Origin: Escherichia phage vB_EcoS-Ro145clw | Sequence record: MG852086.2 | Reading direction: 5' to 3' (one strand) | DNA: 42,031 bases | Shown: positions 1-42,031 of the stretch, one piece after another | Layout of the letters: each line of letters starts with the position of its first letter | How positions within the stretch are numbered: position 1 is the first letter of the stretch | The notes under the pieces: generated by a model | Databases searched by the model: none | What the model was told of the DNA's origin: nothing | What the model saw: the letters and a program-made list of their open reading frames with translations, nothing else | Made by a program: the position numbers and the translations under genes

Positions 1-296
1 TTCTTGCACCGTTCGTTAAGACTGAGTTCGAAGGCGATGATGTGGTTACTAAGTTTGTTGGCGCAGACGGTAACGTAATCACGACTGACCCGGAACAGTT
101 CCGCAAATACCTGCGCGAACACAAAGCGTTTTCGCATTTGATTAAAGCAAATGCAGCTTCCGGCGGCGGGGCTTCCGGTGGCAAAGGCGGCGGGGCCGCA
201 CCAGCGTTTAAAGACATGAGTGAAGCGGAGCGTTTAGCTCTGTATAAATCGAACCCTGCCGAATTTGAACGGCAACTTAAAGCCCTGAGGAAATAA
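1..296 (+). CDS. scaffolding protein, C-terminal part (gene enters from before the window start)
   Basis: Open frame from nt 3 with no start codon; ends 3 nt before the capsid gene; in frame with the open ORF at 41626..42031 if the window is circularly joined. Confidence 0.5.
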   Translation, partial: LAPFVKTEFEGDDVVTKFVGADGNVITTDPEQFRKYLREHKAFSHLIKANAASGGGASGGKGGGAAPAFKDMSEAERLALYKSNPAEFERQLKALRK

Positions 297-298
297 TA

Positions 299-1348
299 AT
301 GGCAATTACCACTATCGGCGATATCGTAACTGGCAACATCCCGGTCCTGGCGTCTTATATGACCGAGGATCCGGTAGAAAAAACCGCGTTCTTCCAGTCC
401 GGTATTCTGACCCCGACTCCGTACGCTGCCGAGATTGCTCGTGGCCCGTCCAATATCGCTAATATTCCTTTCTGGAAAGCGATTGATACCTCTATCGAGC
501 CTAACTACTCGAACGATGTGTATCAGGACATCGCTACCCCGCGTAATGTGCAAACCGGTGAGATGATGGCCCGCGTTGCGTACCTGAACGAAGGTTTTGG
601 TCAGGCGGACCTGACTGTTGAACTTACCAGCCAGAATCCGCTGCAATCCGTGGCGTCCCGTCTGGATAACTTCTGGCAGCGCCAGGCGCAACGCCGTCTG
701 ATTGCTACCGCGCTCGGCCTGTACAACGACAACGTAGCCGCTACCGATGCTTACCACGAGCAGAATGACATGGTAATCGACGTGTCCGCTACTCTGGGCT
801 TCGACTCCGGCGCGTTCATCGACGCTACCCAGACTATGGGTGATGCTCTGATGGGCAACGGCGGTGAAGTGTTGGGTGCTATCGCGATGCACAGCTTCGT
901 TTATGCGCAGGCGCGTAAGCAGCAGCTTATCGACTTCATTCGTGATGCTGACAACAACACCATGTTTGCCACCTACCAGGGCTACCGTGTGATTGTTGAC
1001 GACAGCATGACCGTAGTCGGTACCGGCCCGAGCCGTAAGTTCATCTCCATCATCTTTGGCAATGGCGCTATCGGTTACGGCGAAGGCTCCCCGGCCAATC
1101 CGCTGGCCTACGAGCGCGAAGAATCCCGCGGCAACGGCGGTGGCGTTGAAACCCTGTGGACCCGTAAGACCTGGTTGCTGCATCCACTGGGCTACAGCTT
1201 CACCAGCACAGTAATCACCGGTAACGGCACCGAGACTGTCGCACGTTCTGCTTCCTGGCAGGACCTGGCGAACGCCTCCAACTGGAACCGTGTGGTTGAG
1301 CGTAAGCATGTACCGATTGCCTTCCTGGTAACTGGTGTCGGGGCTTAA
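299..1348 (+). CDS. major capsid protein (putative)
   Basis: 349 aa ORF with SD GAGGA upstream; directly follows scaffold-like ORF; followed by a strong intrinsic terminator; call is positional, no motif-level proof. Confidence 0.65.
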   Translation: MAITTIGDIVTGNIPVLASYMTEDPVEKTAFFQSGILTPTPYAAEIARGPSNIANIPFWKAIDTSIEPNYSNDVYQDIATPRNVQTGEMMARVAYLNEGFGQADLTVELTSQNPLQSVASRLDNFWQRQAQRRLIATALGLYNDNVAATDAYHEQNDMVIDVSATLGFDSGAFIDATQTMGDALMGNGGEVLGAIAMHSFVYAQARKQQLIDFIRDADNNTMFATYQGYRVIVDDSMTVVGTGPSRKFISIIFGNGAIGYGEGSPANPLAYEREESRGNGGGVETLWTRKTWLLHPLGYSFTSTVITGNGTETVARSASWQDLANASNWNRVVERKHVPIAFLVTGVGA

Positions 1349-1365
1349 GGTTAAGATATAATCGG

Positions 1366-1391
1366 GAGGGACTTCGGTCCCTCTTTTCATT
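1366..1391 (+). terminator. intrinsic terminator after capsid gene
   Basis: Stem GAGGGAC / GTCCCTC with TTCG tetraloop followed by TTTTCATTT. Confidence 0.6.
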
Positions 1392-1407
1392 TACTAAGAG
1401 GTAAATT

Positions 1408-1707
1408 ATGGCTAAGACCGGAAAAGGCTTGCCGCGCAGCCTTCAGAACGTCGATTTCGGCGACTTTGACATCCCAGTAACGCCGGCTACTACCAGCGTA
1501 GTTGGTGGGGTTAAAAAGTCAGCTACTGTGGCTGCACCTGCGGCCATTACCGCTGGCGAAGGAGCGCAGTCTGCTGATGCTCCAACTAAGACAGAGTTCG
1601 ATGCTCTTGTAGCCGAGTACAACAAACTTCGAACTGATGTTACCGCGCTGCGCACTACCGTAGCAAATCTGTTGACTGCGCTTAAAAACGCAGGAACCGT
1701 AAGCTAA
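1408..1707 (+). CDS. hypothetical head-associated protein with C-terminal coiled-coil-like segment
   Basis: 99 aa ORF, SD AAGAGG; Ala/Thr-rich linker then heptad-like C-terminus; function unknown. Confidence 0.45.
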   Translation: MAKTGKGLPRSLQNVDFGDFDIPVTPATTSVVGGVKKSATVAAPAAITAGEGAQSADAPTKTEFDALVAEYNKLRTDVTALRTTVANLLTALKNAGTVS

Positions 1708-1719
1708 AGGAGCTTAAAA

Positions 1720-2070
1720 ATGGTTGATGTAATCAAACGTCGTATTACCGGAGTTTCTGACGATTCTCCTGCCGACGGTCAGGTTGAAATCGACATGGCA
1801 AATATCTCACCAGCATCTTTTTCTACCGCGCTTGCGGCTACTACCGCAGTTACAGCAGGGAATACAATGACTCTTACCGTAGTGGTAACTGGCGGTCTGG
1901 AGCCGTATTCCTACCAGTGGTACAAAGATAACAACGCTATCGCTGGCGCAAACGCTGCTTCCTATGCGAAGGCGTCCACTACTACCGCAGATTCAGGCAC
2001 GTATAAAGTGGTTGTTCACGACGTATATGGTAATATTATCTCCAGTAGCACCATAGCAACTGTATCTTAA
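1720..2070 (+). CDS. Ig-like domain protein (possible capsid decoration or accessory structural protein)
   Basis: 116 aa; SD AAGGAG; C-terminal YQWYKDNNAIAG...DSGTYKVVVHD pattern typical of bacterial Ig-like domains. Confidence 0.55.
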   Translation: MVDVIKRRITGVSDDSPADGQVEIDMANISPASFSTALAATTAVTAGNTMTLTVVVTGGLEPYSYQWYKDNNAIAGANAASYAKASTTTADSGTYKVVVHDVYGNIISSSTIATVS

Positions 2071-2075
2071 TACCG

Positions 2076-2091
2076 CGGCCCTTCGGGGCCG
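2076..2091 (+). other. GC stem with UUCG-type tetraloop, no U-tract (RNA stability or processing element?)
   Basis: CGGCCC TTCG GGGCCG directly after the stop of the 1720..2070 ORF; no T-run follows. Confidence 0.3.
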
Positions 2092-2106
2092 TAATAAGGA
2101 AAGGTC

Positions 2107-2286
2107 ATGGCAGATAATTATGTAATCCGCGAAAAGTACACCCACGTTGATGTTGTTGACGGTCAGGTGACGCCAGTTCGCGGTGTGGTAGAAGAGGATG
2201 AACTGGTAGCGGTTCAACCGGAGAACGAAGAAGCGCGCAACAACGGTGGTGGTGTTAAGCGTCGTCGCCGTAAGTCGGAGGAATAA
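2107..2286 (+). CDS. small hypothetical protein (59 aa), basic C-terminus
   Basis: ATG preceded by AAGGAAAGG; fills the gap between annotated ORFs; below the 60 aa cut-off of the ORF track. Confidence 0.4.
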   Translation: MADNYVIREKYTHVDVVDGQVTPVRGVVEEDELVAVQPENEEARNNGGGVKRRRRKSEE

Positions 2287-2289
2287 TTC

Positions 2290-2802
2290 ATGCCGCTAAT
2301 CGTGGAAGATGGGTCGATAGTACCTGACGCTGACAGTTACGTTAGCCTGGCTGATGCCCGCGCGTTAGCGGCTAATTATGGCTTTGAGCTGCCGGAAGAC
2401 GATACCGCAGCAGAGGTGGCCTTGCGCAACGGCGCTACTTATGTCGGGCTTGCAGAACCGCAGATGTGCGGTCGTCGTGTATCCGCAGAGCAGTCTCTTG
2501 CGTACCCCCGCACCGGCGTTACGTTAAACGGATTCCCTGTAGCGAACAATGTCATTCCGAAGCAGGTAATTCTTGCGCAGGTAATCGCCGCTGTTACGTA
2601 TGGTGTAGGTACGGAAGTGCGAGCTAACTCTGATGGGCGTTCCGTGCAGACTGAGCGCGTAGAAGGCGCAGTGACCGTGACATACTTCAACAACGGCAAC
2701 AGTGGCGCTACGACCGCAATTACCGCCGCGGACGATGCCTTACGCCCGTTACTGTGTGGCGGACTTAACAATGGCTTCTCCTTTAACGTGTACCGGGGTT
2801 AA
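2290..2802 (+). CDS. head-tail connector/adaptor protein (gp6-like, putative)
   Basis: 170 aa; SD GGAGGA; N-terminal SYVSLADARAL...EDD pattern resembles HK97 gp6-type adaptor N-termini; position in head-completion block. Confidence 0.45.
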   Translation: MPLIVEDGSIVPDADSYVSLADARALAANYGFELPEDDTAAEVALRNGATYVGLAEPQMCGRRVSAEQSLAYPRTGVTLNGFPVANNVIPKQVILAQVIAAVTYGVGTEVRANSDGRSVQTERVEGAVTVTYFNNGNSGATTAITAADDALRPLLCGGLNNGFSFNVYRG

Positions 2803-2804
2803 AA

Positions 2805-3419
2805 ATGGCGAAGACTAAAACAGAGATGTTTACCCTTATAGGCGCTAATCTTCCAGATAACACCGACAAACTTATCACCCCCGCAGCATTGCGCGAGGTA
2901 ATGACGCAGATGGCCGACTCGCCTATTTACGCCACTCCGGGTGTTAAAGAGGTAGAAGTTCTCCGTGCCGCGTCAACCGTGGCACAAGCGCCTACCGCAG
3001 TAGATACGGCATTGCAGTTAACTTTCGGCTCCGCTCAGGGGAGTGCATCTGACCCGGTAATGATTAATGCTGCGGGGCTGGTTACGTTCAACACCGCAGG
3101 TAACTACGCCGTTCGCATCAAGTTACAGGCCGGGCGCACCGGGGCCAGCGGTACATCTATCCTGCTATCGCGCATCCTCGTCAACGGCGCTCAATACGGT
3201 TCCCCCGCAGCAACTAAGCTGGTAAGCGCCGACATAACAATTCCTATTGAGTCCCGCGTTGTTATTGGCCCAACCGCAGGCCAGACGTTTGCCGTTCAGA
3301 TTATGCGGGATAGCGCCGGGAGTAACTTCGGCGGCGTATATCCGCAAGCGGCTACGGTAACTGCATGGGGTACAGCACCATCTGCGCTACTGGTTATCTC
3401 GAGACTGGAGGCTGCCTGA
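2805..3419 (+). CDS. hypothetical structural protein
   Basis: 204 aa ORF in the head-tail joining block; no recognisable motif. Confidence 0.45.
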   Translation: MAKTKTEMFTLIGANLPDNTDKLITPAALREVMTQMADSPIYATPGVKEVEVLRAASTVAQAPTAVDTALQLTFGSAQGSASDPVMINAAGLVTFNTAGNYAVRIKLQAGRTGASGTSILLSRILVNGAQYGSPAATKLVSADITIPIESRVVIGPTAGQTFAVQIMRDSAGSNFGGVYPQAATVTAWGTAPSALLVISRLEAA

Positions 3420-3778
3420 TGAGCACCGATTTCAGTAAACGTATGCAAGGCGTAGGTACGCGCCTGCTAACCAAATTCGGTAGCACGGTATCTCTGGTTC
3501 GCGCTGGCTCGAAAGTGTGGGACGAAGTTCTCGGCGAATACGTCTGGTCTGCGGATGAAGTGTTGCCGTTGAAGGCCGTTCCGGTTCCTGTTAACGCAGG
3601 ACTGGTAAACGGTACGACGATTCAGGCAGGTGACATGATCGTTAAGGCTGATTACAGCGTCGTTCCGAAGATGGAAGACAAGGTGCAATTTGGCGGCGAG
3701 CAATGGTCTATCGAAGCCATTGAGAAGAAGATGGTTAATGATGATGTCGTGGCCTACTTTATCCAGGTGAGAAAATGA
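3419..3778 (+). CDS. head closure / head-tail joining protein (putative)
   Basis: Start moved to ATG at 3419 overlapping upstream stop (TGATG); about 119 aa; size and position fit a head-closure protein. Confidence 0.4.
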   Translation: MSTDFSKRMQGVGTRLLTKFGSTVSLVRAGSKVWDEVLGEYVWSADEVLPLKAVPVPVNAGLVNGTTIQAGDMIVKADYSVVPKMEDKVQFGGEQWSIEAIEKKMVNDDVVAYFIQVRK

Positions 3779-4173
3779 CACCATTTGAACAGTCTATTCA
3801 GAATTTTATAAAGAAGGCCAAAAAGAACCCTGAACTGGTGGTTCGCCAGGTCACGATTAAATTATATTCTCAGATTATAATGGCAAGTCCCGTTAAGACG
3901 GGTAGATTCAGGATGAATTGGCAGGTCAGTAATAACAAGCCAGCAACGGGTGTTTTAATAGCAGACGACCCTTCCGGGAGCAGAGCTATAGGTCGGATGA
4001 CAAATTACGTTATATCATCTCCTGAGTGGGAAAATTTCTGTTTTACAAATAATTTGCCATATGCGGAAAGGTTAGAATATGGGTACTCACAACAAGCACC
4101 TCAAGGCATGGTCCGTGTGACTGTCGCCAGATTTCAACGTCTACTCAACGAAGCTGCGGCGAGGGCAGATTGA
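3775..4173 (+). CDS. HK97 gp10-like neck/tail-completion protein
   Basis: 132 aa; ATGA overlap with upstream gene; motifs PVKTGRFRMNW and NLPYAERLEYG resemble the HK97 gp10 family; markedly AT-rich with rare AGA/AGG/ATA codons. Confidence 0.5.
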   Translation: MTPFEQSIQNFIKKAKKNPELVVRQVTIKLYSQIIMASPVKTGRFRMNWQVSNNKPATGVLIADDPSGSRAIGRMTNYVISSPEWENFCFTNNLPYAERLEYGYSQQAPQGMVRVTVARFQRLLNEAAARAD

Positions 4174-4586
4174 TGGGCTACTTTGAGGACTTAACCAAAG
4201 CGTTTGATGTGCCGTTGGTGGCCTTCGGGACCGCAAACGGCATCAGGGTTGCGCTTGAAAATATCGACGCGCCGACGTCAACCGATACGCCGTATCTGGC
4301 GAGTTACATGTTGCTGGCAGATACGGAACAGGCGGATTTGTTCTTCACCGAGCAACGCTCAGGTGTTTATCAGGTCAACATTAACTACGCGTCGGTGAAA
4401 GGTAGCGCGCCAATCAATAAAATGGCAGACTTACTTAACACGGTGTTTAAAGCAGGTAAGTCATTTTCACGTAACGACATCTGCGCCGAGGTTCAATCAG
4501 TTAGCCTGGGGCCGCTGATTGTAGAAAACGGATGGGCCAAAAGACCATTGTCAATTAACTTTATTGCATTCACCAAGAGGCTGTGA
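4173..4586 (+). CDS. tail terminator/completion protein (putative)
   Basis: 137 aa; start ATG 4173 overlapping upstream stop; SD GAGGG; positional call immediately before major tail gene. Confidence 0.4.
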   Translation: MGYFEDLTKAFDVPLVAFGTANGIRVALENIDAPTSTDTPYLASYMLLADTEQADLFFTEQRSGVYQVNINYASVKGSAPINKMADLLNTVFKAGKSFSRNDICAEVQSVSLGPLIVENGWAKRPLSINFIAFTKRL

Positions 4587-4588
4587 AT

Positions 4589-5755
4589 ATGGCTACAACT
4601 CCTTTTAAGGGCGCGAATACCGCGCAATTCTATGTGGCGGAAGTGACCCCGGGCGTAACACCAAGTAACCCGGTATGGTCGCCGTTGCGTAGCACTGGCG
4701 GCGTTCCTGCCGTAACCCGCGATGCGCTGACTTCCAACGAACTGGACGGCAGCCGTGAAACTACATCCATCCGCACTGGCAATAAGCAGGTAAGCGGGGA
4801 GTATGCCATCGAACTTAGCTCTCGTAGTCAGGATGATTTCCTGGCTGGCGCGATGACTTCTACGTGGCAGGATGGGGTAGAGATTACGGGTGCCGAAATT
4901 ACTGTCGCCCCCGCAGGTAAAACATTCACCCGCGCTGCCGGTAGCTTCATTACTGACGGTGTAGAAGTTGGTGACCTTATTGCGTTCACCGACTTAACCG
5001 GCGACAACGCAAAACCGTTTATCGTGACCGCGGTTTCTGCTCTTGTAGTTACGGGTGCGGGCATTCAGCACACGCTGACAGCAGAGACTGTAACCACCGA
5101 CGCTAAAACTGGCGATAAACTGGAAACCGGTAACGCATGTAAGACGTTCTCCATCCTGACATGGTTCAAAGGACAGTGCGGGAACCCTGACGCGTACATG
5201 TTGACCAAAGGCGTGGAAATCTCCGGTTTCACCATTGAACAGGCCGTAAACGCGATGGTGACAGGCAGCTTCCCGTTCATCGGCCTGAGTCAGGAGATTC
5301 TTACCACGCCGCCGTCTGGCTCTGATTTCTCTCAGGTGACGTTCACGGACGAGCCGTTCTCTTCTGTAGATGTGTCTGTGTTCGACGGTTCTACGCCGTT
5401 GCGTTGCGATACTCTCACTATCACCAACGATAACGGTGCTTCCGCGCAGTTCGAACTCGGCAACAGTAGCGTCGCGTTCGTGGAACGGGGGCGCGCAGCT
5501 AACACCTTTTCCATCTCCGGTAAGCTGTACGACATGACGATGATTCAGAAGTTTATCAACGAGCAGCAGGTAGAGATTAACTCTATTCTGGCGGGGGTAA
5601 ACGGGGCTATGTCTTTCAGTTTGAAACGTGCGGAACTTACGGCGGTTACGCCTGAGATTGGCGGACCTGAGTCAATCACCCAGAGCATAGAAGGACAGTC
5701 CACAGGCAATCAATATCAATCTTCTATTGTAATACAGCGTATTAGCTACGCGTAA
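4589..5755 (+). CDS. major tail (tube) protein (putative)
   Basis: 388 aa from ATG 4589 with SD AAGAGG 8 nt upstream; Thr/Ser/Gly-rich; position between completion proteins and chaperones. Confidence 0.55.
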   Translation: MATTPFKGANTAQFYVAEVTPGVTPSNPVWSPLRSTGGVPAVTRDALTSNELDGSRETTSIRTGNKQVSGEYAIELSSRSQDDFLAGAMTSTWQDGVEITGAEITVAPAGKTFTRAAGSFITDGVEVGDLIAFTDLTGDNAKPFIVTAVSALVVTGAGIQHTLTAETVTTDAKTGDKLETGNACKTFSILTWFKGQCGNPDAYMLTKGVEISGFTIEQAVNAMVTGSFPFIGLSQEILTTPPSGSDFSQVTFTDEPFSSVDVSVFDGSTPLRCDTLTITNDNGASAQFELGNSSVAFVERGRAANTFSISGKLYDMTMIQKFINEQQVEINSILAGVNGAMSFSLKRAELTAVTPEIGGPESITQSIEGQSTGNQYQSSIVIQRISYA

Positions 5756-5759
5756 GTAA

Positions 5760-5779
5760 AAGGCCCCGAAAGGGGCCTT
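5760..5779 (-). terminator. GC hairpin AAGGCCCC GAAA GGGGCCTT, terminator oriented for the minus strand
   Basis: Perfect 8 bp stem; A-run on plus strand just before it gives a U-tract on the minus strand after HNH gene 5781..6275. Confidence 0.5.
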
Positions 5780-5780
5780 A

Positions 5781-6275
5781 CTATTTACCGTGGTTCTCGT
5801 GGAACCCCAAATCTCTTTCAGCAACTCTCCTCGCGGCAACTGCATCTAGTATCGTCTTAAAGCACCCGATATGTGTTTTTACGTTATTGTTGAATATCTG
5901 CGCGTACCACAACCTTTCTTTCGCGTTCCAGTAGACTCCGGTTACTCCTGATTTATTATTACGCTGTTTTGACATATTTTTATGGTTTTCCGCATTGGAC
6001 TTTTTAGCTAAGTTAAGCGGTCTATTGTTTATTCGGTCATGGTCTAGATGGTCTATTTGATCTGACGAGGTTAGCTTATTGTTAGGATTGTTTAAGTCCC
6101 AAGCTATACGGTGCGCCGCATGCCATTTACCCCGGAAAAATATCCTTCTATATCCGTCTCGCTGGACGGTACCTGCTTCCTCTCCAGCCTTAGCCCTCCC
6201 GGACCGGGTTACTCTGTTAAATATCCTTCCTGAAATTAAGTCGTATATGAAAAATTCATTCCAATCCATAATCAT
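5781..6275 (-). CDS. HNH homing endonuclease with AP2-type DNA-binding domain
   Basis: 164 aa; HNH core GKWHAAHRIAWDL...IDHLDHDRINNRPLNL; AP2-like SGVTGVYWNAKERLWYAQI; AT-rich; SD AGGAG. Confidence 0.8.
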   Translation of the reverse strand: MIMDWNEFFIYDLISGRIFNRVTRSGRAKAGEEAGTVQRDGYRRIFFRGKWHAAHRIAWDLNNPNNKLTSSDQIDHLDHDRINNRPLNLAKKSNAENHKNMSKQRNNKSGVTGVYWNAKERLWYAQIFNNNVKTHIGCFKTILDAVAARRVAERDLGFHENHGK

Positions 6276-6288
6276 CTCCTATTGTGAT

Positions 6289-6311
6289 AAGGCCCCGAAA
6301 GGGGCCTTTTT
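6289..6311 (+). terminator. second copy of the identical hairpin AAGGCCCCGAAAGGGGCCTT followed by T5 (plus-oriented terminator)
   Basis: 20/20 identity with 5760..5779; followed by TTTTT on the plus strand. Confidence 0.5.
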
Positions 6312-6312
6312 C

Positions 6313-6543
6313 TTACTCATCAATATTACTCCTGTACTCCCGTAACTTCTCCAGACTCTCAATTGCTTCCGCTAAGTCGGTTCCTGTGTCCTTGTGCCCC
6401 CGCAAGCCCATACACAATAGCTTCTTCAATGCGTGCTGTAACGCCGGGTCGCGGATGTCGAAGGCACGTAGCACGTCGTAAACGTCTACTGTCATAGTGC
6501 TGCCGTGAGTGTTTGTCATTGTGCGGTTGTATTTTGAAGTCAT
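6313..6543 (-). CDS. hypothetical protein (76 aa)
   Basis: SD GGGGAG upstream on the minus strand; preferred over the overlapping 6359..6550 frame. Confidence 0.4.
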   Translation of the reverse strand: MTSKYNRTMTNTHGSTMTVDVYDVLRAFDIRDPALQHALKKLLCMGLRGHKDTGTDLAEAIESLEKLREYRSNIDE

Positions 6544-6556
6544 AAATCAATCTCCC

Positions 6557-7027
6557 CTACTCATGGTTTTCATGAAAACCGTATTTACTCTCGGCGGCTT
6601 TACGCGCGGCAACCGCTACATCAAAATCGTCGTAAAGCCCTAAATGCACTTGTTTGTAGTTAACTTTTATAAACGCGCGCCACTTACCCGCGGCTTTGTG
6701 GAAACTTACACCTGTAGCCCCGGATTTATTTATCTTTCTCATAGTTTTATTTTTACTGTCCCCTGTATTGTCGGTGGCGCGTAGATTTTCTATTCTATTG
6801 TCTAGCCTGTTATGGTTTATGTGGTCTATTTGAGTTTTCCTGTCTAAGTCGCATTTATTATAAAGACACCATGCTATGCGGTGGACATACACTGTTTTAC
6901 CACCCATACCGCAGCACAGATAGCCTCTTACACCAACCGTACCAACCTCAGCACCAGTAGATATCCTGGTAACCTGCCCCGTCTCAGGGCAGTATTTAAA
7001 TTGTTTTGAAACATCAAGATACTTCAT
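6557..7027 (-). CDS. HNH homing endonuclease with AP2-type DNA-binding domain (paralog of 5781..6275)
   Basis: 156 aa; HNH core HRIAWCLYN...IDHINHNRLDNRIENL; AP2-like SGATGVSFHKAAGKWRAFI; shares C-terminal GFHENH with the other HNH. Confidence 0.8.
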   Translation of the reverse strand: MKYLDVSKQFKYCPETGQVTRISTGAEVGTVGVRGYLCCGMGGKTVYVHRIAWCLYNKCDLDRKTQIDHINHNRLDNRIENLRATDNTGDSKNKTMRKINKSGATGVSFHKAAGKWRAFIKVNYKQVHLGLYDDFDVAVAARKAAESKYGFHENHE

Positions 7028-8154
7028 CTTAGCATCTCCGGTGAGATTGAAAGCCTACCTACTTCCCCGAACTCTGAACTATAGGTTATGACATTAGCGG
7101 ACCTCTTAGACATCCACCCGCCGCGAGAAGCATATGCATCTTTCGCCGCGAGAGTGCGATGTTGTTCCACTACCATATTCCTACTTTCTACAATCTTTTG
7201 ATGGTGGAGATGCCCGACATGTGCGTAACTGTACTCGCTTTCGCCAAATGCTTTTCTGAACTTAGCTATCATAATGGGTTCGACCACCTCAAACCGGCAT
7301 TTATGCCCGTGTGTAAAGAACAGTGTCGTTTTACCGTGTTGCACCATCTTGTAAACATCCGGCGACGTATCGACGAACACACGCGGCTCATTGTCGTACA
7401 GCGTACTGAACATCTCAGCCAACCAAATCATTCCGCTTTCGTCGTGGTTCCCTTGCACGATAAGCAAGCGAACATTTTTATGCTTAACCAGCGCCATACC
7501 AACAACACGGCGTACCATACGAATCATGTAGCGGACTAGTTTCTGGTAGCGCGTGTCCGCATCAAGAACATGACCGCTCGCTGGCGTAACGGCATCCAGA
7601 CTATCGAAGTGTGCGAAGTCCCCGAGCAGATTAATGACTCCTGTTCCTGCATCTGGCGCTTTCTGGAATGCCGCATCGAACCATCGGGAGAACAGGTCTT
7701 CAGCAATCTTCATATCCCAGTCGTCGCCGCTCTCGTCGGCCCAGGCCAGCATGCCGAGATGGAAATCAGATACCGTGTAAAGATTGAGTAGTTTGTCGTC
7801 ACGTTTGGCTCGAGTCGCTTTAACAGGCGCAACTGGGGTAATCTCTGACTTCATGCCTTCAACCACGGCTTTCATCAACTCAACCTGACGTTCGGCATCG
7901 GTGTCGGTCTTAACCCATTGCAACTTAGTGTTGCCGAACTCGTCTACCAGTGACGACGTTCCTTTAATCTTGTAGCCGTCTGGCACAAGGTGACTAACAT
8001 CACGACCATGACCTACGCCTTTCTTCGCCAGCTTCGCTTTACGGATACGAATAACGCGGTCTGAGATGCCGTATTTACGGGCAATGTCGATATTCTTCAT
8101 CCCGACGTTCAATTCTTCCTGTAACTGTTCGTCGGTTATTTTCTTCTGGGCCAT
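7024..8154 (-). CDS. N-terminal HTH domain fused to calcineurin-like metallophosphoesterase
   Basis: 376 aa; HTH-like IDIARKYGISDRVIRIRKAKL; MPP motifs SDFHLG, GDFAHFD, QGNHDES, THGH, HVGHLHH in canonical order; SD GAGGAAG. Confidence 0.65.
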   Translation of the reverse strand: MAQKKITDEQLQEELNVGMKNIDIARKYGISDRVIRIRKAKLAKKGVGHGRDVSHLVPDGYKIKGTSSLVDEFGNTKLQWVKTDTDAERQVELMKAVVEGMKSEITPVAPVKATRAKRDDKLLNLYTVSDFHLGMLAWADESGDDWDMKIAEDLFSRWFDAAFQKAPDAGTGVINLLGDFAHFDSLDAVTPASGHVLDADTRYQKLVRYMIRMVRRVVGMALVKHKNVRLLIVQGNHDESGMIWLAEMFSTLYDNEPRVFVDTSPDVYKMVQHGKTTLFFTHGHKCRFEVVEPIMIAKFRKAFGESEYSYAHVGHLHHQKIVESRNMVVEQHRTLAAKDAYASRGGWMSKRSANVITYSSEFGEVGRLSISPEMLR

Positions 8155-8192
8155 GCTTACTTCCTCGTGTTTAGGATTTGTCCTATACTAGC

Positions 8193-8384
8193 TCACTTCT
8201 CGTTAACATTCGAGTTGCACGCCCAGATTAAAATAAATACCCACGGCAGCAGAACCCAACCAAGAAACAGGTTAGCCATGAATATCGCCAACTTCGCTTT
8301 ATGGTTACGGAAATATGCAACCAGGAAAGGCGCGAAATAAGCGAGCAGTGCAAACAGAATTAAGGAAACTGGTAAACTTGACAT
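8193..8384 (-). CDS. small membrane protein, superinfection-immunity (Imm)-like family (putative)
   Basis: 63 aa from the second ATG (SD AAGGGG); two hydrophobic segments; YFAPFLVAYFRNHK...NLFLGWVLLPW resembles the Imm-type superinfection immunity family as remembered. Confidence 0.45.
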   Translation of the reverse strand: MSSLPVSLILFALLAYFAPFLVAYFRNHKAKLAIFMANLFLGWVLLPWVFILIWACNSNVNEK

Positions 8385-8414
8385 TTTAAACCCCTTCATT
8401 GTTGGTGTAAGTGA

Positions 8415-8443
8415 ATAGTACCCTATTATATTGGGGTGTGCAA
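8415..8443 (-). promoter_or_regulatory. sigma70-like promoter TTGCAC-N17-TACTAT with embedded AATAG-N4-CTATT inverted repeat (site A)
   Basis: Minus strand reads TTGCACACCCCAATATAATAGGGTACTATTCACTT; nearly identical to sites at 29385, 30614 and 40699. Confidence 0.5.
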
Positions 8444-8551
8444 GTAATGTGATAGAATAATTTTGCGCCTAGTGTCGCACACGAAAAGCGGGTGGTTCCC
8501 GTCTGGCGCATTTATCGATAACCTGTAACCTCTTAACCAAAGGATTAAAGA

Positions 8552-8971
8552 ATGAAACTTTCTGATTTTTATTTCGAAGAGAAAGCACTGGTAGGCAAGA
8601 AAATGCCGATTCTGCTGCCGAATGGCGAAGACTCCGGCGAGTGGCTTAATGTTGTAAGCCCTGATGCGGATGCCGCCGTTAAAGCGGGGCGTGCTTTCAT
8701 TATCGCGTACCGTCGCGGACTGGCGCGTTTTGAAGAACTGGAAAAAACCGCTAAAGCCTCCGGCGACTATACAGAATATAACCTGGCGATTAATGAACTG
8801 GCGGAAGACCTCAACCGGCAACTCGCGGCTGAAGTCGTAAACGGCTGGAGCTTCGACGACGAGCCTTTCTCTAAGGAAGCGTTTAACAAATTGCTCGACC
8901 AGTTCAAAGGGCTTGGAACCCAGGTAGCCGCGTTCCATAACGCTGAGCGCAAAGCATTACAGGAAAAGTAG
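8552..8971 (+). CDS. tail assembly chaperone (gpG-like, putative)
   Basis: 139 aa acidic ORF with SD AAGGA immediately upstream of the tape-measure gene; followed by a -1 frame overlapping ORF. Confidence 0.5.
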   Translation: MKLSDFYFEEKALVGKKMPILLPNGEDSGEWLNVVSPDADAAVKAGRAFIIAYRRGLARFEELEKTAKASGDYTEYNLAINELAEDLNRQLAAEVVNGWSFDDEPFSKEAFNKLLDQFKGLGTQVAAFHNAERKALQEK

Positions 8972-9336
8972 ACGCGCTGTACAGGTTCGCCACCTACGAG
9001 TTTGTGGATAAGCATAAAATCAGAGAGTTTGATTCTATAGCTGACGGACATGAACAGGCGCTTATCGCGATGGGTGTAATCGATAAGAAAAAACGTGCAG
9101 CGCGACGGGGTGGGCCAGAATGTCCGCCCCTTTTCATATCCACCTTTGAGACGTATTGCGACATTAAGTTTACGCGACACGTGCGCGAGGACGCTGTAGT
9201 ATTGTTTGCAAGAGAATCCGTTACGTGGCAAGACCTGAAAGCCTATCTCGACGTTACACAAAAACAGCTTAGCCTGTTCGAGATAGACATTATCATGGGC
9301 TTAGAAGCAATCTTTGAAGGTAGAAACCATGGCTGA
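8947..9336 (+). CDS. -1 frame extension ORF (gpT-like; candidate G-T frameshift product)
   Basis: Frame -1 relative to 8552..8971 is open from 8947 to TGA at 9334..9336; overlaps the last 8 codons of the chaperone gene; candidate slip region AGGAAAAG at 8961..8968; independent GTG at 9004 also possible. Confidence 0.4.
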   Translation, partial: AQSITGKVDALYRFATYEFVDKHKIREFDSIADGHEQALIAMGVIDKKKRAARRGGPECPPLFISTFETYCDIKFTRHVREDAVVLFARESVTWQDLKAYLDVTQKQLSLFEIDIIMGLEAIFEGRNHG

Positions 9337-11599
9337 TATCGCTAGCTTGATAGTACGAGTATCCGCAACCGGCGTCGATAAAGTCACATCACAACTGAAC
9401 GGGCTTACTAAAGCCGCAGGCGCTGCGGCTGCCGCCGTTGTCAGCCTGGAAACCGCTAAGCAGGTGTTCAGTGCGCTGGTGGACTCCCAGCGAAACTTCG
9501 ATAAGCTGAACTCCGGCCTCATCACAATGACCGGGAGTGCTGAGAACGCGGCTAAGGCTTTCAGCGTCCTGCAACAGTTCGCGAAAGAAACCCCGTACGG
9601 CCTCAACCAGGCGGTGGAAGGCTTTACTAAACTTGTAGCCCTCGGCCTGAACCCCAGCAAAGAGGCGTTAATCTCCTACGGCAACACCGCCGCTGCGATG
9701 GGTAAAGACCTTAATCAGATGATTGAGGCCGTGGCGGACGCCAGTACATTTGAATTTGAGCGACTGAAAGAGTTCGGTATTAAGTCTTCCCAACAGGCAG
9801 ATACCGTTTCGTTCACGTTCCGCGGCGTAACGACCACAGTTAAGAAGAACTCCGAAGAAATTCAGAAATACCTGCTAAACATCGGTAACACTGATTTCGC
9901 CGGGGCGATGGAAACGCGTTCGAAAACCCTTGACGGGCAGTTATCTAGCCTCGCGGACTCCTTTGACGGCCTTGTACTTGCGGTGGCGCAATCAGGTTTC
10001 GGCGACGCCGTAGGTGAGCAAGCTGCGACAGCGGAAGATGCCATCACGGCCCTAACCGATGCCATCGCGTCTAATGAGATAGCAGCCACGCTCCAGGATT
10101 GGGTGACACTGTTCAATGAATCGTTCAAGTTTATTTCTGACGCTTTGAACGATCTGGCATACGACACCGAGGACAAATCCGTGGATATGTCCGACTCGCT
10201 GGGGACTATCCCGGACGCTATTCGTGAGTGGTTGCCTGACATTCAGCAGACATTCCACGAGGTTATTGCGTGGTTCCAGCGCATTGACGATTACGCGGTC
10301 GCGTTAGGCCAGACCCTCGCCGACGTGTTCGACCCGAGCAAAACGGCAGCGCTAACATTTAAAAACCTGACCGCAGAGGCCGACGCCGCATACGCCGCCA
10401 GCATAAAACGCGCAGAGGCCGAATCACAGGCTATCACCAACAGGTCTAAGCAGCGTAAGAAAGAAATTGAGGAACAGCGCAAGCAGTATGACGAGCGCAA
10501 GAAGCAAGAAATTGACTTAGCCAGCCTTGTTAATAAAAAGAGCGGAAATGGTGGAACCGGAAATACCAACGACAAAGACGCGAAAGCCGCCGCTAAGAAA
10601 GCGGAGCAATTGCGTAAACAGGCCCAGGATTATCTCGACACTTTGGCCCGTCAGAACAACGACGAATTAAAGGCTATTGACGCACAGGAACAGCAGAAAC
10701 TGGCTAAGGCAAAAGAGTTCTACAACCAGGGCGCGTTGGCTCTGAAAGAATACGAGCAAGCAAAAACGGCTATCGTCCTCGAAGCCGGACAAGCACGGCA
10801 GGAAGAGCTGGATAAGCGAGAGAAAGAACGGCAGGAAAAGCAGCAGAAAGGTGAAGACTTCATGGCTCAGATTATGGGTCAGAATGCCGCCGAGCTTGAG
10901 CTTCTGGAAATTCAGGAACAACAAAAACTGGACGTTGCGGACCGATACCGCGAACAGAACCTTATTAATGAGGAGCAGTACCAGGCTGCGGTTAATGCCA
11001 TAAATGACCAATATGCTTTGAAGCGCGCCAACGCTACAGGTAACGCTTTCGGGATGATGGCGGATAACATGAAGGCCTCACTAGGGGAGGCGTCGTCCGC
11101 GTACAAAGCATTCGCTATTGCTCAGGCCACAATCGCCACATACACCTCCGCTATTGAGGCTTATAAATCAGCGTCCGCTATCCCCGTGATTGGCTGGGTT
11201 ATGGGGCCAATTGCCGCCGCCGCCGCCGTAGCCGCCGGTATGGCTAACATAGGTAAGATTCGTTCGGCTCGTGAACAGGGTGGTCAATTATCCGCGGGCC
11301 AGATGTCCACCATCGCTGAACGCGGTAAACCGGAGGTTATCATGCCTGCGGGGGCATCGCGTGTGCGCACCGCGCAGCAGATGAAAGAGATTATGGGGCA
11401 AAACGGCGGAAACTCCGGCGGTGACAGCGTGACAATTGTCAACAACACCACCGGGCGAGTTGATTCTGCGGTAACAGAACGTGATGACGAAGGGCGTTTA
11501 CGTATTATAATCAGTGAAACAGTATCGGCGGCGTTACAGGACAGCAACAGCGCAATCTCTAAGTCACGCCGTGCTACACGAAACCAGCCGGGGTATTAA
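9329..11599 (+). CDS. tail tape measure protein
   Basis: 756 aa from ATG 9329 (SD GAAGG); long coiled-coil middle with repeated EQQKL segments; C-terminal hydrophobic Ala/Gly-rich segment; follows chaperone pair. Confidence 0.8.
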   Translation: MADIASLIVRVSATGVDKVTSQLNGLTKAAGAAAAAVVSLETAKQVFSALVDSQRNFDKLNSGLITMTGSAENAAKAFSVLQQFAKETPYGLNQAVEGFTKLVALGLNPSKEALISYGNTAAAMGKDLNQMIEAVADASTFEFERLKEFGIKSSQQADTVSFTFRGVTTTVKKNSEEIQKYLLNIGNTDFAGAMETRSKTLDGQLSSLADSFDGLVLAVAQSGFGDAVGEQAATAEDAITALTDAIASNEIAATLQDWVTLFNESFKFISDALNDLAYDTEDKSVDMSDSLGTIPDAIREWLPDIQQTFHEVIAWFQRIDDYAVALGQTLADVFDPSKTAALTFKNLTAEADAAYAASIKRAEAESQAITNRSKQRKKEIEEQRKQYDERKKQEIDLASLVNKKSGNGGTGNTNDKDAKAAAKKAEQLRKQAQDYLDTLARQNNDELKAIDAQEQQKLAKAKEFYNQGALALKEYEQAKTAIVLEAGQARQEELDKREKERQEKQQKGEDFMAQIMGQNAAELELLEIQEQQKLDVADRYREQNLINEEQYQAAVNAINDQYALKRANATGNAFGMMADNMKASLGEASSAYKAFAIAQATIATYTSAIEAYKSASAIPVIGWVMGPIAAAAAVAAGMANIGKIRSAREQGGQLSAGQMSTIAERGKPEVIMPAGASRVRTAQQMKEIMGQNGGNSGGDSVTIVNNTTGRVDSAVTERDDEGRLRIIISETVSAALQDSNSAISKSRRATRNQPGY

Positions 11600-11602
11600 A
11601 CT

Positions 11603-12097
11603 ATGTCTTCTTTAAGGTTCCCAATGTCCCTTCGGCCAATAGTGTCGAAGGGGTACTCCCAAACGCGAGGGAGTAATATCTGGCGTACAGAAGTTCAGGG
11701 TGGCGTACCTCGCCAGGGGCGTGATACATACTTTGAACCGGTGCCGATTAGCGTTACCCTGGTCGTATCGTCACTAGGCCGCCAGGCTTTCTATAGCTTC
11801 CTGAATAACATAGACGGCGGTGCGTCGTCGTTCATCATGCCCCACGACACCGGGTTAGGTATCGAAGACCACCAGGTGCTTATTACGTCAGACATTAGTG
11901 ACAGTACTGATGACGGTAAGAACTGGGTTATTACGTTCACAGCAACAGCAGAACGCACTGCGATTCAGGAAGACACATGTCTTACGAAGAATCTTCCTGA
12001 TTTGTTCGGTTGCTATGGTGATTGTTTAGGAGGGTTCCTCAAAGCATACGGAACCGCGCAATCAACGTTTCCACGAATTTGGGACCCGATGCAATGA
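11603..12097 (+). CDS. minor tail protein, lambda gpM-like
   Basis: 164 aa; GYSQ...SVTLV...FLNNIDGG resembles lambda gpM (GYSQR...SVTLSV...FLEEHGG); follows tape measure. Confidence 0.55.
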   Translation: MSSLRFPMSLRPIVSKGYSQTRGSNIWRTEVQGGVPRQGRDTYFEPVPISVTLVVSSLGRQAFYSFLNNIDGGASSFIMPHDTGLGIEDHQVLITSDISDSTDDGKNWVITFTATAERTAIQEDTCLTKNLPDLFGCYGDCLGGFLKAYGTAQSTFPRIWDPMQ

Positions 12098-12609
12098 GCC
12101 AGGAATCAGTAGAAGCCGCATATCGCCGTAAGCTGGCTTCTAACCCTGACGGCGAAATTGACTACACGACGCTGGAGATAGTTCACCCGCTTCTTTCGAA
12201 GCGGTATTTGCTTGTTCGCGGAACTTCCGACCTAACGGCGACGTTAGAGACTGGTGAAGTCGTTACGTTTGAGGCTACGCCTATGGAGGCTAAAGGGGCC
12301 GCCAACAATAACGACATGGACCAGCGAGCATCGTTCGCATTGCCCGATATTGGAAACCAGTTAGACGATGAGATGGATAGGATACCGCCCGATAATACCG
12401 TGTTGCCTAAGTTTATATTCCGCCGTTTTGTTAGTACCGATTTGTCTTACCCGGCTGACGGGCCTGTTGTGTACGAGTTGCAGTCGATAAACCAGGAGAA
12501 GGGGTTATTCACGGCGGATGTTGGCGTTCCTATGTTGAACCAAAGAGCCACTGGCGAGTTAATGACTCCTTCAGTAATCCCATTGTTACGTGGTATTTTG
12601 TCTACATGA
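12094..12609 (+). CDS. minor tail protein (gpL-position, putative)
   Basis: ATG 12094 overlaps upstream stop (ATGA); 171 aa; positional call. Confidence 0.45.
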   Translation: MSQESVEAAYRRKLASNPDGEIDYTTLEIVHPLLSKRYLLVRGTSDLTATLETGEVVTFEATPMEAKGAANNNDMDQRASFALPDIGNQLDDEMDRIPPDNTVLPKFIFRRFVSTDLSYPADGPVVYELQSINQEKGLFTADVGVPMLNQRATGELMTPSVIPLLRGILST

Positions 12610-12971
12610 ACATTAATTCTTATACTGGTCTTCCGTATGATTTTCGCCGCCGTAATTGCTGGCACCATGTGTGTAACGTTCGCGCGGACGCGGGGCTCCC
12701 CACGCCCGAGTTTAACGTCGCTTCGCCAACACAGATTAATGATGCCTTTGAAGAAGGCCATAAAGACACTAAAGGCCTCGTACACGTAGAAACTCCGCAA
12801 AACTTCGATGTCGTTCTGATGGCAACGCGACACAGAAACCGTGTAATCTGGCACGCTGGCGTATATTATGGTGGTATGGTCAGTCATTGCGAGCTAGCTA
12901 GTCGCCAGGTACGGTTAGACCGACTGGAAGACTTGCGCGAAACTTATGCGGAGATAGAATTTTGGCGCTGA
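12606..12971 (+). CDS. small NlpC/P60-like cysteine peptidase-domain tail protein (gpK-like, putative)
   Basis: 121 aa; ATGA overlap; conserved Cys (RRRNCWHHV) and downstream His (VIWHAGVYY, MVSHCE) spaced like NlpC/P60 catalytic residues. Confidence 0.45.
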   Translation: MNINSYTGLPYDFRRRNCWHHVCNVRADAGLPTPEFNVASPTQINDAFEEGHKDTKGLVHVETPQNFDVVLMATRHRNRVIWHAGVYYGGMVSHCELASRQVRLDRLEDLRETYAEIEFWR

Positions 12972-15517
12972 TATTACACTACACCCGTAACGAAGACGGT
13001 ACTTTCGACCGCAAACGGTACAACGTACCGCCGATGGAATACGTCGTTGCTAACATCCCTGACGGGGTGCCGGTACGTATTTACCGGGGCGAGATTGGCG
13101 AGGATACGGAAGTAACGGAAGATTTCGAAGCGCTGAAAGAAGACGACGTATTCCATATTATCGAAGGTGCTGGTGGCGGTGGCGGTTTTCTCGGAAAACT
13201 GCTTGACCCATTGGGTGTGCTTAAGTTTATCACTAAACTGATTTCCCCGTCGCAGAAAACGCCTAAAACTAGTTTAGCTAACCAGCAGGCGGAGTCGCCA
13301 AACAACAACCTGACGGACCGAAACAATAAACCTCGCCCGTATGAGCGGTCGTATGATATTTGCGGCAGGGTACAGACTATCCCTAATGACCTCATGACTA
13401 CCTATAAAATATTCGATGAATCCGGCCGAATTATCGAGTATGGATACTACGACGCCGGTCGAGGTTACCTGGATATCAAAGCAGAAGACATTACTGACGG
13501 CGATACTAAAGTACAGGAGATTACAGGTACATCTGTCGCGGTGTATGCGCCGTTTACATCGCCTAACAATACAAATACTCCTCAGCTTCTGGTGGGGGAA
13601 CCTATCAATCAGAATCTTTATATAACTATCGCTTCTAATGAAGTAGACGGAGCCGTTCTTAAAGCCCGTAACGATATAAGGGTTAACCCTAGCGACACGG
13701 GCCGTGTGAGATATGACTCTGCTACAAAAATTGGATACCTGTATGATGGCACGGGGGATTCTGGCTTCGCGGAAATATTATCTGTTGGCGATACCGCGTC
13801 GTTCAATAACTTTGACGTTCCGGACGTAACAAATACCAACGGCAACTTTCGTGTTCTTTATGTCGATAACTTCGAGCTGCGGGTCGACACCGGCGGCGCG
13901 TCTAACTGGGCTGCTTTAGGTTCAACCACCTATTCACTTTCCCCGAGAAGTGACACGTGGGTGGGCCCTGTGAATACGTATGAAAGAACATTAACCGACT
14001 GGACCACCTTAAACCGCCTGGAAGTTGAACGAGTAGTTGCTAACATTGCCGCCGCGAATGGCATGTACAAGGACAACGGCAGTAAATTGCGCACCGCTGT
14101 AACTGTAGAGCTTCAATATCAGCTACTAGATGAATCCGGGGCACCGTACGGAAGCATTTACTCGAAACAGGCCACTATATCCGGGCGGTCCGCAGATTAC
14201 ACCGGGGTCACCATTTACGCCGACCTGCCCGTGCGGTCGAAAGTCAGGGTACGCGCCCGGCGTGTTACCAACCTGGACCTCGATTTCGAGGGCACCGTGG
14301 TAGACGAGGTTTCCTACATCAACCTTTACGGGCAGGTCCGCGACACTACGCCGCATTACGGCAACCGTACTACTGTACACTCTGCACGTAAGCAGACGCC
14401 GCGGGCCGCAGAGATTAAGCAGCCGCAGCTACGTATGGTCGCGACGGAGATGGTGTACAAATACCTCGGCAACGGCGTATTTGACGCGGTTATGACACCT
14501 AATACCCAAGCCGTTCAGTCGTTAATACGCCTGGCGCGGGACCCAGTAGTAGGAAACCTCAATCTCACCACGGCTAACATGGATAAGTTGTTGGCTACGC
14601 AAGCAGAGATTGAAAATTATTTCGGAAATGCTGAGGCTGGGCAGTTCTGCTACACATTCGATGATTACAAAACGACTATGCAGGACATCATCAGCACAAT
14701 AGCTGATGCTATTTTCTGCACGCCATATCGTAAAGGGCAAGACATATTACTGGATTTCGAGCGCCCTCGTATGGGGCCGGAGATGGTATTCACCCACCGC
14801 AGTAAAACAACGGCATCCGAGAGGTGGACTAGGACATTCAACGACGCTCAGGTATACGATAGTCTTAAGTTCTCCTACATCGACCCAGATACCAACGTAA
14901 AAGAGACTATTAGCATTCCAGCCGAAGGTGGTGTTAATACCGAAACGTATGACTCCAAGGGTATACGTAATTATCGCCAGGCGTACTGGGCGGCGTACCG
15001 CCGCTACCAGAAAAACCTGTTGAAGAAGGTAACGGTATCATTCACGGCGACAGAAGAAGGGATTTTTGCAATGCCTGGGCGTGCGGTAAGTGTGGTAAAA
15101 GGTTCGCGTATGGCTCCACAAGACGGCTATGTAATCGCCGTTAACGGGCTTACGCTTACTCTTTCTCGGCCGGTCGCGTTTACTCCTGGGGATGACCACT
15201 CACTGATTCTTAAGAAGCGAGACGGGGGAGTTCAAAGTGTTGCCGTTGTGCCTGGAAGCCACGACCGTGAAGTGGTTATGCTATCCGCGCCGCAGGAGGC
15301 AATTTACACGGGGAATAGCGCACTAAAAACTGAGTTTTCATTCGGCAACGAAGCAAGGCATAATGCTCAGATGATTCTTGTTTCTACAGTTGACCCCGGA
15401 GATGACAGAACAGTTAAGATTACCGGGATTAACTATGAAGCAGATTTCTATAAATACGACGGCGTCGCGCCTTTCGGTCGCGGTTTCTCCGACGGATTCA
15501 GCAACGGTTTTAGTTAA
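12962..15517 (+). CDS. tail tip / host-specificity protein with gpI-like N-terminal region
   Basis: 851 aa, TTG start with SD GGAGA; N-terminus (VRIYRGEIG...GAGGGGGFLGKLL...) resembles lambda gpI-type assembly domain; large C-terminal body; position before tailspike. Confidence 0.55.
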   Translation: MALILHYTRNEDGTFDRKRYNVPPMEYVVANIPDGVPVRIYRGEIGEDTEVTEDFEALKEDDVFHIIEGAGGGGGFLGKLLDPLGVLKFITKLISPSQKTPKTSLANQQAESPNNNLTDRNNKPRPYERSYDICGRVQTIPNDLMTTYKIFDESGRIIEYGYYDAGRGYLDIKAEDITDGDTKVQEITGTSVAVYAPFTSPNNTNTPQLLVGEPINQNLYITIASNEVDGAVLKARNDIRVNPSDTGRVRYDSATKIGYLYDGTGDSGFAEILSVGDTASFNNFDVPDVTNTNGNFRVLYVDNFELRVDTGGASNWAALGSTTYSLSPRSDTWVGPVNTYERTLTDWTTLNRLEVERVVANIAAANGMYKDNGSKLRTAVTVELQYQLLDESGAPYGSIYSKQATISGRSADYTGVTIYADLPVRSKVRVRARRVTNLDLDFEGTVVDEVSYINLYGQVRDTTPHYGNRTTVHSARKQTPRAAEIKQPQLRMVATEMVYKYLGNGVFDAVMTPNTQAVQSLIRLARDPVVGNLNLTTANMDKLLATQAEIENYFGNAEAGQFCYTFDDYKTTMQDIISTIADAIFCTPYRKGQDILLDFERPRMGPEMVFTHRSKTTASERWTRTFNDAQVYDSLKFSYIDPDTNVKETISIPAEGGVNTETYDSKGIRNYRQAYWAAYRRYQKNLLKKVTVSFTATEEGIFAMPGRAVSVVKGSRMAPQDGYVIAVNGLTLTLSRPVAFTPGDDHSLILKKRDGGVQSVAVVPGSHDREVVMLSAPQEAIYTGNSALKTEFSFGNEARHNAQMILVSTVDPGDDRTVKITGINYEADFYKYDGVAPFGRGFSDGFSNGFS

Positions 15518-15529
15518 AGAGGACTCTAT

Positions 15530-17620
15530 ATGTCAAGCGGATGCGGTGACGTTTTAAGCTTGGCGGATTTACAAACCGCCAAGAAACACCAGATTTTTGA
15601 AGCCGAGGTTATCACCGGTAAATCCGGCGGTGTTGCTACGGGAGCTGATATCGATTACGCGACCAACCCTGTTACCGGCCAGACTCAAAAGACGCTACCC
15701 GCCGTGTTGCGTGACGCTGGTTTTTCACCCGTGTCATGGGACTTCGCCACTGGCGGAACGTTAACAGTTAGTGACCGCGACAAAGTGGTGTACGACCCTG
15801 TAAGTGAAACATGGTACTCATACGCAGGTACACTACCTGTTACAGTCCCCGCTGGTTTTAACCCTGTTGGTAATGCGGACTGGAAGCCGCAGACAGACCC
15901 GGATTTGAGGTCCGATTTAACCGCCCCATCATCGGGTCTTATTGTCGATGCATCCAATATTTTCATCAAAGCTAGTTCTCCTGGTACAAAGGATGTTCCG
16001 TTAAACACATTTGCGGGCCAGATGGTTAGTTTACTTAATTTCCAGGGAGTGGTAGCCGATGGTATAACCGATACACGAGCCGGGGTGCAAGCTGCGATAG
16101 ACGCGTGTGCTCTCGCTGGGGTTACGTTATATATCCCAGACGGTGTGTATGCTTTCGGAAACTTCTTCACCCAACCTTCTAATTCTAAGCTAGTTTTCGG
16201 TGAAAATGCATGGTTTAAACTACTAAATAACACCACCTGGCCTGGGCTTGGCGGTATAGGCCACTTCCACAACACCGGAACTAACTACAATGATTTCCTT
16301 AATACGGACGGTGAAACTATTAAGTATGTAGAAGCTACCAATGTAGTCACTGTAGGAATGAAGCTGGACTGTAACAATATTGAGGGTGAAAACGGCATTT
16401 CATCAGCATGGGGTTCTAATATCCGCCATATCCGCCCTATAGTTAAGAATACAGTACACACAAACACCGCTCTAGGCGGTAGGGCGTTTCAGATAGAAGG
16501 TGAGCTAAACCAAGATATTGTAGTATCAGATGCCACTATTATTGATTGCTCTATTGGGTGCAATAGCCAAGGTTTAGCAGGCAGCACAACCGCCAACACC
16601 CGCGCAGTAACTTACGACGGTATTTTCATGAAAAATGTTGGAGTACCATTTAACATCGATGGGCAGGTATCCAACCCCGAAACCGCAGACGGCAGAGTAC
16701 ATTCAGTAACCGCATACAATGTAACATTGCATAATTGTGGCGGGCCGAAAGCACCATTTGCATCCCAATTAGACGGCGGCATTATTTGCGGGGATCGTGG
16801 GGCTGGTTTAGCAATATACGGTCTTCGTTTGATAAATGAGGATTCTTATGGTGGTATAGGCGCGGTGTTTAGAGGGGTTATTTATAACGTAGCTATACAC
16901 GACGCAGATTTAACAGCCCCTTATATTAGTGCCATTGTCGACCACACTCCGCCGGGGTTTGGCTCACCATCACTGGCAGCATTAGGCGGTTTTGTGTCGA
17001 CAAGGAACGTTAAAGTAAACGCGAATATTGACTACATAGCTAATGGGCCTAACAACAGTATAGGTCCTCACAGCCTTAGATTAGATATAGATATGGCTAA
17101 GGCATCTATTACAACATTGTTTGGTTCGAGCATAGCCTCGGACCCTACCACGCTGGCTATGGTGGAAATATTAGATACCAACACCGGGACAAGTAGTGGG
17201 TATCGGTCCTTTGGGGACATATACCGTGAAGGCAACTCCCCATCTGTCTGTATAAAACGAAAAGATTCCATCGGGCCTGTAGTCCCGGTTGATGCGTCTG
17301 GCGCGAGTCTACCCCTTACCCCTAATGGGGTCCAACGTTTTGTTAGAAATGGAAATACCGTCACAATATCTATCGATGTAACTTACCCAACCACAGCGGA
17401 CTCTCGCCCTGCGACCATATCAGGTATTCCGGTTCCAGGAGTAACAGGAGTAAATTATTGCGGCATTGGTACTGTTCTTAACGGTGCTGCTGCTGGTACT
17501 ATTGCGGTGGTTAAAGGTGGGGAAAATTTTATAAGACTTTTAACTCCAACCGGCTCCAATACCCTAAACAGTGATTTATCTGGTAAAAATATTTCTATAT
17601 CACTTACGTATATGTTCTGA
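15530..17620 (+). CDS. tailspike / receptor-binding depolymerase with pectate-lyase-like beta-helix
   Basis: 696 aa; SD AAGAGGA; GC-rich N-terminal anchor domain; central GVTDTRAGVQAAIDACALAGVTLYIPDGVYAF typical of pectate_lyase_3 beta-helix N-cap; AT-richer C-terminal two thirds. Confidence 0.7.
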   Translation: MSSGCGDVLSLADLQTAKKHQIFEAEVITGKSGGVATGADIDYATNPVTGQTQKTLPAVLRDAGFSPVSWDFATGGTLTVSDRDKVVYDPVSETWYSYAGTLPVTVPAGFNPVGNADWKPQTDPDLRSDLTAPSSGLIVDASNIFIKASSPGTKDVPLNTFAGQMVSLLNFQGVVADGITDTRAGVQAAIDACALAGVTLYIPDGVYAFGNFFTQPSNSKLVFGENAWFKLLNNTTWPGLGGIGHFHNTGTNYNDFLNTDGETIKYVEATNVVTVGMKLDCNNIEGENGISSAWGSNIRHIRPIVKNTVHTNTALGGRAFQIEGELNQDIVVSDATIIDCSIGCNSQGLAGSTTANTRAVTYDGIFMKNVGVPFNIDGQVSNPETADGRVHSVTAYNVTLHNCGGPKAPFASQLDGGIICGDRGAGLAIYGLRLINEDSYGGIGAVFRGVIYNVAIHDADLTAPYISAIVDHTPPGFGSPSLAALGGFVSTRNVKVNANIDYIANGPNNSIGPHSLRLDIDMAKASITTLFGSSIASDPTTLAMVEILDTNTGTSSGYRSFGDIYREGNSPSVCIKRKDSIGPVVPVDASGASLPLTPNGVQRFVRNGNTVTISIDVTYPTTADSRPATISGIPVPGVTGVNYCGIGTVLNGAAAGTIAVVKGGENFIRLLTPTGSNTLNSDLSGKNISISLTYMF

Positions 17621-17625
17621 TAACT

Positions 17626-17646
17626 AAGGCCCCAACGGGGCCTTTT
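17626..17646 (+). terminator. intrinsic terminator after tailspike
   Basis: AAGGCCCC AACG GGGGCCTT followed by TTTT; variant of the 5760/6289 hairpin. Confidence 0.55.
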
Positions 17647-17648
17647 AT

Positions 17649-17789
17649 CTACTCTTCTGATAACTTCTCCAGTACAAACGCCAGTTGCGCATTAGCGGCG
17701 TCTCTTTGCTGCCGTAGTCGTAGAACTTCTTCTTCAAGTTCCTTGATACGTTTTTGCAATGCTGGAATAGGGGCTATGATGTTCATCAT
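17649..17789 (-). CDS. small hypothetical protein (46 aa, coiled-coil-like)
   Basis: ATG overlaps stop of upstream minus-strand ORF (ATGA); below ORF-track cut-off. Confidence 0.3.
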   Translation of the reverse strand: MMNIIAPIPALQKRIKELEEEVLRLRQQRDAANAQLAFVLEKLSEE

Positions 17790-17974
17790 TCGAACTCCAC
17801 CAAATCACCGTTAAAGAACTCGGCAACTATATAACCAGAATCGGGGTCATAGTCTGCTATACTTTCTGCTCCGCTTTCATCCACCACTCGGTACTCTATG
17901 CCGTTGTAGATGGTCTGGTATTCCTCGCCTTCTATAAAATCATCGATTGTGGAACTTACGCAAAACAGTTTCAT
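17786..17974 (-). CDS. hypothetical protein (62 aa)
   Basis: ORF translationally coupled to helicase gene upstream. Confidence 0.4.
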   Translation of the reverse strand: MKLFCVSSTIDDFIEGEEYQTIYNGIEYRVVDESGAESIADYDPDSGYIVAEFFNGDLVEFE

Positions 17975-19395
17975 TTCTTACCTCGTCTCTTCATGTAATT
18001 AAGCAACTCTTCCTGTACAGATTTTTTCTCGTCCGTACGCGCGGCAACAACCTCGTCCAGCGTGTCCTTAGCAACGATGTGATAGAGGAACACCGGGCGC
18101 TCGTGGCCTGCCTGTTTCTGGCGTACAGGGCCTATACGCTCGACGACCTGCAAATAGTGCTCAAGGTTCCAGCCTTGCGAGATGAATGCCAGATGATGCC
18201 CGCCGTCCTGTAAATTCAAACCATGCCCGGCTGACGCAGGGTGTACGCATAAGATTTCTATTTCCCCGCGGTTCCACGCTTCCATCTGCTTATTGCCCTT
18301 AGCACCTTTTGCGAACGCCTGCGCCTGCGGGAATCGCTTAAGGATGCGCTCCAGTTCGTGCTTAAACTGATAGGCCACCAGTAACGGCGCCCCCTGTAAC
18401 TCCTCAACAATTGACTCCAGTGCGTCCAGTTTTGTGTCGTGCACTTTCTCCCATTCTTTCGTCGCTTCGCCGTCTGGCCCCGACACATACACGGCACCGG
18501 AGGCAATTTGCAAGCACTTTGACGTCTTCGCCGCGGCGTTAGCCGCCTCAACTTCTCCGCTCTCCAGTTCCGCGAATAACTTCTCCTCCATATCTATGTA
18601 CGCCTGACGTGCTTTCTTCGGCAGGTCGATTTCCACCGGTACGATAACAGGCGCTTCACATCCGAACCACTCGGCGGCGTCAATCGTGAGACTAATGTCC
18701 TTCATCTTCTGGTGAATCTCATTATCCGCACCCGGGCGCGCATGATATTCACGGGCCATAGCTGATTTGCCTTTCTGTACCGAGTTAAACCAGCGGTCGG
18801 TGAATGCCGTATATGAAGAACCAAGACGCTCGCCCGCGTCGATAAACCAGTTCTGCCCCCACAAGTCTTTGAGGCCGTTTGGTGATGGTGTGCCGGTGAG
18901 GTTAATGAATCGCTTGACCTTGCCGAACGCCACTTTACTAAGAGCCTTCGCGCGCTTGCTTCCGCCGGAACGGCTGCGGAACGATTTCAGCTTCGTGCTT
19001 TCATCGGCAACGATAACCGTAAAAGGCCAGTCGTCTTTGCCGTAGTAGTCAATCAGCCACTCGATAACTTCGTAGTTAGTGCACACCACGTTGGCGTCTG
19101 ACTCCAGCGCCGCGATACGGCGCTTCTCTGAGCCAGTGGCATCGACGACGCGCAGACACGGGAAACCCCACTTAGTTTGTTCTGCGGGCCACGTACCAGA
19201 CGCAACACGTAACGGGGCGAGGATTAACACGCGGTCCTCTTCCGTAAGCTGCCCGTTGCGGAACAGGCGGTTTAGAACCCACATCGTTGCGGAACTTTTG
19301 CCCGCGCCCATCGAGGCCCAAATATTACAGCGCGGATGCCGTAGCATGAACGAAGTCATGAGTTTCTGGTACTCTCGCCTTTGAAACTTACTCAT
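17971..19395 (-). CDS. SNF2-family DEAD/DEAH-box helicase
   Basis: 474 aa from ATG 19395 (SD GAGGTG); Walker A GAGKS, motif II VADESTK, motif III LTGTPSPN, C-terminal helicase domain. Confidence 0.8.
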   Translation of the reverse strand: MSKFQRREYQKLMTSFMLRHPRCNIWASMGAGKSSATMWVLNRLFRNGQLTEEDRVLILAPLRVASGTWPAEQTKWGFPCLRVVDATGSEKRRIAALESDANVVCTNYEVIEWLIDYYGKDDWPFTVIVADESTKLKSFRSRSGGSKRAKALSKVAFGKVKRFINLTGTPSPNGLKDLWGQNWFIDAGERLGSSYTAFTDRWFNSVQKGKSAMAREYHARPGADNEIHQKMKDISLTIDAAEWFGCEAPVIVPVEIDLPKKARQAYIDMEEKLFAELESGEVEAANAAAKTSKCLQIASGAVYVSGPDGEATKEWEKVHDTKLDALESIVEELQGAPLLVAYQFKHELERILKRFPQAQAFAKGAKGNKQMEAWNRGEIEILCVHPASAGHGLNLQDGGHHLAFISQGWNLEHYLQVVERIGPVRQKQAGHERPVFLYHIVAKDTLDEVVAARTDEKKSVQEELLNYMKRRGKK

Positions 19396-19651
19396 TTTGC
19401 AAATCACCTCGTTCTTTGGCGAACCTTAACGCCCTTCTGGCGGCCGATGAGTTTGAAGTATATCTGTGGCCGCATGTTTTGCATTCTAACTTCGGCGTTC
19501 CGTTTTTAGTTTCTCCGATAACAATGACATTACGCCACCTGATAAAGCTACTGTCTCTGTGGCCGTCTCTGGTGGAAAATGATGACGCAAGCCAGGCGCC
19601 CTCCCACTCCCGCAAACACTTAACACATCGCAAGCTATGATGTACTGTCAT
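19388..19651 (-). CDS. zinc-ribbon protein (hypothetical)
   Basis: 87 aa; CVKC ... CKTCG pairs; ATGA coupling to upstream gene; several rare AGA/AGG codons lower confidence. Confidence 0.4.
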   Translation of the reverse strand: MTVHHSLRCVKCLREWEGAWLASSFSTRDGHRDSSFIRWRNVIVIGETKNGTPKLECKTCGHRYTSNSSAARRALRFAKERGDLQNE

Positions 19652-19842
19652 TTTGCCACCAGTACCAGTTCTTTACGCCCAAACGCCGTAACATTGCCCG
19701 TCACATCTTCGATAACCAGTTTACCGTTCGACTCGACGAACACAGTATCAACGGCAACAGGCCGGCGTGTCTTAACGTTGAAAATCATGTCGCCAGGTAC
19801 GATGTCGCGTGCCGGTTTGCGGTCATATTCGTATTTATTCAT
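19648..19842 (-). CDS. hypothetical protein (64 aa)
   Basis: ORF in minus-strand operon; no motif. Confidence 0.4.
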   Translation of the reverse strand: MNKYEYDRKPARDIVPGDMIFNVKTRRPVAVDTVFVESNGKLVIEDVTGNVTAFGRKELVLVAK

Positions 19843-20045
19843 TATTCGTCTTCCTCTGTGCAGTAGTTTTCTAGTACATAATTCAGTGCGTTACGTTTTG
19901 CCTCGTCTATACATATGCACAGTCGGTCAAATTCAAGATCATCTAAAACAGATTCAGCGCCAACTAATCCCTCCAATGCGGTTACAATGTCGCCATCATA
20001 TTTTTCGTACATGTACTTAACGATGTGCGGGTCTAACTTTCTCAT
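19842..20045 (-). CDS. hypothetical protein (67 aa), acidic C-terminus
   Basis: ORF in minus-strand operon; no motif. Confidence 0.4.
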   Translation of the reverse strand: MRKLDPHIVKYMYEKYDGDIVTALEGLVGAESVLDDLEFDRLCICIDEAKRNALNYVLENYCTEEDE

Positions 20046-20077
20046 TTCTCAATTCCTTATATTGTTGGTGTGTGTGG

Positions 20078-20362
20078 TTAACTATAATAGTTCACTATTA
20101 GGTCGTCAACCTCTTCTTTTGTTCCTACTACAAAAACATTTGCGCCACGTTTACGAAGCCGTTTGTGCTCCCGCAACTGATGGTCCTCCGGTTCCGTGTT
20201 TTCATCCTTCTTCACCTCTACAAACCATATCACTCCTCCTGGAAGGGCGACTAACAGGTCAGGCGCTCCGTTTCTACCCTCGTACGACAGCTTACGAACG
20301 AGGCCGCCAATAGCCTCGAATCGGTCTTTTGCGTATTTCTGTATTTTGCCTTCCGGGGTCAT
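20078..20362 (-). CDS. VRR-NUC domain nuclease
   Basis: 94 aa from ATG 20362; GAPDLLVALPGGVIWFVEVKK matches the PD-(D/E)XK core of VRR-NUC proteins. Confidence 0.65.
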   Translation of the reverse strand: MTPEGKIQKYAKDRFEAIGGLVRKLSYEGRNGAPDLLVALPGGVIWFVEVKKDENTEPEDHQLREHKRLRKRGANVFVVGTKEEVDDLIVNYYS

Positions 20363-20511
20363 TAGCGCAGAACCCAAGTAAGGAAAGCCCCTCCTAGAAC
20401 GGCAATACCGACAAACTTAAAGAACAGACCGTAACAGAACATCGCAGCTATTCCCGCGCCGGATAACAGTGCGAGCATGGTTACTGTCGCCCAAAATACA
20501 AACATTGTCAT
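20362..20511 (-). CDS. small hydrophobic membrane protein (49 aa)
   Basis: SD GAGGGG 8 nt upstream; stop overlaps VRR-NUC start (TAATG); almost entirely hydrophobic. Confidence 0.35.
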   Translation of the reverse strand: MTMFVFWATVTMLALLSGAGIAAMFCYGLFFKFVGIAVLGGAFLTWVLR

Positions 20512-20593
20512 AATACGCACCCCTCACGTTTCGTATGCGCAATGCCACAGCGCGGACAGATTCGACAGTCTTCTTCATAGAACCAGTAAATTT

Positions 20594-20725
20594 TCATTCC
20601 AGCACCCACAGATAAATTGCGATTAACATACACAATACGGCAACCATCATTCCGTATTGACCTTCGTGACAGTAAACCCCGGCGGCGAATCCCGCCAGCG
20701 CCGTAACAATCAGTTTACTTAGCAT
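20594..20725 (-). CDS. small hydrophobic membrane protein (43 aa)
   Basis: SD GAGAGGTGG upstream immediately after polymerase stop; hydrophobic. Confidence 0.35.
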   Translation of the reverse strand: MLSKLIVTALAGFAAGVYCHEGQYGMMVAVLCMLIAIYLWVLE

Positions 20726-20737
20726 TAGAACCACCTC

Positions 20738-22915
20738 TCACTTAGCGTACCGGTACATTTCGCTGCCTTCTGCTACAAGAGGGAATCCCTCAGCCCATTC
20801 AGGTAATTCGCACATCAATCGTTCGAGTTCAGCCACATTGTATTCAGGCGAATCTGGCGTCTCGCAGATAATTTCATCGTGTACATGAAGTACAATCGGG
20901 TAGCCGTTTGCTTCAACGTTAAGTAGCGCATTAGCCAGCAAGTCACGGCACAGTGCCTGGGTACAGTTTTCCACCAGTTTCCCGGAGTACGTGTACTGGA
21001 AGCCCCACTGACGAGTTAACTGGTTTTCACCTTGGTACTTGATGCGCACGTTAGTAGAAACTTTCCCGTCTTCGTCCGTCTCTTTCGATACACTTAAACC
21101 TACGCCAGGGTAGGACATTACGCGGCCTGACGGCAACGTCATGCGCAACCACCAACCAGCTACCTTGTTGCCGTTGTTATCTGTTTCTACGTTGCGTGAA
21201 AACTTAACGCCACGAGGACCAGCGGTGAACTCTTTCCCTGGATTACGTATTGCCGCCATAGCTGCGTCTTCGATATCACGCCAGAAAGCTACAGTCTCAG
21301 GGTGCGACTCGCGCCACATGCGCTTGATAGCGTCACATGTACGCCAGACTTTCTTATCCAGAATATATGATGGTCGGTCATCTTTTTCACCAGGACGCGG
21401 TGGCCGCTTGGCTTCCTGAATACGCGCCCACTCGTACCCACGTGCGGTAGCGGCCCAGATGTGGTCAGGGAAAGTACCGTCCATTGTTTTAGCCATATCA
21501 ACCAGGTCAAGGCCGAGGTTCTTGGCGAACTGAACGAAAGCCCCTACGCCGCCAGCGTAGCCGAGTCCCAACTCGCAAGCTTTGCCTATCTGGCGAAGGT
21601 CTTTACGTTCTTTCTTAATGTAATCCGGTTCCAGGCCAAACATCTTGCCCGCCGTTACGCAATAAATATCCAGCCCGGCCCGGAAAGTATCGAGCGCGGC
21701 TTCTTCGCCCGCCAGCCATGCCAGCCCGCGACCTTCAACGTTAGAGTAATCTGCAACAACAAACTTGTGCCCTGCTTCCGGGATAATGCAGCTGCGCACC
21801 GTAGATGCCGTTAGCTTGGCTACATCAAACCGACGATGCGCACGTCCTTTCAGCAACGCAGAAATCCCTTTATCCAGCTCATCGTCATGATAGTACCCGC
21901 GGGCCAGGTTCTGTGGCTGGAAGCCTTTACCGGCGAATCGTAGCGTACGTTTAGCCCCGCCGTACTGGATGCAACCGCGGCGGCGGTCGTCAGAAGAACG
22001 ACCCAGCAATAACGGTGTGTATTTCGTTGACGCGGTGGACGCCGCTCCGAGGCGCATTTCGACAATATCACGGGCATCGTCGGGTAAATCCTCGTCAGCC
22101 AGCAGGTCAAACAACGTTGCTTTTTGCGCGTTATGAATGCGGTTCGCAGGGGCCAGTTCCTGCAATGCCGGTAGAAAGTCTTTTCCGGTTAATGAACAGC
22201 CGAATTTACGTTGAGATTCCTCCTGCAACTCCCCCTTATGCCGTGTTATGGCTTCAATAGCGGCTTCTGCCAGCGCAATATCAACCTTGAACCCGCGGTC
22301 GTTGATTAACTGGTCCAGTTCCAGTACGCGGTCCTCGAACTCAGAGTTGCCCCACGACGGCATTTTTTGAAACACTTCACGCATCGAAGTGATATCACTA
22401 ATAGCGTACTTGATGAATAACGCCCACTCCTCCGGGTGCGTCTCAGACGTATAGCGGCGTATTTTGTAATTCTTCGGGGTCGGCTTGGTGAATCTCTTTA
22501 TTAACGCCTTACCGCGTTTGTCCTTGGCGTTCTCTGCAGATACTTCCAGCACTTCACACAAAACAGCCAATTTCCCCGGCAGCGCGTGGCGAAAAGCACA
22601 GGTCATTGTATCTATAACGCTGCTTACAGGTATGTCATAGCCCCAGCAGTTGCGGATAACTAAGCGGTCAAACATATTGAAGTTATGACCTACAATCTTA
22701 ATATCCCCTCTCATTGCCTTACGCAGGCCAACTTTCAGGTCGCGCGGCATATCGCTGCCGTCTGTGCAGTCCCAGCAACGCACCTCGCCGTCGTCGAACG
22801 CGTAGGTGCATATCAGAATTTCTGTAGATGGGTGTTCGGCGTAGGCATAACTGCCGACAACCGTTATGTCTAATTCACAAAAAGTTTCTGTATCAAGATA
22901 AAGTAATTCGTTCAT
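20738..22915 (-). CDS. family A DNA polymerase with N-terminal 3'-5' exonuclease domain
   Basis: 725 aa; exo motifs YLDTETF and VGHNFNMFD; pol motif A ADYSNVEGRGLAWLAGEE, motif B RQIGKACELGLGYAGG, motif C VLHVHDEIICE. Confidence 0.85.
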   Translation of the reverse strand: MNELLYLDTETFCELDITVVGSYAYAEHPSTEILICTYAFDDGEVRCWDCTDGSDMPRDLKVGLRKAMRGDIKIVGHNFNMFDRLVIRNCWGYDIPVSSVIDTMTCAFRHALPGKLAVLCEVLEVSAENAKDKRGKALIKRFTKPTPKNYKIRRYTSETHPEEWALFIKYAISDITSMREVFQKMPSWGNSEFEDRVLELDQLINDRGFKVDIALAEAAIEAITRHKGELQEESQRKFGCSLTGKDFLPALQELAPANRIHNAQKATLFDLLADEDLPDDARDIVEMRLGAASTASTKYTPLLLGRSSDDRRRGCIQYGGAKRTLRFAGKGFQPQNLARGYYHDDELDKGISALLKGRAHRRFDVAKLTASTVRSCIIPEAGHKFVVADYSNVEGRGLAWLAGEEAALDTFRAGLDIYCVTAGKMFGLEPDYIKKERKDLRQIGKACELGLGYAGGVGAFVQFAKNLGLDLVDMAKTMDGTFPDHIWAATARGYEWARIQEAKRPPRPGEKDDRPSYILDKKVWRTCDAIKRMWRESHPETVAFWRDIEDAAMAAIRNPGKEFTAGPRGVKFSRNVETDNNGNKVAGWWLRMTLPSGRVMSYPGVGLSVSKETDEDGKVSTNVRIKYQGENQLTRQWGFQYTYSGKLVENCTQALCRDLLANALLNVEANGYPIVLHVHDEIICETPDSPEYNVAELERLMCELPEWAEGFPLVAEGSEMYRYAK

Positions 22916-22924
22916 TATTTCGAC

Positions 22925-22944
22925 CCTTTGTAAAAAGGCCCAAT
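22925..22944 (-). terminator. hairpin AAGGCCC AATAAA GGGCCTT, attenuator/terminator oriented for the minus strand
   Basis: A-run precedes it on the plus strand (U-tract on minus); lies between the SSB-like gene and polymerase gene. Confidence 0.4.
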
Positions 22945-22973
22945 AAAGGGCCTTAATTAAACTGATTCAAGTA

Positions 22974-23603
22974 TTAACCACGGCGACGACGTTCTCGGCG
23001 CGGTGCTTCATCTTCTTCGTCGTCTTCAAGGTCATTGACGCTCGCAGCAACTTTAGAGCCTCCAAACGCTTTACCTTCGCCGACGTATTTAATCGCCAGC
23101 AGGTTAACGCCGAGGACTTTGTATTTCTGGCTGAACCAGATTTCAACGCTTACGTTAGCAACGCAGCCGCTGTAAACCTGTTCGCCTTCAATCTGTTCAC
23201 CGTCTACGTTGAAGTCCTGCTCTACCTGAGTCTCACCTTTTTTAGAGGTTACAATCAGCGGTTGTTTCTGTGCCTTCGCTTTGAAGTAGAAACCTTCCGG
23301 GAAGTCTTCAAAAGGATTATCACGCTCGGCAATGTCTTTAATCGCGCATTTATCCATGTGCTTGCCTTCGCCGTAGTTTGACTTCATCCACTTCTCGGCA
23401 GCGGCGGCACCAAGTGCTTCTTCTACAACCGCATAAACGGTGTCGTACATTTCGTCGATTTGCGCATGGTCAGACGGCAGGATGATAGTCGCGCTGTACT
23501 GGCCTTTAGTGATTGAGCCATCATCGTTTTCACGGTCTTTTTCGCGTTCGAATACGTTAACCCATGCAGTGTTTACTTTACGCAGATTTAATTTCATTCC
23601 CAT
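22974..23603 (-). CDS. SSB-like protein (gp2.5/DUF2815-type, putative) with acidic then Arg-rich C-terminus
   Basis: 209 aa; sits between Cas4-like exonuclease and DNA polymerase as in known phage replication modules; DLEDDEEDE tail. Confidence 0.4.
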   Translation of the reverse strand: MGMKLNLRKVNTAWVNVFEREKDRENDDGSITKGQYSATIILPSDHAQIDEMYDTVYAVVEEALGAAAAEKWMKSNYGEGKHMDKCAIKDIAERDNPFEDFPEGFYFKAKAQKQPLIVTSKKGETQVEQDFNVDGEQIEGEQVYSGCVANVSVEIWFSQKYKVLGVNLLAIKYVGEGKAFGGSKVAASVNDLEDDEEDEAPRRERRRRG

Positions 23604-23656
23604 TTGATTTCTCGCTTTTAAGTTTACTCCGGGAAGCTGCCCGGCCAGTGATTAGA

Positions 23657-23685
23657 ACTATAATAGCTAACTATTCAGGTGTCAA
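23657..23685 (-). promoter_or_regulatory. strong sigma70-like promoter TTGACA-N17-TATAGT containing AATAG-N4-CTATT (site E)
   Basis: Minus strand reads TTGACACCTGAATAGTTAGCTATTATAGT; about 50 nt upstream of ATG 23603. Confidence 0.5.
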
Positions 23686-23689
23686 CACT

Positions 23690-23845
23690 TTATTTAAACG
23701 TTTCTTTTGTCATACGGATAATTTTCGCCGATTCGTCCCTAATTATCATGCTGAATACCTGGTATATGACTTTGCTCCTGCCTAGCTTCGCTCCGTTTCG
23801 ATGCTGTTGTATGTAGCTTTTATGCAATTCTTGAATCGTACTCAT
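23690..23845 (-). CDS. small hypothetical protein (51 aa)
   Basis: ATG 23845 overlaps exonuclease stop (ATGA) with SD GGGGGA; ends 4 nt before promoter site E. Confidence 0.35.
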   Translation of the reverse strand: MSTIQELHKSYIQQHRNGAKLGRSKVIYQVFSMIIRDESAKIIRMTKETFK

Positions 23846-25083
23846 TCCAAATCCCCCTCTGTTACTTGATTCCACTCAGGCCGTTTATCGTCTGCCGTTG
23901 CAACGCATGGTGCTCCTGGCTTACGAGTAATGAAGTCTTTCAGTTCTTCTTCCGGCACAACTTTAACAGCTTCGGTTGGCGTCATGAGCACTTGCTTCAT
24001 TAGCGCGATGCCGTATTTGCTTGCCACTTTCTCCGCGTCTTTCCACGCGCGATTACCCGGACGACCTTCTACCAGCTTGTAACCCGGCACTTTCTTGCCA
24101 GAATGCAAAGCGGCAGCCATAGCTTTCTCAACCTTGTCGATGTGCTGGCGCAACAACGGCAACTTCTCATACTCGGCGACGAGTTGCTCAGGTGTCAGTT
24201 CCAGTGCAAAATCGTCCTCCAGTTCTTCCGCCAGCACCGCGTTAACGGTTTTTGTACGCGCTGCGCACTGTTCTGAGAACCGACACCACTGGCAACCATC
24301 GACCGACGGCTTGAAGTCCGACGCTTTCAGGTTCTTCTTTCCACGGAAATAGGCATCAAGGGCCCGCAGCGCTCGTTTCCGTGCGAACTTAGCGAACAGT
24401 TCCAGACCTTCAACCGAGATGTCCCACTCCGACGCGCCACCAGCATACGGCTGGAAGATGACCAGGCGAACTACTGTGATGTTATAACGTCTCTTGAGTC
24501 GGCGATAAACACCGAGAGCGTAAAGCATAAGCTGCTTGTTTTCTTTCGCTTCAACACGATGCCGTCCTGTTTTCAGGTCGCCTATAATGAGCATGTGCCC
24601 ATCGGTGTTAGACAGCTCCTGAACGGCAACGAGGTCAGCAGTTCCGAACGTCTCAACGCCTTCATAGCCCGGATGCAATACCTCAGTAAGATTGACGCGC
24701 ATTTCCAGCTTGGCGTAAGTGGCAACGTCGATAATCGCTTTGCAGTAGTCTGTGTACTTGCGCACCTGTTCAATCATGTCAGCCGTAATCAGTACCGCAC
24801 CTTTCATCGGGCTGATTAGTGCCTTAATCTGACCTTTACCCTCATCCAGCACGTAAGCACCGACTTCACGCTCCAACGGCAGCGCAGTGCCTTTGATGTA
24901 CTGGTTTAGATGTACCTCAGCTATTGTGTGCATAGCTGTGCCTAATACCGCAGATTTACCTGACGTGTTAGGGATATCTTTTTCACAGGCCAGCGATGCG
25001 GCGCAGCTTAACCACTTTTTGGCACCTGACGGCGACAGTAAGGCGTGCACATCGTTATTGCCGCCGCGTTCTTTTAAAATCAT
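23842..25083 (-). CDS. PD-(D/E)XK exonuclease with Cas4-like Cys cluster (DUF2800-like)
   Basis: 413 aa from ATG 25083 (SD GGGAGGT); N-terminal Cys plus CQWCRFSEQC; nuclease core GTADLVA...IIGDLKTG...EAKENKQLMLYA. Confidence 0.7.
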   Translation of the reverse strand: MILKERGGNNDVHALLSPSGAKKWLSCAASLACEKDIPNTSGKSAVLGTAMHTIAEVHLNQYIKGTALPLEREVGAYVLDEGKGQIKALISPMKGAVLITADMIEQVRKYTDYCKAIIDVATYAKLEMRVNLTEVLHPGYEGVETFGTADLVAVQELSNTDGHMLIIGDLKTGRHRVEAKENKQLMLYALGVYRRLKRRYNITVVRLVIFQPYAGGASEWDISVEGLELFAKFARKRALRALDAYFRGKKNLKASDFKPSVDGCQWCRFSEQCAARTKTVNAVLAEELEDDFALELTPEQLVAEYEKLPLLRQHIDKVEKAMAAALHSGKKVPGYKLVEGRPGNRAWKDAEKVASKYGIALMKQVLMTPTEAVKVVPEEELKDFITRKPGAPCVATADDKRPEWNQVTEGDLE

Positions 25084-25351
25084 TCCGTACCTCCCACTGG
25101 TCAATTAAATGCCGCGTCTGGTGCTGGCAGTGCATAGCCCACCCATACATCGACTCGAAGACATAAAAGTCAGGTTTGGCGAAGGTCGTTCGCTTAATCT
25201 GCGACACGCGGCGACCTATATCTTTAGGGCGCGGTACTTTGCCTAAGTACGCCATCTCTTCCATCCGGTGCGCACCTGACGGCGCACGCAACAGCCACAA
25301 CGCCTCTGTGTTATCCCGCCTGTCGATGGCGCGGTAGAGTTGGTAAATCAT
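25055..25351 (-). CDS. hypothetical protein (98 aa)
   Basis: SD GAGGT 9 nt upstream; overlaps exonuclease start by about 29 nt. Confidence 0.4.
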   Translation of the reverse strand: MIYQLYRAIDRRDNTEALWLLRAPSGAHRMEEMAYLGKVPRPKDIGRRVSQIKRTTFAKPDFYVFESMYGWAMHCQHQTRHLIDQWEVRNDFKRTRRQ

Positions 25352-25371
25352 AATTCCGAACCTCAGTTAAA

Positions 25372-25387
25372 GCGGCCCGAAGGCCGC
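25372..25387 (-). terminator. weak hairpin GCGGCC CGAA GGCCGC (possible attenuator)
   Basis: Perfect 6 bp stem; only a short U-run on the minus strand. Confidence 0.3.
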
Positions 25388-25394
25388 AGGATAG

Positions 25395-25895
25395 TTATTC
25401 TTCTTCGAAATATTTGTTCTTGATTGCCGTCAGGCGTTCCAGATATTCAGCCAAGTCTTCGTCTTTAATCGCCGCAATCTTCATCTTCTTACCTGTGAAC
25501 TCTTCCAGCAGTTCATCGGAATCGTCGCACGCGGCATCGCTCGGACCTTCATTAATTGCATCGTCGATGGCCTGAATCTGGTCACGCAGAGACTGGTAAT
25601 CGACTTCTTCCTTCCCTTCTTCCGGCTCTGGCTCTGGCTGCTCTACTTTAGCTTTACGCGGCTTGCGTTTTGGCTTCTCTTCTTCTGCTGATTTAGTGTC
25701 GACGATGTCTTCACCTTCGACCGGGATTTCTTTTGTTGCTTCTTTTGCGCACTCGTCTACCGCTTCTTTGGTATACATTACCGTCTCTACTTCTAGTGGC
25801 GCGGCAACCCGAACAACTTGTTTCGCGCTGTTCGCAGCAATCAGTTCATGTGCAACTACGAAACGTTCCAGTAATTTTAAGAATTGGTCTAACAT
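25395..25895 (-). CDS. highly acidic early protein (function unknown; DNA-mimic candidate)
   Basis: 166 aa very rich in Glu/Asp with Pro-Glu repeats (EQPEPEPEEGKEE); first gene downstream of promoter site F. Confidence 0.5.
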   Translation of the reverse strand: MLDQFLKLLERFVVAHELIAANSAKQVVRVAAPLEVETVMYTKEAVDECAKEATKEIPVEGEDIVDTKSAEEEKPKRKPRKAKVEQPEPEPEEGKEEVDYQSLRDQIQAIDDAINEGPSDAACDDSDELLEEFTGKKMKIAAIKDEDLAEYLERLTAIKNKYFEEE

Positions 25896-25926
25896 TTGTT
25901 TCTCTCCTCTCGTTTGGTATGGGCTA

Positions 25927-25956
25927 ACTATAATAGCTGACTATTCATGATGTCAA
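25927..25956 (-). promoter_or_regulatory. sigma70-like promoter TTGACA-N18-TATAGT containing AATAG-N4-CTATT (site F)
   Basis: Minus strand reads TTGACATCATGAATAGTCAGCTATTATAGT; divergent from the XRE gene. Confidence 0.5.
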
Positions 25957-25976
25957 TGGGCTTTTCTAAAATAATT

Positions 25977-25990
25977 AATATGGTACTATT
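25977..25990 (+). promoter_or_regulatory. operator-like AATAT-GGTA-CTATT overlapping a TGgTACTAT extended -10 (site G) upstream of XRE gene
   Basis: One mismatch from the AATAG-N4-CTATT consensus; weak -35; about 30 nt upstream of ATG 26021. Confidence 0.35.
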
Positions 25991-26020
25991 CACATATCAA
26001 CTGACTAAGGAGTGATTAAC

Positions 26021-26236
26021 ATGCAACCATCTGAACTAGGCATCCGTGTAGAACAGCGCCGTAAAGAACTCGGCATCTCCCAGCGCCGTCTGGCTGTCCT
26101 GACGGGAGTTTCTCAGGGCGCAATTAATCAGCTTGCACTCGGAGTAACTCAGGACGTCCGCCCGGCAACGCTGTTTAAACTGGCGGAAGTGCTGGAAGTA
26201 GACGCCAAGTGGCTGGCGTTAGGTGAAGGGGCTTAA
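26021..26236 (+). CDS. XRE-family (Cro/CI-type) HTH transcriptional regulator
   Basis: 71 aa from ATG 26021 with SD AAGGAG; ELGISQRRLAVLTGVSQGAINQLALG is a textbook HTH_XRE motif. Confidence 0.75.
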   Translation: MQPSELGIRVEQRRKELGISQRRLAVLTGVSQGAINQLALGVTQDVRPATLFKLAEVLEVDAKWLALGEGA

Positions 26237-26250
26237 TGCCCCTTTCTTTT
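26226..26250 (+). terminator. intrinsic terminator after XRE gene
   Basis: AAGGGGC TTAAT GCCCCTT followed by TCTTTTT; stop codon lies in the loop. Confidence 0.6.
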
Positions 26251-26253
26251 TAC

Positions 26254-28494
26254 CTATTCCAAATCTTCCTCTGTAACTTTCAGCATCTCATTCGGTTCGT
26301 ATATTGTCTTCGGCCTTAATCTGTCACCTATCTTTTCGGGTATCCGGTATGTGCCGGGGGCAACTTCACCGTTAACATCACACCCGAGCATCAACTCACC
26401 GTCTTTCAGCATCTTCTCAAGATGGTGGTTGGTGATGGCGTGGTCCCCCGAGTTCGCCACTATCTGCCGTTGGGTAAAACCTCGTCCGGTGTCGTCGGAC
26501 TGTTGCAGGTCTTCCAGCGCGGCGAGTATTGATTCCTTACGCCCTTCATCCTTCCCGCGTTTTACAGCATTCTTTACGTTTTCTTTACCTTCCTTTGTCA
26601 GCCCTTCTTCCCGCTCTTTCTCCTCGTCAGTTTTGAATGGCTCGAAGCCCCACGGCATCAACACAAGCGCCTTGTGTGGTTCCGGCAGGTCGAGGTTTAC
26701 GATTGTGCCGTATTCCTCCGTGCTGCCCAGGAACTCCACCGCGCGGTACTCTTTCGGCGGTGGCGCTTCACGGAACTGTACCGACTCCAGCACCATACCA
26801 ACCGTCTTCTGTTGAGGCCCGTGCTTAAATTTAGAGTGGTATACGTTTATCTGACGGTCGGTTGCGCGTTCAATTGTCAGCTCCACGTCGACACCCGCAT
26901 ACAGCGCCCCACTGCCACGGGCTTTCTTTCCACCCTTCGGGGTATGGTGAACAACGCCCACCGCAGCTTTGGTTGCGTCGCGTACTTCTTTCAGGATGGC
27001 AATGACTTTACCCATGCCGATTGCCGTCGATGAACTGTTCTCGTCGAACTTATCAATCGTCAGGGCCAGGGTCTGGTTGAGGGTATCGAACGCGACCATC
27101 CCAATTGGCTCGTCACCCGCGGTTTCGCGCATCAACTTAATCAGGCTTTTCAGTTTTCCGACTTCACCCATGTCGATGACATGTACATAATCTTTACCTT
27201 CCTCGCCATATTTAGCCGCGAGTGCGTCGATGCGTGTGCGTGTAGCAGCACCACCCTCACCGTCGATATAGAAATGGTGGCAACGCTGGGTATCTGCCCC
27301 TGCAAACCGGTATCCGGCGGCGCTAAGGTACATCATCCCCAGCGTATAGAACGATTTGTACGTGCCAGATTCCCCGACGATATCCCAGATACAATCCGAC
27401 GGCATGTACCCTTCAACGACGAAATCAGCCTTTACCGGTTCCGGTAACTCGTCCTCCTCTGGATCCTCGTCGTCTTCCAGGTCGTCCAGGCTGCATGAAA
27501 CATATTCACGTGCACCCCATCCGATGGCCTCTGCAACTTCACTGAACGGCAGCCCGGTCGCATCGCACGCGTATTTCCACACATCTTTCGGTGGCATGCC
27601 TTCTGTCGCCGCAATGTCGGTGTCGTGAATCATGGTTACGTTCGGCGCTTCGTACCCTTCACGTGGGAAACACAGCAGGAAGTCGTCCGGGCGTGGCGTC
27701 GGGTCGCTGTAGTTTTCTGCGTGTTCTGGTGTGGCAGGCATCTTAAGGCCGCGAGGCGTCATGATGCCGCCGTACTCAAACGCCAGCGATTCAAACGCAT
27801 CTGTAAACGCGGTGCGCAGTTCTTCCGGAATCTGGTAGTCAGATGCGCTGCTTACCTCGTAATCCGGGATGCCTTCCAGTAACTCGTCAGGGTCAATCAG
27901 GTCATTGCGGCGCGCCCAGATAACGGTAGAGCCGACCGGCGGCAGGTACATAGGCTGAGACAGAGTGAACCCGCTGCGGTCGGCACCCATGCCTTTGAAG
28001 AAGTGCTCCAGCAATCCGTGACGAACGCGGATGATGTCACCACCTTCAACCGGACGCCCCAGCGGCATGACGACGCGAAAGCGCGGTGACTCATCGGTAT
28101 GTGATGCCGTAGTGTAAAGGCACATAGCCTGACGGCTGCGCTTAACCAGGCACACCACTTCCTGATACTCTTCCGGCGTTGCGCTGTCGAAGTCCAGGTA
28201 CGCCAGCGACGATTTACTTACAGACGCGTCACAGCGATAAAAGAAGCCTTTGCGCGCTTGCTTAAAGTCACCGGTTTCCGGGTCTTTTACGGTGCTGTGC
28301 GTAGCGTCGCACGCGGCAGTAACATAGCCAGGTGCTGTCTTCGGGTTAATTCCGTCGCGAACGGAATCGAGTGGACGGATTAACTCTTTCAGGTCGTCCA
28401 GTGTTGCCGTGTGTGTTGTTCTGACGTTTATATCCTTTTTCTCCGCCCGCGCGTTGCGACGAGACCACGAGTAGGATAAGATTGCATCGGACAT
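26254..28494 (-). CDS. primase-helicase-like replication protein (N-terminal primase-like region plus RecA/AAA_25-like ATPase)
   Basis: 746 aa; SD GAAGGAAA; P-loop IVGESGTYKS and Walker-B-like MVAFDTLNQ; Lys/Glu-rich linker; C-terminal tail ...VTEEDLE. Confidence 0.65.
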   Translation of the reverse strand: MSDAILSYSWSRRNARAEKKDINVRTTHTATLDDLKELIRPLDSVRDGINPKTAPGYVTAACDATHSTVKDPETGDFKQARKGFFYRCDASVSKSSLAYLDFDSATPEEYQEVVCLVKRSRQAMCLYTTASHTDESPRFRVVMPLGRPVEGGDIIRVRHGLLEHFFKGMGADRSGFTLSQPMYLPPVGSTVIWARRNDLIDPDELLEGIPDYEVSSASDYQIPEELRTAFTDAFESLAFEYGGIMTPRGLKMPATPEHAENYSDPTPRPDDFLLCFPREGYEAPNVTMIHDTDIAATEGMPPKDVWKYACDATGLPFSEVAEAIGWGAREYVSCSLDDLEDDEDPEEDELPEPVKADFVVEGYMPSDCIWDIVGESGTYKSFYTLGMMYLSAAGYRFAGADTQRCHHFYIDGEGGAATRTRIDALAAKYGEEGKDYVHVIDMGEVGKLKSLIKLMRETAGDEPIGMVAFDTLNQTLALTIDKFDENSSSTAIGMGKVIAILKEVRDATKAAVGVVHHTPKGGKKARGSGALYAGVDVELTIERATDRQINVYHSKFKHGPQQKTVGMVLESVQFREAPPPKEYRAVEFLGSTEEYGTIVNLDLPEPHKALVLMPWGFEPFKTDEEKEREEGLTKEGKENVKNAVKRGKDEGRKESILAALEDLQQSDDTGRGFTQRQIVANSGDHAITNHHLEKMLKDGELMLGCDVNGEVAPGTYRIPEKIGDRLRPKTIYEPNEMLKVTEEDLE

Positions 28495-28552
28495 GTTGTG
28501 TTTCCTTCAGCAAGTAATTTGGCCTCGGCGTTCACCGCGTCGGGGCTTTCTT

Positions 28553-28786
28553 TTATTCCAGGTCTTCTAAAGTAGCGGTCATTCCGCGAACTTCTGCAAC
28601 AGCGCTATATTTCCCGCCAACGTTTTTTACGACACCGGATTTAACCAGCACGCGTAACGACGCTTCAATAATGGCGGAACTATAGTACTTAAAATAACTG
28701 CGGCGCAAGTCAAGAACACTACACGACCCTTTTTTACGTGTAAGCGAAACTACCGCCGTAAATACTCGTGACTGGAACTCTGTCAT
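28553..28786 (-). CDS. hypothetical protein (77 aa) ending in LEDLE
   Basis: ORF coupled to upstream AlpA-like gene; shares the C-terminal DLE tail with primase and exonuclease. Confidence 0.4.
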   Translation of the reverse strand: MTEFQSRVFTAVVSLTRKKGSCSVLDLRRSYFKYYSSAIIEASLRVLVKSGVVKNVGGKYSAVAEVRGMTATLEDLE

Positions 28787-28953
28787 TTCACATTCTCCTT
28801 AATCCACGCTTCCACTTTATCCGGGTCAAACGTACCTGGCTGACGGCGGCCCATAATGCGGATACAGCAATCAGGGAACTTCCCACTCTTTAACCAGTTA
28901 TTCAGCGTTCGACGAGTAACCCCGATACGCTCGGCTACCTCATTCTGCGTCAT
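28783..28953 (-). CDS. AlpA/Xis-like HTH DNA-binding protein
   Basis: 56 aa from ATG 28953 (SD GAGGG); MTQNEVAERIGVTRRTLNNWLKSGKFP...VEAWI fits the AlpA-type HTH pattern. Confidence 0.55.
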   Translation of the reverse strand: MTQNEVAERIGVTRRTLNNWLKSGKFPDCCIRIMGRRQPGTFDPDKVEAWIKENVK

Positions 28954-28985
28954 TCTCAAACCCTCATTATCAGTTAACGAAACCA

Positions 28986-29014
28986 AGTATACATTGCGAA
29001 TAATGGGAAATCAA
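28986..29014 (-). promoter_or_regulatory. sigma70-like promoter TTGATT-N17-TATACT
   Basis: Minus strand reads TTGATTTCCCATTATTCGCAATGTATACT about 30 nt upstream of ATG 28953. Confidence 0.45.
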
Positions 29015-29293
29015 ACATAATCTCACCTATTGACATTACGGAAATCTTCGTTTAAGGTGCTTCTATATCTTAGTTACTTTGATTCCTGTTCACCTTGTAA
29101 AACCCGCCGAAAACGAGCGCACAACGCGAAGTGTTAGGCGGCAGTTTACTGAACATTCGAATTATCGTAACTTCCCTTCCTTAGTATCTCAGTTGCCCTG
29201 GGCAAGCTCTATTCTCATCGGCAGCATATCTCTTAAGTAACTGATTTTTTTAATGTGCTGTAGATTCGCAACCGTAAAAATGTAACGATTATT

Positions 29294-29317
29294 GGGCAGG
29301 CTTAAGGCCTGCCCTTT
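29294..29317 (+). other. GC hairpin GGGCAGGC TTAAG GCCTGCCC followed by TTT inside long intergenic region
   Basis: Perfect 8 bp stem; no gene upstream on the plus strand. Confidence 0.35.
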
Positions 29318-29384
29318 AGTTACCAAGTAATAAGAATAAAGGCACATCCCTACCTGAAGAATCACAACGGCAACGAATCTTTGC

Positions 29385-29413
29385 TTGCATACCCCAATAT
29401 AATAGGCTACTAT
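29385..29413 (+). promoter_or_regulatory. sigma70-like promoter TTGCAT-N17-TACTAT with AATAG-GCTA-CTATT (site C)
   Basis: TTGCATACCCCAATATAATAGGCTACTATTCACTT; near-identical to site A; about 30 nt upstream of ATG 29448. Confidence 0.5.
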
Positions 29414-29447
29414 TCACTTATCGAAACGAGACAGAGGGGTGAGGGTT

Positions 29448-29633
29448 ATGTTTAAGAAGGGTCAGTTGGTCAGGGACAAACAAACCGGCGATTTATTCGA
29501 GGTAATAGAATCGAATTTAATGTGGTTTGGTTTTGTAGAGGTTAATAGCGCGGCGGGCTACGGAAAGGGTTTACTTCGTAAGTGCGATTTAGAACTCATC
29601 GGCAACAATTTTAAATTCAAAGGGGCGAAGTGA
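29448..29633 (+). CDS. hypothetical early protein (61 aa)
   Basis: ATG with SD GAGGGG/GAGGG; first gene after promoter site C. Confidence 0.45.
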   Translation: MFKKGQLVRDKQTGDLFEVIESNLMWFGFVEVNSAAGYGKGLLRKCDLELIGNNFKFKGAK

Positions 29634-29887
29634 TGGAAGAATTAATTTGTATTGAATCTGAACCAGATGTGCAGGGTTGGTTTGTAAAAGGTAACAAGTA
29701 TTCGTCTGGAGTATATTACGACGGCCGTCGATACGTTTTAGATGAAGACGGTGATGAATGGGATTTAGAGGACGCGGTTGGAGGAACTTTAACTATTAGT
29801 TTCTTCAATGCTGTTGCCGCCTCATTCACAACGGCATCGAATCATGATGCGAGTGCCGACGACTCTGAGGGAGGTTGCCGTGAATAA
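29633..29887 (+). CDS. hypothetical acidic early protein (84 aa)
   Basis: ATG overlaps upstream stop (TGATG); acidic. Confidence 0.45.
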   Translation: MEELICIESEPDVQGWFVKGNKYSSGVYYDGRRYVLDEDGDEWDLEDAVGGTLTISFFNAVAASFTTASNHDASADDSEGGCRE

Positions 29888-29947
29888 TTACCCGTTTATT
29901 TTAATTGTCAGCGCCGTTTATGTGGCGCACGCGTTATGGGGGTTGGT

Positions 29948-30112
29948 ATGAGAGAAGCATTTGAACGCTGGGCCGTAGTCGAGGGGCTGCCGGTTAACAA
30001 GGGTTCGAAGAAAGAGTACCTGAACGTTAAGACGCGTCTCGCGTGGCGGGCGTGGAAAGCTGGCGTTCGAACTGCGATGAATAAGGAGGTGAAACATGAG
30101 CGAGTGGATTAA
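29948..30112 (+). CDS. small hypothetical protein (54 aa)
   Basis: SD GGGGG 5 nt upstream; overlaps next gene start by 17 nt; below cut-off. Confidence 0.3.
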   Translation: MREAFERWAVVEGLPVNKGSKKEYLNVKTRLAWRAWKAGVRTAMNKEVKHERVD

Positions 30113-30305
30113 GTGTAGTGAGCAGATGCCACCTAAAATGACCGGAGTTCTGGTTGCTACTGAGTTCTGGCATAAAGGTGACTGGCGTATGAAGTGGGCT
30201 ACTTATGTGCCTGGGCATCCGGATGCTGACGATGGGTGGCTGATTCCTGGTGCTTCCTGGAAGCCATCACACTGGATGCCGTTACCAGAGCCACCGGAAG
30301 TGTGA
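30096..30305 (+). CDS. DUF551-like small phage protein
   Basis: 69 aa; strong SD AAGGAGGTG; N-terminal WIKCSEQMPP and C-terminal HWMPLPEPP resemble the DUF551 family. Confidence 0.5.
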   Translation: MSEWIKCSEQMPPKMTGVLVATEFWHKGDWRMKWATYVPGHPDADDGWLIPGASWKPSHWMPLPEPPEV

Positions 30306-30337
30306 TGTTCAATAGTTTGGGATTTTACTGAGTGACT

Positions 30338-30375
30338 TACGCTGCTACACAGCAGCGTATCATTTTTCTCATTTT
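30338..30375 (+). terminator. intrinsic terminator
   Basis: ACGCTGCT ACAC AGCAGCGT followed by ATCATTTTTCTCATTTTT. Confidence 0.55.
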
Positions 30376-30429
30376 TGTTCTATTTCACCAAACGCAACAA
30401 TCGACGAGACTATTGCAGGAGATGCAACA

Positions 30430-30606
30430 ATGAAAACGTTCACAGAGAAACTTATGGAGTGCGTTGCGAAGCGAGATGCTGCGGCTCGTAGTTACCGTAA
30501 ATGCGCCAACTGCGGCAGCGGGCAGGTACAGTTAATCTCGTACCTGGGCGACTCGGTTACGCATAAGTGTCGAAAGTGCTGTCACGTGAATGCGCAACCC
30601 CAATAA
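30430..30606 (+). CDS. small zinc-ribbon-like protein (58 aa)
   Basis: SD AGGAG 9 nt upstream; CANCG ... CRKCC pattern; below cut-off. Confidence 0.4.
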   Translation: MKTFTEKLMECVAKRDAAARSYRKCANCGSGQVQLISYLGDSVTHKCRKCCHVNAQPQ

Positions 30607-30613
30607 AATTTAC

Positions 30614-30642
30614 TTGCACACTTGAATAGAATAGGCTACTAT
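30614..30642 (+). promoter_or_regulatory. sigma70-like promoter TTGCAC-N17-TACTAT with AATAG-GCTA-CTATT (site D)
   Basis: TTGCACACTTGAATAGAATAGGCTACTATTCATTT; leader then GAGAGGAGAGACAGAG before ATG 30673. Confidence 0.5.
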
Positions 30643-30672
30643 TCATTTACACGAACGAGAGGAGAGACAGAG

Positions 30673-30822
30673 ATGGTTACTTTGATGGTTATGGAGTTTG
30701 AAAACAGCGCAGCAACTTACCGCGAGATTACTATGGTGCAGGCGTATCACCTGGCCTCAAACGGCAACTTCTACAAGGCTCAAATCATCAATGAGTTTGG
30801 GGTAATTGACTATGAATTTTAA
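30673..30822 (+). CDS. hypothetical early protein (49 aa)
   Basis: ATG with SD GAGAGGAG; first gene after promoter site D. Confidence 0.4.
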   Translation: MVTLMVMEFENSAATYREITMVQAYHLASNGNFYKAQIINEFGVIDYEF

Positions 30823-31081
30823 CAGTTACACCGTGACTGTTGATTTTGAGGGGCTGGAGTTGCCCCTCCCTAACAACTACCGGTACATAACTCGAGACCG
30901 TTTCGGGTTTATCCAGGGGTGGCGTAACAAACCAACAGACACTGAGTTCGGGATGTCAGGAGGGGAAGAGTTGCCGATTACTTTTGGGCATCAGAGTAGC
31001 AACGAAGAACTTAAAACGGTGATTCGTAAGTATCGCCGCCGTAACACCGGGCTTATCGCAATAACAGGCGCTGCTGAATAA
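30812..31081 (+). CDS. hypothetical protein (89 aa)
   Basis: ATG 30812 overlapping upstream gene end; no motif. Confidence 0.4.
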   Translation: MNFNSYTVTVDFEGLELPLPNNYRYITRDRFGFIQGWRNKPTDTEFGMSGGEELPITFGHQSSNEELKTVIRKYRRRNTGLIAITGAAE

Positions 31082-31100
31082 GCTAGAGGAGAGACAGAAG

Positions 31101-31211
31101 ATGAAAGATTATAGCGAAGTAACTTTAGGTGAGTTGCAGGACGAGTACGAAGATACGCTGTACCCGTTCATCTGCGACGGAGATTACAACGGCGTCTATA
31201 ACGGGGAGTGA
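31101..31211 (+). CDS. small acidic hypothetical protein (36 aa)
   Basis: SD AGGAGAGACAGA (same leader motif as 30657..30672); below cut-off. Confidence 0.3.
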   Translation: MKDYSEVTLGELQDEYEDTLYPFICDGDYNGVYNGE

Positions 31212-31216
31212 AGAAT

Positions 31217-31579
31217 ATGAGTAACAAAAACGAAGTATTCGAGTACCTGATTGACCAACTACGGCAACAGGTAAACAGCAATCAGTGCGAAGACCTGGCG
31301 CACGAGGTGCAGTCACTTAAGAATCAGTTACGCGATGCGTCGGCGCTGGTGGCTGAGTTACAGAGTGAGTTGCAGCATCAGATTGACCTGGCGGCGGGTG
31401 TGTATAGATGGTCTACCGCATATTTCGACGAGAAAGGTAAAGTCACCAGGGTGGAGCGCGGGGTTAAGAGCGAGCAATCAGGTTGCCGTAAAGAAGATAC
31501 ACAGGAATGCGGGCATGATTGGTACTTTTACGATAAAGGCACATCGATGATGTGCAAGAAATGCGGGCTGAAGAAATGA
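31217..31579 (+). CDS. coiled-coil protein with C-terminal zinc-ribbon-like motif
   Basis: 120 aa from ATG 31217 (SD GGGGAG); CRKED..C-H ... CKKCG. Confidence 0.45.
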   Translation: MSNKNEVFEYLIDQLRQQVNSNQCEDLAHEVQSLKNQLRDASALVAELQSELQHQIDLAAGVYRWSTAYFDEKGKVTRVERGVKSEQSGCRKEDTQECGHDWYFYDKGTSMMCKKCGLKK

Positions 31580-31779
31580 CCAGCATCTTATTTATCTGGG
31601 TATTATACGCGGGCCAGATGCAACTAGCGGCATCAGAAACGTTTTACTCGATGGAGGCGTGCCAGTCAGCGGCACGCGCCGCAGAGAACGCGCACTTCCT
31701 GTTTCAGGGAGACAAGCCCAACGATTCAGAGGTGCGCGCTATCTGCTCACCTAAGCGACTTGGTAAACAGGAGAAGTAA
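31576..31779 (+). CDS. hypothetical protein with N-terminal hydrophobic/signal-like segment (67 aa)
   Basis: ATGA overlap with upstream gene; MTSILFIWVLYAGQMQLAAS hydrophobic N-terminus. Confidence 0.4.
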   Translation: MTSILFIWVLYAGQMQLAASETFYSMEACQSAARAAENAHFLFQGDKPNDSEVRAICSPKRLGKQEK

Positions 31780-31781
31780 TT

Positions 31782-31964
31782 ATGGTACAGAGATATAGCT
31801 ACAACCCGATGTTCGGGTTTACTCCTGATGTTGAAGGCGGGTTAGTGCTTTACGAAGATTACGTGAAACTCGAAGCCGAGTTACAGAAATACAAAGACCA
31901 GTTCCCTGATTACGTCGAGTGCGCTAATTGTGGGTCGGTTACACATGTGGAAGGGGTGGAGTGA
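31782..31964 (+). CDS. hypothetical protein (60 aa)
   Basis: ORF with C-terminal CANCG motif; coupled to neighbours. Confidence 0.4.
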   Translation: MVQRYSYNPMFGFTPDVEGGLVLYEDYVKLEAELQKYKDQFPDYVECANCGSVTHVEGVE

Positions 31965-32257
31965 TGTCGTTAGCAACTGACATCCTGAAACGAAGCGGCC
32001 TCGCGCCGCTGTCACCAAGAGCGAACACCCAGATATACAAGCGCCGCCGTAACGCGCTGTTCCCTGAGATTCAGGCCAGACTCAAAGCTGTCCGCGCCTG
32101 TGGATTCCAGAACGGGAAGGCCGTGAATCTCGGTGAGTTTAAAACAAAGGAACGAGCGGCAATCGCTAATCGGCTATTTAATTACTGGAAATCGCTCGGG
32201 TATGAAGATATTCCGACGAAACCACAGAGACGACAATACATCTGGAGACACAAATAA
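31964..32257 (+). CDS. hypothetical basic protein (97 aa)
   Basis: ATG 31964 overlaps upstream stop (TGATG); Arg/Lys-rich. Confidence 0.4.
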   Translation: MSLATDILKRSGLAPLSPRANTQIYKRRRNALFPEIQARLKAVRACGFQNGKAVNLGEFKTKERAAIANRLFNYWKSLGYEDIPTKPQRRQYIWRHK

Positions 32258-32287
32258 ACCGTTATTAAGATAATTCCTAACCGTGCT

Positions 32288-32327
32288 ATCCTCCAGTTAC
32301 TGCATACTTAATACGCACCTGGAGGAT
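32288..32327 (+). promoter_or_regulatory. stem-loop sequestering the holin ribosome-binding site
   Basis: ATCCTCCAG (32288..32296) pairs perfectly with CTGGAGGAT (32319..32327), which contains the SD GGAGGA for the TTG start at 32333. Confidence 0.35.
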
Positions 32328-32332
32328 TCATC

Positions 32333-32641
32333 TTGGATAAACTTACTGAAACAGTGACAGGCTGGCTTCTGGCTGCCGCACTCGCCGGAGGGGTAATCGG
32401 ACTACGACAACATAAGTCCGCTATTTCCGGCCCTATTGACGGATTCTGCTTTATTGCAACTGGCTTCACCTGCGCCGTATTTGGTGCGCCCCTCGCCGCT
32501 CAATGGTTTGGAATCACGGGCGAGCGCGAAATCGCTGGCCTTGGCTTCATTATCGCTATTCTCTGGATGCCTATCTATTCCCGTCTCTCCGGTATCGTCG
32601 CTGGAGAATACATCGCACGTCGAGGAGGCACAGATGAATGA
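32333..32641 (+). CDS. holin (putative, about 3 transmembrane segments)
   Basis: 102 aa, TTG start with SD GGAGGA 6 nt upstream; three hydrophobic segments and charged C-terminus; immediately upstream of endolysin cassette. Confidence 0.5.
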   Translation: MDKLTETVTGWLLAAALAGGVIGLRQHKSAISGPIDGFCFIATGFTCAVFGAPLAAQWFGITGEREIAGLGFIIAILWMPIYSRLSGIVAGEYIARRGGTDE

Positions 32642-32906
32642 GTTATTCTGGTTCGGCGGTATGCTGGCAATCGGAGGCACATCGCTGTTTAATGTGTATC
32701 ACCCCAGCGTGGACGACGGGCTATTCGGTCGGGTGCTCTATATCCTGACCGCTATTGTCTGCGCCGCCGGATGTATCCACCTGTTACAGGGCAGTATGTC
32801 ACCTACGCTGCCTGAGACATTAATCACATTAGTTGCGCTGCGTCAGATTCGTCATGCGTGGCTGTCGTACGGAGGACATAAGCGTGTCTCGAAACATTTC
32901 AGATAA
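32634..32906 (+). CDS. second small membrane protein of the lysis cassette (holin/antiholin-like, putative)
   Basis: 90 aa from ATG 32634 with SD GAGGAGG 5 nt upstream; two hydrophobic segments. Confidence 0.4.
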   Translation: MNELFWFGGMLAIGGTSLFNVYHPSVDDGLFGRVLYILTAIVCAAGCIHLLQGSMSPTLPETLITLVALRQIRHAWLSYGGHKRVSKHFR

Positions 32907-33372
32907 TGGGCTGCATTTCACCGCCGCGTTCGAGGGGTTCCGCGGGGCCGCCTACCGCGCTACGCCGAACGAGAAGTACCTGACGATAGGCTATGGGCAC
33001 TACGGGCCGGACGTAACACCTGGCAAGACCATCACCCCCGGGCAAGGCCTCCTGCTACTTAATCGTGATATGGCTAAGGCTGCAGCTGCGGTTGATGCTG
33101 CAGCGCACCATTCGCTGACACAGGCACAGTTCGACGCTGTGTGTGACCTGGTCTATAATGCAGGTGCAGGTGTGATTGCAGCTACCACCGGCACGGGTAA
33201 GGCGCTGCGCTCGGGGGATATTGCAACGCTGCGGGCTAAGCTGGCGCTGTTTATCAACCAGAACGGCAAGCCGTTACTCGGCCTGCGGCGCCGTACTGCC
33301 GGACGTCTTGCACTGTTCGACGGTAAACTGTGGCAGGAGGCCGAGGCTATTGGGCGCGCGGTGAAAGGTTGA
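32884..33372 (+). CDS. endolysin, T4-lysozyme-like glycoside hydrolase (GH24)
   Basis: 162 aa from GTG 32884 with SD GGAGGA 7 nt upstream; FEGFRGAAYRATPNEKYLTIGYGH matches the lysozyme catalytic Glu ... TIGxGH motif. Confidence 0.75.
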   Translation: MSRNISDNGLHFTAAFEGFRGAAYRATPNEKYLTIGYGHYGPDVTPGKTITPGQGLLLLNRDMAKAAAAVDAAAHHSLTQAQFDAVCDLVYNAGAGVIAATTGTGKALRSGDIATLRAKLALFINQNGKPLLGLRRRTAGRLALFDGKLWQEAEAIGRAVKG

Positions 33373-33437
33373 CACCTGAGACTAATCCGACGATACTTAA
33401 ATCACCTCCTGTTTCATCCCTCTGCTCTCCAGTTTTA

Positions 33438-33469
33438 TCCCGGCCCTGACCCAGCCGGGATTTTTTTTT
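33438..33469 (+). terminator. strong intrinsic terminator after endolysin
   Basis: TCCCGGC CCTGACCCA GCCGGGA followed by nine T. Confidence 0.7.
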
Positions 33470-33491
33470 ATCTATTTTCTGTAATGACTAG

Positions 33492-33520
33492 TTGACTATT
33501 ACCTACGACCCTATTATATT
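33492..33520 (+). promoter_or_regulatory. sigma70-like promoter TTGACT-N17-TATATT
   Basis: TTGACTATTACCTACGACCCTATTATATT upstream of the small-gene string starting at 33554. Confidence 0.45.
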
Positions 33521-33553
33521 TACTTCATCGACAACGAGAACGGAGTAGAGAAG

Positions 33554-33631
33554 ATGAGTAACTTCCATAATGAGCATGTGATGCAGTTCTATCGTCATAA
33601 TCTGAAAACTAAAGGAGTGTTTGGGAAATGA
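33554..33631 (+). CDS. tiny hypothetical ORF (25 aa)
   Basis: SD GGAG upstream; stop overlaps next start (ATGA); very short so weakly supported. Confidence 0.25.
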
Positions 33632-33777
33632 AAATCACAGATATCGAAGCATTCAAAGACGCACAACTGATGGCACGCATCGCCGTCAATAACCTGAGCA
33701 GCAATATCCCGGCTGACGCGTTCTGGGCCGCCGCGATGCGGGTACTGAAAGCAGCTTATGTAGGAGAGAAGAAATGA
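33628..33777 (+). CDS. small hypothetical protein (49 aa)
   Basis: SD AAGGAG; ATGA coupling on both sides; antisense to the rejected minus ORF 33686..34192. Confidence 0.35.
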
Positions 33778-33944
33778 GCGAAGAAATTAGAGAACGAAGT
33801 AAAGTACTTCTACCGTTGTGGGTGGGATATAAAGTCGGCCACACCCCGTTCCCAACACGTGAGGAACTGATGAAACGTAACAGTTTCCCGGGGCCGGACA
33901 AGAACAAGTATCTCAATCGCATGTGGGGAGAGCGTAAAGAATGA
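33774..33944 (+). CDS. small hypothetical protein (56 aa)
   Basis: ATGA coupling on both sides. Confidence 0.35.
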   Translation: MSEEIRERSKVLLPLWVGYKVGHTPFPTREELMKRNSFPGPDKNKYLNRMWGERKE

Positions 33945-34186
33945 CTGACCGTGAATACGAAAAGATGATGGTAGAGGCGGTTAACGGCGGCGTAGACATC
34001 GGTCACGTGATGCACGTCCTGAATACTAAAATCGCGGTAGCGGAGCAAATGGTTGAGTCGCTTTATGAGACCCGCCGCGAACTGATTAACCGCTTCAACC
34101 TGAACAAGTGCGAACATGAGTTCGACTACAATCCGAAGGATATGTGCGGGCAGTGTATTAAATGCGGGGTACAGCGTCATGCCTAA
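33941..34186 (+). CDS. small zinc-ribbon-like protein (81 aa)
   Basis: CEHEF ... CGQCIKCG motif; coupled starts. Confidence 0.45.
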   Translation: MTDREYEKMMVEAVNGGVDIGHVMHVLNTKIAVAEQMVESLYETRRELINRFNLNKCEHEFDYNPKDMCGQCIKCGVQRHA

Positions 34187-34457
34187 AATCACAATCGCAT
34201 CACTCGAGCGCCGTATTATGGTGCTTGAGTCAGAGAAACAGACGTTAGGCGGGCAACTGTCAATTAACGGTGAGTTTCAACTGGAGGCGTTTAAGCAGTT
34301 ACTCACATTAACGGCGGACATAGAAAATATTGTCGCCCTTCTAGAGTCAGGGGAATGGGGCGAGCATTGCGCAGAATCGGAGTTAGGCCAACGGCTTGAG
34401 TCGGAGATTACTAACATGCTTAGTGGTCTTGGGTGGTCGCCAGATGAAAGCACCTGA
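34179..34457 (+). CDS. hypothetical protein (92 aa)
   Basis: ATG 34179 overlapping upstream gene end; helical prediction by eye. Confidence 0.4.
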   Translation: MPKITIASLERRIMVLESEKQTLGGQLSINGEFQLEAFKQLLTLTADIENIVALLESGEWGEHCAESELGQRLESEITNMLSGLGWSPDEST

Positions 34458-34626
34458 GCCAGTAGTTATCGATGGCGTCCTGTGGAAACCTTACTCGGTT
34501 AACCACATCGACGCCGACGGGAAGAAGTTTAGCTTCTACATTTTTGCAATTAGCCGTGAGCACGCCGCTTGTGTGGTTGACGATATACGAGAAACGGCGT
34601 GGCTTGGTGATGAGATAGTGGGGTGA
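34444..34626 (+). CDS. hypothetical protein (60 aa)
   Basis: ATG 34444 in frame with ORF-track ORF 34396..34626. Confidence 0.4.
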   Translation: MKAPEPVVIDGVLWKPYSVNHIDADGKKFSFYIFAISREHAACVVDDIRETAWLGDEIVG

Positions 34627-34630
34627 GAGT

Positions 34631-34714
34631 ATGAGTCTTGGAGTGGTTATTGGTCTGGTCGGTCTTAGTTACTTCATTGGGTTATTGGTTGGATTTCTGT
34701 GGGGTAGATACTAA
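34631..34714 (+). CDS. tiny hydrophobic peptide (27 aa)
   Basis: SD GGGGTGAGAG upstream; stop overlaps next start (TAATG); single hydrophobic helix. Confidence 0.25.
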   Translation: MSLGVVIGLVGLSYFIGLLVGFLWGRY

Positions 34715-34995
34715 TGGCACGTACCGTTGCCGCGAGATTCACTGATATTGAATCTGCGATAGAAGAAGCTGTTTATAATAAATTCTGCAACCCCTCTGCT
34801 ACGCACAACTACGGAGTTATTGTTAAATACGGCAAGTTTGAAATTAGGAGAGTTCGCACCGGTCGCCCGCACGAGTTTTTATGGACAACAGAAAGCCTAG
34901 TCCCGCGGTGCCACATTTACACAAGCGGCGCACATACGATTTTTGTAGACCTTAACAAGAAAGATATTACCGTCACTAAAGGAGAGACAAATTGA
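34714..34995 (+). CDS. hypothetical protein (93 aa)
   Basis: ORF with coupled start; no motif. Confidence 0.4.
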   Translation: MARTVAARFTDIESAIEEAVYNKFCNPSATHNYGVIVKYGKFEIRRVRTGRPHEFLWTTESLVPRCHIYTSGAHTIFVDLNKKDITVTKGETN

Positions 34996-35228
34996 TTACC
35001 AGCATTCCTAAACTGATTGAAGAGTACGGAAGTATGTCGGAGACCTGCCGACAAACCGGTATCTGCGAAATGACGATTGCCAAGTACAGCAAAGACGTGA
35101 ACTGCGAGCGCCACGTAATTTATAACAACCGTCTGATGACGCACGTTAAGACAAGCCCGGTGTTATTCACGCGCCGCGGTATCACTAAAACTGAGCAACG
35201 TATTGCTAAAGAGGAGAGTGGGGGATGA
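34992..35228 (+). CDS. hypothetical protein, possible HTH (78 aa)
   Basis: TTG start with SD AAGGAGAGACA; SMSETCRQTGICEMTIAKYS is HTH-like. Confidence 0.4.
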   Translation: MITSIPKLIEEYGSMSETCRQTGICEMTIAKYSKDVNCERHVIYNNRLMTHVKTSPVLFTRRGITKTEQRIAKEESGG

Positions 35229-35407
35229 TTGATATTTTGAGGGCTACAAATGCTGCCGGTGACCTGGTGTTTTGGTTGGCCTTTCTCGGTGTGCTGATAA
35301 AACAACCGACTTTGTTTAACGTTATTCCTCGCTATCTGTGGTGGCCTATGTTTTTAGGCATGGGAGTATCAGGAGTGGCTGGTATCCTTTTGTGGTTTTT
35401 CAAATGA
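35225..35407 (+). CDS. small membrane protein (60 aa, two hydrophobic segments)
   Basis: ATGA-type coupling; hydrophobic. Confidence 0.4.
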   Translation: MIDILRATNAAGDLVFWLAFLGVLIKQPTLFNVIPRYLWWPMFLGMGVSGVAGILLWFFK

Positions 35408-35510
35408 GGCTACTAATCATCCCGAACGCCTGGGCTATCGCTGTAGCTAACGACCATTACGGCGGCGACGGTAAAAGAGCACCACGACACGGCCTATATA
35501 ACTGATACAA

Positions 35511-35530
35511 GCCCTCTACGGAGGGCTTTT
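35511..35530 (+). terminator. intrinsic terminator closing the early plus-strand block
   Basis: GCCCTC TACG GAGGGC followed by TTTT. Confidence 0.6.
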
Positions 35531-35531
35531 C

Positions 35532-35561
35532 TGTACATCCCGCCTAATCCCCTTATATAAT
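35532..35561 (+). promoter_or_regulatory. possible promoter TGTACA-N18-TATAAT upstream of TerS
   Basis: Perfect -10 TATAAT at 35556..35561; weak -35. Confidence 0.3.
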
Positions 35562-35626
35562 CCCTTTAGACGCGTAGGGCGCGTCTGGTGCGCTCTGATG
35601 GTCAGACGCATATGCAAGGGGATTAT

Positions 35627-36172
35627 ATGAAGCTGAAACTCAAGCAGCCATCGCCAGAGGTGGTGCAAGCTGCGCATGAAGAAGCTGTTAGCGCGAACCG
35701 TCGCCGTAAACGGCCGCGCGGTAAACAGAGCCTTTATCAATCGTCCCGTAATTCCGCTGCGTTGTGGGACCCGGACTATTGTGACGAATTGATTCGTTTC
35801 TTCGACCGCACGTCATGGGAACTTGTGCCTACGTCCAAAGGTGACGAACGCCCGCTGATTCAGGATAAGCCACCGTCACTGGCCCGCTTTGCCTTACACA
35901 TCGGCGTCACTATCCCGATTATTAAGCTGTGGCTGCGTGAGATTCCCGCATTTGCAGAAGCCTATGAAACTGCACAGGCGCTGGAAGAGGCGTACTTCAC
36001 TGAGACAGGCGCGGCGGGCATCTCCGCTACGTTTGCCGCTGCGAAGCTGGGCCTTAGCAAAGAGAAACCGGTTGAATCCACCGAAAAAACGGCGCCGACT
36101 GAGATTATTTTCAGTGTTGCAGAGCCTGTAGGTAAAATCGTAACAACGAATATGGGCGAGGTAGAGGAATGA
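35627..36172 (+). CDS. terminase small subunit (putative)
   Basis: 181 aa from ATG 35627 with SD AAGGGG; basic N-terminus; immediately upstream of and overlapping TerL start. Confidence 0.55.
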   Translation: MKLKLKQPSPEVVQAAHEEAVSANRRRKRPRGKQSLYQSSRNSAALWDPDYCDELIRFFDRTSWELVPTSKGDERPLIQDKPPSLARFALHIGVTIPIIKLWLREIPAFAEAYETAQALEEAYFTETGAAGISATFAAAKLGLSKEKPVESTEKTAPTEIIFSVAEPVGKIVTTNMGEVEE

Positions 36173-37419
36173 GTATTCAGCTATCCGCCCCTCAGGCGCT
36201 GTTTCTTAATTGCGATAACAAATACAAAGCCTACGTCGGCGGCTTCGGCAGCGGCAAAACATTTGTTGGCTGCCTAGACCTGCTTACGTTTATGCTTAAG
36301 CATCCCGGTACACGCCTTGGCTACTTTGGACCAACATATCCGGCTATCCGAGACATCTTCTATCCGACATTCGAGGAAGCGGCTAACCTGCTAGGCCTCG
36401 ATGTGCTTGTTAAATCTGGGGACAAAGAGGTAGTGGTTACCCGTGGTAAGACAGTGCTCGGGACAGTTATCTGCCGGTCGATGGATAACCCAGGCTCGAT
36501 AGTCGGCTTCAAAATCGCGGCTGCGGTCGTGGATGAGCTCGATGTATTGAGTCGCGAGAAAGCTGAGCTGGCGTGGAACAAAATCGTAGCCCGTATGCGT
36601 CTGGTCATCCCGGGCGTAATCAACCACATCTCCGTAACCACGACACCGGAAGGATTCAAGTTCGTCTACGCCAAGTTCAAAGAGAACCCGACGCCGAGCT
36701 ACTCTATGGTGCAGGCATCAACTCATGAGAACGCCAGATTCCTGCCGCCGGATTATATTAGCTCGCTGACAGAGACTTACCCGGCGCAGTTGATTAACGC
36801 ATATCTTAACGGTGAGTTCGTCAACCTGACATCCGGCAGCGTGTATTACGCATACGACCGCCGTAAGCATCGCAGCAAAGAGACAATTCAGCCTGGCGAC
36901 ACGCTGTACATCGGGCAGGACTTCAACGTTACGAAGAATGCCAGCGCCGTGTATGTGCAACGTAAAGACGGCTGGCACGCGGTAGCGGAACTGAAAGGAC
37001 TGTTCGATACGCCGGACACCGTGCGCGTAATTACTGAGAAGTGGAAGTCACAAGGCCACCGCATCGTCGTTTACCCTGACGCCAGCGGCAAGAACCGCAA
37101 GACCAACTCGGCGTCAATCTCTGATATTGCATTACTCCAGCAGGCCGGGTTCGATGTGCGGGCTAAATCAGCCAACCCGCCGGTTAAGGACCGTGTTTTA
37201 GCCGTGAATACCGCGCTGGAAAAAGGTAAGCTGTGGGTTAACGACCACTTATGCCCCGAGATAGCCAAGACGCTGGAGCAACAGGCATATGACGATAACG
37301 GAGAGCCAGCTAAAGACGGCATCATTGACCATATGGCAGATGCGCTCGGCTATCCTGTAGTTTACGAGATGCCAGTGGTTAAACCAGTAATCAACATCCC
37401 GGTGACTTTCGCACTTTAA
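36169..37419 (+). CDS. terminase large subunit
   Basis: 416 aa; Walker A GGFGSGKT, Walker B AAAVVDELD; C-terminal nuclease-like region; ATGA overlap with TerS. Confidence 0.85.
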   Translation: MSIQLSAPQALFLNCDNKYKAYVGGFGSGKTFVGCLDLLTFMLKHPGTRLGYFGPTYPAIRDIFYPTFEEAANLLGLDVLVKSGDKEVVVTRGKTVLGTVICRSMDNPGSIVGFKIAAAVVDELDVLSREKAELAWNKIVARMRLVIPGVINHISVTTTPEGFKFVYAKFKENPTPSYSMVQASTHENARFLPPDYISSLTETYPAQLINAYLNGEFVNLTSGSVYYAYDRRKHRSKETIQPGDTLYIGQDFNVTKNASAVYVQRKDGWHAVAELKGLFDTPDTVRVITEKWKSQGHRIVVYPDASGKNRKTNSASISDIALLQQAGFDVRAKSANPPVKDRVLAVNTALEKGKLWVNDHLCPEIAKTLEQQAYDDNGEPAKDGIIDHMADALGYPVVYEMPVVKPVINIPVTFAL

Positions 37420-37431
37420 GAGGATTATTCA

Positions 37432-38907
37432 ATGTTAACTATGAACGGTCAGAATCAGGGTGTTAAGACGAAACACCAGGAATGGCTGCATCACTTCGAT
37501 AAATGGCAGAAGGTACGTCACGCACTGGAAGGCGACCTTATTCGCTATCTGCGCAACGTCGGGAAGAACGAGCCTGACCCGACCTACGCGGCACAGCGCC
37601 AGGAAGAATATGAGAACGGCGCTATCTGCTACAACTTCACTAAACGTACCCTGGCGGGGATGGTCGGCAGTGTCATGCGCAAAGACCCTGAGCAGATTAT
37701 CCCCCCTGAACTTGAGTACCTGTTACGCAATGCTGATGGTTCCGGTGTCGGGCTGTGGCAGCACGCACAGGATACTTTGATGGAGATTGACTCGGTGGGC
37801 CGTGGCGGGCTGCTGGTGGACGCCCCTGAGACAGCTGCGGCAACGGCAGCAGAACAGAACGCAGGATTATTAAACCCGGTCATTGCATTCTACACCACGG
37901 AGAACATCATCAACTGGCGACTGACACGCGTCGGTTCAGTCAACCGTGTGACTATGGTCGTGCTGCGTGAGGTATGGGAATACTCAGAACCGGGGGCAGA
38001 GTTTGAAACCAAGTTCGGTGAACAGTTCCGCGTCCTCGACCTGATTGATGGTCGTTACCGCCAACGCATCTATCGCTTCGATGTCGAAGGCGGCGCTCAG
38101 GACGAAGTAATCGAAATATTCCCGGAACTCGGCGAACAGTTACGTGGCAAAATCCCGTTCACGTTTATTGGCGCAAGCAACAACGACGCCACTATCGACG
38201 ATGCGCCTTTGCTGCCGTTGGCCGAGCTAAACATAGGACACTTCAGAAATTCGGCTGATGTGGAAGAGGCCAGCTTTATAGTAGGCCAGCCCACTCTGTT
38301 CATCGCCCCCGGCGATAATATGAGCATGGAGCAATGGAAAGAAGCCAACCCCCACGGCATCCGCATGGGGTCGCGTTCTGGTCACAACATTGGCTACGGC
38401 GGCACTGCGTTTCTGGTTCAGGCGGCGGAAACTAACCTCGCCAAACAGAACATGCTGGATAAAGAGAATCAGGCCATCCAGATTGGCGCACAGCTTATTA
38501 CCCCGACGCAACAAATCACCGCTGAATCGGCCCGCCTGCAACGAGGTGCGGATACGTCCGTTATGGCGACAATCGCACGCAACGTAAGCATGGCGTACAC
38601 CGATGCGCTACGCTGGGTAGCTGCGATGCTTGGGCTTCGTGAGGATACTGAGATTGAGTTCAAGCTGAATATGGAGTTCTTCCTGCAACCGATGACCGCC
38701 CAGGACCGTGCTCAGTGGATGGCCGACATCAACGCCGGTCTGTTACCAGCTACCGCTTACTACGCGGCATTGCGCAAGGCGGGTGTAACTGACTGGACAG
38801 ATGAGGATATTCAGAACGCTATTGAAGACGCGCCGCTGCCGGTTTTTACACAGACTACCGGGGAAATTCCGGCTACAGCACAGCAGGATGAAGAGGCGCA
38901 GCAATGA
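37432..38907 (+). CDS. portal protein (putative)
   Basis: 491 aa directly after TerL and before MuF-like gene; acidic C-terminus; positional plus size. Confidence 0.65.
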   Translation: MLTMNGQNQGVKTKHQEWLHHFDKWQKVRHALEGDLIRYLRNVGKNEPDPTYAAQRQEEYENGAICYNFTKRTLAGMVGSVMRKDPEQIIPPELEYLLRNADGSGVGLWQHAQDTLMEIDSVGRGGLLVDAPETAAATAAEQNAGLLNPVIAFYTTENIINWRLTRVGSVNRVTMVVLREVWEYSEPGAEFETKFGEQFRVLDLIDGRYRQRIYRFDVEGGAQDEVIEIFPELGEQLRGKIPFTFIGASNNDATIDDAPLLPLAELNIGHFRNSADVEEASFIVGQPTLFIAPGDNMSMEQWKEANPHGIRMGSRSGHNIGYGGTAFLVQAAETNLAKQNMLDKENQAIQIGAQLITPTQQITAESARLQRGADTSVMATIARNVSMAYTDALRWVAAMLGLREDTEIEFKLNMEFFLQPMTAQDRAQWMADINAGLLPATAYYAALRKAGVTDWTDEDIQNAIEDAPLPVFTQTTGEIPATAQQDEEAQQ

Positions 38908-39959
38908 GCAAGCTATCGCAGATGATTATCAGCCATCAAATATGGCTACAGAGACTAGGAACGCAAACAGCGTCGCTGTCCGTCCCCTTCGTCAATAAGA
39001 TGCGTGCGGAGGTGCGCGACGCGGTGCTTAAGTTCGGTGACGACGCGCGCACAGTGAAGAAGCTGAATAAAATGCTGACAAGCCTGGATGGCGTGCTGGA
39101 TGACGTCACCGGCGATTGGAAGAGCACGATAGAGAAGAGCCTTCGCGAGATTGCCGACTACGAGAATAAGTGGTTTATCCATACGCTGGAGGCCAACACG
39201 AAGCCGAAAACGTTTATTACCGGACCTACGGCAGAAGAACTGTGGTCGCGTATCAAGTTCGCACCACTGGCGATGGGTAACTCACCTGTCGGCGTTATGG
39301 ACCTGATGTCAGGCTGGGCGCAGACCGAGCGTAACCGCCTTGTGCGCGGCGTACAGACCGGCTTTGTGCAGGGGCAGACAACCCACCAAATTGTCTCTGC
39401 CGTTGTGGGCCCCGGTGGCCTGGCCGATATATCTGAGCGCAACGTAATGACGGTAGTCCGAACAGCAGTGAGTCACGTATCGAACACGGCGCGAGACTCT
39501 GTGTACGACAGCAACAGCGATATTGTGAGCAAATATCAGTGGGTATCTACGCTCGACAGCCGTACTTCGACTGTATGTAAGTCGCGCGACGGCCAGAAAT
39601 ATGACATAGGTAGAGGGCCGATGCCCCCCGCCCATCCGAACTGCCGCAGTACCACTATCCCGGTAATCGAAGATGACTTCCTGGACTTTCTCGACGAGGG
39701 GGCTAAGCGGGCGGCTAAGGGTGCGGACGGCGGTACTCAGGTAAGCGCAGACACCACCTATTACGAGTTCCTGAAGCAACAACCGGCATGGTTTCAGGAC
39801 CAGGCGCTCGGCCCTGTTCGCGGTAAGATTTTCCGCGGCAGCGGTATATCGCCGGAAGAGTTTCGCGTAATATCTGTAGATGGTTTCGGGAATCCGCTCA
39901 CGCTTAAGCAGATGGCGGAACTCGATAAACGTGTTGCTGATTATCTGAAAGGGGAATAA
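38904..39959 (+). CDS. head morphogenesis protein (Mu F / SPP1 gp7-like)
   Basis: 351 aa; QWVSTLDSRTSTVCKSRDGQKY resembles the conserved Mu-F core; ATGA overlap with portal. Confidence 0.6.
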   Translation: MSKLSQMIISHQIWLQRLGTQTASLSVPFVNKMRAEVRDAVLKFGDDARTVKKLNKMLTSLDGVLDDVTGDWKSTIEKSLREIADYENKWFIHTLEANTKPKTFITGPTAEELWSRIKFAPLAMGNSPVGVMDLMSGWAQTERNRLVRGVQTGFVQGQTTHQIVSAVVGPGGLADISERNVMTVVRTAVSHVSNTARDSVYDSNSDIVSKYQWVSTLDSRTSTVCKSRDGQKYDIGRGPMPPAHPNCRSTTIPVIEDDFLDFLDEGAKRAAKGADGGTQVSADTTYYEFLKQQPAWFQDQALGPVRGKIFRGSGISPEEFRVISVDGFGNPLTLKQMAELDKRVADYLKGE

Positions 39960-40420
39960 TGATGGGCTTTTTCAAAATTACTGATGTACCGTCGCGCCGC
40001 GTAGTCCAGTTTGCCCGTGTGTCTGGCTCTGGCGAGAACGTGGTGTTTATTGATGATGAAAGTGAACTGGGTACTCCTGTAGACGATATGCCGTTTGCCG
40101 ACAAGACCGGTATTGCGCTACCAGCGGCGGGTATGCTTTACGAGATTCCGTATCTGGCTGATGCAGGTGATGTTTATTTCTCGGTACAACCTAAAGATGC
40201 AGAACTGACAGACGGCAGCGCGACTATCACTGTCGAAGTTAAGGCGGGTAAAGCCCCCTATGCGCTGGCATGGTACAAAGACGGCAAGGAAGTGGTAAAT
40301 GCCCCGGAAGAGGCTTTGTCACTGACGGTTAACGCCGCGGGTGAATACTTCGTTAAAGTTACTGATGCCAATGGAGTGGAGGCGGTTAGCAAAGCGGCGA
40401 AGGTTACTAAGCCAGAATGA
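39959..40420 (+). CDS. Ig-like domain protein (structural accessory, putative)
   Basis: 153 aa; C-terminal YALAWYKDGKEV...AGEYFVKVTDANG Ig-like pattern similar to 1720..2070. Confidence 0.5.
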   Translation: MMGFFKITDVPSRRVVQFARVSGSGENVVFIDDESELGTPVDDMPFADKTGIALPAAGMLYEIPYLADAGDVYFSVQPKDAELTDGSATITVEVKAGKAPYALAWYKDGKEVVNAPEEALSLTVNAAGEYFVKVTDANGVEAVSKAAKVTKPE

Positions 40421-40423
40421 TAA

Positions 40424-40450
40424 AAGGCCCCATTATGGGGCCTTAGTTTT
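40424..40450. terminator. bidirectional terminator between convergent genes
   Basis: AAGGCCCC ATTAT GGGGCCTT with T-run on the plus side and A-rich on the other; variant of the recurring hairpin. Confidence 0.55.
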
Positions 40451-40673
40451 AAACTTCCACGTCTATCACCAAATCATCAGGCATGGTTATGACTATTTTA
40501 TCGTTTTCATAGAACGGGCTAAGAGGCTCATTTTCAGGCTGCAAACGTAAAGTTAGCTTTTTATCACCAAAATAATCTATGTAACGAACCCAGTACCACT
40601 CGTCGAATACCTGTACCTTTTCTCCGGGGCGTACATCTCTAGCCTTCTTTTGATTCGTAAATCTAATCGGCAT
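40449..40673 (-). CDS. hypothetical protein (74 aa), minus-strand single-gene island
   Basis: SD AGGAGG upstream; own promoter (site B) and terminator. Confidence 0.45.
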   Translation of the reverse strand: MPIRFTNQKKARDVRPGEKVQVFDEWYWVRYIDYFGDKKLTLRLQPENEPLSPFYENDKIVITMPDDLVIDVEV

Positions 40674-40698
40674 AAATACCTCCTGTTTAAGTTAACTG

Positions 40699-40727
40699 AA
40701 TAGTACCCTACTATATTGGGGTGTGCA
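40699..40727 (-). promoter_or_regulatory. sigma70-like promoter TTGCAC-N17-TACTAT with AGTAG-GGTA-CTATT (site B)
   Basis: Minus strand reads TTGCACACCCCAATATAGTAGGGTACTATTCAG; near-identical to site A. Confidence 0.5.
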
Positions 40728-40794
40728 AACTATTTGTTTATGTATTCCAGTTATTCCGCTCAATTGTAAATGTTGGAATAAACTATTCGAATAG

Positions 40795-40823
40795 TTGACT
40801 TTTCACTGAAAATGTGCTAAGCT
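40795..40823 (+). promoter_or_regulatory. sigma70-like promoter TTGACT-N17-TAAGCT with TG extended -10, preceded by palindrome CTATTCGAATAG
   Basis: TTGACTTTTCACTGAAAATGTGCTAAGCT; perfect 12 bp palindrome at 40783..40794. Confidence 0.45.
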
Positions 40824-40829
40824 CCACCT

Positions 40830-41026
40830 GAGCTTGTGAAGTATGAACAAGCGACCGCGGCGCGGGCAGGTAACGGAGCGGGACGTAAGTCCTGAGTGTA
40901 GTTACGCTGACGCGTTCGGAAGGGCCATACTCTATTGCTTGTGTAAAAAGTAACGGGTTTACTGAGATTACGCCGTTTCTATGTTTAAATGATAAGGCCT
41001 AGCGCCCCGCTTTATGGCGGGGCTTT
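40830..41026 (+). ncRNA. candidate small non-coding transcript (about 200 nt) between promoter and terminator
   Basis: No ORF with SD longer than about 36 codons; bounded by promoter 40795..40823 and hairpin GCCCCGC TTTATG GCGGGGC TTT at 41004..41026. Confidence 0.3.
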
Positions 41027-41047
41027 ACTTATCGAGAAAGGGGAAAC

Positions 41048-41434
41048 ATGAATCTTAAAGCAACTGTCATGGCAGGAGCATGTTTCATCATCCTGGTTTA
41101 CGCACACGGCATCTACCAGTATCGCAGCGGCTGGAACGAGGGCCGGGCGAATCTCATTTCGCAGCAACAGCAGAAAGCACAAGCTGAGTTAGCGAAGAAA
41201 ACACAACGGCAGCAGCAGGATGAATCAAAGGCCGCGGCCGCTGACAACGAAGGCAAGACGAAATCAGAGGTGATTACCCGTGAAGTCGTTAAGTACATTA
41301 AAACGCCTGGTCGCAGCGTGTGCACTTTCGACCCTGAGCGCGTGCAGCTCAAGTCCCGCGCCGTCGCAAACGCCAATTCCATCCCCGGATACGACGATGA
41401 TGCAGCCGCCGTGCAAACTGGCACCGCCAAGTAG
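41048..41434 (+). CDS. i-spanin (Rz-like, putative)
   Basis: 128 aa; SD AAAGGGGA; N-terminal transmembrane segment then Gln/Lys-rich coiled-coil-like region; contains overlapping lipoprotein ORF. Confidence 0.5.
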   Translation: MNLKATVMAGACFIILVYAHGIYQYRSGWNEGRANLISQQQQKAQAELAKKTQRQQQDESKAAAADNEGKTKSEVITREVVKYIKTPGRSVCTFDPERVQLKSRAVANANSIPGYDDDAAAVQTGTAK

Positions 41435-41543
41435 CGACGCTGACGAGGATTTGGCTGTCGACGTTCAGAACGCCGAATGCGCACGGCAATTGCGCCTGAA
41501 AGTGTTCATGTTGCAGGATTACGTGAGGAATATTCTGGAATAG
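41280..41543 (+). CDS. o-spanin (Rz1-like lipoprotein, putative), overlapping Rz in the +1 frame
   Basis: GTG start with SD GAGGTG; signal peptide ending in lipobox LSAC; Pro-rich mature region; extends past the Rz stop. Confidence 0.45.
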   Translation: MKSLSTLKRLVAACALSTLSACSSSPAPSQTPIPSPDTTMMQPPCKLAPPSSDADEDLAVDVQNAECARQLRLKVFMLQDYVRNILE

Positions 41544-41625
41544 TTGCCTTGCATGTTGGAATAATTTATTCTTGACATGTAAATCCGGGTGGCCCGGGTT
41601 CCAACGTCCAGGGGACATACTGACT

Positions 41626-42031
41626 ATGAATCGTTTTTTACGTTATCCGTTCCAGGAAGAAGCTGGGGCAGAAGATAAATCCGCCGGCGGTGACGCGCCG
41701 AAAATGTTCACCGCTGAAGAAGTTCAGGCGCTGATTGAGAAAGAAGTTGCCGGGCTTAAGGCCAATCAGGAAGCATTGCTGGCGGAGAAGAAAGAAGCTG
41801 CCCGTAAAGCAAGAGAGGCTGAAGAAGAACGGCAGCGCGCACACCAGGAGGCATTAAAAGCCGCCGGTAAGATGGACGAGTTCGAAAAGACGATTCGTAG
41901 CCAGTATGACCCGGTGTTAGCAGAGAAAGATGGTCGCATCACCAAAATGGCTGAGCGCATCCTCGGCAGCGAACGTAAAGCGGTGTTAGGCTCTTTCGCT
42001 GGTGACTTTATTACCCCGGAAGCAGTAGACA
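41626..42031 (+). CDS. scaffolding protein, N-terminal part (gene runs off the window end)
   Basis: ATG 41626 with SD GGGGA; Ala/Glu/Lys-rich helical sequence; no stop before window end; frame matches the ORF entering at 1..296. Confidence 0.5.
   Translation, partial: MNRFLRYPFQEEAGAEDKSAGGDAPKMFTAEEVQALIEKEVAGLKANQEALLAEKKEAARKAREAEEERQRAHQEALKAAGKMDEFEKTIRSQYDPVLAEKDGRITKMAERILGSERKAVLGSFAGDFITPEAVD

Follow-up and report, generated by a model that had tools for sequence, protein, structure and literature searches.

Two ends of one genome record meet inside a head scaffolding gene in Escherichia phage vB_EcoS-Ro145clw

The sequence record of Escherichia phage vB_EcoS-Ro145clw (42,031 nucleotides, analysed in full and called here the window) finishes in the middle of an open reading frame, and another open reading frame is already under way at its first base. 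Are these two halves of one gene, and if so, why is the gene interrupted? The break could reflect a physical end of the virion DNA, the edge of a fragment taken from a longer sequence, or simply the point at which a circular assembly was written out as a line. A preliminary description of the window, made from its letters alone, had favoured the last possibility and proposed that the window is an entire phage genome, circularly permuted or circularly assembled and opened at an arbitrary point.

A single gene across the two ends of the record

On the + strand, the reading frame that starts with ATG at 41626-41628 stays open to base 42031. This 5′ part (41626..42031) is 406 nt long; it comprises 135 full codons and one base of codon 136, and it exits at the end of the record. 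Bases 1 and 2 supply the rest of codon 136 (A|TT, Ile136), and the same frame continues through codons 137-233 to a TAA at 294-296, so that the 3′ part occupies 1..296 (+). Joined end to start, the two parts make an open reading frame of 702 nt, encoding 233 aa followed by a stop codon; the remaining two frames across the 42031/1 join are stop-rich. The frame open to the end with one base to spare, and its uninterrupted continuation to TAA 294-296, had both been reported in the preliminary description, and coordinates and translation agree with it. Its figure of about 234 aa stands as a length if the stop is counted, the protein itself having 233 residues. The product was also said to be rich in Ala, Glu and Lys and to be encoded immediately upstream of the capsid gene. 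The composition bears this out (37, 29 and 23 residues respectively, 38% combined), as does the position of the capsid ATG at 299, 2 bases past the TAA.

The joined protein matches the profile phrog_206 (PHROG 206, head scaffolding protein) with an E value of 2e-55. The match is a single stretch that passes over the join at residue 136 and links residues 7-230 to positions 6-262 of the 263 of the profile; its closest known counterparts are the head scaffolding proteins of Guernseyvirinae (K1ind2 gp08, SETP3 ORF9). By this profile match the split gene is a head scaffolding gene, and its predicted product is full-length. An in-frame join combined with a family match of this kind is far beyond chance. 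Pfam and NCBIfam searches with the joined protein returned sub-threshold noise only (Complex1_LYR_2, Ala-zipper lipoprotein), and a sequence search of the PDB gave chance-level matches only, with no solved structure detectable for the scaffolding protein.

The gene lies in the head module, downstream of the spanin genes and directly upstream of the major capsid gene (299..1348, +; phrog_247, E 4e-119; ORF 1 of the published annotation). The order scaffold then capsid is also found in the phages vB_EcoS-Ro145c2YLVW (hereafter Ro145c2YLVW), K1ind2, ZCEC5 and SETP3. At the nucleotide level the scaffolding gene is 93-97% identical to its counterparts in Kagunavirus and about 82% identical to those in Jerseyvirus. 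Farther upstream lies the small terminase subunit gene (35627..36172, +; phrog_3064 ‘terminase’, E 8e-74), which is directly upstream of, and overlaps, that of the large subunit TerL (36169..37419, +; Terminase_6N E 4e-21, Terminase_6C E 6e-11, phrog_2). The portal gene (37432-38907, +) and a Mu F/SPP1 gp7-like head morphogenesis gene (38904-39959, +) follow, with matches to phrog_145, phrog_241 and PF04233 for the pair taken jointly. A Hoc-like decoration protein gene assigned by PHROG (39959-40420) also lies upstream of the scaffolding gene, and two overlapping spanin genes (41048..41543 together, 41048-41434 and 41397-41543 individually, +; phrog_2536) are found just upstream of the cut gene.

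Several other features of this neighbourhood were recorded. The spanin genes sit within the head-morphogenesis module, about 8 kb from the holin-holin-endolysin cassette (32333-33372), and their placement upstream of the scaffolding gene is kept in K1ind2, ZCEC5 and SETP3. A 374-bp non-coding gap separates them from a reverse-strand ORF (40449-40673); it contains a terminator-like hairpin with a T-rich tail at 41004-41023 (+), and a second hairpin of this type is present at 40444-40424 (-). The number of terminator-like hairpins is no higher than in shuffled sequence.

Annotated start codons of the scaffolding gene vary among relatives. In Ro145c2YLVW and ZCEC5 the start is placed at the equivalent of ATG 41626, in SETP3 it is 6 nt upstream of this equivalent, and in K1ind2 it is 54 nt upstream, which corresponds to an in-frame TTG at 41572. 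Between TTG 41572 and ATG 41626 lies a 5-bp hairpin made of G and C only (CCGGGTGGCCCGG). A promoter scan of 40400-42031 detected no sigma-70-like site, the TTGACA at 41572 being without a usable -10 hexamer.

Continuity of the join and completeness of the genome

The window corresponds to the published genome of vB_EcoS-Ro145clw (MG852086; Liao et al. 2019, Antibiotics 8:74), described as 42,031 bp with 50.6% G+C (PMC6627115); our base count gives 50.57% G+C. The identification is based on length, G+C and ORF coordinates. More than 30 ORFs share both start and end with the published Table S1 (PMC6627115), which thus uses the same linearisation. Examples are 299-1348, 1408-1707, 12962-15517, 15530-17620, 20738-22915 and 26254-28494, together with 36169-37419, 37432-38907, 38904-39959, 39959-40420, 41048-41434 and 41397-41543.

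The window was compared by BLAST to the record of Escherichia phage vB_EcoS-Ro145c2YLVW (MH051334 / NC_073322; 42,145 bp, ‘complete genome’, Kagunavirus). Three blocks were obtained: window 1-13285 aligns with Ro145c2YLVW 11930-25214, window 13213-30102 with 25256-42145, and window 30103-42031 with 1-11929. All 42,031 bases are thereby accounted for, at about 99.9% identity and in the same gene order. Window bases 42031 and 1 fall on the adjacent Ro145c2YLVW bases 11929 and 11930, with nothing lost or duplicated at the join. Reciprocally, the two ends of the Ro145c2YLVW record (42145 and 1), which was opened 12 kb away from the Ro145clw opening, are adjacent in the window at 30102..30103. Since the ends of each record are contiguous inside the other, the two are linearisations of one circular map. 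In Ro145c2YLVW the scaffolding gene is intact (11524-12225, 233 aa, 3 aa differences) and annotated as ‘hypothetical protein’. The seamless join and the reciprocal rotation with this 42,145-bp genome uphold the earlier proposal of a whole genome, assembled as a circle and opened arbitrarily: the window (1..42031) is the complete unit-length genome of the virulent E. coli siphophage vB_EcoS-Ro145clw, with ORF coordinates identical to those of the published record. Judged by its genome-wide identity and collinearity with the classified Ro145c2YLVW, the phage is a Kagunavirus (Guernseyvirinae).

The two genomes differ in length only by 114 bp, which are additional in Ro145c2YLVW. There, positions 25142-25369 (window counterpart 13213-13285) carry a noisy 114-bp partial duplication that includes a stop codon. 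The tail-tip (J-like) gene, which is intact in the window (12962-15517) and encodes 851 aa, is thereby broken up into two annotated ORFs. The duplication is probably an assembly artefact in the Ro145c2YLVW record.

Outside the overlap at this 114-bp indel, 22 single-base differences separate the two genomes. They are clustered in short patches, namely window positions 8, 9, 19, 25 and 44, 3747-3781, and 35491-35533. The proximity of the first patch to the start of the record suggested contig-end errors at 8-44 as a candidate explanation. This was rejected: K1ind2, ZCEC5 and SETP3 share the window base at all five positions, and an exact 48-mer in IMG/VR, which includes window bases 1-24, carries the same base as the window at 8, 9 and 19. 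Because the relatives side with the window, Ro145c2YLVW is the outlier in this patch, and its bases there may be local errors or small recombination patches.

Continuity of the join was further examined in phage records using a 1200-nt query in which the final 600 bases of the window were followed by its first 600. It aligned in one piece and without gaps in 458 of the 483 matching records. All belong to Guernseyvirinae (Kagunavirus or Jerseyvirus), and in many of them the gene is named ‘head scaffolding protein’ or ‘scaffold protein’. K1ind2, ZCEC5 and SETP3 also show gap-free alignment over the join. An independent metagenome contig from IMG/VR (2122 bp, 92% identical) crosses it as well, the exact 48-mer mentioned above lying over it. 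The head region is 95-97% identical to those of K1ind1, K1ind2, RP180 and ZCEC5, and the genomes of relatives measure 40-46 kb.

Packaging mode and the position of the opening

The ends of virion DNA are decided by the cutting mode of the large terminase. In P22- and SPP1-type phages, headful packaging generates permuted and terminally redundant virion DNA. Circular assemblies are routine for headful-packaging phages, and the point at which such a circle is opened into a linear record is arbitrary.

The Ro145clw genome was obtained with Unicycler/SPAdes at 4350x, and PhageTerm analysis of the reads indicated headful packaging with a preferred pac site (PMC6627115). Data on relatives are available: Shashou was assigned to the pac type by PhageTerm (PMC6776780), the Jerseyvirus SeF1 was reported as headful (PMC9409062), and PhageTerm found no obvious termini in the Kagunavirus fBC-Eco01, in a paper which words the terminase in cos terms as generic text (PMC9825357). 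In addition, the RefSeq record of K1ind2 is flagged circular. A search of the literature on Jerseyvirinae for circularly permuted genomes found nothing. The circular permutation put forward in the preliminary description is therefore retained on the strength of the published headful/pac call and of these relatives.

With P22 and SPP1, the phage has in common the published headful/pac call, a circular assembly and the lack of terminal repeats, and its set of small and large terminase, portal and SPP1 gp7/Mu F-like genes is typical of headful phages of this type. The likeness is one of mechanism and not a demonstrated family membership, TerL having no detectable sequence match to its P22 and SPP1 counterparts. 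Solved terminase structures include those of P22, Sf6 and SPP1, and a search of PDB sequences with TerL gave no match to any solved terminase. Its match to the PBSX family TIGR01547 is weak (52.9 bits, under the cut-off of 105), and the relatives retrieved by tblastn are all uncharacterised phages. By itself, the TerL sequence is not enough to assign the packaging class.

TerL also varies within the subfamily. Only 73 phage records carry a TerL at least 95% identical at the amino acid level (K1G, 99.8%; Salmonella phage Jersey, 98.6%), and in most other Guernseyvirinae, ZCEC5 included, identity is about 54%. Yet the scaffold and capsid DNA of ZCEC5 is 96% identical to the window (41432-600). 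As TerL can be divergent where scaffold and capsid are similar, the packaging module appears to be mosaic and to have been exchanged within Guernseyvirinae.

Taken with the published packaging call, these observations make it very probable that the window is the complete genome of a headful phage without fixed ends, opened arbitrarily inside its head scaffolding gene. Terminase would first cut the concatemer near the pac site, the head would then be filled with DNA a little longer than the genome, and the second cut would be made without sequence specificity. Virion DNAs produced in this way would be circularly permuted, with terminal redundancy, and no one pair of ends would be common to the population. 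From short reads of such permuted DNA an assembler would build a circle and write it as a line from an arbitrary point. In Ro145clw this point would have fallen inside codon 136 of the scaffolding gene, between its first and second bases, and gene callers run on the linear record would then have missed the gene. We infer that the choice of the opening point by the assembler was arbitrary.

A genome that is complete and circularly assembled could nevertheless have fixed virion ends elsewhere (cos or short direct terminal repeats), in which case it would be arbitrarily opened and not permuted. The sequence of a circular assembly cannot by itself separate permuted from fixed-end genomes, and typing of TerL is not decisive. 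Independently, we looked at where records of relatives open, in 54 full-length genomes sampled evenly down the ranking and corrected for orientation (14 of the 54 records are in reverse orientation). The distance from record start to scaffolding gene ranges from 5.2 to 41.0 kb and falls in 31 distinct 500-bp bins, a wide spread that is expected for a group without natural ends. A cluster is nonetheless present: in 25 of these records the start falls within a single 3.5-kb zone, located 5-8.5 kb ahead of the scaffolding gene and close to or at the terminase genes. Starting phage records at the terminase genes is the usual convention, with which the clustered openings coincide, although the cluster could instead mean a real pac-proximal end. 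Against fixed ends stand the headful/pac result of PhageTerm on the Ro145clw reads themselves (PMC6627115), the pac, headful or no-termini calls for the relatives (PMC6776780, PMC9409062, PMC9825357) and the window, in which no direct repeat of at least 8 nt common to the start and end of the 42,031-bp sequence was found. We consider fixed ends elsewhere improbable.

The break might alternatively be biological, the window ends being true physical ends of the DNA or a preferred packaging cut inside the scaffolding gene. A discontinuity in coverage might have led the assembler to open the circle there; this is conceivable and has no positive evidence in its favour. Neither a repeat nor a cohesive-end-like motif was found at the 42031/1 break, and the near-identical Ro145c2YLVW, opened 12 kb away, reads straight through the site, as do 458 records in the join search. 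Pac sites are normally found in or beside the small terminase gene in P22- and SPP1-type phages, and here this usual neighbourhood is 6 kb upstream. A cut in the scaffolding gene would, if true, imply a pac-type site at an unusual location, some 6 kb downstream from the terminase genes. That the break is non-arbitrary in any of these senses, whether through a preferred packaging cut or a coverage discontinuity, is very improbable, and true physical ends or a preferred cut at this place are still harder to credit.

That the window is a piece of a larger sequence (a prophage or a longer phage genome), with an in-frame join due to coincidence or to an assembly chimera, deserves next to no credence: chance would put one random join in three in frame, but the joined protein matches its family over the full length, in one stretch over the join, all 42,031 bases are contained in a 42,145-bp complete genome, relatives are in the same size range, the published genome has an identical size (PMC6627115), and no match to the window was found among 5,426 complete E. 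coli genomes, so that a prophage fragment was rejected and the rotation of Ro145c2YLVW, the phrog_206 match and this search together refute the larger-sequence reading.

Genes missing from the published annotation

The published table runs from the capsid gene (ORF 1) to the spanin genes (ORFs 66 and 67) (PMC6627115). None of its 67 entries lies at 41626-42031 or 1-296: the scaffolding gene is absent, because the record was cut through it. The scaffolding protein was not listed by virion mass spectrometry either (PMC6627115). As the gene is not in the ORF list, this absence is uninformative if that list served as the search database.

The 67-ORF table also omits four other ORFs for which PHROG matches are strong, all on the + strand: a tail completion/Neck1 gene (3775-4173; phrog_169), unannotated in Ro145c2YLVW too, a virion structural protein gene (11603-12097; phrog_384), and ORFs matching phrog_10509 (34444-34626) and phrog_5407 (34714-34995). 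Two of the published names also look wrong in the light of profile matches. For ORF 20 (12962-15517, 851 aa; ‘tail assembly chaperone’) the matches are to the tail protein/central tail fibre J families (phrog_469, phrog_31), and for ORF 64 (39959-40420; ‘putative tail protein’) the match is to a Hoc-like head decoration protein (phrog_3945, Ig-like domain).

A split of this kind is an ordinary outcome when a headful-packaging phage is assembled. Completeness and packaging mode have, like the genome itself, already been published, and nothing in the split is biologically new. The sole practical effect of the cut site is that an essential gene, that of the scaffolding protein, is absent from the published gene list. 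Rotation of the record (e.g. to start at the small terminase gene, 35627) followed by re-annotation would restore the scaffolding gene and several other missed ORFs.
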